DNA from: Bdellovibrionales bacterium
GTDB lineage: Bacteria > Bdellovibrionota > Bdellovibrionia > Bdellovibrionales > JAUICD01
Length of the DNA stretch: 64,000 nucleotides
Direction of reading: 5' to 3'
NCBI GenBank assembly: GCA_965203275.1
Contig: OZ241865.1
Span: 1,440,001 to 1,504,000 of the forward strand
Shown here: positions 1-64,000 of the stretch, one piece after another
Layout: each line of letters starts with the position of its first letter
Position numbering within the stretch: the first letter of the stretch is position 1
The notes under the pieces: model-generated
Seen by the model: only the letters and a program-made list of their open reading frames with translations
What the model was told of the DNA's origin: nothing
Database searches by the model: none
Translations under genes and position numbers: made by a program

Positions 1-147
1 ACGATAAGCGATTTTATTTTCTTCTTCCATTTTCTTATTCTTGAGGTATTTATTAAATGCATTGGTGTCTTTTTTAATAACATAAGTGATCACCAAAGTG
101 AAAAAAGCAACTATGAGAGATAAAAGAGGTATTATGACATAATCCAA
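1..147 (-). CDS. Small single-TM protein, runs off the window edge; putative partner of the Panacea protein
   Basis: Hand translation from a TTG 3 nt after the upstream stop: MDYVIIPLLSLIVAFFTLVITYVIKKDTNAFNKYLKNKKMEEENKIAYR...; similar to 58494..58682. Confidence 0.6.
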   Translation of the reverse strand, partial: MDYVIIPLLSLIVAFFTLVITYVIKKDTNAFNKYLKNKKMEEENKIAYR

Positions 148-150
148 AGT

Positions 151-675
151 TTATAATCCTTTTGTATCCTGCTTTGTGCCACCTATTTCTATATCTTTAT
201 AGTATTTTTTTATAGAATCATCAGAGATTGTGTTAAAGGTATTGCTATCAGGATCGTAAACATTTTTCCATGGGGTTCCTTTTTGATGTGTTCGTTCTGA
301 CAAATATGAACTAGGAAATTTTTTATATTTATGATAAACTTGTTCCATCATTTCAGTTGCTTCTTTTGAAAAATTGTCATTAATTTGATTTCCATTCTCA
401 TCAAGGGCAAGTTTGCCCACTGGTACTATAGAACCTTCTTTTAAAGTAAGTGATCGAAAAACAAAAAGTATTGTTGGAATAATAGGACCATATCGCCATG
501 CTTCAAATGGTGTATTAGACAGATGTTGATTATGCTTTGCTAACAAAAACCCATGAGCAATATAAGTAAATTTAAGAATATGTGTTAAATAAATATTTCT
601 TTTATTTCTGTCAGAATCATTATTTTTAAGTTGAATAAAATAATTTGCAATAGCTATGGGGTTATAACCTGCCAT
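151..675 (-). CDS. Panacea-domain (DUF4065/SocA-like) antitoxin
   Basis: IANYFI...LKFTYIAHG...FEAWRYGP...LSERTH.KGTPW motif series. Confidence 0.85.
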   Translation of the reverse strand: MAGYNPIAIANYFIQLKNNDSDRNKRNIYLTHILKFTYIAHGFLLAKHNQHLSNTPFEAWRYGPIIPTILFVFRSLTLKEGSIVPVGKLALDENGNQINDNFSKEATEMMEQVYHKYKKFPSSYLSERTHQKGTPWKNVYDPDSNTFNTISDDSIKKYYKDIEIGGTKQDTKGL

Positions 676-854
676 TATGTTCCCTGTCTCCTTTTATTTG
701 AGTGTCTTCCATTTTTTTATTGCAATTACATCGAAAAAATAAAATCCCTATAATCTCTATAATTAAAGTATATATTAGGGTGTACCCTTATTCAAAATAA
801 ATTCATGTTGACTCTAGCCTTATGTGTCATCCTGATACACAATAAGGATTTTTA

Positions 855-890
855 CTTAGAACTTAAGACTTAGAACTTAGAACTTAGAAC
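855..890. repeat. Short heptamer tandem repeat (CTTAGAA)n
   Basis: cttagaacttaagacttagaacttagaacttagaac. Confidence 0.7.
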
Positions 891-969
891 AAATTAAGAA
901 AGGAGTCATTTTTAACACTTAGATCATTTTAAGGATTATGTTACCTAAGTTATTGTTTTAAAAAGATTT

Positions 970-1026
970 TTTTGATGCCGTATGGCCGGATCCCAGATCC
1001 AGGATAAACACAATGTTAAGGAAACA
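970..1026 (-). repeat. Remnant of the palindromic repeat family (GATCC-rich subunit)
   Basis: Reverse complement resembles 60299-60355. Confidence 0.6.
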
Positions 1027-1035
1027 TGCTATAAG

Positions 1036-3504
1036 CTATGAATTTCTAATAGCAAAATTTAAAGTTTCATCTTTTAATTTGTTATGTAATTCTTTGATCT
1101 CTTTTGATCTAGGATGTGCTTTTAAAGCCTTTTTCATAAATTCCCATAATCTTGCAATATATTCTTTTCTTTTTTGAATATCTTGAATTCCTTTTTTAGC
1201 CCATTTTAAACCTTGAGTACCTAGAATATGATAAGGACGAATATCTTTATAACCTCTTTCATCTATTAAATTTATTATCTCCTCATAAGCTTCTCCAGCC
1301 AGAAAATGCGATTTTTCATTGTGGGGTGCAGATAATACTTGTTGAAATTTTAAATTAGCTAAAGAAGTTCTTACCAAAGGGTCTTTAGGATTAAGTCCGT
1401 AAGATTGATTCAGATAATTTTCAGCAAGATCAATACGATTAACGGCTAACATAAAGCAACCTCTTTGCAACCAAAAGTGATGATGATCTTTTTGCAAATC
1501 TTCTATGTCCTCATAGAGCTTATAAACCTCATTGTGTGGCTTATAAGTTATCTTTAATAGTCTTTCATGGTTAATGATATGTTTTAAAAGCCTTTGCATC
1601 CTTTTTGTTTCAGACGTTTTCTCTATAGATTTAATGGCTGCTATCCTTGCTAATCTAGCATAAAATTTAATTAAATGGTTTTCTGATGATAATCTCTGAC
1701 ATATTTCTTCTGCAATGACTTTATGTCTTAATTGAATACGGCCTTTATTTTCTATAAATAAATTTCTTCTGATCAATTTGTCTATATGGTTAGAATGTGA
1801 ATTGCTCGCCTGATCTATTCCAAGCATGATTTCTTCTTTTAAAAGACCACAGTTGTAATTTGTAGCCACAGATGTTAAATAATAAATAGCCCTGGATGCT
1901 TCATCTAGCTGTTCTGATTCTTCATAGATTTTGTCTTTAAACTTTTTGCCTGAAGTAGATTCAATCATTGCGACTAATAATTGTCTTTGATAATTTCCTT
2001 TAAATATAGACCTTTGCTCATCTAAACTTTTCCCTTTTAAATATCCTAGTAGATTTTTTTGATCTAGTATTTTTAAGATTTTATCTATTTCATTATCTAA
2101 TAATCTGTATGTTGCAAATTCTTGAACGTCCTTTTTATTTTGAAAAAGTGGGCTTTCTATAATGTTATCTACCTTATTTGATCTTATCATTAAAACAATA
2201 GTTTTGAGAATATTTTGATTAGCTAATCTTGAGAGTATTTGAGGAAACCCTATTCCGTACATATCAGGAGTATCAATAAATAAAGCATTCATACTTTCAT
2301 TTTTTTCTAAAAAAGGTATAATTTGATGAGGAGGAATATCTGAATTGCGGTCAATCCAACCAACAATATAACTGTGATCTAATAAAGATAAAGCTATTTT
2401 CATAGCTAAAGATGTTTTACCATCGCCTGCTGTTCCAGTAATGATAAATATAGGAGTTGATTCCTTTTTTTTGTAATTTAGAATTTTTCTTGTCCATTCT
2501 TTTTCTTTGTCTCTTTCAATTGCAATACCTTCTGTCATGTCTTTCCAGGTCGGTTCTGCTCCTAGAAGGTAAGGACTCCTTATTTGAGATGTTTTTTGTA
2601 TCATCAAATCAGAAACAAGAGGAATATCATTTACTGTTGATGTACTAGAAGTACTTTGGATTTTTTGTATGCCTGCTTCAGTTTCATTTTTGAGTGGTAA
2701 TAAAAATTCTTTTGAAAATTCTTGAAAAGTTTGAGGTATCCATTCAATATTATAATCTTTTAAACGCATTTCTTTTAATTTTGATAGCTTTGGAATAACT
2801 ATAAATGATCTTGGTCTGAATTCTGTAGAACCTCTGCCTTTTTCTTTCCTAAGATGGATATAATGCCATAATGATTCTTCATCTAACTGACTGCCTATAA
2901 ATATAGTTGGATATTGTAAAAGCTTTGCAGTGAGAGACATATAAGATGCATTAGAATGTAGAGTATTGATAGCAGATTGTTCCCTAGAAAAAATAACATT
3001 GTCAGGCAGGTCCTCTAGCATTCCATTTAAGTGATTTACTATTAAATCTTTTTGATCATTAACCTCTTTTTGAGGTGGTGTACTTTCAGATATACAAACT
3101 ATTTTGCGATCAAAATTAAACCGGGCTTGTGTTGCCCTAAAAAGATCGTCTATGTTTAATGTATAAATTACTTTCCAAGGTTGATGAATAAGAATTTTAT
3201 ATTCCTCTGTAAGACTTTGAGAATCTACTGTAAGGCGTTGTTTTAAGTAGTTACAAAGCTGTTTTTCTCCTTTTTGTCTAGCTAATTCAAAAACATCTGC
3301 CAATGAATATGACTCTTCAAAAGAATCGTCAGGATAAAAGTTTTTCCAAATTTCTTTTGATAAATCCTTAGATGTAGGTAAAGCTTGCCCCTTCTTATCC
3401 TTTGCTCCTACAGAAAATCCGGCACCAGTAAAAAGCATTAAATGAGCTGTTGATAGCTTTCCTTTTAAATAATCTATTATGCTTTTCTTTTGTCTTTCAT
3501 CCAT
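1036..3504 (-). CDS. SIR2-like + STAND NTPase + TPR antiviral protein (Avs5-like architecture)
   Basis: LFTGAGFS, YTLNIDDL, HLNG, FIGSQL (SIR2_2); Walker A GTAGDGKT; helical TPR-like C-terminus. Confidence 0.8.
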   Translation of the reverse strand: MDERQKKSIIDYLKGKLSTAHLMLFTGAGFSVGAKDKKGQALPTSKDLSKEIWKNFYPDDSFEESYSLADVFELARQKGEKQLCNYLKQRLTVDSQSLTEEYKILIHQPWKVIYTLNIDDLFRATQARFNFDRKIVCISESTPPQKEVNDQKDLIVNHLNGMLEDLPDNVIFSREQSAINTLHSNASYMSLTAKLLQYPTIFIGSQLDEESLWHYIHLRKEKGRGSTEFRPRSFIVIPKLSKLKEMRLKDYNIEWIPQTFQEFSKEFLLPLKNETEAGIQKIQSTSSTSTVNDIPLVSDLMIQKTSQIRSPYLLGAEPTWKDMTEGIAIERDKEKEWTRKILNYKKKESTPIFIITGTAGDGKTSLAMKIALSLLDHSYIVGWIDRNSDIPPHQIIPFLEKNESMNALFIDTPDMYGIGFPQILSRLANQNILKTIVLMIRSNKVDNIIESPLFQNKKDVQEFATYRLLDNEIDKILKILDQKNLLGYLKGKSLDEQRSIFKGNYQRQLLVAMIESTSGKKFKDKIYEESEQLDEASRAIYYLTSVATNYNCGLLKEEIMLGIDQASNSHSNHIDKLIRRNLFIENKGRIQLRHKVIAEEICQRLSSENHLIKFYARLARIAAIKSIEKTSETKRMQRLLKHIINHERLLKITYKPHNEVYKLYEDIEDLQKDHHHFWLQRGCFMLAVNRIDLAENYLNQSYGLNPKDPLVRTSLANLKFQQVLSAPHNEKSHFLAGEAYEEIINLIDERGYKDIRPYHILGTQGLKWAKKGIQDIQKRKEYIARLWEFMKKALKAHPRSKEIKELHNKLKDETLNFAIRNS

Positions 3505-3996
3505 TTTATATTTCGCTCCAAATTTTATAGTGATATGACTTATTTTACTTTGTCTCTGCCTTTGTCTTTATCATCACTTCCTTTTTACAAATAAAGGCTT
3601 CTTACACTTCATTTGACAATTTGACATATCCTACATGCTTTATTTTAACACTAACTTTAACGGATCGGCATTGCTTTTGTTCTTTTTTATGGTTTTGTGG
3701 GAGCTTTTAGGTCAAAATTTAAAATTTAATTCCAATGAATTCTTTGGTTCTACCCTCAGGTTTGACAAAATCAATACAGCAAGTGATGATCCTGCCTTTA
3801 TTTTTGACGGCAAAAGGTGATGCAGGATGTACAGCTTCAAATGTAGAATAGTCAGCAAATTTAAGCTCTTCCTTTGTTAAAAATAAAGATAAAAGATCTT
3901 TAATTCTATCTTCATCGTGACATATAAAACTTTGAAAAAGTTAAAACCATATAAGTTTTAGCTTCCTCGTCAGTTAAATTTAGTCAATTTCAGAAA

Positions 3997-4878
3997 CTAC
4001 CTATTAACCTCAGTAGCAACAATCTTTGTTTTCTTGAAGTGTAGTGTGTATTCAGCGTCTTCACTGTTGTCAATCTCAAATGTGACAAAACTACCATCTT
4101 GAGAGACATAATTAAGCCCTGAAAAATCAGCAGTATCAGAATTACGTTCTTGAATTGTGTATTCAGCGTCTTCACTGTTGTTAATCTCAAATGTGACAAA
4201 ACTACTATCTTGAGAGACAAAATTAAGCCCTGAAAAATCAGCAGTATCAGAATTATTATTACTTTCAGAACTACTATTACGTGCTTGACAGCTACGCATC
4301 TCTTCTTCAAAGTTGGTAGAAAAATCATCTATCAGATCTCGTATCGCATTCTGTTTTTGTACAAAAGTCGTTCCGTACTCAAAATCAACGCTGATTCCTC
4401 TGAGAAAAAGTGCTGTCAACAATTCTGAGGTGTGTCTGATACAAGGAGGTGACAGACGATCTATATTATTTTCAACATTTTGTAAAATCATTTGATCATC
4501 TATTACCGCATTGCTATCATTTGCACATTGTTGTGCAGAGACAAAGAAATTACATCCTTTATAATAATTTCTTAGTCCGCTTATTAAAAAATTGACTCTA
4601 TCGGTACCTTCGGCATTGGCCTGTTCGGAAAGGATCTCTTGTATTTCCTCTACTCTCCCGTAATACACTTTAGAATATAAAAAATAGTCAGAATAGCTGT
4701 ATAATTTAGCAGGATTACTAAAAGCAACAATAGTAGCAATAGTAGTAAAGAATTCTTTTACATCTGCTTCATTGCTCTGGGTTGCTTGAGTAACTTCATT
4801 AACTTGTGAAATAGATTCTTCACTATAACCAATTAAAATCACTAATGATAAACTTAAAATACTTAAAATGTTTTTCAT
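3997..4878 (-). CDS. Secreted hypothetical protein with a duplicated 37-aa C-terminal module
   Basis: Likely start MKNILSILSL after AGGAG; signal-peptide-like N-terminus; 111-bp tandem duplication at 4045-4255. Confidence 0.65.
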   Translation of the reverse strand: MKNILSILSLSLVILIGYSEESISQVNEVTQATQSNEADVKEFFTTIATIVAFSNPAKLYSYSDYFLYSKVYYGRVEEIQEILSEQANAEGTDRVNFLISGLRNYYKGCNFFVSAQQCANDSNAVIDDQMILQNVENNIDRLSPPCIRHTSELLTALFLRGISVDFEYGTTFVQKQNAIRDLIDDFSTNFEEEMRSCQARNSSSESNNNSDTADFSGLNFVSQDSSFVTFEINNSEDAEYTIQERNSDTADFSGLNYVSQDGSFVTFEIDNSEDAEYTLHFKKTKIVATEVNR

Positions 4879-5244
4879 AATATTTCTCCTTTTTAAATAA
4901 AATAAATGATTCAATAAATAAAAACTTCTTCTACCTTCTAAAATTCTTAAAAATTCTAAAGGTATTATAAGCTTGACTTATAACATCACTTCAGAACAAA
5001 AGTCAAGGCAAATTTTAAATTTTTCTAAAATTTATAAAACCACATGTAAGATTTACATATTTTGAGATTCAAAGTTTGACGTTTGACAGCTAAAAAAACA
5101 AGATAGAGGACAAATTTAAAAATTTAGATTCAAACTGAAACATCAAAAAGCATCAAACAAGAAAGTGACAAAAAACTGAAAGAAGGCAAAAGTACCTAGC
5201 AACAATATATATATAAGGTGATTGGAAAGACAAGCTACATCCTC

Positions 5245-5273
5245 TTGACCAAGGGCTTGATATAGTATATACT
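5245..5273 (+). promoter_or_regulatory. Sigma70-like promoter
   Basis: TTGACC-N17-TATACT about 40 nt upstream of 5315. Confidence 0.55.
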
Positions 5274-5314
5274 TTCATGGTTATTGTTTTTTACAACTTA
5301 AAAGGAATCTAATA

Positions 5315-6382
5315 ATGATTAAAAATATCTTTTTTTATTTAACATTTATTTTAACATTTATTTTATCAATAGCTACATTTTCAAAATCCAAACAACCTCT
5401 AATAAAAAGTGAGATTGTCAGACAGACAGGTTTGGTAGAAGGACTTGAGGAAGTGCATGATGAGGTAGTCGAAGAAGATGCTAGTGAAATATTTGATAAT
5501 TCAATAGAACAGGACCTTGACGTAAGGAAAAACATAAGAAGGGTATATATTAGAGGTATTGGAGATATTATAGAAGATAATATTGAAACAGATCCTGAGT
5601 TTATGGAGTATATTAAGGAGTATAACCTTCTTAAAAGACAATACCTAAACGACTCTATAAATTCAGATATAAAAATACTTTTTTCTATCAAGCCATTACG
5701 TGACAATCATCCCAATCCAGTTTTACGTGCTAACTTTGAACAAATGCCTTTTGAAGGTTCTGCTATTTGCTTCAACTTAAGTGAATATAAATATAAATAC
5801 ATCGTTATAGATCGTAGTTTTTGGCAATATCATAGAAATAATCCAAATCTTAAAAAGGCTATTTTATTCCATGAAATAGGGCATTGCGATTTAGATAGAG
5901 AACATAATTTGGGTGAATTTTCTTTTATGAATCTATATGTCATATACTTTTTACTACCTAACTATCAATTTTATATAGATCGCATACCTCATTTAGCTCT
6001 AAGTAGAGTCTATGTTCAAAAATTCAATAGTGAATTCAATAATGATCCCGAGTTATTATTAGCAACGTTATATGAGGAGCTTTTCAAATCGCTCATACTT
6101 GAGGAAAGTGTTCTAAGTGATGTAGATAAAGTAAGAGCCTTACTTAAAGCTGGCTTTGATGTGAACCATCAAGCCCATAGTGGTGAGACAGCTTTAATAT
6201 GGGCTAGTATGTCCAACCACATTGAGACAGTACAAATTTTGATCAGTGCCGGTGCTGATGTGAACCATAAGAGCAATATTGGACTGACAGCTTTGAAAGC
6301 TGCCAGAGAACAAAGGCATGATCAAATAGTACAGATTTTGATAGAGGCCGGGGCTATAGAATCGTCCCATGATTTATTTTAA
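5315..6382 (+). CDS. Secreted zincin metallopeptidase with C-terminal ankyrin repeats
   Basis: Signal peptide; HEIGHCDLDREH; GETALIWAS and GLTALKAA ankyrin repeats. Confidence 0.75.
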   Translation: MIKNIFFYLTFILTFILSIATFSKSKQPLIKSEIVRQTGLVEGLEEVHDEVVEEDASEIFDNSIEQDLDVRKNIRRVYIRGIGDIIEDNIETDPEFMEYIKEYNLLKRQYLNDSINSDIKILFSIKPLRDNHPNPVLRANFEQMPFEGSAICFNLSEYKYKYIVIDRSFWQYHRNNPNLKKAILFHEIGHCDLDREHNLGEFSFMNLYVIYFLLPNYQFYIDRIPHLALSRVYVQKFNSEFNNDPELLLATLYEELFKSLILEESVLSDVDKVRALLKAGFDVNHQAHSGETALIWASMSNHIETVQILISAGADVNHKSNIGLTALKAAREQRHDQIVQILIEAGAIESSHDLF

Positions 6383-6847
6383 TTAAGTAAGAGCATTTTA
6401 AGGACTCTGCTTATTTTAAAAAATACAAAAGCTCTAAAAGCTCAATATACAGGCATTCAGTTAAGTTATTCGGCGAGGAGTTAAGATTGACTATTTTTGT
6501 AACCAAGCCCTTACAAAGTGAATAATTATTAGAGAAAACAGGAAGAATTGATTTTTGTACTCATATTGATTGTAAAAATGTAAAAGGCAAAGAACTTTTT
6601 GCACATATTTATCACCAACAAGTAAATAATAAAATTCTTGATAGATTCATTAATCAAAAATATCAACAAGAATGATTTGGAAAATAGTTGGAAAATGAAA
6701 AGAAATATACCTCTACTGAAAAATAAAATACAACGATATTTAGATGGCTTTAAAGCTAAGGATATAAAACAATTAAAAATAACATTTAACTGGAAAGACA
6801 GTAAACAATATTCTGCCCTTTCTGATGTGATATTTATTACAAAGTAA

Positions 6848-6914
6848 AAATGCTCATAAGTAAAGCTTTCTGAAAAAATACCTCCACATCCTCAAATCAA
6901 CTGTCAAACTCAGG
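6848..6914 (-). mobile_element. IS1634-like left-end remnant
   Basis: Reverse complement CCTGAGTTTGACAG plus ~50 nt similar to 32151-32220. Confidence 0.55.
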
Positions 6915-7111
6915 ATTTACAAGTGCGGAAAGGTTCTAGCACAATCATCAGTTGAAGTAGTATATTAAAAGCTTTCACAATTGTCAAATTGCTTCACTTT
7001 GAGTGAAACAAACGACTGAGTTACTTTTGTCAGCTATAGAATCCTCCAGAGTTATTTATATTTCTAAATTGCTTGTTTCGGGTATAGGATTATTTTCTAA
7101 GAAAGTAAAAT

Positions 7112-7139
7112 AAAACAAAAGGGCTGTTAAGCTCTTTTG
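7112..7139 (-). terminator. Intrinsic terminator of 7147..9072
   Basis: caaaagggc-tgttaa-gctcttttg hairpin with T-rich tail on the minus strand. Confidence 0.5.
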
Positions 7140-7146
7140 CCATAGA

Positions 7147-9072
7147 TTATTGTGTTGCCACTTTAATATATTGATTGCCTGACTTGCTCATTAAGCCTCT
7201 CTTAACAAAAGCCTCACCTATGATTTGGTAGACTTGATTTGAGTATCCACCTTGTCTTGCAAGGTTTAGTATTTTAACGCCAGCATCAGCAAAATCATCA
7301 GAATAAGACAAGTGAGATAAATGATTATGAAATAGTTGAGCTATCTTTGGTTTGTTTGTCTGTGGATGTGTATAAATGTCATACCATATAGAATTATAGA
7401 TAAAGCCCATGTTATGTATTTGTCCACTGCTACACTGAAACTGGGCCTGTGCAGTTTTTTTACTACACTGACGTGTCCGAATACTTGAAGTAATCAAAAA
7501 ACTATGAAAATCTGCCTGCCCCTCATTAATAGCACTATAGCACCCTAGGAAAGTATTACAACACCAAGTTCCATTAAAAATACTATCACATCTTCTACCT
7601 CTATACCATCCAGTCCGACGTTTATTAGCATAAGTAATATTAGCATGACCCGCCTCATGCATTATCAAATGCACACTAGTAGTAGGCATCATAACTATTT
7701 TATTACTATAGGATGACCAATACCCTCCCCATCCACCATTTACAATAGGACTACATGTTTTTGGATTATTGCATGGAGTTACTACATCTATCTCTTTATG
7801 ATCTGCATACCATCCACCAGCATTTAGCTTCATCCATTCTCTTTGATACATGAACCAATAATAGGCCATAGGTTGATATGCTATGCGACTGCTAGATCTC
7901 CATTTTCCATTTATTAAAGTAGCCCGTTCCAATGTTGTCTTATCTGAAAAAATATAATCAGGCCTTATTTTATAATGATTGTTTTCAAGATAACTACCTA
8001 CGTTATCTGTGATATTAACAGCATAATTAGGAGAACGTGATGCACTGTAAATACAGGCATTGTAATTTGGATTTGTCCAACAGTTGTTTATAATACGACC
8101 GACCATATCAGGAATGCGAATCGATGATGCTGGAGTTCGACCTGGAGTTGGAGTTGGACTTGGAGTTGGACTCGGAGTTGGAGTTGGAGTTGGAGTTGGA
8201 GTTGGACTTGGAGTTGGACTCGGAGTTGGAGTTGGAGTTGGAGTTGGAGTTGGACTCGGAGTTGGACTTGGAGTTGGACTCGGAGTTGGACTTGGAGTTG
8301 GACTCGGAGTTGGACTTGGAGTTGGACTCGGAGTTGGACTTGGAGTTGGACTCGGAGTTGGAGTTGGACTCGGAGTTGGACTTGGAGTTGGACTCGGAGT
8401 TGGACTTGGAGTTGGACTCGGAGTTGGACTTGGAGTTGGACTCGGAGTTGGACTTGGAGTTGGACTCGGAGTTGGAGTTGGAGTTGGAGTTGGAGTTGGA
8501 CTCGGAGTTGGACTTGGAGTTGGACTCGGAGTTGGTGTCGGAACCGGACTCGGTCTTAAAACTGGTGTTGGAGTCGGAGTTGGATCTGGTGTTGGAGTTG
8601 GACTTGGAAGTGGAGAGGGTTGTGGACTCGGAGCCGGTGTTAGACTCGGAGCCGGTGTTGGACTCGGAGCTGGTGTTGCTCCGGACTCAATCAAAACATC
8701 TATAACTTCACTATGTCCATTTTCACTTGCAAGTGATGTTGGTGTATTGCCATCATCATCTTGATAATTTACGTCGGCATTTTGTTCTATTAAAATCCTT
8801 ACAATATCTATATGACCATTCTGGCTTGCATACATTAAAGCCGTACGACCATCATCATCTACATAATCTATATCGACACCATTTTCTAAGGAATCCCTTA
8901 CCTTATCGATATTGCCATCTTTACTCGCACTGATCAAGTTTTGTTCTTTAGTGACCGGAGGTCCTGCTTTGTCTGGTGTTGGTGATGGTGTTATTGAATT
9001 GGATGACTTGCTTCCACTTCCGCATCCAAATAAACACAAACACAATAAGATAATAGTTATTCTTAGATACAT
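7147..9072 (-). CDS. Lipoprotein: ankyrin repeats + long Pro/Thr/Ser linker + M4/M36-like zinc peptidase
   Basis: LFGC lipobox; GRTALMYAS ankyrin repeats; (PTPS)n; HEAGH...AINEGQADF. Confidence 0.8.
8143..8685. repeat. Low-complexity hexamer repeat encoding the PT/PS linker
   Basis: (GGAGTT/GGACTT/GGACTC)n. Confidence 0.95.
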
Positions 9073-9106
9073 ATACCTCTCTAAGCTATTTGATAGCCTT
9101 AAGTAC

Positions 9107-9133
9107 TGTATCGGTATCTTTTCAAGGGACTTA
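9107..9133 (-). promoter_or_regulatory. Sigma28 (FliA)-like promoter for 7147..9072
   Basis: TAAG-N15-ACCGATAC on the minus strand. Confidence 0.55.
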
Positions 9134-9171
9134 ACTGTTTTTGAGAATTTTTATAAGAAATATCAGCAACT

Positions 9172-9188
9172 TGTATCAAAATGATACA
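9172..9188. promoter_or_regulatory. Palindromic operator/enhancer TGTATCA-N3-TGATACA
   Basis: Perfect inverted repeat; related sites at ~9202-9218, 37951 and 37982. Confidence 0.45.
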
Positions 9189-9218
9189 AAAAGTTAAGAA
9201 ATCGTTTTAAGATGATAC

Positions 9219-9245
9219 AAAAAAAGAGCTACCGAAGTAGCTCTT
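9219..9245 (-). terminator. Intrinsic terminator
   Basis: aagagctac-ttcg-gtagctctt followed by a T-run on the minus strand. Confidence 0.75.
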
Positions 9246-9284
9246 AGCTTAAAGGCAAATAAGACTCTAAGAATAACTGAGTCT
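9219..9284 (-). ncRNA. Candidate ~65-nt sigma28-dependent small RNA
   Basis: TAAG-N15-GCCGATAA at 9318-9292, then an agactc/gagtct hairpin, then a terminator; no ORF in between. Confidence 0.35.
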
Positions 9285-9391
9285 AAACAATTTATCGGCA
9301 TGCTTTTAATCAGACTTAAGGAATTGTATGACAAAAGATAAAAAAGATTTTTATTTTGAAAGAAAAAAGCTTTAAGACTTCTAATGTGCGA

Positions 9392-9784
9392 TCATACGGG
9401 CTTTTCTTTATCTTTAGCATGTTCTTTTTTCACGTCTTTGCCTTTATTGATTAAAAGTCTATATAATTCATCGAACTTTCGATCGAAATTATCGAACTTT
9501 CGGTCAAATTTATCTTCCATGGACTTCATCTGTGTAGGTATATGATTGTATACTTGCTCTCTGATAGGCTTAATTGTAGCATCTATATATTGCTTTAAGT
9601 TACTCTCTGATTTGTTTACTAATTCCCTTAAGTTACTCTCTGATTTGTCGATCCGTTCATTAAAAGATCTAGTCGCTCTATCATAAAACATAAAGCCAAT
9701 AACAAAGCCAATAATAGATAGACTTATAATTGTCATTAGGTCTGTAGTTTTAAGTATCTCTAAAATAAAAACTTGCCATCTCAT
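9392..9784 (-). CDS. Small TM + coiled-coil protein (NH[IL]P family)
   Basis: N-terminal hydrophobic helix, VYNHIPTQ, DRKFD repeats; SD AGGAGG. Confidence 0.7.
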   Translation of the reverse strand: MRWQVFILEILKTTDLMTIISLSIIGFVIGFMFYDRATRSFNERIDKSESNLRELVNKSESNLKQYIDATIKPIREQVYNHIPTQMKSMEDKFDRKFDNFDRKFDELYRLLINKGKDVKKEHAKDKEKPV

Positions 9785-9942
9785 AAAGGACCTCCTATTT
9801 GTATCTTAACATATATAATAAAAAAAGTACATCATCATACATTATTATCTAAAGCTAAAGCTTGTCTAGCAAAAAATACGGGAATATACTATGTATTGTC
9901 AGGGTTTAGTCTGACTTTAATCAAAATTTTATAGGGTTGGGC

Positions 9943-10050
9943 TTATTCTGTAGCTCCAGCCTCTTTTAATAGTCTTACAACCTTAGGAGGTTTTGATGAA
10001 TCTAAAGCCTTCCGACCATATATATTTTGAATATCGACGTCCGCTCCGGC
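9943..10050 (-). pseudogene. 3' remnant of an ankyrin-repeat gene
   Basis: AGADVDIQNIYGRKALDSSKPPKVVRLLKEAGATE*; same RLLKEAGATE end as 35748..36242; no start codon before the upstream in-frame stop. Confidence 0.65.
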
Positions 10051-10098
10051 TGAATTTTTGATTTTATAACATCACATATCTAAAAAGTCAAGTCGTTT

Positions 10099-10141
10099 TT
10101 TTCACTCAAAATGAACTGGCCTCTGGCCACTTTTAGTGAAA
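10099..10141. repeat. Minimal remnant of the palindromic repeat family
   Basis: ttcactcaaaatgaactggcctctggccacttttagtgaa. Confidence 0.6.
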
Positions 10142-10180
10142 AAAAAGTCCGAATAATAGTGTTTCATCTCTTAAAATATT

Positions 10181-10207
10181 TAAGTTTTGTCTTATTTTTA
10201 CCGATAT
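10181..10207 (+). promoter_or_regulatory. Sigma28-like promoter for the giant lipoprotein
   Basis: TAAG-N15-ACCGATAT. Confidence 0.55.
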
Positions 10208-10252
10208 TATTATAGATATGTACCAATTTAAGACATTTTAGGTATTTTAAAA

Positions 10253-13200
10253 ATGAAATCAATTTTTAAGACAGTGCAAGTCCATCAAAGTAGTTTTACA
10301 AGTATAAAAAGAACTCTTTTTAAGTCTAAAGGGTTATATATTATAGGATGCATTACTTTTTTAATGGTCGCATTTCAAAATTGTACGTCTGATACTGTGT
10401 CTACTAGCAGAGGCCCACAACCAGAACTTCCTGGAGAACTCCCTGGAGAACCTCCAGGGACAACTTCATCTTTGTCTTATGAAAAGGGTCAAATTATTGC
10501 TTACCTCCCCTCAGAGGGTGAGAGTATGCCCAAAGATAGATTTGATATCAATGCAGATGTCCATCTCAAAATGAGACATGTTCATCCTGATGCAGATAAC
10601 TTTAAGTGGACTATTACAAGAGGTTTTGACAGTATTGTGAATTCTAAGACCATAAACCAAAACGAGTATCAACATCGCTTCACACAGACAGGGAGTCACA
10701 TTTTATTTGCTACAGCTCACCAAGGAAGTTCTTCTGACTTATTGACTCAATCCATTAAACGGATTGTGGTTGGAGCAGAATGCCATTTAGAGAATATATT
10801 AGAGATGCAACTTCAGTCAGGCTCTTTTACCAGTGATTCTTCTGCCACTTTGACCTTGAGAGATGCTTCTGATTTTACAGATATTACGTGGAAAGTTATA
10901 TTACCTTCTGGTCAATCGGATCAATCGGAGCGGATTTTTAATGGTGCAACATTGACTATAGACCTGACAGGGGAACCATCAGGTGCTTTGATCATTGAAG
11001 TTTCTGCTGTGGATTCAGATGGATGTCTTGTCTATAGAAAAAAAGAACTTCAAGTCACAGAAAATCTGCAGGCCTACATCAATCCATTTCAAATAACAGA
11101 CGATGGTCAGGAAATTGCTGTCACACTAGAAAATAATAATATTTATAAATATAGAAGGCCTAGAGGAAGCATCCAAATTTTGAATTTAGATATTAAGAAT
11201 GCTGACAAATGCGAGTTTCAGCTCAATAATAGGAAGCGTTCTGTAATAAATTGTCAAGGTGCTATAGATATCAGTTTAAGTTCAAATACAGAGTGTCAGA
11301 GGACCCTTGTTAAATTCTGGATTTCTTCAGGAGATCAAGTTGACTCATCCTATCAATATTATAATTATTGTCCAGCCAATGATGGGCTTTGTTATTTTGG
11401 TTCTCTGAAAGAAAGTATGGGGCAACATTTTTGTTCAGAGAGTATTGCATTAGCAAGTGAAAGTGATCATCGTCCTGGTCTTGTTTCAGATAGAAGTATA
11501 GATGGACAATGTAACAATGCTCGCAGGAATGGATGTCTTACAGGTAATGCCGATGATGGTGCCATAGCAGATACAGAAGACTTTTACCGATGGCATTGTG
11601 TGGGAGTCAACAATGGGGAGACAGCCACAGACTGCCATAAGAGAATACCCATTAATGGGCAATGTGATAACTCAAAGAGAAACAGCTGTCTTGCAGGTCA
11701 AGTCAATGATGAGGTTTTAGAGGATACAGTAGAGTTTTATAAATGGCACTGTGAAGGGGAGCATGGAGGGACAACAGCTACAGATTGTCAAAAAAATGCA
11801 CTTTCAGCTGTGGTTATTCAACCTTCACCCATTCCATCACCTTCTATTGCACAATCGCAATCACTACAACCTGTCAATGGACAATGTGATAATTCTAGCA
11901 GGAATGGATGCCAGGCAGGTACAGTCAATGCTGGGGCTGTTGCAGATACAGACACTCATTATAAATGGCGATGTGATGGGCAACACGGAGGACGCAATTC
12001 TGGCACTTGTCAAAAAAGCAAACCTTGTCCTGCCCATCATCAGCGAGTCAACAATCAATGTCTCCCTTCTTGTGGACACAAAGGAGGCCCTGATGCTGTT
12101 TCAGGCAATGCTTGTAGTGATACTGAAAACTACGAAATAACTATTATAAGTGGTGTCTATGATGTTAGTCTTTGTTGTACCAGAACACGTAAAATCAATG
12201 GACAGTGTGATAACTCTCGTAGGAATGGATGCCGTGCAGGTACAGCCAATGCTGGGGCTGTGGCTGATACAAGCACACTTTATAAATGGCGATGTGATGG
12301 ACAACATGGAGGTCGCAATTCTGGCACTTGTCAAATCAGAATACCAATCAATGGACAGTGTAACAATTCTCGTAGGAATGGATGCCAGGCAGGTACGGCA
12401 AATGCTGAGGCTGTGGCTGATACAAGCACACTTTATAAATGGCGATGTGATGGGCAGCATGGAGGTCGCAATTCTGGCACTTGTCAAAAAAGCAAACCTC
12501 CTGCACCTGTCAATGGACAGTGTGATAACTCTCGTAGGAATGGATGCCAAGCAGGTACAGCAAACGCTGGAGCTGTGGCTGATACAAGCACACACTATAA
12601 ATGGCGGTGTGATGGACAGCATGGAGGTCGCAATTCTGGACAATGCCTTAAAATAAAACCTTGTCCTGCCCATCATCAGCGAGTCAACAATCAATGTCTC
12701 CCTTCTTGTGGACATAAAGGAGGCCCTGATGCTGTTTCAGGCAATGCTTGTAGTGATACTGAGAACTATGAAATAACTATTATAAGTGGTGTCTATGATG
12801 GCCCTTGTTGTACCAGAACACGTAAAGTCAATGGACAATGTGATAACTCTCGTAGGAATGGATGTCAAGCAGGTACAGCTAATGATGAAGCTGTGGCTGA
12901 TACAAACACACTTTATAAATGGCATTGTGAAGGGGAGCATGGAGGGACAACAGCTACAGATTGTCAAAAAACTGCACCTTCAGCTGTGGTTATTCATCCT
13001 TCACCTATTCCATCACCTTCTATTGCACGATCGCAATTACTACAACCTGTCAATGGACAATGTGATAACTCTCGTAGGAATGGATGTCAAGCAGGTACAG
13101 CTAACGACAATGCTGTGGCTGATACAGGCACACTTTATAAATGGCGATGTGATGGACAACACGGAGGGCAGAATTCTGGCACTTGTCAAAAAAATAAACC

Positions 13201-14701
13201 CCCAGCACCTGTCAATGGACAATGTGATAACTCTCGTAGGAATAGATGTCGTACAGGTACAGCCAACGACAATGCTGTTGCTGATACAGGCACACTTTAT
13301 AAATGGCGATGTGATGGACAGCACGGAGGTCGCAATTCTGGCACTTGTCAAAAAAATAAACCTCCAGCACCTGTCAATGGACAATGTAACAATAATCAGA
13401 GGAATGGATGTCGTGCAGGCAGTGCGACTTCTGCTAGTGTAAGTGGTAACTATGATGTGTGGTATTGTACTGGACAAAATGGTGGTAGCCGATCAGGACG
13501 ATGCAGTAAACTAAGACCCATCAATGGACAGTGTGACAATAATCGTAGGAATGGATGTCGTGCAGGCAGTGCGACTTCTGCTAGTGTAAGTGGTAACTAT
13601 GATGTGTGGTATTGTACTGGACAAAATGGTGGTAGCCGATCAGGACAATGCCGTAAACCAAGACCAATCAATGGACGATGTAACAATAATAGTAGATATA
13701 GATGTCATGAGGGCAGTCCGACTTCTACTGGTACAAGTGGTGACTCTTATGTATGGTATTGTAGTGGACGAAATGGTGGTAGCCGATCAGGACGATGTCG
13801 TAAAGCAAGACCCATCAATGGACGATGTAACAATAATCATAGGAATAGATGTCATGAAGGCAGTCCGACTTCTACTGGTACAAGTAGTGACTCTTATGTA
13901 TGGTATTGTAGTGGACGAAATGGTGGTAGCCGATCAGGACAATGCCGTAAACCAAGACCAATCAACGGACGATGTAACAATAATAGTAGGTATAGATGTC
14001 ATGAGGGCAGTCCGACTTCTACTGGTACAAGTGGTGACTCTTATGTATGGTATTGTAGTGGACGAAATGGTGGTAGTCGATCAGGAAAATGTCAAATAAG
14101 AAGACCAATCACTGGACAATGTAATAATTCTCAGAGGAATAGATGCAGTAGAGGCAGTCCGACTTCTACTGGTACAAGTGGTAACTATTATGTATGGTAT
14201 TGTAGTGGACGAAATGGTGGTAGTCGATCAGGACGATGTCAAATAAGAAAACCAATTGATGGACGATGTAGTTCTAATAGAAATAGATGCAGTGCGGGTA
14301 CATTTAGGGCTATTGCTGATACAAGTGCTTATTACAGATGGCGGTGTGATGGACAACACGGAGGTCGCAGTTCAGGCACTTGTCAAAAGTCCAGATGTAA
14401 CCCTCCTCACACTATATTAAGAAGTGGCCGCTGTATCCCTTCTTGTGGACATAAAGGAGGCCGTAATGCTGTTTCAGGCAATGCTTGTAGAGATACAAGC
14501 AATTATAATATAAATATGATCAGAGGTGTCTATGATGGTCCTTGTTGCACCAGAACCCCTAAACCTAAATCAGCACGTTGCAGAGACGGTGATCATTTTG
14601 GTGGTTGTGTTATGTGCGTGCATGGTCGTCGAATGAATTGTAATCAAAATCGAGAATGTCACCATTATCCAAATCTTCCTCGTGGATGTCGTGATGAATA
14701 A
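10253..14701 (+). CDS. Giant Cys-rich repeat surface lipoprotein
   Basis: MVAFQNC lipobox-like motif; many ~45-50 aa NGxC..RNxC..W.C.G..GG...C repeats and three CLPSCGHKGG modules. Confidence 0.8.
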   Translation: MKSIFKTVQVHQSSFTSIKRTLFKSKGLYIIGCITFLMVAFQNCTSDTVSTSRGPQPELPGELPGEPPGTTSSLSYEKGQIIAYLPSEGESMPKDRFDINADVHLKMRHVHPDADNFKWTITRGFDSIVNSKTINQNEYQHRFTQTGSHILFATAHQGSSSDLLTQSIKRIVVGAECHLENILEMQLQSGSFTSDSSATLTLRDASDFTDITWKVILPSGQSDQSERIFNGATLTIDLTGEPSGALIIEVSAVDSDGCLVYRKKELQVTENLQAYINPFQITDDGQEIAVTLENNNIYKYRRPRGSIQILNLDIKNADKCEFQLNNRKRSVINCQGAIDISLSSNTECQRTLVKFWISSGDQVDSSYQYYNYCPANDGLCYFGSLKESMGQHFCSESIALASESDHRPGLVSDRSIDGQCNNARRNGCLTGNADDGAIADTEDFYRWHCVGVNNGETATDCHKRIPINGQCDNSKRNSCLAGQVNDEVLEDTVEFYKWHCEGEHGGTTATDCQKNALSAVVIQPSPIPSPSIAQSQSLQPVNGQCDNSSRNGCQAGTVNAGAVADTDTHYKWRCDGQHGGRNSGTCQKSKPCPAHHQRVNNQCLPSCGHKGGPDAVSGNACSDTENYEITIISGVYDVSLCCTRTRKINGQCDNSRRNGCRAGTANAGAVADTSTLYKWRCDGQHGGRNSGTCQIRIPINGQCNNSRRNGCQAGTANAEAVADTSTLYKWRCDGQHGGRNSGTCQKSKPPAPVNGQCDNSRRNGCQAGTANAGAVADTSTHYKWRCDGQHGGRNSGQCLKIKPCPAHHQRVNNQCLPSCGHKGGPDAVSGNACSDTENYEITIISGVYDGPCCTRTRKVNGQCDNSRRNGCQAGTANDEAVADTNTLYKWHCEGEHGGTTATDCQKTAPSAVVIHPSPIPSPSIARSQLLQPVNGQCDNSRRNGCQAGTANDNAVADTGTLYKWRCDGQHGGQNSGTCQKNKPPAPVNGQCDNSRRNRCRTGTANDNAVADTGTLYKWRCDGQHGGRNSGTCQKNKPPAPVNGQCNNNQRNGCRAGSATSASVSGNYDVWYCTGQNGGSRSGRCSKLRPINGQCDNNRRNGCRAGSATSASVSGNYDVWYCTGQNGGSRSGQCRKPRPINGRCNNNSRYRCHEGSPTSTGTSGDSYVWYCSGRNGGSRSGRCRKARPINGRCNNNHRNRCHEGSPTSTGTSSDSYVWYCSGRNGGSRSGQCRKPRPINGRCNNNSRYRCHEGSPTSTGTSGDSYVWYCSGRNGGSRSGKCQIRRPITGQCNNSQRNRCSRGSPTSTGTSGNYYVWYCSGRNGGSRSGRCQIRKPIDGRCSSNRNRCSAGTFRAIADTSAYYRWRCDGQHGGRSSGTCQKSRCNPPHTILRSGRCIPSCGHKGGRNAVSGNACRDTSNYNINMIRGVYDGPCCTRTPKPKSARCRDGDHFGGCVMCVHGRRMNCNQNRECHHYPNLPRGCRDE

Positions 14702-14815
14702 AAATCCATAATAAAAAAAGTTTATCTTGCTACACACCTTACTTTGAATCTTCAACAGATCACAAACACGTGTTGATACCAGGATTTATTAAAAATAGCT
14801 AACCTAAGTGAATTG

Positions 14816-15547
14816 TTAAGGCTTAGCAGTAAGGGTAATACCAAACCTGACAATATTGATAAATTTATCTTCTGGTGGAGGAAAGGGCGAGGCTGTATCA
14901 ATAGCCGATAGAACAATTTGATCAAATCGAGGATCACCAGAAGATTCTATCAGTTGTCTTTCAATAACATATCCATCGGCATCCAAGTAAACTTTTACAA
15001 CTGTGGCTAACTGTTCAGATATAGCAAGCCATTGAGGTAACTTCCAGTGAGATTGGATGTGCAGATGCAATCTTCCTATATAATTATTATAATCTAATTG
15101 ATCAATCCCCTGCAAAGCCGTGCCTGGAGCCAGACGATTGCCTTTGATGATGTTTTGTTTGGCTTCTATTTTTTTAAGATGCTTGAGCCTTTCTATAGCA
15201 TTTTGGCCCACTTGATATAATTGTTCATAATTTTCTTGTGGTTTTGGAGGTTTTTTAGCCTGTACTTTATTAGCCTTGGGCTGTTGTTTTTTTTTCAATG
15301 CTTGGATGTTTGGAGGTTTCAAAGGAGGGGTTGATTTTTTCACCTCTGATGCTTTTTGAACTGTTGTTTTTGCCGGAGGTAAGGGTGTGATTTTCTTTGG
15401 TATTTGTTTATCAGGCAAAGCAACTATGTCTACCTTAATAGCAGGAATATAATCGACTGAATGATGCCCTAAGAAAAATATATTAGTCACTAATAAAAAA
15501 ATAAAAACAACATGCAACAAAATAGATTGTATCAAGTAATGTGTCAT
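14816..15547 (-). CDS. TolA/TonB-family energy transducer
   Basis: S..LH TM motif, Pro/Lys-rich stalk, SSGDPRFD...A...ASPFPPP C-terminal domain. Confidence 0.8.
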   Translation of the reverse strand: MTHYLIQSILLHVVFIFLLVTNIFFLGHHSVDYIPAIKVDIVALPDKQIPKKITPLPPAKTTVQKASEVKKSTPPLKPPNIQALKKKQQPKANKVQAKKPPKPQENYEQLYQVGQNAIERLKHLKKIEAKQNIIKGNRLAPGTALQGIDQLDYNNYIGRLHLHIQSHWKLPQWLAISEQLATVVKVYLDADGYVIERQLIESSGDPRFDQIVLSAIDTASPFPPPEDKFINIVRFGITLTAKP

Positions 15548-15608
15548 TTTTTTTGGACCTTTTATTATCTAACTTCGATGATCTTTGTCTACCCATACGT
15601 ATTTTATT

Positions 15609-16401
15609 TGCACTAAAAGTAAACTAGCCTCTGGCTACTTTCTGGCGATGACCACGATGGCTTTCGCCATCGATAAAATGGTCATCGCCTAGAAAACCTG
15701 ACCACTTTTAGTAGGAGGATCCTTTCCTCTTTTAACACCATGTTAAGGAAAACATCCTTCTAATGGTTTGCCCGACGGCTCTCGCCGTCGACAAAGGCTG
15801 ATTGCCTCAAAAACCGTTTATTTTTAGTAGGGGAGGATCTCTTCGTTTCTTTACATGATGTTAGGAAAAAATTTCCTTTATTGCAACTCGCTTGCTCCTT
15901 AAAAACATTTTAGAGGCATATCTTATTTCCCTAACATGGTGTCAAGAAGCAAGGAGATCCTCCCTACTCAAAATGAGCATATTTTTGAGGCATTGCTCTT
16001 TTTAGACAGCGTGAGCTGTCAGAGCAATGCCCAAAAACACACCAGAGGTGTGGCTCATTTTGAGTGAAATGTTAAGGAAAAAGAACTTCATTCGTAAATC
16101 CGCTTGCTCCTTAAAAGCATTTTAGAAGCATATCTTGTTTCCCTAACATGGTGTCAGAAGCAAGGAGATCCTCCCTACTCAAAATGCATAGATTTTTGAG
16201 GCAATGACCATTTTGCCAACGGCGTAAGCCGTTGCGGTCATTGCCCAACAGTGGCCAGAGGCCAGTTCACTTTGAGTGAAACAACTCCCTCCCTACTAAA
16301 AGTAAACGGATTTTTGAGGCAATCAGCCTTTGATCGACGGCGTGAGCCGTCGGGCTGATTGCCCAAAAACAGCCAGAGGCTGGTTTACTTTTAGTGAAAC
16401 A
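15609..16401. repeat. Cluster of palindromic repeat elements in both orientations
   Basis: At least five related units with self-complementary stems ending AGTGAAA(CA). Confidence 0.9.
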
Positions 16402-16412
16402 GTTGAGTTTTC

Positions 16413-16441
16413 TTGACATATCCCACAAAATAATCTAATAT
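16413..16441 (+). promoter_or_regulatory. Sigma70-like promoter
   Basis: TTGACA-N17-TAATAT upstream of 16504. Confidence 0.5.
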
Positions 16442-16503
16442 AATATATAAGGGAATTTTTATTCTGATATATAGTTCAGGGACAATTAGCACACGGGGGA
16501 AAA

Positions 16504-16776
16504 ATGAGTTACTTAGTTTTGTGGGAGAAAATAGATAAATATTTTAAACAGCATGGCATGATCACTTTTATTGTTCTATGTATGTTTATTTTACTTTTTT
16601 ATTTAACTTATCAAGTAACTAATCATCTCCCTACAGAAATCAGAGAGGTGAAGATAGAGCTTAAAGAAGACATTAAAGAGCTTAGGATAGAGCTTAAAGA
16701 AGACATTAAAGAAATTAAAGATGGGCAAGATATGATCATTAATCATTTACTTAATAATAATAAAAAAGGTCAATAA
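16504..16776 (+). CDS. Small TM + coiled-coil protein (NH[IL]P family)
   Basis: TM helix, VTNHLPTE, IELKEDIKE repeats. Confidence 0.7.
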   Translation: MSYLVLWEKIDKYFKQHGMITFIVLCMFILLFYLTYQVTNHLPTEIREVKIELKEDIKELRIELKEDIKEIKDGQDMIINHLLNNNKKGQ

Positions 16777-16819
16777 AAAAACAATCTCCTCACTGATTCC
16801 GCCGATAAAAATAATGCCG

Positions 16820-16878
16820 TTCGACTCATAACCTACTGATTTTAATCAACTTTATTTTTGCTGGCTATCAAACTCAGG
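16820..16878 (+). mobile_element. IS1634-like right-end remnant
   Basis: tcgactcataacctactgatttta...tcaaactcagg closely matches the reverse complement of 32872-32930. Confidence 0.6.
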
Positions 16879-16916
16879 AAGTTACGCAGAATCTAAAAAA
16901 AAACAAAAAAAAGAAA

Positions 16917-17092
16917 TCTTGTTTCCCTAACATGATGTTAAAAAACGAGGAGATCCTCCTTACTAAAAGTAAACGGACTTTTGAGGCATTGCTCTTTTTA
17001 GACAGCGATAGCTGTCAGAGCAATGTCCAAAAGCAACCAGAGGTTGGTTTACTTTTAGTGAACCAGAGGCATGATTTATTTTGAGTGAAACA
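16917..17092 (+). repeat. Palindromic repeat element plus the 3' end of a second unit
   Basis: tgtttccctaacatgatgttaa...tactaaaagtaaac...gtttacttttagtgaa. Confidence 0.85.
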
Positions 17093-17099
17093 ACTCCTC

Positions 17100-17487
17100 C
17101 TAGGCCTTTTGAAGGTCTGATACTTCTTGTTTGGAAAGTCCTGTAGCTTTGCAAATAGCTTGAATATCTACATGACCCGACTTAAGAAGATTTAAAGCAA
17201 CTTCTTTTAACCCTTCTTGTCGACCCTTTTCCATACCTCTTTCCATACCTCTTTCCATACCCTTTTCCATACCCTTTTGAAGGTCTGATACTTCTTGTTT
17301 GGAAAGTCCTGTAGCTTTGCAAATAGCTTGAATATCTACATGACCCGACTTAAGAAGATTTAAAGCAACTTCTTTTAACCCTTCTTGTCGACCCTTTTCC
17401 ATACCTCTTTCCATACCTCTTTCCATACCCTTTTCCATACCCTTTTCCATACCTTCTTGTATGGCTCTTGAATAAGTACTTGGCCAT
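17100..17487 (-). pseudogene. Third/fourth copies of the Rpn C-terminal module; the SD-linked ATG is out of frame
   Basis: atgatgcca shortened to atggcca; the in-frame ORF 17100..17450 carries two EGLKEVALNLLKSG domains. Confidence 0.65.
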
Positions 17488-17496
17488 TATTTCCTC

Positions 17497-17730
17497 CTAG
17501 GCCTTTTGAAGGTCCGATACTTCTTGTTTGGAAAGTCCTGTAGCTTTGCAAATAGCTTGAATATCTACATGACCCGACTTAAGAAGATTTAAAGCAACTT
17601 CTTTTAACCCTTCTTGTCGACCCTTTTCCATACCTCTTTCCATACCTCTTTCCATACCCTTTTCCATACCTTCTTCTCTACCCTTTTCCATACCTTCTTG
17701 TATGGCTCTTGAATAAGTACTTGGCATCAT
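17497..17730 (-). CDS. Stand-alone copy of the Rpn C-terminal module (RpnS-like)
   Basis: Identical to the last 76 aa of Rpn; own GGAGG SD overlaps the Rpn stop. Confidence 0.7.
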   Translation of the reverse strand: MMPSTYSRAIQEGMEKGREEGMEKGMERGMERGMEKGRQEGLKEVALNLLKSGHVDIQAICKATGLSKQEVSDLQKA

Positions 17731-17739
17731 TATTTCCTC

Positions 17740-18723
17740 CTAGGCCTTTTGAAGGTCCGATACTTCTTGTTTGGAAAGTCCTGTAGCTTTGCAAATAGCT
17801 TGAATATCTACATGACCCGACTTAAGAAGATTTAAAGCAACTTCTTTTAACCCTTCTTGTCGACCCTTTTCCATACCTCTTTCCATACCTCTTTCCATAC
17901 CCTTTTCCATACCTTCTTCTCTACCCTTTTCCATACCTTCTTGTATGGCTCTTGAATAAGTACTTGGCATAATTATTTCCTCCTTATTTGTTATAATTTC
18001 TTGTTCTATCTTATATAATATCTCTTTAGGATAATCTGCGGTCTGAAACATATACTCACTCAAAAAACCTGCATACTCTCGATAACTAATCACATCTTCA
18101 CTATCTCGACGACAAAGCTTTAGTATAGACCTTATTTTATCCTTAGTCATATTCTTAGCAAACTTCAGAGCATAACATAAAGCTACTATTGAACCTGCTT
18201 TATTCCAAATGTCATCCTCCGATATCTTATTTAAGTCTATCACAATCACACCAAAATTCAACCCCAAATCACCAAAAACCTTCCTCATTTCTGGTGTCCA
18301 ATTAAATGCCCCTTGCAAATCAGAAGCTGTATGAGACGAAGCATCATTGTGTAACAAAAAAATCGTCATAACAGGGTAAGTACCTGACTTTAAAAGTGCC
18401 ACGTTGTAATCTAAAACATTTAAAAAAAGTTGCTTCTGAGACTGCTTGAAGCTTTTATGCTCTATAATGACACCGACTAAGCCCTGCATCTTCATACCTT
18501 TAACACCTACTTTAGCTATGACATCAGACCGACACTCCTCAATCCGTCCACCTAATTTTTGATCTAAAAAGTCTGTCTTAATAAATTCCAATCGATTAAA
18601 CTCAAAAGCATTAAACTGATCCTTAGCCAATGAGAACTTGATAAAATCTTTAAATCTTTTAGGGTGTTTAAGACCCATCCTTGCTATTTGATCATGCTGA
18701 ATTCTAAAATCACTTTTTGACAT
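17740..18723 (-). CDS. Rpn family PD-(D/E)XK nuclease (recombination-promoting nuclease / putative transposase)
   Basis: HD...RSDVI...IIEHKS core; (E/R)GMEK repeats; internal AAGGAGG + ATG at 17970. Confidence 0.85.
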   Translation of the reverse strand: MSKSDFRIQHDQIARMGLKHPKRFKDFIKFSLAKDQFNAFEFNRLEFIKTDFLDQKLGGRIEECRSDVIAKVGVKGMKMQGLVGVIIEHKSFKQSQKQLFLNVLDYNVALLKSGTYPVMTIFLLHNDASSHTASDLQGAFNWTPEMRKVFGDLGLNFGVIVIDLNKISEDDIWNKAGSIVALCYALKFAKNMTKDKIRSILKLCRRDSEDVISYREYAGFLSEYMFQTADYPKEILYKIEQEIITNKEEIIMPSTYSRAIQEGMEKGREEGMEKGMERGMERGMEKGRQEGLKEVALNLLKSGHVDIQAICKATGLSKQEVSDLQKA

Positions 18724-18975
18724 CGGTCTTCCTCCTCATAAATTCATAAATTATTGATATTCTATTACTTATCGGCTTATAACACAATTTCAAGGAAAAA
18801 ACAAGCTCAATAACACACCATGTTAAGAAAACACCCGGCATCTACACAAAAAAGCCTCTACAAAAGAAATTCCTATTTTTTGGCCCGCTGCGTATAGCAA
18901 GTTCTTTTAAGCTATGTTACAAAAAGATATTACAGGGAAAATTGTATATAATCTCATAAAAAAGAGGATATAAAC

Positions 18976-19470
18976 ATGTTAGAAAAAACATCAGAAAAGA
19001 AAAAACGAAGCCTTAAGAAGAACTCCAAGAATTCCAATAAAGAGGTCTCTAAAAAGCTTAAACCTTGGGAACGTAAAAACCCCTGGGACGATGCCAATGA
19101 CCATAAAGAAATTTGGAAGCATGAAAATATTTTATCCCTCAAAGAGAAAGACTATCCTAAATTCACTTTGGCTAAAAATAAAGCTCGTTTCTACCGTATG
19201 ATCAGCTGGTATAAGTCAAAGTGGGAATGGTTAGATATTGCTCCTTTGAGTGGCACTCGCACCCTTCTCAAGCAACAGAAAAAAGAATTAAGTGATATTC
19301 GAACTCATAAATTAGACTACGAATGGGATCTTGAAATGGGGACTTTGACTCCAAGCCAGCAATCTTATCGTAGAGACGAAATCAAAATGTGTGAAGTGCA
19401 TGAGAAAATGGCTATCAGTTTGATTTCTCGTATTCAAGCTACAATAAGGTCGTCAGATCATACCTTCTAG
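18976..19470 (+). CDS. Hypothetical protein upstream of prs
   Basis: 164-aa ORF with GAGG SD, co-oriented with prs. Confidence 0.7.
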   Translation: MLEKTSEKKKRSLKKNSKNSNKEVSKKLKPWERKNPWDDANDHKEIWKHENILSLKEKDYPKFTLAKNKARFYRMISWYKSKWEWLDIAPLSGTRTLLKQQKKELSDIRTHKLDYEWDLEMGTLTPSQQSYRRDEIKMCEVHEKMAISLISRIQATIRSSDHTF

Positions 19471-19497
19471 TAAACAAGAACTTTTAATGTAATAAAA

Positions 19498-20469
19498 ATG
19501 AGTTTTAAAGCCATGTATGGTAGTGGTCAACAAATAAAAATTTTTGCTGGTAATTCCAATCCCACATTGGCTAAGGATATTGCCCATCACATTAACACGT
19601 TGCTGGGTGACTGCAAAGTGAATCGCTTTATGGATGGAGAAGTACATGTAGATATCCATGACCATGTTCGAGGTCAAGATGTGTTTGTGATCCAAAGCAC
19701 TTGTCCCCCCGTCAATGAAAATGCTATGGAGCTTTTTGTTTTGATGGATGCTCTCAAAAGAGCTTCAGCAGCACGTATAACTGCTGTCTTACCCTATTAT
19801 GGCTATGCTAGACAAGACAGGAAGGTATCTCCAAGAGCTCCTATCTCTGCAAAACTTATGGCTGATTTGCTGTCAACAGCTGGAGCTAATCGTGTGATGG
19901 CTTTAGATCTTCATGCATCCCAAATTCAAGGATTTTTTAACATTCCCTTTGATCATCTCTTTGCTATCCCTACCTTAGCACAGGAATGGAAAAACCAAAG
20001 CAAAGTTCCTCGGGACTGTGTTGTTGTGAGTCCAGATGCAGGCGGTGTGGAAAGAGTACGTATTTTTGCTAAACAAATTGATGTTCCTATTGCTATTATA
20101 GATAAACGTCGCATACAACCAAATGAAGCAAGAGCTTATCATTTGATTGGTGACGTAAAAAACAAGACAGCTATTATTTTAGATGATATGATTGACACTG
20201 CGGGTACACTTGTAAAGTCTGTGGATTGTGTGTTAGATAATGGAGCAAATGAGGTTGTAGCCATTGCAACGCATGGGGTTTTATCAGGTCAAGCTATTGA
20301 AAATTTAAACAAAAGTCAGGCAAAGACCATTTGGGTAACCGACACAATCCCTCAAATACAAAATGCAAAATTATGTCCTAAGTTAAAAGTGATCCCTATT
20401 GCTTCGGTTTTAGCAAAGGCTATTGATCGGATTAACAAAAACAAATCTATTAGTTCTTTATTTATATAA
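19498..20469 (+). CDS. prs: Ribose-phosphate pyrophosphokinase
   Basis: PYYGYARQDRK, DLHASQIQGFF, VSPDAGG, DDMIDTAGT. Confidence 0.97.
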   Translation: MSFKAMYGSGQQIKIFAGNSNPTLAKDIAHHINTLLGDCKVNRFMDGEVHVDIHDHVRGQDVFVIQSTCPPVNENAMELFVLMDALKRASAARITAVLPYYGYARQDRKVSPRAPISAKLMADLLSTAGANRVMALDLHASQIQGFFNIPFDHLFAIPTLAQEWKNQSKVPRDCVVVSPDAGGVERVRIFAKQIDVPIAIIDKRRIQPNEARAYHLIGDVKNKTAIILDDMIDTAGTLVKSVDCVLDNGANEVVAIATHGVLSGQAIENLNKSQAKTIWVTDTIPQIQNAKLCPKLKVIPIASVLAKAIDRINKNKSISSLFI

Positions 20470-20495
20470 AGGGGTATAACCGAAGGGGTATTATT

Positions 20496-21197
20496 ATGAA
20501 TACAATCAAACTAGAAGTTAAAACACGTGATGTAGGAAAGCGTGCTATCCATGCTCTAAGAAAGACCAAAATGGTACCAGCTATAGTTTATGGAGCTATC
20601 CCTAATCATCCTATTGCTCTTTCAGAAAAATTACTTTTAAAATATTCTCATAAAAAATTTGAAAACACTATTTTTTATTTGCAATGTGATCAAAACACAC
20701 AAGTCCATGACACACCTGTTTTAATCAAAACTATAGAAAGAGACCCTGTGACTCAAAAGCCTTTACACTTAGACTTTTATGCTCCTGACATGAACAAAAA
20801 AGTCTCAGTTCATGTTGACCTAGAATTTGTCGGTAAATCTATTGGTGAGGCAGAAGGTGGAGTACTAGAAATTATGCAAAGAGAACTAGAGTTACTTTGT
20901 TTACCAGGTCAAATCCCTAAACATATTCAAGTACATGTCAACCATTTGAAAAAGGGAGATGTCTATCATATCTCACATTTGAAATTGCCAGAGGGTGTGA
21001 CAGCAGTGACCTCCGTTGATTTGCCTTTATGTGCAGTGAAAGAAGCTAGAAAGGTGATTGTAGAGACTCCTACTGAGAAAAAGGACGCATCCACTGATGG
21101 AAAAGATACAAGCAAAAAAGAAGATCAACAAAAGCAAAAAGAAACATCTTCACCAAAACAAAAAGAAACACCCTCTAAAAGCAAAGCTAAAAAGTAA
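20496..21197 (+). CDS. rplY: 50S ribosomal protein L25/Ctc
   Basis: VPAIVYG, LHLDFY, GGVL motifs; follows prs. Confidence 0.92.
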   Translation: MNTIKLEVKTRDVGKRAIHALRKTKMVPAIVYGAIPNHPIALSEKLLLKYSHKKFENTIFYLQCDQNTQVHDTPVLIKTIERDPVTQKPLHLDFYAPDMNKKVSVHVDLEFVGKSIGEAEGGVLEIMQRELELLCLPGQIPKHIQVHVNHLKKGDVYHISHLKLPEGVTAVTSVDLPLCAVKEARKVIVETPTEKKDASTDGKDTSKKEDQQKQKETSSPKQKETPSKSKAKK

Positions 21198-21385
21198 TTT
21201 TTTAGGGAAATAGACTTTTTTGCCTTATAGCCCTTATAATAGCATGGTATAATTTCTCTTTTCTATTTGAATCACTTGCCTTTAAGCTCAAAGAATTTAA
21301 AATAATACTTTAAAATCTTATTAAAAAATAAAAATGCTTTCTATTTTAAGTGGAGTCCATTTGAATTTATAAATCTCTACACCAA

Positions 21386-22534
21386 TTATTTTATTCTGAT
21401 GATATGAAGTTGCCCTTCATTAGACATTAAATAAACCTTTTGGTCTGCAACATTGACAGGAGCTAAAGTCCCTTTAACTTTATCATACTGCACCTGCACT
21501 TGACCTGAACTTTTATCTAAACCTAGTAAAGGTCCATGGCTTTGCCCTACGTAAACAGTATTTTGAAAGACCATAGGCTTTGTGCCAATAGAGTTCTTTA
21601 AAGAATACGTCCATTGCACTTTCCCTGTGGATTTATTGGCAGACACCACTTCTCCTTGAGATGTAGAAAAAAATATATTATTTTGATATGCTGTAGGATG
21701 TGAAGGGCCTCCCTTTTGAGCAATTTTCCAAAATTCTTTCCCTGTTTGAGGATCCAATGCATACATATCTTGTTCATAGCTGGAAGCATACAACATACCT
21801 TCATTTAAACCTATGTATAAATTTTTAAAACGACTATATAGGGCAAATGATTTTTCCCAAACCACTTGTCCTTGAACTTGTGAAACAGACACAACCGACC
21901 CGTCACTAAAAGCCAGTAAAACGCGATCCCTATAAATAATCGGTTGGCTTCCACCATAAATATTTAAAGAAGGGAAAGTCCCCTTACGTGCATAAACCCA
22001 CTTTTGTTCCCCTGTCCTTGCTATAAAAGCATAAGCAGTGTTGTTTGCTGTCACCACATATAAAATGCCATTGTGAAAAGTGGGAGCTTGTAAAACTTCT
22101 ACTCTTAAATGATAAGACCATACCTCACGGCCATTAATTGCTTCTAAACAATAAAGTTGACCATCTCCTCCACCAAAGTAAAGGTAACCATTGTGAAAGA
22201 CAGCACCTTGCACCCCTCCCTCAATATCCTTACGCCAAAGCTGTCTTTGCGTTTTTTTATCATAAGCGACTAAACCATCTCTAGCATTACCTTGAAAAAC
22301 AAACTTTTCAGTCACAAGAGGTTGCATCAGATGAGATGTTCTGGAGTCTTTGTAAATTTCATCTTTGTATGTATTTTTGATTCCTTGTGGAATAAGCTGA
22401 GGAAGTTGGACTTTGGCTGTTTGCTGTGTGTGTGAACAGGCCATCAATAAAATAAATAACCAAGCATAATGAATCTTCCATTGATTCAACACGCTGAGGA
22501 TATAAAAAAAATATTTATTTAAAAAAAATCCCAT
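21386..22534 (-). CDS. bamB: PQQ-like beta-propeller lipoprotein (BamB-like)
   Basis: LMAC lipobox; repeated A.D..TG...W blades; next to a YfgM-like gene. Confidence 0.7.
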   Translation of the reverse strand: MGFFLNKYFFYILSVLNQWKIHYAWLFILLMACSHTQQTAKVQLPQLIPQGIKNTYKDEIYKDSRTSHLMQPLVTEKFVFQGNARDGLVAYDKKTQRQLWRKDIEGGVQGAVFHNGYLYFGGGDGQLYCLEAINGREVWSYHLRVEVLQAPTFHNGILYVVTANNTAYAFIARTGEQKWVYARKGTFPSLNIYGGSQPIIYRDRVLLAFSDGSVVSVSQVQGQVVWEKSFALYSRFKNLYIGLNEGMLYASSYEQDMYALDPQTGKEFWKIAQKGGPSHPTAYQNNIFFSTSQGEVVSANKSTGKVQWTYSLKNSIGTKPMVFQNTVYVGQSHGPLLGLDKSSGQVQVQYDKVKGTLAPVNVADQKVYLMSNEGQLHIIRIK

Positions 22535-22538
22535 ATTA

Positions 22539-23393
22539 TTATTGACCCTTTTTCATAAGGTGCAAAACCCTTTTAGCTGTTTGACCAGAAGGCAGTTGAG
22601 CATAATCCATACTTAATTTTTCATAATTAGCCCGAGCTTTTGCTATTTCTTGCACTCCTTCAAAGCAAAGACCTTGTTTGAGCAAAGCATCCGCATGTAA
22701 AAAAGACAAACTGTCTACATTAATAATTGTTGACCAAATTTCAATAGCCTCCTGACATTGATGATTTTCTACATAGAGATCAGCTAAAGACATCAGAGCT
22801 ATACTGTCAATCAGTTCACCTACTTTTAAATGCGTTTTGACTTGCTTTAAGGAGTCAAGGGCAGCTTGAAGATTCTCTTGATTTTTATGCAGATCAACTA
22901 AATAGAGAGCTGCTAAAATAGCCCCTTTTGTACCTGCATAATCGTTAATCACATTTTGATAACCTAAACTGATTTCTTCATAGTCTTTTTTTGAAAGAAT
23001 AATTTTTTGTGAAGACTTTTTTTGCAAAAGCTGATCTACTTGAGAAGGAGAGTCGGACTTTTTAGCATCTCCTTCTGTTTTCAAAAGAGCTTTTTTCTGT
23101 AAGGCGTCCCATCGAGCAAAAGATAGATAGAGCTGATTTTGTGCTTTTTTCTCACTCTCACCTTGATAGTATTGACTTACAGCAAGAAAGCTTATTGTCA
23201 ATATCAGCAACAGACAAATAATAATAAAAATGGGCTTTTGCTCATATAAAAACTGTATAATTAATCGAGAGGTCTTTTGAAAAGAATCATGTCTTTTAGA
23301 AAAAGGAACCCCTAAACTATTAGAAGTAGACTGAGAAGATGGATTCTGATCAGAGGTAGGCCCTTTATGAGGGTTTTTTGATGATTTTTTCAT
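22539..23393 (-). CDS. Membrane-anchored TPR protein (YfgM-like)
   Basis: Single TM then TPR repeats; directly upstream of the bamB-like gene. Confidence 0.7.
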   Translation of the reverse strand: MKKSSKNPHKGPTSDQNPSSQSTSNSLGVPFSKRHDSFQKTSRLIIQFLYEQKPIFIIICLLLILTISFLAVSQYYQGESEKKAQNQLYLSFARWDALQKKALLKTEGDAKKSDSPSQVDQLLQKKSSQKIILSKKDYEEISLGYQNVINDYAGTKGAILAALYLVDLHKNQENLQAALDSLKQVKTHLKVGELIDSIALMSLADLYVENHQCQEAIEIWSTIINVDSLSFLHADALLKQGLCFEGVQEIAKARANYEKLSMDYAQLPSGQTAKRVLHLMKKGQ

Positions 23394-23470
23394 AAGTACC
23401 TTACTTTATTTAAAGTCTTTGTGATAAATATATATAATAAAGATAAAAATTTAATTGTCAAGGGTTAAAG

Positions 23471-24667
23471 ATGATAAAAAATAAGCTTTATGTTGTAGGG
23501 ATTATGAGTGGGACAAGCCTCGATGGGGTTGACTTTGTCCTCTGTCATATTCAGAGATCGTCTAAAAACAAAGCCTTGAAGGTTCAATTTTTAGATAGAG
23601 CAAGCTCTAATTTTCCTGCATCTCTTTATCAAAAACTTCAAAAAGCTACAAAGCATTTAATGCCCTTAGATCAATTATCAGAGTTAGATTTTGCATTAGG
23701 GCAGTTTTATGCTCATCAGCTATCACAGCATCAAAAGCAAAAAAAATGGCACATAGACCTGATAGGATTACATGGGCAAACAGTTTATCATCACGGAAAA
23801 CATGCTACTTTACAGATCGGTAAGCCTCATTTTTTAGCTACTCAGTTGGGTGTACCTGTTGCTTCTGATTTTCGTTCTATGGATATTGCTCTTGGAGGGC
23901 AAGGGGCCCCTTTAACTCCATTTTTTCATAAGGAGGTCCTGGCAAGAGAGGCTTTTAAGCGGATGTCCCGTCTGTTCAAAAACCATCCTATTGCCATTCA
24001 AAATATCGGAGGAATTGCCAATGTGACCTTTATTTTAAATGACAGAACGATAGCTTATGATACAGGTCCAGGCAATGTTCTGATAGATGCTTTTATGCAT
24101 AAAACAACTCAAGGGAAAACTCACTATGATCAGGATGGTCAGTTAGCCTATCAAGGTATTGCTAATATTTCTGCTCTCAAAAAATGGATGCAAAGTCAGT
24201 GGGCTTTACAAAAGTCTCCTAAAAGCTTTGATAGTAAGCTTTTTAAAAATATTTTAACTTCATACTTTAAAGATATTCAAAAAGATTCTCTACCTGATAA
24301 GGTAGCTACCTTAACTGAATTAACAGCTAGGACAATAGCCTATTCTTATAAAAGGGAGCTACCTTGTATGCCCAAAGTTATTGTGTTGTGTGGGGGAGGA
24401 GCTTTAAATAAATACTTGATACATCGTATTAAATATAATTTTTCGAGTATATTTGAAGATAATGCATTTCAGGGTGCCTTGCCTGAAGTGATCACATCAG
24501 AGCAGTTAGGTTGGCCTATTGAGGCTGTGGAAGGCGGAGCTTTTGCACTTTTAGCAGCTTTTTGTTATTGGAACAAACCTGTGATAGATGCACAAGTAGA
24601 ACACTTTCATTTCAAAAAGAAACAACCTCAAGCTATTTTAGGTAGCCTTACACCCTCGCCTCTTTAA
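23471..24667 (+). CDS. anmK: Anhydro-N-acetylmuramic acid kinase
   Basis: GIMSGTSLDGVD, HGQTVYH, GGQGAPL, NIGGIAN, DTGPGN. Confidence 0.95.
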   Translation: MIKNKLYVVGIMSGTSLDGVDFVLCHIQRSSKNKALKVQFLDRASSNFPASLYQKLQKATKHLMPLDQLSELDFALGQFYAHQLSQHQKQKKWHIDLIGLHGQTVYHHGKHATLQIGKPHFLATQLGVPVASDFRSMDIALGGQGAPLTPFFHKEVLAREAFKRMSRLFKNHPIAIQNIGGIANVTFILNDRTIAYDTGPGNVLIDAFMHKTTQGKTHYDQDGQLAYQGIANISALKKWMQSQWALQKSPKSFDSKLFKNILTSYFKDIQKDSLPDKVATLTELTARTIAYSYKRELPCMPKVIVLCGGGALNKYLIHRIKYNFSSIFEDNAFQGALPEVITSEQLGWPIEAVEGGAFALLAAFCYWNKPVIDAQVEHFHFKKKQPQAILGSLTPSPL

Positions 24668-24757
24668 ATTCGGTTGAGGTTGTAAGCATTTAATTTTATT
24701 GTGGGTTTTTAGACTTTTTGCGATAAATTATTTTAAGTCCTTAAGTGAAAATGACCA

Positions 24758-25153
24758 CTAAAGAGTTTGGTCAAAGATAAAATGAAGCTTTTTTCTACGA
24801 CTCTCTTTAGCCTTTTCAACAAAATAGATTAAGTCGTCTATGATCTGATAATCTCTATTATTTAAAAAATGAAATTTCACTCTTGCTCCACGTGAGTCAG
24901 TTGAAAGCACAGAAGCTTGAAGTATGCGTTTACGCTCTCCTAATACCAAAACAATAGAAATTTTATCTTGTGATTTCAAGGCTTTTTTAGAATCCCTACT
25001 TATTGGATTTTTAGAAGGTATTGATGGGGTTGATAGGTAGGCTTCAGAATTATTAATATGTCTTAATTGCCCACAAGTAAAATCCCTTGCATAGACTTTT
25101 TTGTATTCTACATTTAAATAGGCAGGAAATAAATCTTGTTGTTTTTCTATCAT
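24758..25153 (-). CDS. PilZ-like domain protein
   Basis: LRHINNSEAYL...GARVKF beta-barrel pattern; sigma28-like TAAT-N15-GCCGAATA upstream. Confidence 0.55.
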   Translation of the reverse strand: MIEKQQDLFPAYLNVEYKKVYARDFTCGQLRHINNSEAYLSTPSIPSKNPISRDSKKALKSQDKISIVLVLGERKRILQASVLSTDSRGARVKFHFLNNRDYQIIDDLIYFVEKAKESRRKKLHFIFDQTL

Positions 25154-25319
25154 AATGTTTCCCTTTTTATTTTATTCGGCAGCCTACAATAAAAAATTAA
25201 AAAGAAAGTAAAATATTTATAAAAACCCTCCGTATGCCTAGGATAAATATTGATTTCACAGAGTATTTGATTTAAGTTATAGCTTACTTTAAATGAAATA
25301 AAAGGCACAAATAACCAAA

Positions 25320-26057
25320 ATGAGAAACGATCAAAGAAATTACTTACAACTAAGGCCTATTCAGATCCGTCCTCAACCTATCCGTTATGGGGAAGGAGGA
25401 GTTGAGATCGCTTATGGTCACACAAAGGTACTGTGCATAGCTTCTATAGAAGACTCTTTACCTAAGTGGTTTTTAGAATCTCATCAAGGTGGTTGGGTCA
25501 CAGCAGAGTATGGCATGCTCCCTCGCTCGACACATACTCGGATGAAAAGAGAGAGTATTTTGCCTGCTGGCCGAACTCAGGAAATATCTCGGTTAATTGC
25601 TCGTAGCCTCAGAGCTGTCACAGACCTCAAAGCTCTTGGAGAACGTAAAGTCATTGTGGACTGTGACGTTCTTCAAGCAGATGGTGGAACACGAGCTGCC
25701 TCTATTACAGGAGGCTTTGTAGCTCTTGCTTTAGCACTGCAATCTCTGGTAAAAGATCAAATCTTACCTACCATCCCTCTAAAAAACTATTTAGCAGCTG
25801 TAAGTGTAGGACTTTCAGACAATCAGGTGCTTGTAGATTTGAATTATGAAGAAGACAGTAGCATTGAAACTGACATGAATATTGTGATGACAAATGATCA
25901 GAAATTTGTAGAAATTCAAGGTACAGCCGAAGGACAACCTTTTGCACATTCACACCTGACAGCTATGATAGAGGTAGCCAGTAAAGTGATGCCTTCTATT
26001 TTCCAAGCCCAAGAAGCACTTATAAGTGATTTTTTCCCTCTCAAAAAGATGAGCTGA
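25320..26057 (+). CDS. rph: Ribonuclease PH
   Basis: GWVTAEYGMLPRST, DCDVLQADGGTR, VEIQGTAEG. Confidence 0.96.
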   Translation: MRNDQRNYLQLRPIQIRPQPIRYGEGGVEIAYGHTKVLCIASIEDSLPKWFLESHQGGWVTAEYGMLPRSTHTRMKRESILPAGRTQEISRLIARSLRAVTDLKALGERKVIVDCDVLQADGGTRAASITGGFVALALALQSLVKDQILPTIPLKNYLAAVSVGLSDNQVLVDLNYEEDSSIETDMNIVMTNDQKFVEIQGTAEGQPFAHSHLTAMIEVASKVMPSIFQAQEALISDFFPLKKMS

Positions 26058-26171
26058 GCCATAGTTTATAATGTGTATCCTAAATCAGAAAAATCAATAA
26101 TACATTCCTTTACATCCTTGACTTTTGTTGAATATGCGTATATACCATTTCAATATTTAAAAGGGTTGACT

Positions 26172-28664
26172 ATGAAAATTCAAAGGCATTTTACGTTTTG
26201 TTTTATCTTTTTATTATTAGCCTCTTATGTGGAAGGAAGTATCCTAAAAGATGATCAGGACTCTTGTACCCAGTCTCTTATGGCCCATGTAGGTTTATCC
26301 ATGTCGCCTGCACTTAATGACAAAATGGCTCAATATGTTCGAGGTGTTCTATTCGAACACTCTAATGGTCAAGGGTTTTATCCTTTATTTAAGCTCAATC
26401 AAAATTCCCCTGGACTTCATTTTAAAAGCACTCACTTTAGTAATGTCTATGAACTAGATCAACTACCAGCCTTATTTTTAACTACGACTATTTTAAAGTC
26501 CCTGTCCCATACAATACACATAGAAGTTCTCAAAAAAGTATGGAAGCACACGACTATTTATGATATCAATGGTCATTCACTCAAAGAAGAATCAAAGCCT
26601 TTAATAAGTAATATGTTTAGAGAGTACAAGCAGGGCATAAAGGATCATACTTTTCATAATCCTTATTTGCTTTCATTAGAGTTACGTCATTTATTTGCAT
26701 TATTAAAAGACCCTCATTATAGTAGTTATCTCACACTCAATAGCTATGGTAGAAACATTACAGGGTTGATCTCTTATAAACCTGGAAATGCTGTATTTAA
26801 TAAAAAAAACATTGAAATAGAAGACTTTTATATCTTTTTTGAAACATCTCATCGTTTGTATGTTTTCTTGACGGAACCCAAACGCAATTTATCTATGGTT
26901 GTTTTAGCTTTTCAAAAAACCTCAGATAGATCTTTAACTGATTATGTTTATTACAATCACTTTGAAGCACTTCAAATGTATCTAAAAACTGCATCTAGAT
27001 TATATAACAAAATAGATGAGAAAAATATCATGGACGTAGTAGACAATCGTTTTGCCTTTTCTTTTAATGATGATTGGACTAGTCAAATGATGTATCGATT
27101 GCAAGAAGCTCTCATAACACTTGATATGAAGCCCAATGAAGTGATTGCAGATGTTTTAAGATTATGGAATAATTCTATTTTTGAAGATCAAATGTATGAT
27201 ATAAAAATACAAACTCTCCTTAAAATAGCTCATTTTTTAGGGGTAGATATATTCACTCTTATTAGCAATGTAGATTTAAAGCCTTTTATTAAAGTTAATG
27301 AAACACCTTTATCTTCTCAAGAGCTTTACCAATTAGAGAAACTAATCAGTCAAAAGCTCAAAACAACTATTGTTGGTAACTCTCGCTTAAATATGGTACA
27401 AATGTCTGATCATCTCAACATCTCTCTTCGCTTATTAGAAAATATTATCTACCGCTACCATCTTCCACTTTATTCTATATTGAGAAACATGTTGAAAGCA
27501 CTTAATATTAATGTTGAAGTTTTTTTTCAGAATATTCATTTAAGTAAAGTGCAAGAAGAAAATGAAAAGCCACAACAAAAATTAAGTAAAACAACAGAAG
27601 AGCAAACACAAAAGTCAAACAATGCAAAGCAAGCTATTGATGTGACAGGTGTTCAAAAACAATCAAATGACATAAAGCACATTCAGTTCATCAGCAACCG
27701 TATCAAAAAAGCAACATCTGTATCTCTTATAAAGATTCCTTACTTAGAGAGAAACAAATTATTAGCAGTGAGTTTATTTCTATTAGACAAACAAAATCCT
27801 TCAATGAAAACTTTATTAAAAGCAAAATATTTAGCAGGCATCACTCTGTCTGAGTTGATTGGACAGGATCCTCTCGAAAATATAGTAGACCCTAAAAAAG
27901 CCAGAAGGGATCCTCTCTCTAATGACTACATAGAAAAGGCTTATAAGCTTTTTGCTTATTATCTTGGCAAACAGATTATGCAATTGAATCTTTCTTTAAA
28001 AGAAGTAGCTAAGATGACAAATGTTCAATATGATACACTCAGATCATTCTTTCAAAGAGGTAAAAAATCAAGATATTTATTTTTTGTTCAAATGGCTGAA
28101 GGATTGAATTTTTCTTTAATTGATCTTTTTAAAAACCTAGAGAAAGATATTTTACAAATAGATCTCATGGATTTAAAACTTGATATTCCAATTGATCATA
28201 ACCAAGCCATTGCAAAACAAGAGGCCTTGCGATTAGGTGATCGTATTCATCAAGTTATTCAATTAGGATATATATCTAAATCGGAGGCTAAAATGATGGG
28301 ATTAAGAAAAGACACATTGAAAAATGGAACATTTAAAATACTAGCGGTTATAAGTCTTATTCGTTCTTTATGTATTTCTTTTAAGCAACTTTCTGAGGAT
28401 CAAGATATTTCATCGGCCATCAATCTAAAATGCAACAAAAATAAAAATAAATTGAAACCTTCTGCTAGTCAGAAATTTTTACATCGTTTAAGACAGCATC
28501 TTAAGCAAAAAATGAGAGAAGCACATAACTCACAATCTGATCTTGATATTGAAAAATCAGTCGATCAACAATATAGTAGCATTCATGCCACCTATTATAA
28601 ATTAGCACTTACAGCTATTTATCTTGATACAACGACAACTGCACTTTTAGACGAAATGGATTAA
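26172..28664 (+). CDS. Signal-peptide-bearing protein with multiple XRE/Cro-like HTH domains
   Basis: Likely start MKIQRHFTFCFIFLLLA; repeated patterns such as LSLKEVAKMTNVQYDTLRSF and TLLKIAHFLGVDIFTLI. Confidence 0.55.
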   Translation: MKIQRHFTFCFIFLLLASYVEGSILKDDQDSCTQSLMAHVGLSMSPALNDKMAQYVRGVLFEHSNGQGFYPLFKLNQNSPGLHFKSTHFSNVYELDQLPALFLTTTILKSLSHTIHIEVLKKVWKHTTIYDINGHSLKEESKPLISNMFREYKQGIKDHTFHNPYLLSLELRHLFALLKDPHYSSYLTLNSYGRNITGLISYKPGNAVFNKKNIEIEDFYIFFETSHRLYVFLTEPKRNLSMVVLAFQKTSDRSLTDYVYYNHFEALQMYLKTASRLYNKIDEKNIMDVVDNRFAFSFNDDWTSQMMYRLQEALITLDMKPNEVIADVLRLWNNSIFEDQMYDIKIQTLLKIAHFLGVDIFTLISNVDLKPFIKVNETPLSSQELYQLEKLISQKLKTTIVGNSRLNMVQMSDHLNISLRLLENIIYRYHLPLYSILRNMLKALNINVEVFFQNIHLSKVQEENEKPQQKLSKTTEEQTQKSNNAKQAIDVTGVQKQSNDIKHIQFISNRIKKATSVSLIKIPYLERNKLLAVSLFLLDKQNPSMKTLLKAKYLAGITLSELIGQDPLENIVDPKKARRDPLSNDYIEKAYKLFAYYLGKQIMQLNLSLKEVAKMTNVQYDTLRSFFQRGKKSRYLFFVQMAEGLNFSLIDLFKNLEKDILQIDLMDLKLDIPIDHNQAIAKQEALRLGDRIHQVIQLGYISKSEAKMMGLRKDTLKNGTFKILAVISLIRSLCISFKQLSEDQDISSAINLKCNKNKNKLKPSASQKFLHRLRQHLKQKMREAHNSQSDLDIEKSVDQQYSSIHATYYKLALTAIYLDTTTTALLDEMD

Positions 28665-28937
28665 GTTTAAATATTAAGATATTAAGAGAGAATAACTAAT
28701 AGGAGGATGCTTATTTTTCCGTAGCGGTTATTTTCAGAAAGCTTAGGCATGTAACATACTAAAAACTCTTGTTTTTTAAGATCATGTATGGAGGGACTAT
28801 AAGATAGTCCATCGCTATTGCTTTTCTATTTATTTTATTATAGAATCTATTTGTAAGGATGTGAGTTGATTTCGAAAGTTGATGTGTTAATGATATAATT
28901 TTATAAAATTCATAATAAATTTCATAAAAATAACAAA

Positions 28938-29279
28938 ATGATGGGGATCAACATGATACAAATTTCTGAGCTGGCAGCAAAACAAATTGCCCAGTTGAAA
29001 AATCAAGACAGTCACTTAGATGCTTTTTTAAGAGTTTCTGTGATGGGGGGAGGATGCTCTGGAATGTCTTATAAAATGAAATTTGACACTCAAACCAATG
29101 AGAAAGATCATATTTTTGAAGATAAAGGTGTTAAGTTGGTTATCGACTCTAAAAGTTATCTGTATCTTGTAGGTACAACTCTTGATTTTGACGGAGGTCT
29201 TAATGGACAAGGGTTTAGTTTTCAAAATCCCAATGCTTCTAAAACTTGTGGTTGCGGATCTTCTTTTTCCGTAAAATAA
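28938..29279 (+). CDS. iscA: Fe-S cluster assembly accessory protein (HesB/IscA/ErpA)
   Basis: GGGCSGMSY and NPNASKTCGCGSSF. Confidence 0.9.
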   Translation: MMGINMIQISELAAKQIAQLKNQDSHLDAFLRVSVMGGGCSGMSYKMKFDTQTNEKDHIFEDKGVKLVIDSKSYLYLVGTTLDFDGGLNGQGFSFQNPNASKTCGCGSSFSVK

Positions 29280-29301
29280 AATTTATAAAAGAGGGATCAT
29301 T

Positions 29302-30357
29302 ATGAGCAGTACAGAAGATAATCCTATCGGCATTTTAGGTGTTGAATTTTTAGAGTATGCCACTCCAGAAATCAAAAAACCTTCCTCTGCATTAGATCAT
29401 TTGTTTCATTCTTTTGCTTTTGAAAAAATAGCGTCACATAAGGAAAAAAACATTCACCTTTATCATCAAGGCCATATCCATTTTATTGTGAACCATGATG
29501 CAAAAGGCTTTGCTGCAAAATTTAAAGGAAGGCACGGTCCTTCTCTCTGCTCTATGGCTTTGAGAACAACCAATGCACAAGAAGCACTTAAAAAAGCCAT
29601 TGCCAGAGGTGGCAAACCTGTTAATGAAACACTAGACTATAATTGGCCTGCCATCTACGGCATTGGTGATTCTGTTATTTATTTTGTAGACTTTCAAGAT
29701 AGAGACTCTCATTTATATGAAATTTACGAACCCTTATTTGACATGCACAAAACATCTTTTATAGAAGGCTTTGGACTTCAAAGGATAGATCATCTTACAA
29801 ACAATGTTCCTCAAGGTGCAATGTTGAAGTGGCAAAGTTTTTATGAAACTGTTTTTAACTTTAAAGAAACCCGTTATTTTGACATTCGAGGTGAAAAGAC
29901 AGGGTTGCTCTCTAAAGTAATGACCTCACCTGGAGGTTCTGTCGTGATCCCTATCAATGAACCCACTGATTCTAAAAGTCAAATCCAAGAGTACTTAGAT
30001 GAATACAAAGGTTCGGGTGTGCAGCATATTGCCCTTGCTACTTCAGATATTATTCATGCGGTGGCTTCCTTACGTAAGGCAGGAGTAGAATTTTTAGATG
30101 TACCAGACACCTATTATGAAGCTTTGCCTCAAAGGCTTCCAAATTTAACAGAAGATATTCATACGCTCAAAGATTTGAAAATACTAGCTGATGGAGATGA
30201 CCAAGGTTATCTATTACAAATTTTTACAAAAAACATTATAGGACCTATCTTTTTTGAAATCATTCAAAGGAAAAACCATGATGGTTTTGGAGAAGGTAAC
30301 TTTCAAGCTTTGTTTGATGCAATAGAAAGAGATCAAAAAAGACGTGGCTATCTGTAA
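29302..30357 (+). CDS. hppD: 4-hydroxyphenylpyruvate dioxygenase
   Basis: IDHLTNNV, SQIQEYL, GVQHIAL, FFEIIQRK..GFGEGNF. Confidence 0.95.
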   Translation: MSSTEDNPIGILGVEFLEYATPEIKKPSSALDHLFHSFAFEKIASHKEKNIHLYHQGHIHFIVNHDAKGFAAKFKGRHGPSLCSMALRTTNAQEALKKAIARGGKPVNETLDYNWPAIYGIGDSVIYFVDFQDRDSHLYEIYEPLFDMHKTSFIEGFGLQRIDHLTNNVPQGAMLKWQSFYETVFNFKETRYFDIRGEKTGLLSKVMTSPGGSVVIPINEPTDSKSQIQEYLDEYKGSGVQHIALATSDIIHAVASLRKAGVEFLDVPDTYYEALPQRLPNLTEDIHTLKDLKILADGDDQGYLLQIFTKNIIGPIFFEIIQRKNHDGFGEGNFQALFDAIERDQKRRGYL

Positions 30358-31315
30358 TCATAATGGTTTATTCACAATCATTGCTTTTGTCTTGACTTGT
30401 TTTTGTCTGACTCAACATATAGTAGCATTGGAATCTTCTGATCATCTCTTAGCACAAAATAAAACCAGTCAAAATAAAAAGAACAAAATCGTTATAGATG
30501 ATATTTCTTATGGTGAAATGGTCAGGGAGCAGAGAACAAATAACCCCAAACCTCTTATACTGCCTTATCGTCAAAGGAGAAAAACATGGGGTGCAACTTT
30601 GTCACTTGGTTATTCTCTGTGGAATCCTGATAATTATGTGTCTTTTTTTAGAGTTACTCCACAGCCAGGGCAACCACAGCCTCAACAGCCACAAGGTCAA
30701 TCGTTTGAAAGTTTATATGGATCGCCCTCCATTGGATATATTTCATTTTTAGCTTCTGTTAAATTAAATAATCCAATGGGTGCATTTTCTTTAGGCTTAG
30801 GGGCTGGTTATTATGGCAACAGAAGTGAAGATGAAAATTTACGTTTGCACGTCATCCCTCTTGTGTTAGAGGCGACGTTGACAATAGACACTGTAATGAA
30901 AGAGCCTTACGTTGCTCCATTTGGTGGTGTAGGCTTAGCATACGTAACCTTTATAGAAAGCCAAACATTAGCGTCGCAGGGTAATCCTAACCCTGGTAAC
31001 CCCGGTAATCCTGACAACCCTAATCTTCCAGAAGATGATGGAACATTGCGAGAGAGGGCAGGTCAATTCGCTTTGTATTTTAATGCAGGTCTTCTTATTC
31101 AATTAAATTGGCTAGAGCCAAGTGCAGCAAGGTCATTATATTTAAGTGGTGTTGAAAATACTTACATTAAAGCAGGTGTTATGAAGTTTTTCAGAAATAT
31201 TAATTTTAGAGGGGATGCACCCACAAACCCTAATAATGATCCAAGTATTAATAATGAGAATAAAGACCTCATAAGTGATCTTACTTTTTATCTTGGCCTT
31301 CAGCTTGAGTTTTAA
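30344..31315 (+). CDS. Outer-membrane beta-barrel protein
   Basis: Signal peptide, amphipathic strands, C-terminal YLGLQLEF. Confidence 0.7.
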   Translation: MAICNHNGLFTIIAFVLTCFCLTQHIVALESSDHLLAQNKTSQNKKNKIVIDDISYGEMVREQRTNNPKPLILPYRQRRKTWGATLSLGYSLWNPDNYVSFFRVTPQPGQPQPQQPQGQSFESLYGSPSIGYISFLASVKLNNPMGAFSLGLGAGYYGNRSEDENLRLHVIPLVLEATLTIDTVMKEPYVAPFGGVGLAYVTFIESQTLASQGNPNPGNPGNPDNPNLPEDDGTLRERAGQFALYFNAGLLIQLNWLEPSAARSLYLSGVENTYIKAGVMKFFRNINFRGDAPTNPNNDPSINNENKDLISDLTFYLGLQLEF

Positions 31316-31317
31316 AG

Positions 31318-31452
31318 TTTAAGTTTTTAATTTAGTTTTTTTAATCTAAGTTTTTAATCTAAGTTTTCGATTCTTCTTTTAATCTTTTTATCTTATTTTT
31401 TAATCTCATTTTTTAATCTCATTTTTTAATCTTATTTTTTAATCCTATTCTT
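31318..31452. repeat. Degenerate ~14-nt tandem repeat (TTTTTTAATCTCAT-like)
   Basis: Repeated ttttaatct(c/t/a) units between two genes. Confidence 0.65.
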
Positions 31453-31509
31453 TAAAAAAGATTTTTAAAAGGACCTGGCAAATAAATCTTATATTTTGCT
31501 TAACAATAT

Positions 31510-32010
31510 GTGACACTATATTTCATGCATATTGATATTCAAAAAAGCTTTCCTTTGTTTCATATAGTATTGGTAGAGCCTGAAATCCCTGGTAATACGG
31601 GGAATATTGGTAGAACTTGCGTAGGGATGAACTGCCTACTTCATATTGTAGGTCAACCTTCATTTGAGATCAGTGATAAGATGGCACGGAGGGCAGGGTT
31701 AGATTATTGGCCTTATTTAAAGATTTTAAGGCATGAGTCTTTTGCAGATTTTGAAGATTACATTGGTGGCACATCTCGCATGTTTTTATTATCTACAAAA
31801 GCTCATGTTTCTATTTTTGATACTTCTTTGCAACATGGAGATTATTTTGTATTTGGTAAAGAGACCAAAGGTTTAAGTCAAGATATTTTGGATAAATATC
31901 CCAAGCAAATGATAGGATTGCCCATGTTTGGACCTATCCGCAGTCATAATTTAGCTAATGCTGTCACAGCAGTTGTTTATGAAGCCACTCGACAAATCAC
32001 ACTAGTTTAA
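31510..32010 (+). CDS. trmL: tRNA (cytidine/uridine-2'-O)-methyltransferase
   Basis: EPEIPGNTGNIGRTC, RRAGLDYW, FGKETKGL. Confidence 0.92.
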   Translation: MTLYFMHIDIQKSFPLFHIVLVEPEIPGNTGNIGRTCVGMNCLLHIVGQPSFEISDKMARRAGLDYWPYLKILRHESFADFEDYIGGTSRMFLLSTKAHVSIFDTSLQHGDYFVFGKETKGLSQDILDKYPKQMIGLPMFGPIRSHNLANAVTAVVYEATRQITLV

Positions 32011-32150
32011 ATTTGATCTATTTGCTGGTTCATCCTTTATTTATTCTTTCAGTTTTTAGGAGACTTAAAGCTTTAGTTTTTGGTAGCTCTCACACCAACT
32101 AAAGAATTTGAATTTATTCATCTTATGGTTTTTACATTCTTTTTCTAAAT

Positions 32151-32370
32151 CCTGAGTTTGACAGTCGATTTGCAGATATGGGCATCTTTTTTTTAAGAAT
32201 GCTTTATTTATAGATATTAAAGGTTTGCAAGCCTTAATTTTTTGAATTTCGTCAGAATTTGTAGTGAAACAAAATTCGAATGCAGTGTGCTAGAAAGTTA
32301 TTTTTCTTGATTTTTTGTATTTTTATTCTAGTATATTCTTATGTTTATAAAGAAAACAAAAAAAACACTT
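32151..32370 (+). mobile_element. IS1634-like left end with a transposase start stub
   Basis: CCTGAGTTTGACAG terminus; ATG at 32341 reading MFIKKTKK, then truncated. Confidence 0.5.
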
Positions 32371-32380
32371 TCATAAAACA

Positions 32381-32427
32381 TTACACTTTTTGTCATAATT
32401 GACAAAAAGTGTAAAAAATGCTACTAT
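32381..32427 (+). promoter_or_regulatory. Sigma70 promoter overlapped by a perfect 15-bp inverted repeat
   Basis: ttacactttttgtca-taat-tgacaaaaagtgtaa; TTGACA-N17-TACTAT with an extended TG. Confidence 0.6.
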
Positions 32428-32478
32428 AGAGTAAAAGTAAGGCAAATTAAAAAGAGAAAAACAAAAACGGGGTGCATT

Positions 32479-32865
32479 ATGGAATTTTTAGAAATTATCG
32501 GCATTATTGCCGGAATTTTTGTGGGTATTTTTTTACTAGGTTATTATTATCCAAACAAAGAAAGGTTTCAAAATTTGAGCGAAAGAATAAAGGCGGTAGA
32601 GTTACACGTAACAAATCATATCCCTTCACAAATTAAGGAAGTTAAAGAAGAAATTAAGGAAGTTAAAGCAGAAGTTAAGGATGTTAAAGAAGAAATTAAG
32701 GAAGTTAAAACAGAAGTTAAGGATATTAAAACAGAAGTTAAAACAGAAGTTAAGGATATTAAAACAGAAGTTAAAGCGGAAGTTAAGGATGTTAAGGAAC
32801 AAATAAAAAACAGCCAAGAAAATATAATAGAAAGGATCCTGAATAATAACAAAAGGAGTACTTAA
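32479..32865 (+). CDS. Small TM + coiled-coil protein (NH[IL]P family)
   Basis: TM helix, VTNHIPSQ, (EVK/DIK) repeats. Confidence 0.75.
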   Translation: MEFLEIIGIIAGIFVGIFLLGYYYPNKERFQNLSERIKAVELHVTNHIPSQIKEVKEEIKEVKAEVKDVKEEIKEVKTEVKDIKTEVKTEVKDIKTEVKAEVKDVKEQIKNSQENIIERILNNNKRST

Positions 32866-32871
32866 GTAATT

Positions 32872-33440
32872 CCTGAGTTTGACAGTTGAAAAAATAAAGT
32901 TGAGTAAAATCAGTAGGTTATGAGTCGAAAGAGATTTTGTGCCACTAGGTTTTTGTTTTTGTGGCAGAATTTTGGAAAATCTATTAAATTTTAAGATTGA
33001 GATTGTGATGATTCTACTTTTAATTGTTTTGCTGGTATTTTAACTCCTATTGCTTTAAATACATCTGTTGCATAACCTGTGATATCTGTTCTCATCCACA
33101 GGGTCTTATCTTTTAATGTAACTGGCACTGCTCTGACTTCTTTTAACTTTAACATTGCTTCTGAAACACTCAATTGCCTTGGTTGTTTATTCTGACCTGT
33201 CATTAATTCTTCTCTACATTTAATACCTTTTTCATAAAGCTTCTTGCTTAAATAAGCTTCACAAAGATATGATATAAAACATAATACCAAATGACCTAAT
33301 ATCCTCTTGTCTGTCCAATGAAACATCGGACGAGTTTTGAGAAAACCTTTTATATCTCTAAATGCTTTCTCTACTTTCCAAAGATGTTTATAATTTAATA
33401 TAAGCTCCTTTGTTCCAAAGTCTTTAGTTTCTTGAATTTG
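32872..33440 (-). mobile_element. IS1634-family 3' remnant with its right end
   Basis: YKHLWKVEKAFRDIKG.LKTRPMFHW..RILGHLVLCFISY; terminal CTGTCAAACTCAGG. Confidence 0.8.
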
Positions 33441-34205
33441 ATGTATGCATAAGAAAAGGCTTTGAAATAAGTTTCTTGTCTCTAGTATAAAGTCATTAAG
33501 CCTTACATGGTCTTTTTTGTGCAAATAATAGTTAAACCCATAAGGTTCTTTTAGTAGCATCTTTAAATTATGATAGTCTTTTACATCCTTTTTTTCACAC
33601 ACATCTAAAAATTGAGATATTGTCATTTGATTTATATCATTTGAAGGCCCACTTGTTTTTTTGCAGACATCCAACAGTTGAGGGTCTATACTAGTCAAAC
33701 GAGGGTCTATACTAGTCAAAAACTTTACCAAGTTGGCCACTTCGTCTTTGTGTGGTCTATAATCAAGTATTTCACCTTTAAAAAGACTTTCTTTTAATTC
33801 TTCTCCTACATCTTTCAATATTGATAAAATCTCTTTTTCATCTATAGTCTCTTTTGGTTTTTTTTTATCAACTTGTCTCAAATGGCCATAGAAATTGCGA
33901 ATAGCCCTCATCTTTTCCATCTTTTCAAGAGTTTTGTCATTTATAAAAAAGTCTTCTTTTTTTATTTTTTTTAGAAGCTCATATAGGTCTATAAACAATT
34001 TCTCACGAGCATATTTCTCAACTAAAAGATATGTACACTCATTATCTGCCTTATCAAAGTTTATTTTTTTATCAATAATTCTGCTTTTCTCTTTTAAGTA
34101 ATCAAGAAAAAATTTTATAAGCTTGTTTAATTCAAAAAAACAATCCCGGGCCTTTTCAGCATTTATCATTTTATAATTGTTTTTATTGTCTTTTGAATTT
34201 GTCAT
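32991..34205 (-). CDS. Chimeric ORF: HEPN-like N-terminus fused in frame to an IS1634 transposase C-terminus
   Basis: RNFYGH (Rx4H) in a helical N-half; IS1634 motifs in the last ~150 aa. Confidence 0.6.
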   Translation of the reverse strand: MTNSKDNKNNYKMINAEKARDCFFELNKLIKFFLDYLKEKSRIIDKKINFDKADNECTYLLVEKYAREKLFIDLYELLKKIKKEDFFINDKTLEKMEKMRAIRNFYGHLRQVDKKKPKETIDEKEILSILKDVGEELKESLFKGEILDYRPHKDEVANLVKFLTSIDPRLTSIDPQLLDVCKKTSGPSNDINQMTISQFLDVCEKKDVKDYHNLKMLLKEPYGFNYYLHKKDHVRLNDFILETRNLFQSLFLCIHQIQETKDFGTKELILNYKHLWKVEKAFRDIKGFLKTRPMFHWTDKRILGHLVLCFISYLCEAYLSKKLYEKGIKCREELMTGQNKQPRQLSVSEAMLKLKEVRAVPVTLKDKTLWMRTDITGYATDVFKAIGVKIPAKQLKVESSQSQS

Positions 34206-34258
34206 ATTCCACGTCCTTTCTTTGTTAATTAATTGATTAATTTAAATACCTAAAGAAA

Positions 34259-34285
34259 CTATCGGTATGACTTTGGTCTGACTTA
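34259..34285 (-). promoter_or_regulatory. Sigma28-like promoter for 32991..34205
   Basis: TAAG-N15-ACCGATAG. Confidence 0.55.
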
Positions 34286-34295
34286 ATGATTTATT

Positions 34296-35695
34296 GAGCA
34301 TGTCCTATAATTCGGTGAATTTTTCTTAGAGAAGATGTTAAGATAGAAGGCTCCTGGTTGGCATATTTCAGCCAACCAAATTTTATTAACAATTAACTTT
34401 TAAAAATAAAAAGAAAGGAGCCATTATGAAGTGTACCAAAAATAGTCATTCATTTCAAGTTTCAGCCAATACTTTGTCAGAAATTCGTCAGATTGTAGAG
34501 GATGAGATCAAGTCATCTATTCTTTGTTCGGTCTATGGTTTTTTTGAAGCAGAGCTATTAGAGCTTTGCGGTGAGCGTTATGGTCGTCATAGAGATACAC
34601 CATATCATAGAGCTGGTAGTGATAAAGGTAGCATACTTGCAGGTGGTCAAAAGTTGCAGGTTAGGAAGCCTCGTGTTAAGCAGTCAGGTCGTGAAGTGAG
34701 GCTTAAGATCTATTCAGCCCTTCAACACTATGACATACTCAGTGATCGTGTTTTAAAACATGCCATGAGTGGAGTTTCATCACGGAATTACAATCATCTT
34801 TTAGATGATATTTCAGGAGGGCTTAAACTTTCTAGGAGTAGTGTGAGTAGAGTTTTTAATAAGTCATCTAAACAAGCCCTTGAGTCGATTAACAATCGTG
34901 ATTTAAGTAAGTACAGGTTTCCAGCGATAATGATAGATGGAGTGGGTATTGGTTCTACGCTGGTTATAGTGGCCTTAGGAATCACAGATCAAGGTAAGAA
35001 GGTTATATTAGGTCTTAAAGAAGGCAATACAGAGAGTTGGGAAGTTTGCCGTGATCTTCTGGAGGGACTTATAGGTCGTGGTCTTGATAAAGAGAAGGGT
35101 TATCTTTTTGTGATTGATGGTAGCAAAGCATTAAGGAAGGGAATAGATAGAGTATTTTCAGGTCGTTCAGTAGTTCAGCGTTGTATTCAGCATAAAGAGA
35201 GAAATATTCTGAGTTGCTTACCTCCAAGTCGTCACATAGAGTTTAAGAGTCGTTGGAAGAAGTTACATGGTATGCCAGATGAGTTGTCATCGAAGTTAGA
35301 GCATGAGTCTTTATTAAGCTGGTTAAAGCGGGTCAATCATTCAGCATTCACATCTTTAAAAGAGGCAGAGATGGAGACACTGACAACGATCAAGCTTGGA
35401 GTTTCATTACTTTTAAGGAGGTCATTATCATCGACAAATCCTATTGAGTCTGTTTTTTCAGTTGTGAGGGAAAAAGTTCGGAGGGTAAAGAATTGGAGTT
35501 CTTCTTCAGATCAAGTTTTAAGATGGTCTGCTGTGAGTCTATTGGAAGCAGAAAAACATTTCAAAAGCATTAAAGGATTTAAAGATTTAGAACAATTAGA
35601 ACAAAGTTTAAAAAAAATTATTATTGACAAAAAGAAAAAACAATTAAAAACTAATTTATGAGCCGTCTATTTTCACCGATATCAGGGACAAGCTC
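34296..35695 (+). mobile_element. Complete IS256-family element (1400 bp) with 8-bp target duplication
   Basis: Imperfect TIRs GAGCATGTCC...TCGGTGAA / GAGCTTGTCC...TCGGTGAA; GATTTATT at 34288-34295 and 35696-35703. Confidence 0.92.
34426..35661 (+). CDS. IS256-family DDE transposase
   Basis: GVSSR, IMIDG, VIDGSKAL, QRCIQHKERN, STNPIES. Confidence 0.92.
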   Translation: MKCTKNSHSFQVSANTLSEIRQIVEDEIKSSILCSVYGFFEAELLELCGERYGRHRDTPYHRAGSDKGSILAGGQKLQVRKPRVKQSGREVRLKIYSALQHYDILSDRVLKHAMSGVSSRNYNHLLDDISGGLKLSRSSVSRVFNKSSKQALESINNRDLSKYRFPAIMIDGVGIGSTLVIVALGITDQGKKVILGLKEGNTESWEVCRDLLEGLIGRGLDKEKGYLFVIDGSKALRKGIDRVFSGRSVVQRCIQHKERNILSCLPPSRHIEFKSRWKKLHGMPDELSSKLEHESLLSWLKRVNHSAFTSLKEAEMETLTTIKLGVSLLLRRSLSSTNPIESVFSVVREKVRRVKNWSSSSDQVLRWSAVSLLEAEKHFKSIKGFKDLEQLEQSLKKIIIDKKKKQLKTNL

Positions 35696-35747
35696 GATTT
35701 ATTTGATAAAAAAAGATTCTCACTTTGAGACAAATATAGAATTGGTA

Positions 35748-36242
35748 TTATTCTGTAGCCCCGGCTTCTTTTAATAGCCTTATAATATCTTCTCTACCTC
35801 TAGCATGATTTAAAGCGGTAAGTCCGGTGTAGTCTTGAACATTGACATCAGCACCAGCCGCTAGCAATAATTTTACAATTTCAATATGACCTTTCCAACT
35901 TGCATCCATTAAAGCCGTCTCTCTATGTATTGTCATTCCATTAACGTCAGCTCCGGCCGCTAGCAATAACCTTACAATCTCTATAGATTGATACCGAAAA
36001 ATAGCCATCATTAAGGTCGTATGGTTTTCAAAAGAGGGACCATCAGAAAAAATATGGTTTACATTAGCTCCGGCCGCTAGCAATAGCTTTACAATCTCAA
36101 GGTATATTGGTTGGTCAGTATTATTAAAATATTCCATAGCATAATTTAAAGCCGTCCAGCCACTATTGTCTTGAATATCAGTATTAGCATCGGCCTCTAG
36201 CAACAGTTTTACAATCTCTATATGATTATTCTCACTAGCCAA
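35748..36242 (-). pseudogene. Ankyrin-repeat protein, probably 5'-truncated
   Basis: Several ankyrin repeats (GWTALNYA, ETALMDAS); the TTG start falls mid-repeat. Confidence 0.7.
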
Positions 36243-36280
36243 CTCACAATAGTTTAAATTTGTTAAAGGTTATAAAAAAA

Positions 36281-36603
36281 CTAAGCTACTTTGCGAAGTT
36301 TGTTTGGTTTTTTGTGTTTTTTTGCCTTCTTTTGTTTTGCTTTGGTTTTTGGAGTGATATCTTTTTCAACCTTGTTTTGTTCCAGTGTTTCTCTACTTGA
36401 GAGGAAAGAGCTTATAGTATGAGGAGTTTCTTTCACTGTATTTTTTATGCGTTTCATTACTTTTTTGTTCTCATGTAGGGGTGTCACCTTGTTAAGATCT
36501 CCTTTTGTTCTTGCACCTTCTTTTACACCTTCATCGTAGATAATGTGTGCTATTTTGCAGGCACATACTGTCCCGAGGCTAATGGTAATAGTGGTAATGG
36601 CAT
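36281..36603 (-). pseudogene. Frameshifted small basic protein
   Basis: AAGGAGG-ATG at 36603 (MPLPLLPLA) is one base out of frame with the open frame continuing into 36281..36487. Confidence 0.5.
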
Positions 36604-36670
36604 AATAAACCTCCTTATGGTTTTTATGGTTTTGGTTAATATGGTTTTAGTTAATAAAATTAAATTAATT

Positions 36671-36703
36671 AAAAAAAAACATAGGGACCGTTAAGCCCCT
36701 ATG
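36671..36703 (-). terminator. Intrinsic terminator of the pilin gene
   Basis: cataggg...ccctatg stem followed by T9 on the minus strand. Confidence 0.75.
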
Positions 36704-36739
36704 CATAATTAATTGTACACTGTTTAAAAAGTTATGTAA

Positions 36740-37522
36740 TTAAAGCCCTGATTCTGTATTTACAAGTTGCTTATCTTCGTTTATTGTCCATTGATCTAAG
36801 TTAGATGTACCAGTAGAACCATCAATAACACCAGTTGCTCCAATTTGAAATTGAACGTTCCTAATACCTGTGTTTTGAACTCCTCCTCCCCTAGCTGTTG
36901 TACAAGCTTGAGCATTATTACTACTTGTATTACAACCAGAAGTGACTCCACTCGCTGCACATTTGACAGTATTAGTGGAGTTATATGTTGCACTACAAGA
37001 ACAGCCATCATTGGCTTGAGCTACACTTAAACAAGTTCCTTGTATTGCCATACTAGTTTTTAAAGTACCCACAGCAGGTGAAGTATAAGCCATATCATGG
37101 CCTAAAAACGTGTGTGAGTTGATGTTATTATCATCTGACGGCAAAGGGCCTCTATAACCAGTTGCTCTTTGATTTTCATCATTAATCGTAACTGTTAGTT
37201 CGTCTCTATCGTTATCATGCCATCCAACAACATAATAGCTCGCTTCCCCTTTTTGAGCATATCCTAATAATTCTAAATTAGTAGTTCCATAACCCCATTC
37301 GTTTATAAATGTGGTTTGAGAAGTAAACAAAGAACCAAGTTTTGCTCTTGCCTCTGTTTGCACTGCTCTTCTTTGAAACTGTTGATAGTTTGGAACTGCT
37401 ATTGCGGCCAGAATTCCAATAATAGCTACGACGACCATTAATTCAATCAATGAAAAGCCTTTTTGGTTTGCTAAGCCAAAAAGCCCTTTCCCTTTTATTA
37501 AATATTTATTAAAAGTATTCAT
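36740..37522 (-). CDS. pilA: Type IV pilin
   Basis: QKG/FSLIELMVVVAIIGILAAIAVPNY prepilin motif; likely start MNTFNK after AGGAG. Confidence 0.85.
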   Translation of the reverse strand: MNTFNKYLIKGKGLFGLANQKGFSLIELMVVVAIIGILAAIAVPNYQQFQRRAVQTEARAKLGSLFTSQTTFINEWGYGTTNLELLGYAQKGEASYYVVGWHDNDRDELTVTINDENQRATGYRGPLPSDDNNINSHTFLGHDMAYTSPAVGTLKTSMAIQGTCLSVAQANDGCSCSATYNSTNTVKCAASGVTSGCNTSSNNAQACTTARGGGVQNTGIRNVQFQIGATGVIDGSTGTSNLDQWTINEDKQLVNTESGL

Positions 37523-37558
37523 GATTACGTTCTCCTTTAATTTTAAAGTTGTTCGTTC

Positions 37559-37831
37559 CACTCAAAGTGAACAGGCTTTTGAGACAATGACCACTTTGTC
37601 AAAGGCGAAAAAAGTGAAATAAATATCTTGTTTCCTTAACTTCCTGTAAAGAAACAGGAGGATTCTTCCTACTAAAAATAAACGGATTTTTGAGGCAATC
37701 AGCCTTTGATCGACGGCGGTAGCCGTCGGGCTGATTGCCCAAAAACAGCCAGAGGCTGGTTTATTTTTAGTGAGACAAAATGCGGTCATTGTCCAAAAGT
37801 GGCCAGAGGCCAGTTCACTTTGAGTGAAACA
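37559..37831 (+). repeat. Nested pair of palindromic elements upstream of the pilin gene
   Basis: Outer stem CAAAGTGAAC/GTTCACTTTG enclosing an inner AAAAATAAAC/GTTTATTTTT unit. Confidence 0.9.
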
Positions 37832-37858
37832 ATGTTTACAATTGTTAGATTTGCTAAG

Positions 37859-37873
37859 GCAATTTCATTGCCA
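37859..37873 (-). promoter_or_regulatory. Sigma54 (-24/-12) promoter for the pilin gene
   Basis: TGGCAA-N5-TTGC on the minus strand; TGTATCA-N3-(T/A)GA..CA sites 80-125 bp upstream. Confidence 0.6.
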
Positions 37874-37968
37874 TCTAACACAATTCTTATCGTTTATTAT
37901 GACATAAAACTTCATATCTTTTTTAAAAAAATCAAAAAAAAGTAACTTTTTGTATCAAAAAGAATCAC

Positions 37969-38001
37969 TTTTTAAAATTTTTGTATCATCTTGAAACACT
38001 T
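37969..38001. repeat. 33-bp direct repeat, left of Zorya
   Basis: tttttaaaatttttgtatcatcttgaaacactt, identical to 45633-45665. Confidence 0.85.
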
Positions 38002-38167
38002 AACAAGCTTAAAGATATAAGATCAGAGAAATAAATTGGGAAACAAGTTTATTTTTTAATGCTAGGTTCAAAAATTATTGAACTCAAAACTGAAATAAAG
38101 TCTTTAGAAAAAATCAAAATGAACCGATTCAATTTATAATTTAGATAGAAAAAAGAAAGGATCGAAC

Positions 38168-40315
38168 ATGGATAAGATAATGGAGCTTAATAAAAATTTA
38201 TGGGAAAATGCAAATGAATTACTTGTATCTTTAGATATTAATCTTGTGATGACAGTATTTGTGATCTTGATATTTGGTTATTTTCTATACCATCTTGTTG
38301 AAATGTATAGAAGTACAAATACAATTGAGAAAGACCTAAAAGATGTTAATAATTTAATGGAACAATGTATAGGAAAGGATCGCAATCAATTTTATAGTAG
38401 AATGGTTACAGAATTTGATAAGATCAATAGTAAGTTAGAATCCAATGCATCCTTAAAACATAAATGGCATGAATTTAAAGAGCATATTATCTTTCTTTCT
38501 GATGAAGAATCGTCTCAATCTGATACAAATACACTTAAAATAAAAAATTCTATTCAACCTGATTTTTTCTTCCATGAAGAAGTTTTTTTAGAAGGTACAA
38601 ATGCAGATTTAAGATATTTGGATTCTATTCCAGGTAAGCTGACAAGCTTAGGGATTTTAGGTACATTTATAGGGCTTAGTATTGGTATCGCTGGGGCTAT
38701 GGTTGATGTCTCAGGAAATGCTATAACAATTGAATCATTAATTCCGCTTTTAAAAGGGGCAAGCTTAGCATTTATGACATCAGTGCTAGGGGTATTTTTA
38801 ACTATTATCTTCTCACATATTGAGAAAAGAAAAATCAAATCTATCCGCATTGAATTAAAAAAGTTTGTAGATTATTTAGAAAAGTCATTTAAATTAATCA
38901 CAACTGAACAGATCATATCAGAAGTGCATTTAAGTATTCAAGAACAAAATAAAAAGTTTGATGGTTTTAGCAATGAGCTAGCCGTAGCAATAGGAAACAC
39001 TTTAAAAGATCCACTGACAAAAGGCATCTCTCAAATTGTTGATGGGATGTCTTCTTTAAAATCTGCACAACAAAATATCAGCAATGACCTCATTGGTCAG
39101 TTAAGTGAGAAGCTTTCTGGAGGTTTATCTTCTCAGGTTCAAAAAGCTCAAGAACAAGCCGGTCAAACCTTGCATAACATACAAGGCATTTTCCAAGATC
39201 AGTCTCAACACATTATAACATCTCAAAATGAAATGATGGAAAAAACAAATCAAATGATGGCAAATATCTCTCATACCATTCAAGAACAACAAAAATTTAT
39301 GAAACATCAATCTGAAAAATCTGCTCATCATTTAGCTTCATCTCAAGAGCAAATCATTGCAACTACAAAACAAATGGTCAGTGATATTATCAATGCCACA
39401 GAAAGCCAGCAGAAAAATCTAATGGAACAAACTCAAGATTCAACCCATCAATTGATAGCTTCTCAAGATAAATTTGTTCACCTTCAAAATGATGTTCATA
39501 CAAAAGCAAAAGAAAACATAGCAGAACTTTTCAAAGCATCTCAAGATCAACAAAAATACATAGCAGAGCAAACTACAAACTCTGCAAGACACTTTGTTCA
39601 ATCTCAAAATAAGATGATAGAAAAAACAAATCAAATGATCACAAATATATCAGAGACGATTCAAGAACAAAGACATCAAATAACAGATCAAAATAAAAAA
39701 TCAACAGAGTCTTTTATAAAATCTGCACAAGAAGTTCTTTTTGAATTTTCTAAAGCATCTCAAGACCAACAGATACAATTTAAAAACCAAATAGCAAAAC
39801 ATTTAGAAGTATTTTCTACCATGGTAGAAAAAATCAAAGAAGCCTCGTATACTTTAATCCCACTTTTAAAACAGCTCCATAATAATCTTGATCAAAATAA
39901 AAATATTACAGAAGATAACAAGCATCTTATTGAAAAACAAAAAGAGCTTATTGCACATTTTAAAGATTGCTCAAATCAAATAAGTCGTTCAAGCCAGGAA
40001 CTCAATCAAGCAGGAGATTCTATTATGGAGGCTTCTAAATTTATAAAAGAAATACCTCATCAAATGCAAGAAACCAATCGCAACCTTGAAGCTGTTTGGA
40101 GTGATTATCAATCTCGTTTTGAAGGTGTAGATGAAAAACTAATTCGCACTTTTAACATATTTAAAGATGGTGCAAGTACTTATCAGAATGCTGTCGATGA
40201 ACATGTAAAAAATATAACAGCAGAATATAGCAAAGCCATTAATATTTTAGCAGATCAGTTAGAAGAATTAAGTGACATTCTTGATATAAGAAAGAACAAA
40301 GATTATGCTGCTTAA
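38168..40315 (+). CDS. zorA: Zorya ZorA (MotA-like with long tail)
   Basis: IPGKLTSLGILGTFIGL, AFMTSVLG, long Gln-rich coiled tail. Confidence 0.9.
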   Translation: MDKIMELNKNLWENANELLVSLDINLVMTVFVILIFGYFLYHLVEMYRSTNTIEKDLKDVNNLMEQCIGKDRNQFYSRMVTEFDKINSKLESNASLKHKWHEFKEHIIFLSDEESSQSDTNTLKIKNSIQPDFFFHEEVFLEGTNADLRYLDSIPGKLTSLGILGTFIGLSIGIAGAMVDVSGNAITIESLIPLLKGASLAFMTSVLGVFLTIIFSHIEKRKIKSIRIELKKFVDYLEKSFKLITTEQIISEVHLSIQEQNKKFDGFSNELAVAIGNTLKDPLTKGISQIVDGMSSLKSAQQNISNDLIGQLSEKLSGGLSSQVQKAQEQAGQTLHNIQGIFQDQSQHIITSQNEMMEKTNQMMANISHTIQEQQKFMKHQSEKSAHHLASSQEQIIATTKQMVSDIINATESQQKNLMEQTQDSTHQLIASQDKFVHLQNDVHTKAKENIAELFKASQDQQKYIAEQTTNSARHFVQSQNKMIEKTNQMITNISETIQEQRHQITDQNKKSTESFIKSAQEVLFEFSKASQDQQIQFKNQIAKHLEVFSTMVEKIKEASYTLIPLLKQLHNNLDQNKNITEDNKHLIEKQKELIAHFKDCSNQISRSSQELNQAGDSIMEASKFIKEIPHQMQETNRNLEAVWSDYQSRFEGVDEKLIRTFNIFKDGASTYQNAVDEHVKNITAEYSKAINILADQLEELSDILDIRKNKDYAA

Positions 40316-41069
40316 AAAAAAAGAACGAACTTCATATAATAACTCTCATGCACAGTTATCTATCAGTGACCTGATGTCTGGCTTGGTGTTTATTTTTATC
40401 ATTATTATTGTTATATTTGCCATACAATTAGATCAAACCAATAAACAAAAAATTCAAGCACTAAATGAACATAAAGAAACCAGTGATGCTCTTGAAGACA
40501 TATTAAAAAACATTCAAAAAAATTTTAAAGAAGAAGAAAATATACAAATAGAAGTGGATCTCGAAAATAAAATATTGCATTTACCGACAGATGTATTGTT
40601 TGAAAGTGGAAAATATACCCTTAATGAAGCAAAAGGTATTCCTATAGTTGAACGTCTGGGATGGCTTTTTAAAAAATATCTTGATTGTTCTGATCAAAAT
40701 CAAAATAAAAATCAAAATAAAATATGTGATGGCGATAAATTAAAATTAGAAACAATATTTATTGAAGGTCACTCTGATGATGTTCCACTAGGCTATAAAT
40801 TAAAACTGATTATAGGGTCAAATCTCAACCTTTCAGTTCAAAGAGCTATTCATACCAATAATGAGATGAAAGATCATATTCAATATCTTAAAAATTATCA
40901 AGGGGATTACTTATTCAGTGTTGTAGGTTATGGTGAAAAAAGACCTCTAACAAAAAAGCCAATTAATTTTAAGAACCTCCCTTTTAAAAAACAAGAAGAA
41001 TATCACAAAAAAAATAGAAGAATTGATTTAAGATTTTTAGTGGGTATCCCAAAAATATTAAGGAATTAA
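40305..41069 (+). CDS. zorB: Zorya ZorB (MotB/OmpA-like)
   Basis: SISDLMSGLVFIF, IEGHSD, NLSVQRA, NRRIDLRF. Confidence 0.9.
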   Translation: MLLKKKERTSYNNSHAQLSISDLMSGLVFIFIIIIVIFAIQLDQTNKQKIQALNEHKETSDALEDILKNIQKNFKEEENIQIEVDLENKILHLPTDVLFESGKYTLNEAKGIPIVERLGWLFKKYLDCSDQNQNKNQNKICDGDKLKLETIFIEGHSDDVPLGYKLKLIIGSNLNLSVQRAIHTNNEMKDHIQYLKNYQGDYLFSVVGYGEKRPLTKKPINFKNLPFKKQEEYHKKNRRIDLRFLVGIPKILRN

Positions 41070-41072
41070 GTT

Positions 41073-42494
41073 ATGCAAATATATCATCTACAAAAATTAG
41101 CTTATAAAAAAGCAAATGGGATAAACCTTTCAAAAGCTTTGGAAGAATTTAAACAGTTTGTAAAAGAGAAAATAAAAATATCTCAACAAGTCACAATAAA
41201 AGAGCCACTTCAAATGGAGAATATCTATTATGAAATTTCCAAGCACTGGGATCAAAATAAGAATTTAAAATTTTCTAAAAGGCGTCTTTATCGTAAAATA
41301 CCAATGCTCTTACCTTTTTCTTTTTCTTCCAAGCCTTCTCTTATTAAAAATAAAGAATTTTTAAAAGCTTATTTTAAAGATATACAATTAAATAATGATG
41401 ATCGCTCTGCAAGAAAGCTATTAAAAGCTATTTTAAGAAACTACGACTCATTTAATCAACTAGAAATAGAACAAATAATAACAGTTATAAAACCTATTAT
41501 CTCAAATGCCAAATCTAAAAAATGCCAGAGGCTTATTCAAATAGACTCTGATTATCATATTATTAGCAAAGAGATAGTTTCAAATATTGCAGAGAAAATG
41601 CTGAATAGCTCAAAATCTATTGAAGATATATTTTCAGATTTGTGTGAATGTATAAGTCCTGATCTTTGGGAAGGGAAATTAGGGGAAGCTATTGCGATGG
41701 AAATACTTAAAAAAAATCAAATAGAAATGCAAAATAATCACTTTAAATATTTAGAGCGTACCTTAAATTATTTTAAGAACAAAGAAGCCAATCAACTACG
41801 ATTAGAGCGTCTTAGCTCTGATCTGTTAGATTATTTATTAAGACCCTTTATAGAAAGGGATCCACAGCTAGATGTTAAAAATAAACTTTCTCAATTTATT
41901 GACACATATTTTGGTGACCCTCGTGTTGATCCTCGATGGGGAAACTTCATACTTAAGGATGAAATTAAACAAGTGGTCTTAAGATGGAAAACAGCCTTAA
42001 CCTTGAAGGCCTTCTTTAAATTACTAGATCATGTTGCTCAAACTGATCCCACCCATGATAGACATTGGGAAAGTAGAAGAAATTTTTGGAATGATTTCTT
42101 AGATAGACAAGAGATTCTTGAATCTTGGCTTATTTTAGGAAAAACACATATTAAAGTATTAAATAAATGGAGTAATAAAAAGGAAAAATTAGAATATGCT
42201 ACTTTTTTAAATAGCACAGGCATTCAAAATACTCACTCTGCCATTATAATGAAAATTAGAAACTTTATACTTGTAGAATGGTCTCATTCTGGAGCTTTAA
42301 GAATATACAAAGATACAGATAAAAGAAAACCAAAGCTTTATAAAAAAGAATATTATCCTAATGAAATAAAGAAAATAAAGCAACACACAGATGGTTGGAT
42401 TCAACATGATCAATATGAAAGATGGAAAGAAGAGGTAGAAGATATGCTCTTTGATAGAAGAAGAAAGAGAAAAATACTTAATACAAATTACTGA
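41073..42494 (+). CDS. zorC: Zorya ZorC (EH-signature protein)
   Basis: FGDPR...RRNFW...VEWSHSGALR. Confidence 0.85.
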   Translation: MQIYHLQKLAYKKANGINLSKALEEFKQFVKEKIKISQQVTIKEPLQMENIYYEISKHWDQNKNLKFSKRRLYRKIPMLLPFSFSSKPSLIKNKEFLKAYFKDIQLNNDDRSARKLLKAILRNYDSFNQLEIEQIITVIKPIISNAKSKKCQRLIQIDSDYHIISKEIVSNIAEKMLNSSKSIEDIFSDLCECISPDLWEGKLGEAIAMEILKKNQIEMQNNHFKYLERTLNYFKNKEANQLRLERLSSDLLDYLLRPFIERDPQLDVKNKLSQFIDTYFGDPRVDPRWGNFILKDEIKQVVLRWKTALTLKAFFKLLDHVAQTDPTHDRHWESRRNFWNDFLDRQEILESWLILGKTHIKVLNKWSNKKEKLEYATFLNSTGIQNTHSAIIMKIRNFILVEWSHSGALRIYKDTDKRKPKLYKKEYYPNEIKKIKQHTDGWIQHDQYERWKEEVEDMLFDRRRKRKILNTNY

Positions 42495-42534
42495 GATATG
42501 TTTTATGAAAAATTAAAAAACTAGAAGATAAACT

Positions 42535-45500
42535 ATGAAACTGATATTTAATATAGAAAAAAATGATGTTCATATCACAGCAAAAGATTCTTTAAATCAA
42601 CGAATTGCTGTAGAGCAATGGTCTACTCAAAATCCCAAGCTTGACTTCATCCATTTACTTCTTGAAGAAGCCAAAGCTTCACAAGATCAATACACATTGA
42701 TCATAGCAAAATCAAACATACCTGATCTCACATCTTATCAAATAGAACAGCTCTCTTTATATCCAGTCATTCCTTACACACTGCACTGTAAATCAACAGG
42801 TACTATTTTAAGAGACAACTATAAAATTATTGTCAATTTTAAAAGTTCTAGTGGTCTGCCACTTGGCAAGATAGAACGAAATGGTCCTTTTGCAAAAGTC
42901 GCAGGCAAAACCTACACTCTGATCAACCCTATTTATGAATCCTTACTGCTTATTGAACAAATCAACCAAAGCAAAGACAAAACAAAATTAATTCATCTTC
43001 AAAAACTTAAAGAAATACTACCTTTTCAATGTCTTAAAAATGATGAATCTTTGATAGAAACAGAAGTTTTTATTGCTAATAATTTTACTTTAAGAGTTAT
43101 TGATAGAGAAAATTTCTTATACACTCCTTGCTTTGTGGATGTAGACAAAGAAGCTGATGAAATGGTCTATTTATTAAATGACAAACAACAACAACAATAT
43201 TCAAAGCAGTTTTTAGATTATAATCAAGTCAAACTTCAAATGCAGATCCAAACTAATCAATTTATAGTTTTACCTCCTCGAACAAAACAGTTGATTGATG
43301 TAGTCAAATCGACCATTTCAAAAAGCTATCAAGAAAAAGCACGACTTTTTGCAAACCCTCATTCTTTTTTTAAAGAAGCTCTAGGAGAAAGTTATCTCAA
43401 TGAGCATGAAGATCTATTTGTTTTAGATCAAGCTTATGCTTCCGATAGGATTAGCCATATAGGAATATGGGAACCTAAAACTCAAGTATTTTTACCTCAA
43501 TATCAAAGTGAATGGTTTCCTCAATATTGTGTTGGCATTCCATTAGACAGAGGAATCATCTTTATGAAACCAGAAAATATAGAAAATAACTGTCAAAAAA
43601 TAGAGCAAGCTATCCGCAATAATATTCCTTTTGTTCAATGTGAAGGGCAAAAGATAAAGGCCACTCAAGAAAATCTTAAATTATTGAAAGAAACAGACGA
43701 AAGAATAAAAAAAGAAATAAAACCATCAGAATTGAATATAAAAGAAGAGAAAAAAGAAAAAAATCCTCCCATTGTAGCTATTATTAAAGACAATTTAGAT
43801 GAAAATGGAGTTTATAGTGCAAATAAAAATAAAAGGCAAATACAAGATGTGTTCTGTCCATCTTTATTAAACATTTCACTTTTTCCGCATCAAAAAGAAG
43901 GACTTTCATGGTTGCAAAATTCATGGAACAAATCTAAAAGAGGTGTTTTGCTAGCTGACGATATGGGGCTTGGTAAAACTTTGCAAATCTTAGCCTTTTT
44001 AGCATGGTTAAAGGAACTTGAACAAAATCAAAAAATAGATAAAAGACCTATTTTAATTATTGCATCTACAGGTCTGCTTAAAAATTGGGAAGACGAACAT
44101 AATAAACATCTAAAGGAGCCAGGCTTGGGTATACCAACAAAAGGATCTGATTTAAAACAACGTTTAATCCAAAAAGGGGAAGATTATATTGTGGATCGTT
44201 TTAAAAAATCTCATTGGGTATTAACGACTTATGATTCACTGGCAAGATACGAAAGTATTTTTGGGCATATTTCATGGCAAGTGATTGTTTTTGATGAGTG
44301 TCAGGCTATTAAAAATCCAAGTTCCTATCGTACAGATAGAGCTAAGATGATGGATGCTGATTTTTCAATTGGTTTAACTGGTACACCTGTTGAAAATAGA
44401 TTAAGTGACTTGTGGTGTATTTCTGACACGTTATATCCAGGCCTTCTTAAAACTTATAAAGAGTTTAAAAAAAGATATGAAGATAAACAAGATCATTTAA
44501 AAGAATTAACTCAAATAATGAAGGAAGGTCATCCTCCGTCCTTTATGCTTAGAAGAATGAAAAAAGATCATATCAAAGGTTTAACTCATAAGAAAGAGAT
44601 CATCAAAAAGGAATTGATGCCTCAAAAACAAACTTCAGGTTATGATGCTATTTTGCAAAAGGTACAATCTCAAAGATATAGAAAGTCTATGGTGGCTATT
44701 CAACATCTTAAGTCTATGAGCTTAGCTTCTAAGTTTGATGAAAACTTAGAAGATCAAGCATTTATAAACAGTTCAGCTAGGTTGATTGCTTTATTTAAAA
44801 TTTTAGATGAGATTGAATCAAGGAGAGAAAAAGTTTTAATATTTTTAGAATCTCGTCATTTGCAAGAAAAACTTATTCCAATTATAAAGAGAAAATACAA
44901 GCTAAATCACTCACCTCTTTTAATCAATGGTCAAGTGGCTGGACAACAAAGAAAACAAAAGGTAGATATTTTTCAAAATTTACCACTAGGATTTGATGTG
45001 ATGATTTTATCTCCTAAAGCTGGTGGAACAGGCTTAACACTCACAAGAGCTAATAATGTTATTCATTTAGAGCGGTGGTGGAATCCAGCAGTAGAAGATC
45101 AATGTTCAGATAGAGTTTATAGAATTGGTCAAAAAAAAGATGTTAATATTTATATTCCTATGGCTATTCATCCATCTATAAAGAGCTTTGATATGGTTTT
45201 ACATGAAAGGCTTAAGAAAAAAAGAGAGTTAAGTCAGAAGGTGATTGTTCCAACAAAACTTGATTCAGAGGATTATAAAGAAATTTTTGAAACAACGACA
45301 GGTGAAACTTTTGAAGATGATCAGGATCAGAAAGATAATTTCTACAAATCCCGAGCATGGCATGAATTGAGATATCGTATCTTTAATAAATATGGGCATA
45401 GATGTCAAAAATGTGGTGCTGATCAGAGTCAATCGACCCTGCATGTGGATCATATCAAACCAAGATCAAAGTATCCTCAATTGGAATTAGACCCTAACAA

Positions 45501-45570
45501 CCTTCAAGTTCTTTGTGAAGAATGTAACTTAGGAAAATCAAACAAACATGAAGATGACTACCGACCTTAG
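42535..45570 (+). CDS. zorD: Zorya ZorD: SNF2 helicase with C-terminal HNH nuclease
   Basis: LADDMGLGKT, DECQ, TGTPVEN, WWNPAVEDQ; C-terminal CQKC..HVDHIKP..NLQVLCEECNLGK. Confidence 0.85.
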   Translation: MKLIFNIEKNDVHITAKDSLNQRIAVEQWSTQNPKLDFIHLLLEEAKASQDQYTLIIAKSNIPDLTSYQIEQLSLYPVIPYTLHCKSTGTILRDNYKIIVNFKSSSGLPLGKIERNGPFAKVAGKTYTLINPIYESLLLIEQINQSKDKTKLIHLQKLKEILPFQCLKNDESLIETEVFIANNFTLRVIDRENFLYTPCFVDVDKEADEMVYLLNDKQQQQYSKQFLDYNQVKLQMQIQTNQFIVLPPRTKQLIDVVKSTISKSYQEKARLFANPHSFFKEALGESYLNEHEDLFVLDQAYASDRISHIGIWEPKTQVFLPQYQSEWFPQYCVGIPLDRGIIFMKPENIENNCQKIEQAIRNNIPFVQCEGQKIKATQENLKLLKETDERIKKEIKPSELNIKEEKKEKNPPIVAIIKDNLDENGVYSANKNKRQIQDVFCPSLLNISLFPHQKEGLSWLQNSWNKSKRGVLLADDMGLGKTLQILAFLAWLKELEQNQKIDKRPILIIASTGLLKNWEDEHNKHLKEPGLGIPTKGSDLKQRLIQKGEDYIVDRFKKSHWVLTTYDSLARYESIFGHISWQVIVFDECQAIKNPSSYRTDRAKMMDADFSIGLTGTPVENRLSDLWCISDTLYPGLLKTYKEFKKRYEDKQDHLKELTQIMKEGHPPSFMLRRMKKDHIKGLTHKKEIIKKELMPQKQTSGYDAILQKVQSQRYRKSMVAIQHLKSMSLASKFDENLEDQAFINSSARLIALFKILDEIESRREKVLIFLESRHLQEKLIPIIKRKYKLNHSPLLINGQVAGQQRKQKVDIFQNLPLGFDVMILSPKAGGTGLTLTRANNVIHLERWWNPAVEDQCSDRVYRIGQKKDVNIYIPMAIHPSIKSFDMVLHERLKKKRELSQKVIVPTKLDSEDYKEIFETTTGETFEDDQDQKDNFYKSRAWHELRYRIFNKYGHRCQKCGADQSQSTLHVDHIKPRSKYPQLELDPNNLQVLCEECNLGKSNKHEDDYRP

Positions 45571-45578
45571 GTTCATTG

Positions 45579-45616
45579 GTTCACTAAAAGTGGTCTGACC
45601 TCTGGTCACTTTTGAG
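45579..45616 (-). repeat. 3' remnant of a palindromic element
   Basis: ttcactaaaagtggtctgacctctgg, reverse complement of 61196-61219. Confidence 0.65.
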
Positions 45617-45632
45617 CTGGATCTTCAATTTA

Positions 45633-45665
45633 TTTTTAAAATTTTTGTATCATCTTGAAACACTT
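45633..45665. repeat. 33-bp direct repeat, right of Zorya
   Basis: Identical to 37969-38001. Confidence 0.85.
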
Positions 45666-45742
45666 GATAAGTTTCAATCTCACATCACACCAATCATACG
45701 TTCATACGTTGAAGCAAATTTAATTTGTTTAAACTATATTTT

Positions 45743-46118
45743 AAAAGTCAAAAGAGGTGGGCAAAAATAAATTTGATTTTTTTAAGAAAAGCAACAAACA
45801 TTTGAATTTTTTAGTGAAGAAGCCACCATCAACAATATAAGCTATTCTGTCCATTTCAAAAAGCCTTTAAAAACCTTATAAAACTGTAAGCTTTATAAAA
45901 AAATTGGCCTAAGTGTCCAACCCTAAAGTTTTTTATTAGGGAATAAGGAACAGAGACCCGTGTATTTTCATATCTTTACATATAATCTTCGCCTAAATAA
46001 TCTAAAAAGTCAAGAGGAATGAGCAAATAAATTTTTTAAAACAATAAAAAGCACCATCAACTCCATCTATTCATCCATCGTAGAAGCTTAAAACCCTCAA
46101 ATATCTTGACAAAATTGG
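45743..46118. repeat. ~380-bp inter-cassette repeat, copy 1
   Basis: Highly similar to 52185-52567 and 56777-57180; ends in TTGACA-N17-TATACT (46106-46134). Confidence 0.9.
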
Positions 46119-46451
46119 GATTTAGCATTATACTTCCAATCAAAATTTAATTATTAAACTTATTTTAAAGGAGGTGCAAAATACCAAAAAGATATGCAAT
46201 TACAACAGATTAAATGACAAATTATTTTAGATACATACAATGAAATTAAGAAAAATATGGCATTCGCTATATCATCTAAGTATGACTAGGAATGAGGATG
46301 TATTAGATGGATAAGCCATCAATTCCATTGACTCCATTCCCATCACAGAAAAATAAAAATATTTTATATTTGATGAAGATATGATTTATCTCAAAAGATG
46401 TTGCATATTGCTTAAAGTTATGATATAAGTAGCTTTCATGTAACAAAGGAG

Positions 46452-46997
46452 ATGCTTATGCTGAAAAAGTATTTAATTTATATTTTATTTCAAAGTAATA
46501 TTTTGATTTTACTTGCTCCCACTAGTAGTTATGGAGTTTTTAATTTTGTTTCAACAGGGATTGAAGAATTAAATGTCGATGGAACTGAGATTAAAATTAA
46601 CCAAAGTAGATCAGAGTATTGTATTCAAAAAGCTAGCGAAGGAAAATATGTGCTTTGTTTCCCTCATGCTGAAATGTATATCACACAAAGAGGTGAAACA
46701 AATGATATCACTCATATCCTTAAGGAATGGGATGGTTTTTTTGTTTTCTTTGTCAAAATAAGAACGAATCAATATGCTGTGGATTTGAATAGTGATGGAA
46801 AAAAAGAAATCGCTATTGTACCTCAAGTCTCTGGAGGAGGTGCTATTAGTTTGCCAGCTTATCTCTATACTATAACGGATCATGGCTTAGCACCTTATGG
46901 TGAAGGAAGATTTTTTTGGGAAAATGGCCAGAAGGTCTTACTTGGTTGCCCTCAATGTTCAAAGTTTAACTTAGGAGCTTGTAATTCTTGCTATTAA
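46452..46997 (+). CDS. Secreted hypothetical protein
   Basis: Signal-like N-terminus, DLNSDGKKE Ca-binding-like motif, C-terminal CxxC...CxxC. Confidence 0.6.
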   Translation: MLMLKKYLIYILFQSNILILLAPTSSYGVFNFVSTGIEELNVDGTEIKINQSRSEYCIQKASEGKYVLCFPHAEMYITQRGETNDITHILKEWDGFFVFFVKIRTNQYAVDLNSDGKKEIAIVPQVSGGGAISLPAYLYTITDHGLAPYGEGRFFWENGQKVLLGCPQCSKFNLGACNSCY

Positions 46998-47037
46998 AAA
47001 TTTGAGCTATTTTAAGCTATAAAAAATAAGTTTTCTT

Positions 47038-47349
47038 ATGACATTTGGTTATCTTGAAGTAGGTTTTGCACTGATCACAAGCTTGTGGTTTTATGCAGTG
47101 ATTTTCTGCAAATCCAATTACGAAGCTGAAAAACATAACGAGATCACAAATGCCAATAAGGCAAGAGCTTTAAAAACTTTTCGAGTTTTTGTAGATGGTA
47201 GCGATGCTCAGTCAATCAAAGATGCAATGCTTTTACTTGCAGGTCAGGCAGCGTTTTACACACCAACAAGTGGCTTTAGAAAAAATGAAAAAGAAATTCC
47301 GCTTCCACCTCTTGCCCAAACTGCAAAGCAATTTTACAAAGAAAAATAA
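47038..47349 (+). pseudogene. Probable C-terminal fragment of a membrane protein
   Basis: Starts in a TM-like segment; short and without a clear SD. Confidence 0.35.
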
Positions 47350-47518
47350 AGACTTACTTAAACCCCTGCTTTGATAATCTTTTTTAGACTTGTCAGAAGC
47401 TTATCAAATGCTTTTCAGAATACAAAATATATTTTCAACTGAAAAAATCAATTATTTAAGATAACATATCACTGAACATATATAATATAACATCCAAAGA
47501 AAATCCTTAAAAACAAAT

Positions 47519-48148
47519 TTAAAATAACTCTAATTGTTGTGTATAATCTAAATGATTTTTAAAAGGCTTTTCTCTTTTTTTCAAAATAATTTCTTCTCCT
47601 ATTGATTGATCTATAAGTTGCCTTAAATCAACCACTGCACCAAATTTTAAAAATGTACTAAAGAATTTTTCATATTTTTTACCCCAATAGACCATTGCAC
47701 AAGACATTGGAGCTCCTTTCCCTTCTTTATCTCCATCTTCTAAAAATTTTAACCGGGTTTCATATAAAAAACACACTGCAATAGCTTTGCCCCATATATA
47801 TTCTTTCCAATGACTTGTATTGCTTGCTACTGGAATTAATGCTAACACTTCTGAATGAAATTGTTTATTTGCATTTGCACACTTACATAACCAATTTTTT
47901 ATTGTTGTCCCTCTGTGTCTATCTGCTCCGTAAGGGGGATTGACATATATTGTTTTATAATCCCAATGGGCATTTAATCCATCATTTTCAGGTAAAGAAA
48001 GTTCTATTTTTGCATTGACTTTTGACCATTGGTTGGAACAAGGATCAAACTCTATGACCCCTTCAAATACTTGCTTAACTGCTTTAATATACTTAAGCGG
48101 AGTACACCAATCAGTGCTTTGAGAATTAACTGTGCGACCTGCTGTCAT
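47519..48148 (-). CDS. DNA N6-adenine methyltransferase (phage Dam-like)
   Basis: DWCTP...FDPC...YVNPPYG; its start overlaps (ATGA) the stop of a start-less upstream gene remnant at 48145-48290. Confidence 0.8.
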   Translation of the reverse strand: MTAGRTVNSQSTDWCTPLKYIKAVKQVFEGVIEFDPCSNQWSKVNAKIELSLPENDGLNAHWDYKTIYVNPPYGADRHRGTTIKNWLCKCANANKQFHSEVLALIPVASNTSHWKEYIWGKAIAVCFLYETRLKFLEDGDKEGKGAPMSCAMVYWGKKYEKFFSTFLKFGAVVDLRQLIDQSIGEEIILKKREKPFKNHLDYTQQLELF

Positions 48149-48420
48149 TTAAGTATCCTCTCCCATTTTTTAGATGAAAGAAAAGCCAAATCTTTTTTTA
48201 AATTTTTAATATCCTGATGAGCGGGTGCTATGACAGTAAACCATTTTTCAATTTCTAATAAATTTTCTTTAAATTTGTAAATTTTTTCATATTTTTTAAT
48301 CCTTGTTTAATATCTAAATGGGACTCATGTATAGTAAGAGAAGTGTTTGTTATCAGCAAATTGCATTAAAATAGATTGTACTGTCAAGAAATACTAAAAA
48401 ATATCTTTAAAAGAGATTTT

Positions 48421-49186
48421 TTAGTAAAAGTGGTCTGACCTCTGTTTCCCTAAAATTGAACTAGCCGTCATTTTCACTCAAAATGCATCATGCCGTCTTT
48501 TGCACTTGAAATGAACCACACCTCTGTTTCCCTAAAATTGAACTAGCCTCTGGCTACTTTTGGGCAGTTAGCCCGACGACTGTCGTCGTCGATCAAAGGC
48601 TAACTCCCTCAAAAGCTTGTTCAATTTTAGGAAGAAGGATGTCCTCATTTCTTAACAGCATGTTAAGGAAAAAGAGTTTCATTTGTAAACCTGCTTGCTC
48701 TTAAGGCAATAAAAGAACTTTTTCCCTAACATGGTGTAAAGGAGTAAAAAGATCCTCCCCTACTCAAAATGCATAGATTTTTGAGGCAATGACTATTTTG
48801 TCAACGTGAAGTAAACATCTTGTTTCCTTAACATCGTGTAAAGAGACAAGAGGATTCTTCTTACTAAAAATAAACGGATTTTTGAGGCATTGCTCTTTTT
48901 GGACAGCGTAAGCTGTCAGAGCAATGCCCAAAAACAGCCAGAGGCTGGTTTATTTTTAGTGAAACAAACGCGGTCATTGCCCAAGGTGTAAGAAGGAACT
49001 TTTTCCTTAACATGTGGTCAAGAGACGAAGAGATTCTTCTTCCTAAAATTGAACAAGCTTTTGAGGCGGTTAGCCTTTGATCGACGGCGGTAGCCGTCGG
49101 GCTAACTGCCCAAAAGTAGCCAGAGGCTAGTTCAATTTTAGGGAAACAGAGGCATGATGCATTTTGAGTGAAATATTAAGGAAAAA
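48421..49186. repeat. Nested cluster of palindromic elements
   Basis: Reverse-oriented nest 48421-48680 and forward nest 48720-49172 (outer CAAAATGCAT/ATGCATTTTG with two inner units). Confidence 0.9.
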
Positions 49187-49269
49187 GATTACTTAGATAC
49201 AATTGCAAAAGAAAGTTTTAATCAGAAAGGAATCTTTAGTGTTCTTATAATATTGCTTGTTCAAAAAAA

Positions 49270-49932
49270 TTATTTTTTCATTTTTTGTTTTCTAGCCTCT
49301 AAGATTCTTAAATGCTGTTTTTTCTCTTCGTCTCCATCTCTACAGCATTTTTTATATTTCTTCCTGCTTCCACAAGGACATTTTTCATTTTTTCCTATTT
49401 TCTTAAGTGAAGTTATATATTTTTTGCTATCTTCTATAGCTTCCTCTATACCTTTTTTGCCATGAGAATATTCCCCGCATGGTGGTATTTTCCTATACTT
49501 TTCATAATAAGCTTGCCATACAAAATATGGGTAAACTCTGTAAATAATAAAATCTTTGAGAGATGCGGTTCTTTTAAGGGGAATCAATTCTAAACAACAA
49601 CTCTTGTCATTAGGATAGAGGTGTAAATCTTGAACTTTTTTGTTTAATTTTTTTGCCAGTCTTTCAATTTTTTCACCGATCTCATATACTTTTGGCCATC
49701 CTAGTGGATGATTATTAAAGTCAATTTCTATGAGATACTCACCTGTAACACATTCATTTTCATTTGTTTCACAAGGCTTTATCTCCCACTGATCTATGGA
49801 ATTTTCTTTTTTCACATAGTGACAGGGATGAATAATAATATGACCGGTAATTTTATTATCATTCTGACAATATTTAAGATCAGGAAACCATTTAAGAGTT
49901 TCTTTAAAATCATTACTTGAATATTCTATCAT
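49270..49932 (-). CDS. E2/UBC-like protein with C-terminal SEC-C motif (CBASS ancillary)
   Basis: YLIEIDF..WPKVYE..LHLYPNDKSCCL; GKNEKCPCGSRKKYKKCC; start inferred at MIEYS. Confidence 0.7.
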   Translation of the reverse strand: MIEYSSNDFKETLKWFPDLKYCQNDNKITGHIIIHPCHYVKKENSIDQWEIKPCETNENECVTGEYLIEIDFNNHPLGWPKVYEIGEKIERLAKKLNKKVQDLHLYPNDKSCCLELIPLKRTASLKDFIIYRVYPYFVWQAYYEKYRKIPPCGEYSHGKKGIEEAIEDSKKYITSLKKIGKNEKCPCGSRKKYKKCCRDGDEEKKQHLRILEARKQKMKK

Positions 49933-50902
49933 CAAACGCATAAGGTTTAGTTGCTGGTACTGTAGGAAGAATAGCACTTTCTTTACGAGAAGACGAAGAA
50001 TCTATCAATCGACCAAAATGATCACCGAATAATTCACGCCATTTTTTGACGCTACTATTGTAATCTTCTTCTTCAAAAGCTTGATTAATTTTTCCATTAT
50101 ACGAATTAAACTTTTCTCTAAAATTCTTATATTTTACTTCATCCCAATGCCTGTTGAAATCCTCACTTGACATCACTGGATTTTTAATAATTGGCATAGA
50201 TGGACGGTTTTGCAAAAAATTATTTAGTCTATTTGAGAGGGTTTTCAAAGTTGTTGGTAAATCTGAAAAGCTTTCACTGTCTTTATCATCAGTTTGCACC
50301 ATATTACCTAAAAGAGTGGTCAACAGTATTGACTTAACAGAAAAGTTATCTTTATGATCTCTCAAAAATTTTAAAAGTCTAGTCACCTTTCTAAAATTAT
50401 TATTACCAACAATTTCATTTTTTTGTGCTAGCCATTGTTTATATCCATCACCATCTGTTGGCTCATATTTGCTATCGTTTCTATTAGTGATATAATGTAC
50501 TTCATTATGTTCTACACAAGGGACAATATCTAAGTGAAAATCACCAGCATAATTAATTGTCACACATCTTGTCTTTTTATTGATCTTATCTTCGTAATTG
50601 CCATTATTTTTGAATATCTCATAAATTTTTCTTACATAGTCAGTTTTAAAATCATTTGGATTAAAATCAGAATCCTGAATAAATATCAATAGATCAGCAT
50701 CAAACTCGTCATTATCTTTTACAGGTTTAATAATAGTTTTATGGGCATAAGAACCTTGCTCACTAAACTTTCTGTAACCTGACAAATTTTCTTTAAGTAA
50801 TTTCGTGATTGTTTCTATGCGTCCTTTTAATGTATCTAACCGGTCTTGATTAAGATCTACACGCTTAGACAAAAAATCTTTAAAATCTCTTTCGTGCTTC
50901 AT
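49913..50902 (-). CDS. CBASS CD-NTase (cGAS/DncV-like nucleotidyltransferase)
   Basis: QGSYAHKTIIKP..EFDADL..RCVTINY..FHLDIVP. Confidence 0.9.
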   Translation of the reverse strand: MKHERDFKDFLSKRVDLNQDRLDTLKGRIETITKLLKENLSGYRKFSEQGSYAHKTIIKPVKDNDEFDADLLIFIQDSDFNPNDFKTDYVRKIYEIFKNNGNYEDKINKKTRCVTINYAGDFHLDIVPCVEHNEVHYITNRNDSKYEPTDGDGYKQWLAQKNEIVGNNNFRKVTRLLKFLRDHKDNFSVKSILLTTLLGNMVQTDDKDSESFSDLPTTLKTLSNRLNNFLQNRPSMPIIKNPVMSSEDFNRHWDEVKYKNFREKFNSYNGKINQAFEEEDYNSSVKKWRELFGDHFGRLIDSSSSRKESAILPTVPATKPYAFDDRIFK

Positions 50903-51823
50903 TTATACCTCCTTAAGAAAATTCTTAATTTTTGCACTTTGGTTTGTAAACTCTTGCTTTGCTTTTTCTTTGAAATTAGCTATTTCTCTATAATTGTCAA
51001 GACTACAATATTCGATATTTGGATTAATTCTCAAAATATTGTCTTTATTATCCTTAAAAATCAAATTTAAGACATTTTCTGGAAACTTTGTCTGACAAGA
51101 CATAACAAAATCTACAAATTTAGTTTTTTCCCATCCATATAATAGTCCCCAATTTTTTGATTTTTGATAACATTGTTCTGATTTTCCAGTTCCTATAGAT
51201 AATATTTTGACATTATTTGTCTTTGCTTTAAAATTATTAATAGCATCTGTATAACCCACAAGAGCGGGATTATTTGCCCATATACCTCCATCACAAATAA
51301 GAGTTCCATTTATATTTACTGGGTCAAAATAAGTTGGTGTTGCACAAGAAGCTAAAACAGCTTTAAATAAAGGTATTTCGCCATCTCTCACATAGCCAGC
51401 GTTTCCTCTTTGCTTCTGCTGGTAAGCCGACTTAAAAACATGGACGTCTCCCATACTGACATTTGTAGCATTAAGAATAAGAGGTTTTTTAATTTCTCCT
51501 AGCTTTTTCTCTTTGAATTTCTGGTGAAGAAATATCTCTAAGTGATGATTATTATATTTTGATCTAAAAAGTCCACATAAATTCCATTGTTTTTGAAAAA
51601 TCTCAGGAGCCTTTTCTGAGTAATCATCAACTAATTGAGCTAAATCACTGTCTATTGCCACTGTTCCAGCTACAATGCTCCCTGTGCTTGTACCGACAAT
51701 AAGATCAAAAGTATCATGTATTTTTATATTTAGCTTTGCTTCTATAAGAGCTAATATCTTAGTAGCAAATATTCCCTTTATCCCACCTCCATCAATACTT
51801 AAAATTTTAAACATTTTATTCAT
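50903..51823 (-). CDS. capV: Patatin-like phospholipase CBASS effector
   Basis: DGGGIKG, GTSTG, DGGIWANNP; directly upstream of the CD-NTase. Confidence 0.85.
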   Translation of the reverse strand: MNKMFKILSIDGGGIKGIFATKILALIEAKLNIKIHDTFDLIVGTSTGSIVAGTVAIDSDLAQLVDDYSEKAPEIFQKQWNLCGLFRSKYNNHHLEIFLHQKFKEKKLGEIKKPLILNATNVSMGDVHVFKSAYQQKQRGNAGYVRDGEIPLFKAVLASCATPTYFDPVNINGTLICDGGIWANNPALVGYTDAINNFKAKTNNVKILSIGTGKSEQCYQKSKNWGLLYGWEKTKFVDFVMSCQTKFPENVLNLIFKDNKDNILRINPNIEYCSLDNYREIANFKEKAKQEFTNQSAKIKNFLKEV

Positions 51824-51900
51824 TTATATACCCTTCTTGCAATGATCATGTCTAAGTAATTTCAATGGATTATATTATTTCCACCTATTGTAAACAGTCT

Positions 51901-52122
51901 TTATCCTAGATTATTACTCCTTCTTCCATCAGGATTAGATACAGGAGTTTTTATTCCATTAATCTTTCTTATATGGTAACTAGGATACTTTTCACGCTCT
52001 ATTCCTCTGACAAATTGAGGTCTAGTCATCTTTTTGTGTGTTTTTTTATCAATAAAAAGCACATTTCGACCTGTCTCTGACTTTTTATCAACTTCGATTG
52101 CTTTTCTATTATTTTTTACCAT
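51901..52122 (-). CDS. Small basic protein, DUF3892-like
   Basis: C-terminal SNPDGRRSNNLG; SD AAGGGG; leads the CBASS operon. Confidence 0.55.
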   Translation of the reverse strand: MVKNNRKAIEVDKKSETGRNVLFIDKKTHKKMTRPQFVRGIEREKYPSYHIRKINGIKTPVSNPDGRRSNNLG

Positions 52123-52184
52123 TATTTACCCCCTTATATTATTAGTAATAACAAACATACCCTTTCACTTTAGAGCTTTATAAA

Positions 52185-52567
52185 AAAGTGTGTTCGATAG
52201 AAAAAAAGTCAAGGAGGTGGGCAAAAATAAATTTGATTTTTTTAAGAAAGGCAACAAACATTTGAATTTTTTAGTGAAGAAGCCACCATCAACAATATAA
52301 GCTATTCTGTCCATTTCAAAAAGCCTCTAAGAAACCTCTAAGCTTTATAAAAAAATGGGCCTAAGTGTCCAACCCTAAAGTTTATTAGGGAATAAGGAAC
52401 AGAGACCCGTGTATTTTCATATCTTTATATATAATCTTCGCCTAAATGATCTAAAAAGTCAAGAGGAATAGGCAAATAAATTTTTTAAAACAATAAAAGG
52501 CACCATTAACTCCATCTACTCCCCTATCGTAGAAGCTTAAAAACCTCAAATACCTTGACAAAATTGG
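52185..52567. repeat. ~380-bp inter-cassette repeat, copy 2
   Basis: Similar to copies 1 and 3. Confidence 0.9.
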
Positions 52568-52639
52568 AACTATTCAATCAAATAAGAAACAGTTTTGTAA
52601 TTATACGTACATGAAAATATAACTAAAAAAGGAAAAAAT

Positions 52640-53311
52640 ATGATTACTTCTAAATATATTCAAAATACCTTTCTCATTAAACATGATAATAAATGCGGAT
52701 CTTGTTTTAAAGTTATTAAAACAAAAAAATATTCATATCTAATCACAGCAAAACATGTTATCTCAAAATTAAAAGATAATGATATTATAAAAATATATTT
52801 TAATAATCCTCATGGCTGGTATGATATAAAAGCCATTAAAATTCTTCATTGCGATGATACTGATATATCTATTTTTGTTTTTGATGATTCAAAAAAAACA
52901 TCAGTAACTTTTCAATTACCTATGAGTTCTAATCATTTAATTTGTGGTCAAGATATTTTTATTTTAGGATTCCCTCTTGAAATAACTCAAGATACAAGAA
53001 TACAAGATCAAGAATCTTCAACTCCCCTTCCTTTAATAAAGAAAGGAGCTTTATCAGGTATAACGCCCGTTGACAAGAAAACTATTTTTTATGTGGATAT
53101 ACATATTAATCAAGGATTTTCTGGAGGCCCCGCTTTATTTAAAAATCAATTTGATAATGAAATAAAAATTTTTGGCGTTGTTTCAAGCTACATCTGTGAT
53201 CAAATTAAAGGGAAAAACGTTTTAGCCAATAGTGGCATTGGCCTTGTTGAATGTATCTCTTCTGCCTCTAAAATTATTGAGCAGGCTAGGAAAGAACTAC
53301 AAGATACATAA
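52640..53311 (+). CDS. Trypsin-like serine protease, no signal peptide
   Basis: LITAKHV, DISI, NQGFSGGP catalytic triad motifs. Confidence 0.85.
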   Translation: MITSKYIQNTFLIKHDNKCGSCFKVIKTKKYSYLITAKHVISKLKDNDIIKIYFNNPHGWYDIKAIKILHCDDTDISIFVFDDSKKTSVTFQLPMSSNHLICGQDIFILGFPLEITQDTRIQDQESSTPLPLIKKGALSGITPVDKKTIFYVDIHINQGFSGGPALFKNQFDNEIKIFGVVSSYICDQIKGKNVLANSGIGLVECISSASKIIEQARKELQDT

Positions 53312-53349
53312 AGTCTCATTTAAAAGTTTAAGTAATAAATAAAAATACT

Positions 53350-54722
53350 ATGAAAAAGAAACAAAAATTAAATATCTTAAAAAGAGATAATTATAAATGT
53401 GGTATTCATTTAGGTGGTTGTGGTAAAAAACTTTCTCTTGATTCGATGACCATTGATCATATTGTTCCAAAAAATATATTGAAAGGATGCAAGGAGTATA
53501 AAAAACAATTTAAAAAGTACAAATTTATAGATAATGAGTTCTTTAATCTGCAACCTATGTGTTTAGAATGTAAAAGCAAAAAACAAGGCAATTTTCCTCC
53601 AAATAACATAGTAAAAAATGTTCTAATAAATGTTGCAATTTTATTTATCTTAAATATGAAAAAAAGAGTAAATATTATTTAGTCTTTATTCATTATCTGT
53701 TAAAAGATGCTGAAAATCTTCATTATTCAAACGAACCATCAGCAATGAACTGTGTAGCTTTTATATTTAATTTCATACAAATTCAATTCAAATATGCAGA
53801 TGGAAGTAAGTCACCACAAATATATATGTTAAGAGGTGAAAGTAAGAATTATGTAGGTTTTCAAAAGAATAAAGTGGGAGGTTTAGTTTCTGAAGTAGAT
53901 ATGATCAGAAACAACCAACAATATGGCCAAAAAGAAATATCCGAAGCTATAAAACATCTAAATATTCAGCTTAAAAGAATTGACAAACCAAGGTTGCTCC
54001 TAATTTCTGAAATAAGCCAGTGGCATATAAGAATAGCAGTGGAAGGAAATATTTCTGAGTATTCAAAAGCAATTAAAGAAAGTAAAAATAGTATTGAAAA
54101 ATACTATAGTGAATGCCACTCTTTTTATGGAGTTACTGTTTTATGTGAATTTCAAGGCAAAAAAATCATAGAACAACATCCTCTATCTGCTCAATATCTT
54201 TCTTTTGGAACTCAATTTCCAAATAAACCTCAATTGAAAGGTCAATCAACTCATGCATTAGTGTCAATAGATAAACTGAAAAAAGAGAATATAACAGATT
54301 ATTTATTGAAATCATATATCATATTTATATATCAATTATGGGAAACACGCTTTCGCTCTGAAATAGCAAATCATTTTGGTATTGAAAACACAAATGTAAG
54401 GTGTGATTTTTTTGGTGATTTAAGGGTGATAAGAAATAGTTTGATACATGAAAGTGCATCAATGTTAAGGAAAGATGTAGAAAATTTTAAAGTCCTCAAG
54501 TTTGGATTAAATAAAAATCTTACAAAAGGAATTTTAATCACGTCCCCTGCAATACTTGGACATATTATGGAACAACTCAACTTAATGCAAATAGATATAG
54601 CATTGAAAGATAAGTATATTACTTTCAAAATGTGTCCTGTTGTCGCTGATTCTATAATAAAAGGGCAACTACATTATCAGACAGAAACCAGACATAATCT
54701 AAATATAACCCCATTATTATAG
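53350..54722 (+). pseudogene. HNH + HEPN-like protein split by a one-base frameshift (ORFs 53350..53682 and 53745..54722)
   Basis: RDNYKC..TIDHIVPK..NLQPMCLEC; the -1 frame from the A6 run at 53613-53618 is open into the 53745 ORF, which has RNSLIH. Confidence 0.65.
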
Positions 54723-54843
54723 ATCAATTTTAGTTAGAGCTACTCATAAAAGAGGAACTCCTGTATGCGATTTTGAATTATCTGCAAATTCAGTAAATTG
54801 ACAAGAGTATTTAATAAATTCTTTTAATTCATCAATGTTTATT

Positions 54844-55269
54844 TTATCTATATTTGATAATTTTAGAAAGTAATGATTTTATTTTTGCAAAAAATCTAAC
54901 AGGCTTCTTTTCTTTTTCAATATTTAATTGTTTTTCTTGTATTTGATAATATTTCTCTTTTTTGAGTAAGTCTTTCCTTCTTCCTTCTAAAATTTCTTTT
55001 TTAGACCATCTTCTACTCCAAATAATATTACTATTTTTTATCCAATAGTGAGATTTACAATTAAAGCTCCAGTTTCCTATAGAAGGATCAAGTGAAATAG
55101 TATATCCATTATAGATAATTTTCCAATCTGTAGGACTTATAGGCGTGACGACTTCTTCACCACATCCACAAAAACAATTATGAGAAGCTGTATTATATTT
55201 TATAGAAATATAGATAATATTATCTTCTAAGACATTTGGAATATTTGTAACAAATTTATGTTTGATCAT
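54844..55269 (-). CDS. DUF6527-like protein (Bub-operon peptidase)
   Basis: HNCFCGCGEEVVTP..W..SLDPSIGNW..CKSHYWI. Confidence 0.8.
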   Translation of the reverse strand: MIKHKFVTNIPNVLEDNIIYISIKYNTASHNCFCGCGEEVVTPISPTDWKIIYNGYTISLDPSIGNWSFNCKSHYWIKNSNIIWSRRWSKKEILEGRRKDLLKKEKYYQIQEKQLNIEKEKKPVRFFAKIKSLLSKIIKYR

Positions 55270-56464
55270 CTACTTTGTCCTCATTTATTAAAGAATTGCA
55301 CTCTATTTGATATAAAGTAGTATACTCTTTACTACAATCAAAATAAAATTCGTTTATTTTTTTCCACTTTATTACAGCTAGGGAAGCATTAAGAGCATTA
55401 AGTTCAGCAACTTGAATATTTGTTGAATATGGATCATTATTGCCATCAGAATATGAAACTCTATTATCAAGATGATTTTTCTTATCTTTTGTGCATAGAG
55501 TAGTTCTTACATTACCAAGTATTTTTTGATCTTGATTACAAAGTCCCATTCCTACATCAATAAATGGTATCTCTTTATTGATGAGAAAATTGAATAATTC
55601 TTTTTTAACACATCCTTGATCTATACAGATGAAAACAAAGCTTTTTTCTGATAATTTATTAAACTTAGATGATTTAATATTATATGGATAAGAGATGATA
55701 TTTTTGTGCATTTTCGAATAAACTTCCTTTAAATAATTCGTTTTTTTGACTTTTTCATTTAAATTTTCCTTTGAAGCTACTCCAGGAGTTCTAAAGGCAT
55801 TATGATTTAAAAAAATATCACCATCAAATAAACTGATTTCTCTGACAGGTGTTTTTGCAACAAAATCTAAGATATAAGCTCCAGTTCCTCCCAAACCTAT
55901 AATGGCAATTTTTTGATCTTTTAACTTCATAGATATATTATTAATATTAGATTTACTTGAATTGGTATCTTTATACTGAAATACAGAATTATCCATATCT
56001 TTATCTTTAGATATAGATTGTCTAGAAGTTGCTGTCACAGAAGAGTCTATTGATTGAGCTGGATGAGAAATAATACGAACATAATTAGTTATTTTTTCAT
56101 AATAATCTTTATATCCCTCATTTGGCTTATTTGAAAATGAATATTGAATATCATAACCAGCAATATTTTCATTTTTTGATTCATTTCGAATTGACTCTAT
56201 AGGGTTCCCTTGATTATCACAAGGATACTCCCCTGTAAAGAAAATAACGTGGGTTTCTGGCTTAACTGTTTTATCTCCGGCTAGTGTTAAAGCTGATATA
56301 AGCTCACCGTATTTAATTTCTTTTTTGGAATTGATATATGGAATCTTATGAACAATTAGATAAGAATCCTTTATTTCAAGCTTATAACCATCTTCTTTAA
56401 GTTTTTTTAAATCAGAGCTATGATTTATCAGTTTTTGTGACACTAAACACCATCCCATCTTCAA
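55256..56464 (-). CDS. E2-like + ThiF/E1 adenylyltransferase fusion (Bub-like)
   Basis: IAIIGLGGTGAY, FDGD...HNAFR, NIQVAELNALNA; N-terminal FSNKP..Y.DYYEK domain. Confidence 0.8.
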   Translation of the reverse strand: MKMGWCLVSQKLINHSSDLKKLKEDGYKLEIKDSYLIVHKIPYINSKKEIKYGELISALTLAGDKTVKPETHVIFFTGEYPCDNQGNPIESIRNESKNENIAGYDIQYSFSNKPNEGYKDYYEKITNYVRIISHPAQSIDSSVTATSRQSISKDKDMDNSVFQYKDTNSSKSNINNISMKLKDQKIAIIGLGGTGAYILDFVAKTPVREISLFDGDIFLNHNAFRTPGVASKENLNEKVKKTNYLKEVYSKMHKNIISYPYNIKSSKFNKLSEKSFVFICIDQGCVKKELFNFLINKEIPFIDVGMGLCNQDQKILGNVRTTLCTKDKKNHLDNRVSYSDGNNDPYSTNIQVAELNALNASLAVIKWKKINEFYFDCSKEYTTLYQIECNSLINEDKVDDQT

Positions 56465-56711
56465 TATTTACTTCTTTGCCAGCTACAAGACTACCTTTTC
56501 TATCTGTTTGGATATGTGTATAGGTCACTGTATAAGCAATATCCGGATTATTAAAATCTGTATTGTCAAAAGCTAACTTTACAACATCTTCAAAGGTTAG
56601 CGTTCTTTTTGGAGGGACTTTATCCCTACCATTAACAATGATTTTCATTTTATTTTCTTGTTTTTCCTGATGATCAGGATTGCTTTTACCATTTTTTTCA
56701 ATATTTGACAT
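56418..56711 (-). CDS. Multi-ubiquitin-family ubiquitin-like protein
   Basis: IIVNGR..LTFEDVV.LAF..YTVTY..GSL..G..V..GM.F.V..TDKS. Confidence 0.8.
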   Translation of the reverse strand: MSNIEKNGKSNPDHQEKQENKMKIIVNGRDKVPPKRTLTFEDVVKLAFDNTDFNNPDIAYTVTYTHIQTDRKGSLVAGKEVNIEDGMVFSVTKTDKS

Positions 56712-56776
56712 AAGAAACCTCCTATCAAATTAAGTTAAATTTAATGCTTTAAAGACAAATAAACCCTAATACTTAT

Positions 56777-57180
56777 AAAGTGTGTTCGATAGAAAAAAAG
56801 TCAAGGAGGTGGGCAAAAATAAATTTGATTTTTTAAAGAAAAGCAACAAACATTTGACTTTTTAAAAGGCAAGAAATAGCTACCATCAACAATATAAGCT
56901 ATTCTGTCCATTTCAAAAAGCCTCTGAAAACCTTATAAACCTTAAAAACCTATAAGCTTTATAAAAAAATGGGCCTAAGTGTCCAACCCTAAAGTTTTTT
57001 ATTAGGGAATAAGGAACAGAGACCCGTGTATTTTCATATCTTTATATAATCTTCGCCTAAATAATCTAAAAAGTCAAGAGGAATGAGCAAATAAATTTTT
57101 TAAAACAATAAAAGGCACCATTAACTCCATCTACTCCTCCATCGTAGAAGCTTAAAACCCTCAAGTACCTTGACAAAATT
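56777..57180. repeat. ~400-bp inter-cassette repeat, copy 3
   Basis: Similar to copies 1 and 2; a partial fourth copy lies at ~58306-58347. Confidence 0.9.
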
Positions 57181-57252
57181 TGGTCTATGTGATCAAATAG
57201 CAAGCATTCTTTCAACTATGCAAATGCAACAAAAACAATAGAGACTCTAAAA

Positions 57253-57608
57253 ATGAAAGAAAAGAAACGAGTAAAAACGGTGGTAATGGGAACACCAACA
57301 ATAAGAGCATTGTTAATAATGGCCAGCTCTTTACAAGAAGTCTCTGATTTGCTACTAAGAACATCAGAAACATTTGACAGTCAAACTTGACTGCTGATTC
57401 TCAATTAAAATCTATGGATATAATGTGGGGAACAAGTATTCTTTTACCTTTTATTTGTGAGTTAGGCTTAACATCATTATATTTATTAGACAATCAAGGA
57501 ACTCAAATGATTCCTAAAAAACATTCCTTATTGTATTGGTGGAATAGGTTAAAAAAAGATACTAAAGATAAAATAACACAACAATTTGAAAATGGTTTTA
57601 TAATATGA
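57253..57608 (+). pseudogene. Frameshifted and truncated HEPN-like gene
   Basis: ATG at 57253 is open to ~57390, then shifts into ICELGL..KHSLLYWW. Confidence 0.4.
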
Positions 57609-57654
57609 TTTTAAATAATTGACTCAGATACTATTTATTGATATTTTTTATAAA

Positions 57655-57930
57655 ATGAAATGGCAGGTTAAAATTTCAAATAAAATGGTAAAGCGAATGA
57701 TTAAGCTTCCAAAATTAGTTAAGGAGAATCTTACTAAGCTCATAGTGGAAATGGAAATTTTAGGACCTGTAAGAGGCAATTGGAAAAATTATGGTAAGCT
57801 AGGAAGAAACAAACATCATTGTCATATCAAAACAGGCAAGCCCACTTATGTTATGTGTTGGAAAGTATTCAAAGAAAGAAAAATAATTTAGGTTTATTAT
57901 GTCGGAAGCCATGAAAAAGCACCCTACTAA
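57655..57930 (+). pseudogene. RelE/HigB-like toxin with a premature TAG at 57889
   Basis: GPVRGNWKNYGKL..HHCHIK; frame continues VYYVGSHEKAPY* after the TAG. Confidence 0.7.
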
Positions 57931-58276
57931 AGACGAAAGAGTGTCTATTTGGATTGGAAATAAAAAGGCTAAATTATATCTTATTCCAAAGAAAAAGGCA
58001 AAAGCCTTGTCTGATATGTTAGAAGAATATAAAAGTGAAGAAAGTATTCCCTGGAGAGATGCTTTGACTGATTTGATCAGTGAAACCAGTCAACAAGCTA
58101 TCGTTTTGAGAGATTCAAGACGTGAAAAAAATCTATCTCAAAAAAAGTTGGCAAAAATTTTAAAGGTTGATCCTTCTTTTATCACTCAAATTGAAAAAGG
58201 TGAAAAAAAGATCAACAAGCCCCTTGCGAAAAAGTTAGCAGAAGTTTTTAATACAGATTATAGAATTTTCCTATAA
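57899..58276 (+). CDS. XRE-family HTH antitoxin (HigA-like)
   Basis: LSQKKLAKILKVDPSFITQIEKGEKKI; follows the toxin. Confidence 0.85.
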   Translation: MSEAMKKHPTKDERVSIWIGNKKAKLYLIPKKKAKALSDMLEEYKSEESIPWRDALTDLISETSQQAIVLRDSRREKNLSQKKLAKILKVDPSFITQIEKGEKKINKPLAKKLAEVFNTDYRIFL

Positions 58277-58348
58277 CCTTATAAGAAGTCAAATATCTTA
58301 TACCTTAAAAAATAAACACAACCATCACCTCCATCTACTCCCCCTACT

Positions 58349-58490
58349 TTAAATAGATATTCTATTTTTTTAGTTTTCTAGAATTAAGCTCTAATTCAAT
58401 ATCTCCAGTGGTCTTTCTATCTGTCCAATATGAGCCTTTTAACTTTAGCTTTTGTTTTTCTGTGGAAAATTGAAGTTTTGCACTTCCATT
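58349..58490 (-). pseudogene. C-terminal remnant resembling a Cap15 / S-2TM-beta CBASS effector
   Basis: NGSAKLQF...LKGSYWTDRKTTGDIEL. Confidence 0.55.
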
Positions 58491-58493
58491 TTT

Positions 58494-58682
58494 TTAAAAA
58501 GTAAAAATCAAAGTAAAGTAGTGGCAAGTTTTGTTAAATTCGTCTGTGTTTTTCTGAATAAGATATGTCACTTTAAGAGTTAGAAAAGAAATAATAAGAC
58601 CAGACAAAGCAATGCAAAGTGCTAAAACTGTCGCTATAAAGGTAAGAAAGACAATAACAAGAGGTAAATCGTGATCATCCAA
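58494..58682 (-). CDS. Small membrane protein downstream of the Panacea gene
   Basis: TTG 2 nt after the upstream stop; FLTLKVTYLIQKNTDEFNK matches the ORF at 1..147. Confidence 0.6.
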   Translation of the reverse strand: MDDHDLPLVIVFLTFIATVLALCIALSGLIISFLTLKVTYLIQKNTDEFNKTCHYFTLIFTF

Positions 58683-58684
58683 GT

Positions 58685-59215
58685 TTAAAGACCCCTGCTA
58701 TTTTTATCTAATTCTTCGGATTCTATCTTTTTATAATAAGCTTTAATATGATCATTTGGGATCTCTATGAAAGAATGATTTTGTCTATCAAAATACTCTG
58801 ACCATGGAGTTCCATTTTTATGTGTCAAGTCTGATAAACGTGAACTTGTATAATTTTTGTACTCTTTATAAACCTCATCCATTATCTTTATTTGAATTGG
58901 ATTAAATTTTTTCTTAAGATTTTCACTATCTATTTTTTCTATCTGAGCTATAGGAATAATTCTTCCATTTTTAAAAGTCATATCTCTAAACAAAAAAAAT
59001 ATTTCTGGAATGACAGGACCATACCACCACGCTTCAAAATTCTTATTAGATAATGGCTCACCTGTTCTAGCTAGGTGAATACCATGAGCAATATAAATAA
59101 ATTTAAGCAAGTGAGTTAAATAGAGAATAGTTCGAGCTTCATCTGTTTGATTAAGGTAAATAAAATATTTTGCAATGTTTAAAGGATTAACTCCTTCTGC
59201 TTTCATATCTTTCAT
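58685..59215 (-). CDS. Panacea-domain (DUF4065) antitoxin, second paralog
   Basis: IAKYFI..LKFIYIAHG..FEAWWYGPV..LSDLTH.NGTPW. Confidence 0.85.
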   Translation of the reverse strand: MKDMKAEGVNPLNIAKYFIYLNQTDEARTILYLTHLLKFIYIAHGIHLARTGEPLSNKNFEAWWYGPVIPEIFFLFRDMTFKNGRIIPIAQIEKIDSENLKKKFNPIQIKIMDEVYKEYKNYTSSRLSDLTHKNGTPWSEYFDRQNHSFIEIPNDHIKAYYKKIESEELDKNSRGL

Positions 59216-59321
59216 GCTATAACCTCCAGTTAATCAACATTTAAAATAGACTTATCTTCTTGATACTTTGTATTATATTATTATCATTATAGCAACGTTA
59301 TTATAAAAAATCAAACTGCTG

Positions 59322-59619
59322 AAAAAATCCTTAGAAACAAATTTAAAATAACTCTGATTGTTGTGTATAATCTAAGTGATTTTTAAAAGGCTTTTCTCTT
59401 TTTTTCAAAATAATTTCTTCTCCTATTGATTGATCTATAAGTTGCCTTAAATCAACCACTGCACCAAATTTTAAAAATGTACTAAAGAATTTTTTCATAT
59501 TTTTTAATCCTTGTTTAATATCTAAAAAGTCAAATAAAATAGGACTCATATATGGTAAGAACAGAGCTTGTTATCAGCAAATTGCATTAAAATAGATTGT
59601 ACTGTCAAGAAATACTAAA
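59322..59619 (-). pseudogene. Internally deleted duplicate of the MTase locus
   Basis: Matches ~47498-47680 joined directly to ~48285-48398. Confidence 0.85.
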
Positions 59620-59869
59620 GAAAGGTCTTAAAAAGATTTAAAGACTTAACAGAATGAATTAATTAGATTTAAGATATATATAGAAAGTAGAAAGAGCTAA
59701 AAATCATTCTAGCGAGTATGTTAGCAGTAACTATGACTCATTCTTTTGTGGTTCATACAGATATCAAAATCAACTAGCAGAAACAATAGACCATAAGAAC
59801 AAGCTTTATAAACTGCTACTAACCAGCCCGCTAGGGCAGAGCTTTATTAATAACAAGAAGGAGAAAAAT

Positions 59870-60199
59870 ATGAGATTTTTATTTTTAGTTTTAATAATAT
59901 GTTTGGCTTCAGTAGAAGCCAGAGCTGAAAGATCGGAAAGTCTATTTAAATACTTAGGTAGGCAGATTAAAAACATGGACGAAAGGATGACTAAAAATGC
60001 AAAAGCCAATAGAGCTGACTGGCGGAGAGAGAATTCCTGTATTAGAAGATGTTATCATAACCAGTTAGGTATTAAAAGGCCTTCAAAGGGTGTTGAAAGG
60101 AGAAGGTTTTTTAGAAAGAGAAATAGAATACTGAACAGGTGCAGGTCAGGTTGCATCCGCGAAAGGATGTTAAGAAATGAAGACATCCTCCCCTACTAA
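59870..60199 (+). CDS. Small secreted basic Cys-containing protein
   Basis: AAGGAG SD; signal peptide ending ARA; last 10 codons and stop come from a repeat element. Confidence 0.6.
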   Translation: MRFLFLVLIICLASVEARAERSESLFKYLGRQIKNMDERMTKNAKANRADWRRENSCIRRCYHNQLGIKRPSKGVERRRFFRKRNRILNRCRSGCIRERMLRNEDILPY

Positions 60200-61222
60200 A
60201 AGTGGTCAGACAGCAAGCTTCTCTGAAGCTTGCCATGTAACAACACTAGGCAATGACCATTTTGTCAATGGCGAAATATCAAAGTGAAATAAACATTTTG
60301 TTTCCATAACATCGTGTTCATCTGGGATCCGGGATCGGGCAATCCGGCATCAAAAGGAAATTTTTCCTTAACATGGTGTTAAAAAATGAGGATATCCTCC
60401 TTCCTAAAATTGAACAGGCTTTTAAGGGTATCAGGCAGAAAAGGCATTTTGTTTCCTTAACATGATGTTGATCCGGGATCCCGGGATCCGGCAACCCGGC
60501 ATCAAAAAGAATTGTTTCCTTAACATCATGTTAAGAAACGATGAGATTCTCTCTACTCAAAGTGAACAGTCTTTCTAGGCGATGACCATTTTGTCAACGT
60601 GAAATAAACATCTTGTTTCCTTAACATCGTGTAAAGAGACAAGAGGATTCTTCCTATTAAAAATAAACGGATTTTTGAGGCAATCAGCCTTTGATCGACG
60701 GCGAGAGCCGTCGGGCTGATTGCCCAAAAACAGCCAGAGGCTGGTTTATTTTTAGTGAGACAAACGCGGTCATTGCCCGAGGTGTAAGAAGGAACTTTTT
60801 CCTTAACATAATGTTAAGAAATGAGGAGATCCTCCTTCCTAAAATTGAACAGGCTTTTGAGGCAGTTAGCCTTTGATCGACGGCGAGAGCCGTCGGGCTG
60901 ATTGCCCAAAAACAGCCAGAGGCTGGTTTATTTTTAGTGAGATAACGCCCAAAACACACCAGAGGTGTGGTTCATTTCAAGGGAAACAGAGGCTGGTTTG
61001 CTTTTAGTGAGACAAATGCGGTCATTGCCCGAGGTGTAAGAAGGAACTTTTTCCTTAACATGATGTTAAGAAATGAGGACATCCTCCTTCCTAAAATTGA
61101 ACAGGCTTTTGAGGCAGTTAGCCTTTGATCGACAGCGACAGCCGTCGGGCTAACTGCCCAAAAGTAGCCAGAGGCTAGTTCAATTTTAGGGAAACAGAGG
61201 TCAGACCACTTTTAGTGAAACA
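60167..61222 (+). repeat. ~1-kb multiply nested cluster of palindromic elements
   Basis: Outermost stem TAAAAGTGGTC (~60197) / GACCACTTTTA (~61204) encloses several complete and partial units. Confidence 0.9.
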
Positions 61223-61229
61223 ACCAGGC

Positions 61230-62312
61230 CTATTTAAAGAAACCTGTTTGAGCTTCTAATATCTTTTGATAAATATGATGAGCCTTTGAAGATGAGCTAG
61301 ATGATAGCTTCTTTTTTTTGGCACTTGATTTTTTCTTTTTAGTTGAGGGTGAATTTTCTTGAATTAATGATAGATTATGTGCCTGAAAAGCTTGTTGTAA
61401 ACTAGTTAATTGATCCAGAAGCTTCTTATTCACCAAAGTGCTTGCTTGAGATTGTGACTTTTCCCTTTTAGTTAGCTCTTTTGAAAAAACTTTAAGCTGT
61501 CCTAGAATTTCTTTTTTTTCTGATACAAGTGTTTGAATTTGTTTTTTAAGCTTTTCAACTTGCATAGAATGTTTTTTCTCTGATTGAGATTGACTTTCCT
61601 TGGATGCTATAAGGGCCTTTTCTAATTTTATAAAGTTATTTTTAAGCTTTAGGATATCTTGATTTAGTTTTTGATTTTTAATGAGATACTCTTGAGCTTT
61701 TTGGTTCTCTGCTTCTTTTTGAGTGAGTTGCTTTTGCATTTGACCTGTAGCCTTTTGAAAAGCTTTTTCTTTATCACGTAATTCTGAAGATAATCTTTGA
61801 ATATATTTGTAAGCATCTTTGAGCTGTTTTTGAAAAAGAAATATTTTCTCTTTTTGATAGAGAAGCTCTTTGTTGCCTTGAATAGATTCTTGTTTAATTT
61901 TTTGAATATAAGGCCTGACCCGTTGATGAATGTGTTCTCTATATTTTGCAAGACGAAGAGTATAAGCCCGAAGTTTTAAAATTTGATCTCTCCAAGCTTG
62001 TTTTTTTTCTAAAAAATGAGTGTACTCAAGTGCAAATTGTTTTTCCGTATCAGCTAAGTTATCTTTAAATTGTTGGTGAGAGTTTTGTAACCCTTGATAA
62101 GAGATTTGTAAACTTTGATAAGCTTTTTGAAGGTTTTGTAGTTTTTCTTCTTTATCTTGGTTAGCTCCAGATAGACTTTGGTATTGTGCCTTTAATTGTT
62201 GTATTTGTTTTTCTTTGTTTTTGCAATGGTGTGAAAAAGTAGCCACTTTACTAGAAAGAGTCTTATTTTGTTGAATAAGGGCTTCCATTGTTCTTGTAGG
62301 AAAATCTATCAT
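61230..62312 (-). CDS. Long coiled-coil hypothetical protein
   Basis: Q/K/E-rich heptads; AGGAG SD. Confidence 0.65.
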   Translation of the reverse strand: MIDFPTRTMEALIQQNKTLSSKVATFSHHCKNKEKQIQQLKAQYQSLSGANQDKEEKLQNLQKAYQSLQISYQGLQNSHQQFKDNLADTEKQFALEYTHFLEKKQAWRDQILKLRAYTLRLAKYREHIHQRVRPYIQKIKQESIQGNKELLYQKEKIFLFQKQLKDAYKYIQRLSSELRDKEKAFQKATGQMQKQLTQKEAENQKAQEYLIKNQKLNQDILKLKNNFIKLEKALIASKESQSQSEKKHSMQVEKLKKQIQTLVSEKKEILGQLKVFSKELTKREKSQSQASTLVNKKLLDQLTSLQQAFQAHNLSLIQENSPSTKKKKSSAKKKKLSSSSSSKAHHIYQKILEAQTGFFK

Positions 62313-62396
62313 AAAAAACTCCTTATCTTGATGTTTATAGTTTCATTTTCATTATAAGAAACTCTATCAAAATAAGTAAAGGTTTATTCCAAAAAA

Positions 62397-64000
62397 CTAC
62401 AACGTAGAAATAAGAACTGCAGAAATAATAGCTAACCCTATCAACATATACATAGCATATTGCTGAAGATTGCCGTTTTGTAATTGACTTAAACTAACAC
62501 CTGTTGCCCTAACTATATCCGTCATCTTATACGTAGCCCTATCAATTAAACCTATATCCACAACCTTCCATAACCTTTGGCTTAATCCTACAAAAGGCTT
62601 AACAAGCCATTTGTCATAAATTTCGTCTATCCAATATTTGTTGACTAAACATCGATATAACCTAGGATATTGTTTTTCTAAGCTAATATTTTGCTTCACC
62701 ATATAAATCCAAAAAGCTAAAACAGCAAACCCTAAAGCAACCAAAACAGACAAAGCCATCATAATAGCTTCTAATAGAACTTCTGGGGGTTGAAGTCCTG
62801 GCACTGCTATCAAAGGCAACCATTCTTCTAAAAAATGTGGGATATGTAAAGGATGCCCTATGAGATGAGGCAAACCCAAATAACCTCCTACCAGTGATAA
62901 AATAGCTAACAATATTAAGGGAAGGGTCATTGTGTAAGGGGATTCATGAGGATGTATTTTAGTATTAGACCTCTTAGTCCAAAAAGTCAAAGACATTAAC
63001 CTTGTCATATAAAAAGCCGTAAGAGCTGCACCGCAAACCCCTAAAAGCCAAAACACAACATGCCCCCTCGGACTATGAAAAGACATCCATAAAATCTCAT
63101 CCTTACTAAAAAATCCAGATAATAAAGGAAAACCAATAATAGCAAGCCATCCTATAACAAAAGTTATATACGTGATGGGCATTTCTTTTTTAAGCTGGCC
63201 CATTTTACGAATATCCTGCTCTCCATTTAAAGCATGGATCACACTTCCTGCTCCTAAAAACATCAAAGCTTTGAAAAAAGCATGAGTCATCAAATGAAAT
63301 AAAGCTGATGAAAAAGCCCCCACACCCACAGCTAAAAACATATATCCTAATTGAGATACAGTAGAATAAGCTAAGATTTTTTTAATGTCGTTTTGAGCCA
63401 CTGCAATAGAGGCAGCAAAAACTGCTGTGAAAATACCTACCACTGCAATAACAGTCATAGCTAAAGGAGTCAGTAAATAAAACGCATGAAGCCTCACAAT
63501 CATATAAATACCAGCAGTTACCATAGTGGCTGCATGAATTAAAGCCGATACAGGCGTTGGACCTGCCATAGCATCAGGGAGCCATGTATAAAGTGGAATC
63601 TGTGCTGACTTGCCTGTAGCCCCTATAAATAATAATAAAGCTGCTAGAGTGATCCACAAAGGGGTAGCTTCCTGATCTAAAAGTTGCTCTGTTGCAAAAG
63701 CATGGATCTGTGTAAATTCTAAACTTTCTGTATAAATAAAGATGAAAAACATACCTAAAAGCAATGCTGCATCACCTATGCGGTTCATCACAAAAGCCTT
63801 CATCCCAGCAGTCGCTTTTTGTGGGTCAGAAAACCAAAAACCAATGAGCAAATAAGAACACAATCCCACTCCTTCCCAACCAATAAACATCACAGGCAAG
63901 TTAGAAGCTAACACCAAAATCAACATATTAAATATAAAAAGATTAAGGTAAGAAAAGTATTTTGCAGGGTTTTTATCTTCATTCATATAACCTATACTAA
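62397..64000 (-). CDS. nuoL: NADH-quinone oxidoreductase subunit L (5' part outside the window)
   Basis: GWEGVGLCSYLLIGF, KSAQIPL..WLPDAMAGPTPVSALIHAATMV. Confidence 0.96.
   Translation of the reverse strand, partial: SIGYMNEDKNPAKYFSYLNLFIFNMLILVLASNLPVMFIGWEGVGLCSYLLIGFWFSDPQKATAGMKAFVMNRIGDAALLLGMFFIFIYTESLEFTQIHAFATEQLLDQEATPLWITLAALLLFIGATGKSAQIPLYTWLPDAMAGPTPVSALIHAATMVTAGIYMIVRLHAFYLLTPLAMTVIAVVGIFTAVFAASIAVAQNDIKKILAYSTVSQLGYMFLAVGVGAFSSALFHLMTHAFFKALMFLGAGSVIHALNGEQDIRKMGQLKKEMPITYITFVIGWLAIIGFPLLSGFFSKDEILWMSFHSPRGHVVFWLLGVCGAALTAFYMTRLMSLTFWTKRSNTKIHPHESPYTMTLPLILLAILSLVGGYLGLPHLIGHPLHIPHFLEEWLPLIAVPGLQPPEVLLEAIMMALSVLVALGFAVLAFWIYMVKQNISLEKQYPRLYRCLVNKYWIDEIYDKWLVKPFVGLSQRLWKVVDIGLIDRATYKMTDIVRATGVSLSQLQNGNLQQYAMYMLIGLAIISAVLISTL

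Follow-up and report, generated by a model that had tools for sequence, protein, structure and literature searches.

For most of the abundant repeats of bacteria a mobiliser is known or likely, a RAYT in the case of REPs and DDE transposases in the case of MITEs. Elements of the IS200/IS605 type insert precisely 3' of a fixed tetra- or pentanucleotide without loss of target, with an orientation bias to the lagging strand, and IS91/ISCR elements and non-LTR retroelements have one fixed end and one variable end that is able to carry flanking DNA. REP, BIME and REPIN sequences are palindromes found in hundreds of intergenic copies and in variable arrays (PMC3333891, PMC6006769). A REP is a hairpin of 30-40 nt, recognised by GTAG or GTGG located 0-2 nt 5' of a fully paired hairpin of 7-20 bp (PMC6006769), and REPINs are obligatory inverted pairs. 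The bcr1 repeat of the Bacillus cereus group (approximately 155 bp) is described as an RNA structure with a branched fold and compensatory changes; its positions are not conserved, its host range is narrow, and 5-bp direct repeats are reported at every site (PMC3184786). The same source defines bacterial MITEs as non-coding, foldable sequences of less than 200 bp with imperfect terminal inverted repeats. Finally, heptamer cassettes that carry a four-helix-bundle (FHB) gene (PF05635/TIGR02436) are related to the S23p intervening sequences of 23S rRNA; heptameric repeats precede the S23p ORF of Coxiella, and an idea cited in the same paper is that this ORF served mobility (PMC4990558).

The element studied here was recognised in a 64,000-nt stretch of the genome of a Bdellovibrionales bacterium (the window). 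It shares with REP, BIME and REPIN sequences the hundreds of intergenic palindromic copies in variable arrays, a structure of the single-stranded DNA type, the absence of target duplication and, in 76% of units, a GTAG at the foot of a hairpin. However, it forms a 145-nt three-way junction, has no cognate Y1 gene, carries a variable leader and extra bases at its junctions, and is nested head-to-tail rather than in inverted pairs. Size, branched fold with compensatory changes, non-conserved positions and narrow host range recall bcr1, from which it differs in having no fixed duplication, in its DNA-type loops and in inserting into itself. Resemblances to attC, dif, CtrA boxes, retron msr-msd and parvoviral ITRs were considered and set aside. 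In place of the precise insertion of the IS200/IS605 type, target loss and extra bases are seen. The combination of one fixed and one variable end is that of IS91/ISCR and non-LTR retroelements, but no Y2 or RT gene was found in the genome of the window (G000) and there is no precise target tetranucleotide. With the FHB heptamer cassettes the element shares genomes, sites, mutual insertion and the lack of a known transposase, and one of its leader lineages matches the cassette 5' UTR; unlike the cassettes and the S23p intervening sequences, it has neither a PF05635 ORF nor heptamer arms of its own, and the cassettes also exist alone. The element works like a REP or a MITE as a non-autonomous foldable repeat and lacks defining features of both. 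The preliminary description had called it REP/REPIN- or MITE-like; the resemblance, which includes MITE-like size, foldability and imperfect terminal inverted repeats, holds, whereas membership does not (no RAYT and the wrong size on one side, neither target duplication nor an end-matched transposase on the other).

The genome of the window is a single 2.57-Mb contig with 35% GC, and named homologues of its PRPP synthase belong mostly to Bdellovibrionota. The core of the element, 145 nt of non-coding sequence, begins with TTTCC and ends with GTGAAA. With k-mers taken from 554 distinct full copies, a parse of the whole genome assigned 2,094 segments to it, grouped in 659 arrays and totalling 164,823 bp, or 6.4% of the genome. 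The segments comprise 652 full units, 718 without the 5' part, 401 without the 3' part and 323 internal pieces, the 1,442 partial segments making up two thirds of the total. The 5' anchor alone gives 1,128 genome matches, compared with 7 for the reversed motif. In short-read run X2, the summed contig depth over the element bin was 11,883 as against ~51 for single-copy DNA, and element depth was comparably raised in three further short-read runs; the repeat is not an assembly artefact, as independent short-read assemblies place it far above single-copy depth. Part of the window region is present in sponge metagenomes. Rfam 15 gave no match at the gathering score within the window, in line with the earlier failure to assign the element to a family, and no description of the family or of an FHB-linked non-coding element was found in a literature search of open-access main texts.

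The interval 15608-16399 of the window consists of three full units, one 3'-truncated and one 5'-truncated unit, and further arrays occur across the window (Table 1). The unit length of ~150-190 bp given previously takes in leader and tail in addition to the core, and the clean example placed at 60611-60762 is indeed a unit, with bounds 60616-60760. For the segment 60611-60765 the folding z-score is -8.9 (DNA) and -8.6 (RNA), a stability that none of 200 shuffled sequences reached.

Table 1 Copies of the element within the window. Positions in units refer to the 145-nt model.
Feature	Position in window	Strand	Remarks
Full 145-nt unit, model positions 1-145	15608..15751	-	covariance model, 143 bits
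3'-truncated unit, positions 7-101	15770..15863	-	broken by leader of full unit 15608-15751
Spacer	15864..15925	.	half hairpin of another repeat family and purine-rich leader of next unit
Full unit	15926..16069	+	3' end joined to inverted 5' stub of another copy
Full unit	16138..16281	+	
5'-truncated unit, positions 34-145	16288..16399	+	3' end intact
Full unit and stacked 3' stub (119-145)	16922..17090	+	ends beside stop codon of minus-strand Rpn (YhgA-like) fragment
Array: internal fragment, near-full unit, 3' stub	37560..37829	+	
Back-to-back array, 3' ends outward	48425..49173	.	minus side four stacked 3' stubs; plus side nested insertions
Nested array: full units 60616-60760, 60798-60942, 61050-61194	60166..61220	+	stubs; two heptamer runs

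At least two further repeat families, seen at 15864-15925 and genome-wide, receive insertions of the element. One is a long hairpin with CGAAGTCCTC (65 matches); the other has a unit with CGTACGGGTAG (43 matches) and contains a stretch resembling the 3' end of the element. Elsewhere in the window, 49270-51823 and 54844-56464 encode a patatin, a SMODS/DncV-like nucleotidyltransferase and a SEC-C protein, with ThiF and DUF6791 nearby, and represent a putative CBASS-like defence region, so named from Pfam matches. A SIR2-like domain fused to a STAND NTPase (1036-3504) is likely another defence protein.

Copying has been recent: 31 groups of identical units lie more than 20 kb apart, 22 of them with different 3' flanks. 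Element positions differ between species, and a comparison of empty sites in relatives, as had been proposed, found all three testable orthologous sites that are filled in relatives to be empty in G000. Copy number, dispersal, lineage-specific sites and a conserved fold support the earlier view of the element as a structure-selected, non-coding, non-autonomous mobile repeat.

To describe the fold, 61 units from three species were aligned, selected from 72 with the remainder excluded by hand, several of these being length variants. The three-way junction is closed by an outer stem of 14 bp and bears a long arm as well as a 5-bp hairpin whose loop is AGA. The long arm consists of 6 bp, a bulged A, 10-11 bp, an internal loop, 7 bp and a GNNA loop; the covarying 6-bp helix at its base is missing from the earlier description. 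In the resulting 54-pair structure, 91.5% of cells are paired and 34 of the 54 pairs show a double change, which is reached in 0 of 500 shuffles; the covariation score of 0.378 compares with 0.174 for shuffles and 0.06-0.09 for slid partners, the alignment rows being related paralogues whose cells are not independent events. RNAalifold predicts 41 pairs from the same 61 units, 29 with double changes. The three-way junction with compensatory covariation put forward in the preliminary description is confirmed, and the alleles it named all recur: its seven outer-stem alleles, said to be usually matched by their complements, are among the nine commonest, and the four paired long-arm alleles and six GC-GNNA-GC apical loops are all present. 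The 5' hairpin it proposed is poorly supported, being 78% paired with compensatory change in one of seven pairs and missing in the RNAalifold consensus; a second hairpin in the 5' region is 80% paired and weak. Unpaired motifs at both ends of the element are near-invariant across the three species. Units of the sister species (G001) and of the third species often have a longer small hairpin, with one or two palindromic modules of 14 nt added to it (loci L020, L025, L029, L030, L037, L049, L051 and L009:4845-5002).

Because paralogues share alleles by descent, linkage between segments was compared with their distance, using 532 parsable units out of 561 distinct ones. In 423 of the 532 the outer stem has one of nine 5'/3' allele pairs with an exact match. 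Normalised mutual information between the outer strands, ~80 nt apart, is 0.74, compared with 0.29-0.68 between either strand and the intervening segments (0.34 for the outer 5' strand with the inner arm, 0.54 for the outer 3' strand with its neighbour). Likewise, the two strands of the long arm reach 0.82, as against 0.53-0.55 for neighbouring segments. Modules reassort while helices stay matched. Linkage follows pairing, which suggests that the fold is under selection or that one arm serves as the repair template of its partner; the matching of stems could also arise by template-switch repair inside the hairpin, without selection.

The top strand is marked by a T.G pair at the base of the outer stem, present in 532 of 532 units, and it is on this strand that the loops read GNNA. 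It folds better than its complement as DNA in 93 of 120 units and as RNA in 66 of 120. Of 475 GNNA loops, 179 (38%) have a pyrimidine in third position (GNYA), off the RNA GNRA rule, with 62% fitting it; 45 more loops are GNNNA pentaloops, and those of relatives also include GTTA, GTCA, ATTA and ATAA. GATA, GACA and GTTA form stable DNA mini-hairpins, the RNA versions being far less stable, and among triloops only those of the GNA type are extra-stable (PMC13037366). The near-invariant AGA loop of the element lies outside the extra-stable DNA triloops described there and is left unexplained. The earlier suggestion that single-stranded DNA mini-hairpins fit better than the RNA GNRA rule is thus upheld by the GNNA loops and not by the AGA loop. 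Taken together, folded single-stranded DNA is favoured over RNA.

The two ends of the element differ in character. The 3' end is sharp, with 1,316 segments stopping at position 145, followed by a few A/C-rich bases; 1,015 segments start at position 1, preceded by a purine-rich, variable leader whose bias fades past ~13 nt. The same leaders recur in unrelated left contexts, and the leader travels with the unit. The ends form imperfect inverted repeats, most often with 8-9 of 14 matches, the 5' end being extended by the leader, and 113 full units read TG...CA. On the bottom strand, GTAG stands at the foot of a short hairpin in 419 of 550 units (76%) and another tetranucleotide in the other 131; the hairpin after GTAG is ~4 bp long and 80% paired. 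Among 1,323 3' junctions, 597 are in another unit, 187 in another repeat and 539 in unique DNA, the corresponding numbers for 1,015 5' junctions being 381, 375 and 259.

Strict paralogous empty sites were identified for 6 of 186 arrays (4 distinct), with target losses of 0, 11, 14 and 29 nt, the leaders measuring 11-27 nt and the tails 2-6 nt; a looser search found 33 of 186, in which visual inspection showed the same pattern. Insertions of unit into unit (142 triplets, not independent, many being copies of one event) lose target in 109 cases, 40 of them by 12-14 nt, are flush in 4 and duplicate target in 29. No excess of flank duplication was detected, matches of at least 10 nt occurring in 6 of 187 arrays and 5 of 187 controls; long flank duplications seen by eye in a few loci of G001 and the third species were kept out of these counts. 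We rejected the idea that the leader resembles the target bases it replaces (4.11 vs 4.15 +/- 0.09; 198 of 300 permutations as high). Among the joints listed from contigs of seven sequencing runs, no clear case of an empty allele was observed. The junctions match neither classical MITE transposition nor precise HUH transposition.

Units nest in and destroy other units and interrupt genes, and within arrays their orientation is mostly head-to-tail. No array lies inside a called gene, in a gene set that excluded ORFs rich in unit sequence. There is a mild excess between convergent genes (95 of 350 arrays vs 227 of 1,221 gaps), no bias in orientation relative to flanking genes (97 vs 86), and a balanced orientation with respect to replichores, which GC skew defines poorly in this genome (316 vs 306, p 0.72). 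Tandem amplification of a unit that took in 40-90 bp of its flank, the end of rpsQ among it, was observed at L011:4930-5330, L025, L046 and L050.

The 5' pattern was counted 881 times in G000, 241 times in the sister species and 8 times in G004, with none in G002 or G003. It occurs in 3 of 301 genomes of the order, and the covariance model identified the same three carriers among 61 genomes. G004 was discounted as a carrier in another genus, as the element copies listed all lie on contaminant contigs C1, C4 and C11. Proteins on these contigs are 68-80% identical to those of G000 and 55-65% to those of G003, the reverse of the large G004 contigs, and one of the carrier contigs duplicates the S10 operon, a second S10 operon being on C14. 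The three contigs (L009, L010 and L011) belong to a third species close to G000 and lie within the G004 bin. The family was found only in one genus. The full-unit pattern has no match in metagenome and viral contigs, and a shorter pattern none in metagenomes; 29 viral matches to a loose pattern all failed the covariance model. Plasmids and phages gave no match to the element, and among the matches listed in a genome-collection scan, the loci came from one record.

A linked HUH (RAYT/TnpA) transposase or reverse transcriptase, the search for which had been suggested, was not found in G000. There were no matches to Y1_Tnp (PF01797) or RVT_1 in this genome, the positive controls matching in 6 and 3 of 14 genomes respectively, and a scan of 2,049 G000 ORFs for HUH and RT motifs yielded no credible candidate. 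Searches for Y2_Tnp (0 of 5 genomes) and Rep_1 (none in G000) were weak, in that their positive controls matched nowhere; IS110 was found in none of G000, G001 and G004. The sister species has one Y1 gene, IS200-like with hairpin ends of its own and no unit nearby, and three RTs with no unit within 1.5 kb (loci L012, L016, L018 and L019). From their motifs we take two of these RTs to be of the group II intron type and one to be retron-like, with a long N-terminal extension. Presence/absence comparison with the whole of G003 and 1.16 of ~1.6 Mb of G004 returned FHB, IS1634 and another, presumably Fic-like, protein, and no HUH protein or RT. IS256 and IS1634 are both present, with ends unlike those of the element. 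IS256 makes clean target duplications, including inside units; its transposase is encoded at 34426-35661 of the window, and its copies are 99.8-100% identical with short target duplications, some lying in element copies. Adjacency to the element is seen for 2 of 9 IS256, 1 of 7 IS1634 and 0 of 7 serine recombinase genes.

All 39 Rpn nuclease ORFs of G000 adjoin the element (19 of 19 and 20 of 20), and several of their frames begin inside a unit. A role of Rpn as mobiliser was not replicated in relatives: in G001, 0 of 5 PDDEXK_2 loci carry a unit and the other subfamily turns up at 3 of the 34 element-centred loci, and 14 Rpn-like matches in G003 come without any element. Many of the 39 Rpn-like ORFs or fragments in G000 are broken by the element. 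In the window, 17100-18723 holds an Rpn (YhgA-like) gene and, behind it, a 116-aa tandem copy of that gene's repetitive C-terminus.

The FHB protein (101 aa; PF05635, TIGR02436; weak match to PDB 2GSC) is 23S-IVP/Avd-like. It has 14 matches in G000 and 19 each in G001 and G004, and is multi-copy also in G021 (18), G025 (11), G026 (7) and G031 (6). The gene lies between heptamer runs behind a hairpin 5' UTR (L074:521-823 and other G000 sites; L078, L081, L079 and L082) and is under purifying selection, with dN/dS of 0.03-0.15; the whole constitutes a mobile cassette with no transposase nearby. At L088 and L090, two FHB genes stand head to head about one 5' UTR palindrome, as if by fold-back copying. 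We know of no catalytic activity for the FHB fold.

The element adjoins 11 of 11 intact FHB genes in G000, compared with 343 of 1,109 core genes (31%). Its 5' anchor follows 23 of 27 FHB 3' ends in the same orientation, with 20 different leaders and one match perhaps due to chance. The association is replicated in G001, where 8 of 34 element-centred loci hold an FHB gene (7 distinct copies) as against ~1 expected, and in both species units break the FHB gene near residues 66-70. Of 297 heptamer runs, 170 lead straight into a unit and 89 start just past the first ~18 bases of one. A leader lineage shared by both species resembles the 5' UTR of G004-type FHB genes, with match scores of 17-19 (control maxima 14 and 17), and leaders overall are slightly nearer to FHB UTRs than to ordinary upstream regions (8.85 vs 8.32; 9.59 vs 8.50). 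An apparently perfect co-occurrence profile of FHB and element lost one of its three genomes once the G004 contigs proved to be contaminant. FHB cassettes are found without the element in G004 proper and in four other FHB-rich genomes of the order, which counts against a causal role of this candidate mobiliser.

On balance, we lean towards the element spreading selfishly as a folded single strand that is copied into a nick or break, not cut and pasted. The spreading strand would be the strand as written, with DNA more likely than RNA. A released top strand may be protected by its 14-bp closing stem and DNA mini-hairpin loops, in which case copies with matched stems would propagate best. A 3'-OH of the target could then prime on the 3' end of the element, with a polymerase copying through the leader, and the new end might rejoin the target on either side of the break, with a deletion or a duplication as the outcome; as the leader is no closer to the replaced target than to other positions, this rejoining step is without support from homology. 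Composites that end in the 3' end of a unit may be mobilised as a whole; this would account for junctions that recur, for stacks of 3' stubs and for cargo carried along. The leading, if tentative, candidate for a trans-acting factor is whatever machinery mobilises the FHB heptamer cassette, with host repair acting on breaks made by the abundant Rpn-type nucleases second to it. In its most specific form, which we regard as unlikely, the element would be the non-autonomous partner of the transposase-less FHB/heptamer cassette: an Avd-like protein would recognise the shared purine-rich leader and TTTCCT on the folded single strand and recruit host polymerase to copy it into breaks.

Other routes to such a distribution must be weighed against copying of a folded strand. 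The loops of single-stranded DNA type, the bottom-strand GTAG in 419 of 550 units, the absence of target duplication and the mild excess between convergent genes would all suit a REP/REPIN-like element moved by an HUH Y1 transposase (RAYT) that was recently lost or resides on an unassembled replicon, and TnpA-REP cleaves variable CT sites and builds variable arrays (PMC3333891). We consider this unlikely: PF01797 and HUH-motif candidates are lacking in G000, the only Y1 gene of G001 is IS200-like with its own ends and lies away from units, the post-GTAG hairpin of ~4 bp falls short of the 7-20 bp in the REP rule (PMC6006769), and 131 of 550 units have another tetranucleotide, with extra bases at the junctions. 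Slightly less probable again is a SINE-like retro-element that is transcribed and reverse-transcribed in trans at target nicks. Such a route could account for the fixed 3' end, the excess of 5' truncation, the stacked 3' stubs, the A/C-rich extra bases and the variable deletions and duplications; G001 encodes three RTs, and PF05635 is equated with Avd, an RT accessory protein, which makes FHB its homologue (PMC10053308). However, G000, the genome with the most copies, has no RVT_1 match or convincing RT motif, units are absent within 1.5 kb of the G001 RTs, GNYA makes up 38% of the GNNA loops, and orientation is unbiased (97 vs 86).

Alternatively, there may be no dedicated mobiliser; the element would then spread by gene conversion and by template switching during replication at hairpins, and its stems would be kept matched through copying of one arm from its partner. 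No candidate enzyme was found, 597 of 1,323 3' and 381 of 1,015 5' junctions lie within other units, G001 has tandem arrays that include flanks, and template switching at Rpn-made ends has been proposed (PMC5350276). We nevertheless judge this improbable, since the 539 3' ends joined to unique DNA at the same unit position need a free intermediate with a defined end, and the near-invariant unpaired end motifs are those expected of protein-recognition sites. Mobilisation as a classical MITE by one of the genome's own DDE transposases is largely refuted: both IS256 and IS1634 are present and the element has imperfect inverted-repeat ends with 113 TG...CA units, but there is no target duplication, the ends of both IS families are unlike those of the element, and IS256 makes clean duplications. 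Least credible of all is a functional RNA or regulatory signal that the host retains, such as a stem for mRNA processing where, as reported for this genome, RNase E, Y and J are lacking. The fold is strong and in a relative a unit lies between rpsQ and rplN; against this, positions are not conserved between species, units nest, destroy each other and interrupt genes, and two thirds of segments are fragments. The units may still have a secondary host role.

What is new here is the linkage test, the tally of empty sites, the corrected range and the replicated FHB link. In this organism 6% of the genome is one recently copied, fold-selected repeat for which no mobiliser gene of the RAYT or DDE kind was found and whose junctions fit neither chemistry. 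If the link to PF05635 is causal, a widespread protein whose function is unknown, first seen in 23S rRNA intervening sequences, would gain in the element a substrate open to testing, and the element would bear on the origin of bacterial heptamer repeats; if it is not, the copies still form a clean natural dataset on the DNA loops and stems that survive selection. Should the element indeed be the partner of the FHB cassette, it would define a class of mobile DNA in bacteria whose movement relies on primed copying, without a transposase or RT of its own, and the ~2,000 junctions reported here would be the first dense mechanistic record of that class.

Follow-up and report, generated by a model that had tools for sequence, protein, structure and literature searches.

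A direct repeat made of remnants of two lost genes separates defence operons in a bacterial chromosomal island

Little is understood of how defence islands in chromosomes acquire and exchange genes when no integrase is involved, and the locus described here, where a repeat of about 400 bp lies between unrelated defence operons, raises the question of what such a repeat is and how it came to be copied. The window, i.e., the whole 64,000-nt stretch that was analysed, belongs to a host genome of 2.57 Mb (G000), and coordinates are window positions unless the genome is stated. The first-pass annotation had reported three direct copies and a partial one at about 58306, and both observations held. 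The three copies have the same orientation (Table 1) and showed 88.2–91.8% identity over 376–425 nt in copy-against-copy BLAST (E about 1e-153), or 93.3–94.2% when ungapped. Homology ended at almost identical points in all three, the DNA between them was unrelated over kilobases, and the differences among copies were clustered in patches, one of which, in copy 3, matched a second defence island (island 2, at genome 2.185–2.192 Mb). The right edge of every copy lies just past TTGACAAAATT, followed at 17 nt by TATACT (copy 1) or TCAAAT (copies 2 and 3), as had been noted. The partial copy was 80–84% identical to the three copies and 97–100% identical to pieces of island 2. The wider search that the annotation had proposed (nhmmer) recovered these three as the only full copies in the genome, and the composite had no match in the 60 relatives searched.

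Table 1. Positions of the repeat copies, their component parts and the neighbouring genes within the window.
Feature	Position	Strand	Remarks
Repeat copy 1	45743..46119	+	Lacks 19 left-end nt common to copies 2 and 3
Repeat copy 2	52185..52584	+	
Repeat copy 3	56777..57199	+	
Partial copy (fourth, bare hsdMS tail)	58305..58344	+	About 12 codons; no NYN part, no -35 box after it
First 18 codons of NYN/LabA-DUF88 gene, copy 1	45801..45854	-	Matches the intact G001 gene at 80% amino acid identity over 20 residues
NYN leader hairpin with U-run, copy 1	45898..45965	-	One outer pair broken; folding z -1.8
NYN leader hairpin with U-run, copy 2	52349..52414	-	z -3.2
NYN leader hairpin with U-run, copy 3	56963..57031	-	z -3.0
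Outer leftward -35 box, copy 1	45746..45751	-	Equivalents 52207-52212, 56799-56804
Inner leftward -35 box TTGACT, copy 1	46008..46013	-	GAAGAT at 17 nt; equivalents 52457-52462, 57072-57077
Last ~16 codons and stop of fused hsdM-hsdS, copy 1	46037..46091	+	Equivalents about 52486-52540, 57101-57155
Rightward promoter TTGACA-17-TATACT, copy 1	46106..46134	+	11/12 consensus
Zorya type I, zorABCD	38168..45570	+	ZorD with C-terminal HNH; ends just left of copy 1
Two genes (181 and 103 aa)	46452..47349	+	No family match; right of copy 1
Dam-like adenine methyltransferase	47519..48148	-	Flanks duplicated at 59324-59636, gene body missing
73-aa gene without Pfam match, then CBASS	49270..52122	-	Left of copy 2
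Trypsin-like protease, HNH protein, 325-aa protein	52640..54722	+	Right of copy 2
Predicted type II Bub set: multi-ubiquitin, DUF6791-ThiF (E2-E1), DUF6527	54844..56711	-	Left of copy 3
Frameshifted remnant, RelE-like small gene, HTH antitoxin	57254..58276	+	Right of copy 3
SocA/Panacea antitoxin gene	58685..59215	-	Converges on the fourth tail

The left two-thirds of the repeat consisted of a promoter, a covarying leader hairpin and the first ~18 codons of an NYN/LabA gene, and these parts aligned end to end with an NYN gene that is intact in a genome of the same genus (G001). The equivalent heads start at 52314 in copy 2 and at 56911 in copy 3, where a frameshift follows after about 10 codons. 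No intact NYN member of that clade was found in the host genome, and searching the genome collection with the G001 protein returned G001 as the sole match. A covarying hairpin with a U-run between promoter and start codon is the arrangement of an NYN/LabA-DUF88 leader; in an alignment of nine kindred rows (six intact genes and the three window copies), from which the structure itself was derived, 94.4% of cells were paired and two-sided changes occurred in 5 of the 16 pairs, against 28–55% pairing in slid controls. Copies 2 and 3 retained the fold despite the loss of the gene, and the same promoter module faces a TIR and 8xMP pair in island 2, where the 3' half of the hairpin is absent. As far as the available descriptions go, the abiF/RCd22 leader RNA (PMC12373285) and TEG147 of Rfam (RF03535; PMC7779021, PMC5826253) are likewise hairpins with a U-run located between the promoter and the start codon of a predicted RNase gene. 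The window hairpin shares with both the U-run and the position before the (NYN) start codon, but it had no match in an Rfam search of window positions 45500–60300 at E up to 1, its own gene is lost, and a TEG147-like covariance model built here (R2) missed all three copies as well as the five closest intact leaders. Its core gave 0 matches in the metagenome scan. The hairpin is a distinct leader, specific to its clade, and the host genome has lost the gene behind it.

At its right end the repeat carried the final ~16 codons of a fused hsdM-hsdS gene together with the stop, and a -35 box came next. The longest hsdMS remnant in the genome matched Pfam Methylase_S above the cut-off, and its closest full-length relatives (P0121–P0123) are fused N6-methyltransferase/S proteins of ~840 aa, 73–78% identical to it, whose C-termini match the remnants and then diverge after the same residues. 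The host genome was found to hold tail remnants only and no intact P0121-type gene. There are seven such tails, in two defence islands only and co-oriented within each; they range from about 12 to 60 codons, with no fixed left crossover point. In tail A and copies 1–3 the first ~30 nt past the stop are common, after which the sequences differ. In the longest remnant, the distal conserved region is joined to the final part of the first P0121 target-recognition domain, which shows that hsdS conserved regions have recombined.

Two leftward TTGACT boxes per copy, set in duplicated context, had been annotated and were recovered. The inner box lined up with the -35 box in front of the G001 NYN gene, which is intact, while the outer one represents a second, diverged promoter module in which no -10 can be recognised, in agreement with the annotated lack of a clear -10 at the leftmost promoter. 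Rightward, TTGACA occurs at 52555 and 57170 in copies 2 and 3 with TCAAAT, which lacks the -11 A, so that a consensus score for the rightward promoter (11/12) holds for copy 1 only. Among the matches listed, a consensus -10 lay behind only one of nine -35 boxes, which counts against the proposed bidirectional promoter.

Outward-reading cargo was found on five of the six repeat flanks. The annotated picture of differing, outward-pointing cargo held for CBASS (a patatin effector, a CD-NTase and an E2-like/SEC-C protein), for the protease-HNH block, for Bub and for the HTH antitoxin, of which island 2 carries a 98% identical copy, but copy 1 has no leftward cargo, and zorD converges on it. To the right of copy 1, where the annotation had placed a secreted protein, the first feature is the truncated head of a small gene, complete in island 2, rather than the 181-aa protein. 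The frameshifted remnant to the right of copy 3 had no Pfam match, and its "HEPN" label reflects a resemblance in motif. The small gene beside it had no family match; its RelE-like name comes from layout and resemblance. A HEPN link of the 325-aa protein is a weak Atlas lead (0.80, family share 22%). DUF3892, as a name for the 73-aa gene, was dropped for want of Pfam support. Judged by its Pfam domains, the set left of copy 3 comprises a Ubl, an E2-E1 fusion and DUF6527 with no JAB peptidase, and is therefore predicted to be a type II Bub operon, which is defined by these features (PMC11601596).

The repeats do not adjoin any recombinase gene of the classes searched. Tyrosine recombinase (PF00589) matches were located at 312 kb and 2048 kb of the genome, with none in the window, and the 8 resolvase matches of the genome also fell outside it, so the annotated absence of an integron integrase stands. 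Integrons carry a tyrosine-recombinase integrase beside the array, and attC sites (bottom-strand hairpins with R and L boxes) bound their single-gene cassettes. Like them, the island is an array of defence cassettes parted by repeated sequence, with a promoter from outside the cargo; unlike them, it has no IntI-like gene or adjoining tyrosine recombinase, its repeats are gene remnants, and its cargo consists of convergent multi-gene operons. A MITE or IS with outward -35 boxes was rejected, since alignment by eye showed only about 7 bp of complementarity between the ends and no visible flanking duplication, and since, instead of dispersed copies with constant ends, three full copies lie within 12 kb and the sub-modules separate in island 2. 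A dif/Xer site was also discarded, its spacer being too short by eye against the consensus.

From these alignments, the repeat is best described as the head of a lost NYN/LabA gene lying back-to-back with the tail of a lost hsdM-hsdS gene, and the dedicated promoter platform that had been proposed gives way to remnants of two identifiable genes. We consider it probable (about 0.6) that the three copies are recombination scars left when ordinary homologous recombination brought in cassettes at shared sequence. By analogy with rhs displacement and with the long target duplications of Helicobacter restriction-modification (RM) genes, the scars likely serve as RecA-type anchors. Cargo would have accumulated behind the hsdMS 3' end, each incoming piece bringing the conserved last codons and shifting the previous tail downstream together with its cargo, the scheme put forward for rhs. 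One orphan tail would then have landed back-to-back with the NYN gene, which a new promoter-plus-cargo piece would have cut after codon 18. The resulting composite of ~400 bp, the longest homology in the island, could have become the crossover anchor, where one crossover, either with a circle or with a sister allele out of register, would give repeat-cargo-repeat. As a by-product, the operons on either side would come under the remnant promoters, and no site-specific recombinase would be needed; RecA and ComEC-family genes are present in the genome. The locus shows a concrete and testable route, in which conserved gene ends and heads outlast gene loss as joint scars between unrelated defence operons, and such scars could be of use in locating cassette boundaries and further defence genes.

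The mechanism has precedents, while the two-sided composite with both parent genes lost is new. In the available portion of Jackson et al. (2009; PMC2935791), rhs C-terminal displacement leaves co-oriented 3' fragments of variable length with different DNA after each, and homologous recombination via circular intermediates, with no dedicated recombinase, is proposed for the arrays. The seven hsdMS tails show this same layout, but the intact parent gene at the array head is absent from the host genome, the anchor is a hsdM-hsdS tail fused to an NYN head, and the passengers are whole defence operons. The accessible part of Furuta et al. (2010; PMC2853133) describes RM genes inserted in Helicobacter with target duplications of up to about 420 bp; as there, where the repeats are 93–99% identical, defence genes lie between long direct repeats with no mobile-element gene. 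The two cases differ in that the Helicobacter insertions are defined by an empty-site genome, while none was found here (the composite had no match in the 60 relatives, G001 is non-syntenic next to nuoL and short-read contigs break at the repeat), and in that our repeat is present three times and carries CBASS, Bub and toxin-antitoxin genes rather than an RM system.

Comparison among islands and strains bears on whether these joints have moved. Modules of the repeat are joined to other defence cargo in island 2. The cargo between copies 2 and 3 (cargo B, 52640–56711) and both of its joints were letter-identical in sequencing runs X1 and X2, which come from two studies, one of the runs possibly being the source sample. 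Run X7, from a related strain (~95% identical), keeps the left joint of copy 3 and has two hsdMS tail joints with flanking DNA not found in the host genome, on single contigs of depth 4–6 aligned at 85% likeness that could come from a congener. The first-pass annotation had held that flanks fixed across strains, with copies not enriched next to defence genes, would mean simple old duplications; the cargo B joints in X1 and X2 and the left joint of copy 3 in X7 were indeed the same, but the two X7 tail joints may differ. The recombination platform it proposed is partly supported, by copies at cassette joints, by modules joined to other cargo in island 2 and by the hsdMS tails of X7 that meet other DNA, but not by excision or swapping: the contigs of X1, X2 and X7, which are short-read contigs that break at the repeat, gave no sign of circles, deletions or exchange between copies. 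Joints skipping about 4.6 kb (52284–56882 and 52643–57249) were set aside, as collapsed repeats or low-depth foreign contigs give the same picture. Cover was near zero in X1 and X2 over the compared part of Zorya (42.5–45 kb), against about 20–60 elsewhere, and in X7 CBASS, copy 1 and the protease-HNH block were covered scarcely or not at all; these holes were not counted as evidence because no contig spans them. Over the 40 kb adjoining nuoL, G001 shows no synteny, and that comparison therefore gives no empty or alternative allele.

Old tandem duplication of one island segment, followed by internal deletions and insertions, with repeats that stayed passive and never acted as anchors for exchange, is an unlikely account of the whole. 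It predicts neither inter-copy DNA that is unrelated over kilobases with homology stopping almost alike in all copies, nor X7 tails that meet DNA absent from the host genome, nor tail duplication in unrelated genomes, even though the genome is rich in low-copy local direct repeats, with 30 pairs of at least 300 bp (three of them these copies), the Dam flanks and the HTH antitoxin are duplicated too, and X1, X2 and, in part, X7 share the joints. A larger duplication (the Dam flanks with a neighbouring hairpin-repeat cluster) also starts at tails 1 and 4, and duplication with deletion hence explains part of the layout.

Beyond the scars that we favour, the scraps of the two lost genes might have been domesticated into a unit for recombinase-free, two-sided exchange with RecA circles, remnant promoters and an NYN hairpin attenuating CBASS and Bub, which we regard as improbable; were it true, a RecA crossover within the 400-bp repeat would release defence blocks as circles and let them back in, and the remnant promoters would drive expression of new cargo straight away. 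A two-way promoter and recombination platform selected to express and exchange cassettes, with the same putative attenuation, appears improbable as well: the outward cargo on most flanks, the fold kept in copies 2 and 3 after gene loss and the reuse of the module before TIR-8xMP would suit it, yet one consensus promoter was found among the nine boxes listed, copy 1 combines a broken outer hairpin pair with missing leftward cargo, the composite was not found in 60 relatives, and at 93% identity the hairpin columns are no test of selection. Lastly, the tails could be former silent specificity halves of a decayed hsdS-shuffling locus whose recombinase was lost or acts in trans. The available part of Kwun et al. 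(2018; PMC6265443) describes such a locus, pneumococcal tvr (SpnIV), with hsdS direct repeats, toxin-antitoxin genes between them and excision-reintegration via circles, equipped with TvrR as its dedicated recombinase and with an intact RM system whose specificity domains are shuffled. The hsdS-derived direct repeats, the toxin-antitoxin genes between tails and the recombination seen in the longest remnant recall tvr; unlike it, the locus has no recombinase gene and no intact hsdM/hsdS with silent target-recognition domains, the two tyrosine recombinases lie elsewhere and none of the eight resolvase matches falls in the window, the variable tail length gives no fixed left crossover point, and the NYN half is left unexplained, so that this origin seems very improbable.

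Replacement near hsdS by lateral transduction, as described in the available part of PMC12829572, is without tail duplication. A plasmid search with P0121 returned distant matches only, mostly from E. coli. In genomes elsewhere, the hsdMS 3' end was duplicated at 3 of 27 non-redundant loci, compared with 8 of 402 control gene ends, a weak enrichment (Fisher p 0.026) whose p rises to 0.13 without locus L189, which has a different layout with the gene itself bracketed. In genome G666, a 55-bp perfect copy of the tail brackets 1.9 kb of cargo, with the intact parent gene followed by one displaced tail.

BLAST and alignment bore out the three direct copies of a ~400-bp repeat reported in the first-pass annotation (88–92% identical by BLAST; 93–94% ungapped), and a profile of the three revealed no further full copy in the 2.57-Mb genome, with sub-pieces only at 2.185–2.192 Mb, in a second defence island (island 2). 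The defence setting was likewise confirmed: the island around the copies carries Zorya I, a Dam-like methylase, CBASS, a protease-HNH block, a type II Bub gene set (assigned by the definition in the available text of PMC11601596), an HTH antitoxin and a SocA/Panacea gene, and the gene blocks lying between copies are convergent. The boxes taken to make each copy a bidirectional promoter are present and may be in use; however, among the promoter-scan matches listed, the rightward site of copy 1 (11/12 match) is the only one in the repeat, and promoter-like sites in the region are not in excess (84 versus 76.8 in shuffles, sd 9.3).

Coordinates of the features (window positions unless a genome or locus is named)
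Feature	Position	Observation
Repeat copies 1, 2, 3	45743-46119; 52185-52584; 56777-57199	
404-aa ORF	32991-34205	A stretch also found in the 244-aa gene that follows tail B in island 2; 3' end resembles a transposase C-terminus (both by eye)
Zorya type I	38168-45570	ZorD with C-terminal HNH domain
Dam-like methylase gene with flanks	47500-48414	Flanks duplicated at 59324-59636 (98% and 84%); gene body deleted in second copy
Third CBASS gene	49270-49977	E2-like protein, C-terminal SEC-C motif, without E1 or JAB partner
Hairpin-repeat clusters	37550-37830; 45570-45644; 48400-49200; 60160-61220	Very high-copy genome-wide; bound and interrupt the island
Island 2 (loci L001, L003)	G000:C1:2168000-2194000	Three hsdMS tails; type III-like and type II RM genes; TA pairs
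Longest hsdMS remnant	G000:C1:2189700-2189960; L001 11703-11963	End of first recognition domain joined to distal conserved region; interrupted 5' by a genome-wide repeat
Direct repeat, viral contig L189	3739-3782; 6207-6250	44 bp; brackets whole fused hsdMS gene; includes start codon
Second NYN leader copy, G666	L229:2733-2798	~1.3 kb downstream of first; possibly another duplicated NYN head

Judged from alignment, the left two-thirds of the repeat is the head of an NYN gene. When copy 3 was compared with 60 relatives, a good match was found in one same-genus genome (G001), upstream of an intact NYN/LabA-DUF88 gene, while two others matched over 28–38 nt only. On its minus strand, each copy can be aligned with this G001 gene from the -35 box, across a hairpin, as far as codon 18, past which the frame in the copies enters a second promoter module and then stops. 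No intact member of the G001 NYN clade occurs in the source genome; its only NYN gene above the Pfam cut-off has another location and gave no match to the G001 protein.

The minus-strand hairpin folded better than shuffles (z -3.2 in copy 2, -3.0 in copy 3, -1.8 in copy 1 and -3.8 in G001), while the plus strand of copy 1 did not; the window hairpin is no member of Rfam. Six intact NYN genes in two families share this close-clade leader, and in nine leader rows, which are kin and from which the tested structure itself was drawn, 94.4% of cells pair, with two-sided changes in 5 of 16 pairs and 28–55% pairing in slid controls. More distant NYN genes are preceded by another leader class, for which a model of 23 hand-picked rows with covariation matched directly upstream of the gene (E < 0.01) in 25 of 100 other loci (by eye; at least two near-identical to training rows), and matched neither the window copies nor their close clade. 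The Rfam TEG147 cut-off was reached by one of 20 loci tested; the available description of TEG147 presents it as a Staphylococcus sRNA only. Across phyla and prophages, many NYN/LabA-DUF88 genes (loci L019–L182, L229–L264) have upstream of them a covarying hairpin of 55–70 nt with a U-run; its sequences fall into three classes or more, one matching TEG147. By analogy with abiF/RCd22, it is a candidate autoregulatory attenuator or RNA antitoxin.

The right end of the repeat reads as the tail of a fused hsdM-hsdS gene (hsdMS). It runs for about 16 codons to a stop codon, and island 2 contains longer remnants that match it, the longest of which exceeds the Pfam Methylase_S cut-off. The best full-length relatives of that remnant are fused N6-methylase/specificity proteins of 679–851 aa (73–78% identical); their ends follow the remnants as far as the same residues, beyond which they diverge from one another. 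The source genome lacks the hsdMS gene body. A tail profile, built from the seven tails already located, recovered exactly these seven at E < 1e-6, with no other match below E 2; the window has four of them and island 2 three, and within either island all share one orientation.

Many short segments recur between island 2 and the window island, among them an HTH antitoxin gene at 98% identity; island 2 also carries an AAA-ATPase/DUF3226 pair, TIR plus 8xMP, and methylase, restriction and toxin-antitoxin genes. In that island the NYN promoter module lacks the 3' half of the hairpin and faces TIR-8xMP, and the small gene into which the right flank of copy 1 runs is intact, whereas it is broken in the window. 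Because head and tail modules occur apart and are joined otherwise in island 2, the repeat is a mosaic of separately travelling modules. With a probability of about 0.6, we consider that single crossovers added cargo behind the conserved hsdMS 3' end, displacing older tails; back-to-back fusion of one tail with a truncated NYN gene would then have yielded the composite that served later additions as their homology anchor. The island repeats would work like rhs C-terminal displacement and like RM insertion with long target duplication, as far as the available texts of PMC2935791 and PMC2853133 describe them; the latter includes 390–420-bp repeats in H. pylori. The genome carries a ComEC-family gene as well as RecA.

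Passive duplication and deletion is a rather unlikely alternative, although the genome has 30 low-copy direct-repeat pairs of at least 300 bp and no more than 15 kb apart, out of 97 local pairs, and local duplication is therefore frequent in it. A selected platform under attenuator control, which would fit the folding of the leaders, is improbable; a decayed tvr-like shufflon is more improbable still. The tested features of the tvr locus (in the available text of PMC6265443) and of integrons are absent from the island, as are those of MITEs from the repeat, whose ends show no inverted repeats or visible target duplication (by eye); the window encodes no tyrosine or serine recombinase. Contigs of five public runs (X1, X2, X4, X6, X7) were aligned to the window, and among the matches listed, X1 and X2 (two studies, one of which may be the source) covered 52493–56806 without any difference, while X7 (sponge metagenome; pieces ~94–98% identical) bridged the left joint of copy 3 with the Bub operon. 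These results count against rapid shuffling; deletion between 400-bp repeats is invisible to short-read contigs. Unchanged flanks, named earlier as part of what would point to simple old duplications, were seen at these joints in these runs, but two X7 tail joints appear to differ (single contigs, depth 4–6): in one, a different tail-like sequence precedes the TTGACA box and the toxin-antitoxin block downstream; in the other, another tail runs into other DNA. At up to three mismatches, one of these flank patterns had no match in the source genome; the other had a single three-mismatch match, distant from both islands. Contig cover of Zorya was near zero in X1 and X2, which may reflect strain variation, and no joint showing such variation was seen.

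No published account was found of orphan hsdS tails between defence cassettes or of NYN leader hairpins in mostly non-subscription main texts (supplements could list cases). From 38 loci examined, 27 non-redundant loci with a full hsdMS frame were retained; five loci of the first viral set and three of the second lacked this frame by a motif and length rule, and the remainder were redundant. The last 60 nt were duplicated within the locus for 3 of 27 hsdMS ends and 8 of 402 other gene ends (Fisher p = 0.026; 0.13 without L189, whose repeat brackets the gene itself), with downstream DNA varying from none to 20 kb per hsdMS locus. The clean case is G666, another genome with intact hsdMS, where 55 bp of the gene end recur without a mismatch 1.9 kb downstream, with cargo in between.

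Follow-up and report, generated by a model that had tools for sequence, protein, structure and literature searches.

Little is understood so far of how REP-like repeats spread, and for several families no transposase is known. As described in passages of the published accounts (PMC3333891, PMC3116915, PMC6006769, PMC3733652), REP, BIME and REPIN sequences are intergenic imperfect palindromes present in hundreds of copies, arranged in mosaic clusters and tandem arrays, with single-strand folding that includes conserved mismatches, variable junctions and restriction to one lineage; the CGTC REP families apparently lack a dedicated transposase (PMC3733652). The element that we describe here, from the genome of a Bdellovibrionales bacterium, resembles them in these respects, but it is a 150-nt three-way junction with an invariant, unpaired 12-bp head, not the 20–60-bp hairpin or doublet of those passages. 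It carries no 5' GTAG/CGTC tag at the hairpin foot: the folding strand reads CTAC, TTAC or TTCC there and its partner TTTCAC, and on the complement GTAG is found only 3' of the stem. No RAYT (Y1 HUH) gene was found in its host genome, and the congener has only an IS200 TnpA. In tag, doublet structure and RAYT gene the element departs from the REP family, from which it also differs in occupying about 7% of the genome, in its extensive self-nesting and in base pairs that assort almost independently. Like IS91 and IS801, as portrayed in part of PMC3189936, it has one fixed and one variable end, captures flanking DNA at the variable end and makes no fixed target duplication, but it appears to use no strict target tetranucleotide and target DNA is lost. 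The bias at its fixed end towards AACAA/AACAG (5–6 nt) behaves as an element tail, and joints also occur at TGG, TCC and other sequences. It resembles MITEs, as outlined in sections of PMC3184786, in being short and non-coding, and possibly in its imperfect terminal inverted repeat of about 10 bp (TTTCCYTAAC / TTKAGKGAAA), but has no fixed target-site duplication, its ends behave differently from each other, and no cognate IS was found. Insertion coupled with deletion, microhomology, a favourable loss of RecJ and the presence of competence genes recall the HFIR and SPDIR repair pathways (passages of PMC3240628 and 10.1101/2023.11.22.568220); such accidents of repair are rare, however, and are not known to maintain an element with defined ends at 1000 copies, and their entry at the nascent lagging strand would fit only if the complementary strand is the integrated one. 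We infer that the element works like a REP/BIME system with the one-ended habit described for IS801 in part of PMC3189936.

The window analysed here is the whole 64,000-nt stretch at positions 1440001–1504000 of the single 2.57-Mb contig (C1) of the host genome (G000; 35% GC, 90% complete), and analyses of a congener, the sister genome G001, took in 2,659,000 of its 2,939,090 bases (90%). The element is a non-coding three-way hairpin of about 145–150 nt. Pattern searches of G000 returned 589 complete monomers, together with 1352 right and 1297 left ends, the left-end pattern taking in some chance matches, and the footprint is at most 195,744 bp (7.6%) in 451 clusters, an upper bound, heptamer repeats being present in one query. 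The head (profile columns 11–32) consists of the invariant TTTCCYTAACAT, three free bases and GTYAARA. Its geometry, CCYTAAC-ATNNN-GTYAARA, is that of two inverted 7-bp arms round a 5-nt spacer, as in integron attC/attI-type sites, and the invariant 12 bp are common to both genomes. The candidate integrases found in the two carriers are an XerD-like protein and a short integrase. A loose small hairpin at columns 36–50 is followed by stem A (columns 51–63 paired with 139–152), which encloses stem B, where a single A is unpaired, then a bulge rich in T and an apical hairpin whose loop is GNNA, as well as hairpin C (columns 125–137) with its AGA loop; GTGA and a 5–7-nt A/C-rich tail lie 3' of stem A. 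Compensatory change was observed at 29 of 42 pairs in 24 copies from three assemblies, together with a conserved T.G pair and an unpaired A. No Rfam 15 family matched at the gathering threshold (best score 38.6 bits, cut-off 100).

The element was detected in 3 of 41 and in 3 of 149 related genomes, the third being G004. We rejected G004 as a carrier: its copies lie on small contigs, one of which (C11) holds a second rplB that is 96% identical to that of G001, whereas the other rplB of G004 is 69% identical. This second rplB leaves the element known only from the genus of G000 and G001. C11 (L011), and also C1 (L013) and C4 (L012), are likely to be misbinned contigs from that genus, the rplB test having been applied to C11. 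In a head-motif scan of contigs, multi-copy matches occurred, among those listed, only in one 2.94-Mb Bdellovibrionales contig.

The sequence-only reading had described an outer unit interrupted by complete inner units at its apical loop and just before CAGAGG. This nest is real and lies where it had been placed, at 48721–49171 (+ strand), and the interruptions do fall at both places, but they are not clean: the outer unit has lost 12 nt of its apical hairpin and about 8 nt ahead of CAGAGG, and has gained 17–19 foreign bases at the two joints. The outer left half (48721–48806, +) comprises the head TTTCCYTAACAT, the small G hairpin, the left arms of stem A (48764–48774) and stem B, the bulge and the start of the apical hairpin, and terminates in TTTGTCAACG. 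A 17-nt leader of the apical-junction family (48806–48822, +), foreign to the monomer and resembling a right-end remnant, introduces inner unit 1 with its 7-nt tail (48823–48969, +; unit 48823–48962, stem allele A4), behind which the outer unit resumes at column 108 with its stem-B right arm (48970–48982, +). The second leader, of 19 nt (48983–49001, +), belongs to a family that joins outer units at any column from 104 to 130 and also follows unrelated repeats. It precedes inner unit 2 (49002–49149, +; unit proper 49002–49144, allele A7), whose tail AACAG overlaps the CAG of CAGAGG, and the outer right remainder then runs from CAGAGG to the right end (49147–49171, +). The outer stem-A arms, 48764–48774 and 49157–49167, are of one common allele. 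Joined to the right end is an inverted head arm (49172–49186, −), a junction class with 99 copies. On the other side, a 49-nt spacer (48672–48720), of a family that recurs genome-wide, separates the outer unit head-to-head from a complete reversed unit (48529–48671, −; head 48660–48671, right end 48529–48544). Behind the reversed unit are stacked four outer right-hand remainders (48421–48528, −), each made up of the hairpin-C right arm, the stem-A right arm and the end, each joined at the C-loop position (48521–48526, 48493–48498, 48465–48471 and 48439–48444) and bearing four different stem alleles between them. The 481-nt nest folds with z = −13.8 relative to shuffles.

Two further composites in the window had been said to repeat these breakpoints. 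At 60515–61218 (+; claimed as 60570–61222), the two junction sequences are both present again, but no right arm matches the outer left arm (allele A2), indicating a recombinant composite, which also contains a partial tandem duplication. Its terminal right end lies 11 nt (61219–61229, +) from the stop codon of a convergent gene (61230–62312), a case of right-end abutment, and the junction of right end and gene (61197–62400) is identical in contigs of two public runs that are possibly the source samples. Contigs of six public runs contained no empty site, the contigs breaking at repeats. At 37562–37827 (+; claimed as 37559–37831), the right joint is apical as had been proposed, but on the left the joint is displaced onwards by 6 columns, to column 101 beyond the loop; the outer arms match (A2), and the outer unit is headless and begins with an inverted right end. 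Additional copies on both strands occupy 15608–17090, among them one C-loop remainder at about 17062–17090. Defence genes of Zorya-like (ZorA and ZorD matches) and CBASS-like (cyclase and E1-like matches) type adjoin the nests at 37562 and 48421 (window 38168–45570 and 49270–56464).

Of the 1352 right ends in G000, 571 are followed by non-element DNA. The other 781 continue into another copy, 139 of them at its head, 99 at an inverted head arm, 481 in the same strand at column 40 or beyond, and the rest elsewhere. By column, the 481 same-strand joints comprise 230 at 128–134, 71 at 135–142, 61 at 71–81, 37 at 40–70, 32 at 107–110, 23 at 87, 19 at 113–122 and 7 at 91–101. Columns 128–142 thus hold 301 of 481 right joints, while the 298 left joints are spread across columns 71–122, with 5 at 128–134 and 8 at 128–150; remainders shorter than 12 nt are invisible in these counts and short remainders may copy more easily, which inflates the 3' columns. 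With tail alleles collapsed and a linker of at most 9 nt, 454 same-strand right joints fall into 51 types, 11 of them with at least 10 copies. The claim that elements insert at the same two positions was therefore too narrow, the two sites named being the commonest right joint and a mid-ranking one among about a dozen common junctions. Nesting itself exceeds chance, in that the outer pairs of 46 of 125 nests have matching stem-A alleles, compared to 16.3 ± 3.7 in 5000 shuffles. In the other 79 the outer arms do not match, 434 right arms have no left partner, and neighbouring head sites are almost unlinked, all of which supports modular recombination between nests, an alternative that the sequence-only reading had offered.

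The CAGAGG joint in the loop of hairpin C is the commonest right-end joint in both genomes (230/481 in G000, 27/89 in G001), and it occurs with all seven hairpin-C alleles and with several tails. The tail AACAGA alone is found there in 121 copies, representing 52 allele combinations and all 7 C alleles, and the common tail AACAG and the CAGAGG target have CAG in common. The outer left half is absent in 56 of 107 full units that are followed by a C-loop joint, and remainders are stacked two or three deep in 44 of 250 runs (37 doubles, 7 triples), with four consecutive at 48421–48528. Because left joints do not cluster at CAGAGG (5/298), this position behaves as a stopping point for right ends and not as an insertion site. 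The C loop itself is joined by at least three unrelated leaders in G000 and by one in G001, suggesting some real preference for it; since neighbouring sites exchange freely and allele combinations do not count events, the CAGAGG joint may have had one origin or many.

The apical joint is of a different kind. Inner allele A4 is found in 33 of the 37 right joints at columns 107–118 (2 mis-called rows dropped), against 103 of all 1352 right ends (a background of 8%), and nearly all of these joints have one common tail. One inner head haplotype is present in 16 of 32 left joints at columns 95–96, compared to 48 of 873, and all left joints at columns 95–102 have a single leader family, of which the column-95 form could be derived from the column-101 form via slippage between short repeats. 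Among 89 internal joints in the examined 90% of G001, none was at the apical columns 107–108. These observations fit one ancestral composite, copied and partly reshuffled. Descent from a single composite was the outcome that the sequence-only reading had named beforehand as counting against its proposal, and the apical site largely conforms to it.

At the joints, target DNA is usually lost and not duplicated. Among 39 allele-matched nests with a called left joint (3 mis-called rows dropped), 34, two of which are double nests, lack target sequence between the joints, which meet precisely in 2 others and overlap in 3. A check for target-site duplications found none of fixed length, and overlaps at joints are rare (1, 3, about 27 and 31 nt). 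Comparison of filled and empty paralogous sites, read by eye among those listed, revealed a loss of about 8–49 nt, or in one case a diverged duplication of about 27 nt, with microhomology at both ends. Many joints have 0–5 nt of microhomology and some, as in a CRISPR repeat, have none. The flanks at the left and right ends do not co-vary, pairing of left with right flanks gave no clear excess over shuffles, and a fixed leader length was looked for and did not emerge. Several hotspots fall on unpaired positions (columns 73, 87 and 130–133).

The two ends also differ in their relation to genes. Free right ends fall in the interval from −30 to +20 nt around a facing stop codon 95 times out of 189, left ends 3 times out of 44 (Fisher p = 2e-8), and among random intergenic points 6.7% lie 0–20 nt from a stop codon; in G001, right ends abut stop codons in 20 of 74 cases, compared to about 5%. 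Right ends also come within 12 nt of seven of the 35 tRNA genes, next to the 5' end or the CCA (expected 0.36; maximum 3 in 2000 permutations), and a few native flank bases often remain at these joints (read by eye). Seven tRNA genes are abutted in G001, only Ser-GCT being common to both genomes: the right end is 5 nt before tRNA-Ser(GCT) in each (G000:C1:781172, G001:C1:858255), an insertion that is possibly older than the species split. G001 also has four tandem partial tRNA-Trp-like copies, without CCA, directly upstream of tRNA-Trp. Two CRISPR arrays terminate at a right-end joint, and three arrays end at an element joint. Of 870 conserved orthologues, 21 now end in element-encoded residues, and just 11 of these have shorter C-termini. 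Within a four-helix gene family, the left joint remains at nt 199–201 while the right joints step through 204–207, 251, 269 and 284; similarly, the GCCAA tail joins the element at columns 73, 93, 113, 129–133 and 140–142. These series suggest that the right end acts as a deletion ratchet, with pauses where it meets a short microhomology such as CAG, and repeated downstream re-joining halted by selection is the simplest reading of abutment and stepping taken together. On a counter-reading, the stepping series could consist of independent insertions, and the abutment could reflect insertion aimed at gene ends together with selection. Searches of openly accessible papers listed no description of the element or of a right-end deletion ratchet for REP-like repeats.

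Sequence exchange within the element family is very fine-grained. The normalised mutual information amounts to 0.8 between the paired columns 128 and 136 and 0.15 between the neighbouring columns 127 and 128, and between neighbouring head sites it is mostly below 0.1, polymorphic sites there being almost unlinked. Because of this exchange, allele combinations cannot be used to count insertion events. In G000, stem base pairs assort almost independently of adjacent pairs, with both partners of a pair remaining linked, a pattern that is not easily squared with linear crossovers alone.

Folding favours the top strand over its complement in 104 of 120 monomers with DNA parameters and in 113 of 120 as RNA, and the stems of this strand tolerate G.T/U pairs. 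Apical loops are GNYA in 157 of about 500, and GNYA loops lie outside the GNRA rule of RNA. The folding strand serves as lagging-strand template in 72 G001 clusters and does not in 46 (p = 0.02, a modest bias), which is the side used by IS200/IS605 elements according to passages of PMC6006769. In G001, third-position GC skew marks out the replichores clearly; in G000, with about four times as many element copies, the skew is flat, which suggests many inversions.

Searches for an enzyme that could move the element returned no Y1, RT or IS110 gene in G000 (90% complete), no plausible candidate in an HUH-motif scan of 4626 frames, and no Y2 transposase in five genomes (G000–G004), in a search whose control was silent too. 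G001 contains three RTs, intron- and retron-like, and one IS200 TnpA, none with a homologue in G000. Each carrier has two tyrosine recombinases, the XerD-like protein (L001) and the short integrase (L002), both of which types are also present in the element-free G002. Cas1 was rejected as the mover: its 4 loci all accompany CRISPR arrays, and no element 14-mers were found in four arrays. G000 has four CRISPR-Cas loci (C1:238802–245690, 369711–378000, 1990534–1995600 and 2266383–2278444), judged from gene size and sequence rather than from a family scan to be two Cas9-like, one Cas12a-like and one multi-subunit. Rpn proteins (16, 19, 0, 16 and 1 matches in G000–G004) and four-helix cassettes (14, 19, 0, 0 and 19) do not track the element. 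The Rpn/YhgA-like nuclease family (window 17740–18723) is nonetheless expanded, with about 16–19 loci each in G000, G001 and G003 and none in G002. The four-helix-bundle (PF05635) genes, multi-copy in G000, G001 and G004 (for example C1:819120–819425 in G000, and loci L183–L206 in G001 and G004), have short heptamer-like flanking repeats and mosaic synonymous variation, and may constitute a second mobile family with no obvious enzyme. An IrrE-like peptidase gene (G000:C1:1220364–1221760; G001 L308:1162–2570), present only in the two carriers among the five genomes, was considered as well, as the sole orthologue that is element-flanked in both; the protein has no recombinase domain. The short gene that follows it, presumably of PIN/DUF4411 type, is cut by the element in both genomes, at different places.

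With slightly more belief than doubt, we hold that the nests are element copies within older copies, that their junctions have been inherited and reshuffled, and that the right end re-joins downstream, pausing at microhomologies. The recurring breakpoints are likely to represent a limited set of junctions, inherited via copying of whole composites and reshuffled by recombination. Mechanistically, the top strand would fold while single-stranded, probably on the lagging-strand template, and a putative structure-dependent cut-and-rejoin activity would join its 3' end (stem A and the 5–7-nt A/C-rich tail) to a new target. The left side would be resolved sloppily, 10–25 nt upstream of the invariant head, carrying donor flank along as a leader. 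Repeated re-joining of the right end would then remove the DNA beyond it until selection calls a halt, at a stop codon, a tRNA end, a ribosome-binding site or the last stem arm of an outer unit; within nests, the simplest reading is that re-joining drives right joints to the last microhomology before the outer stem arm. Composites and 26-nt remainders may subsequently be copied and exchanged as modules.

It is conceivable, although we consider it unlikely, that the element is selfish DNA without an enzyme of its own. A nuclease-resistant folded strand would survive exonucleases in a recJ-less lineage and, after host uptake, re-enter by homology-facilitated or short-patch illegitimate recombination, a resident copy anchoring one end and a microhomology joint forming at the other. 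Nests, mosaics and right-end deletions would all be by-products; the genome would be pruned from right ends until stop codons, tRNA ends and CRISPR repeats are touched, and the element would evolve base pair by base pair through exchange among about a thousand copies. Target loss and the 0–5-nt microhomology at many joints agree with this, as do the presence of ComEC and DprA in both carriers, the failure to find recJ in G000 or G001, and that to find ExoI in any of the five family genomes. In passages of PMC3240628, HFIR involves insertion with deletion at 3–10-bp microhomology and rises 20-fold without RecJ, and SPDIR likewise rises without RecJ/ExoX according to part of 10.1101/2023.11.22.568220; yet the SPDIR rates reported in such passages are about 1e-9 to 1e-13, with indels of 3–100 bp. 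Moreover, recJ is missing from 12 of 41 relatives, 10 of which are element-free in the contigs that belong to them, and the loss of recJ can thus be no more than permissive. ExoVII is present in both carriers, as are MutS and MutL, and mismatch-repair loss was rejected. The bias of the folding strand is to the template side and not to the nascent lagging strand, some joints lack microhomology, and the invariant 12-bp head in both genomes suggests a dedicated binding protein. Site-specific self-targeting, as the sequence-only reading had proposed, in which a mobilising enzyme recognises the loops of a folded resident copy and inserts there repeatedly, we regard as distinctly doubtful. It would account for the leading place of CAGAGG in both genomes with all C alleles and several tails, for matched outer arms of alleles 1, 5 and 6 that flank one junction type, and for the hotspots on unpaired positions. 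But left joints rarely occur at CAGAGG, nearly all apical junctions carry one allele, the conservation of leaders follows families and not events, and 571 of 1352 right ends join non-element DNA, so that self-targeting does not follow from the junctions.

An RNA intermediate, whereby the top strand is transcribed, reverse-transcribed and target-primed via its A/C-rich 3' tail with variable 5' joints, is very improbable in our estimation. The sharp 3' end with its ragged tail, the variable 5' leader, the deletions and occasional duplication, the joints within a few bases of tRNA ends, the tolerance of G.T/U pairs and the better folding of the top strand as RNA (113/120) are all compatible with it. 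However, no RT was found in G000 and those of G001 are intron- or retron-like without G000 homologues; about a third of apical loops are GNYA, co-orientation with neighbouring genes is not clear, and native flank bases often remain at tRNA joints. We find it slightly harder still to credit a tyrosine recombinase acting at the head and at the related right-end arm, even though the inverted 7-bp arms round a 5-nt spacer, the 99 right ends joined to an inverted head arm and the two tyrosine recombinases of each carrier would suit one. Both recombinase types also occur in G002, right joints lie mostly at unrelated sequences with target lost, leaders of 10–25 nt are unfit for exchange over a 6–7-bp overlap, and there is no spacer-specific break in linkage.

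Since every copy is both donor and target, the genome is a readable record of some 780 junctions, and it is this polar record, together with the missing enzyme, that gives the element its importance, rather than two targeted sites. The junctions point to a polar process in which one end re-joins and deletes, by which the C-termini of at least 21 conserved proteins have been rewritten, and which could explain why hairpin repeats abut stop codons and tRNA ends. Should a new structure-specific enzyme prove to be the mover, single-strand recombination would gain a new tool; if there is no such enzyme, the element would be a mobile element built solely on host repair.
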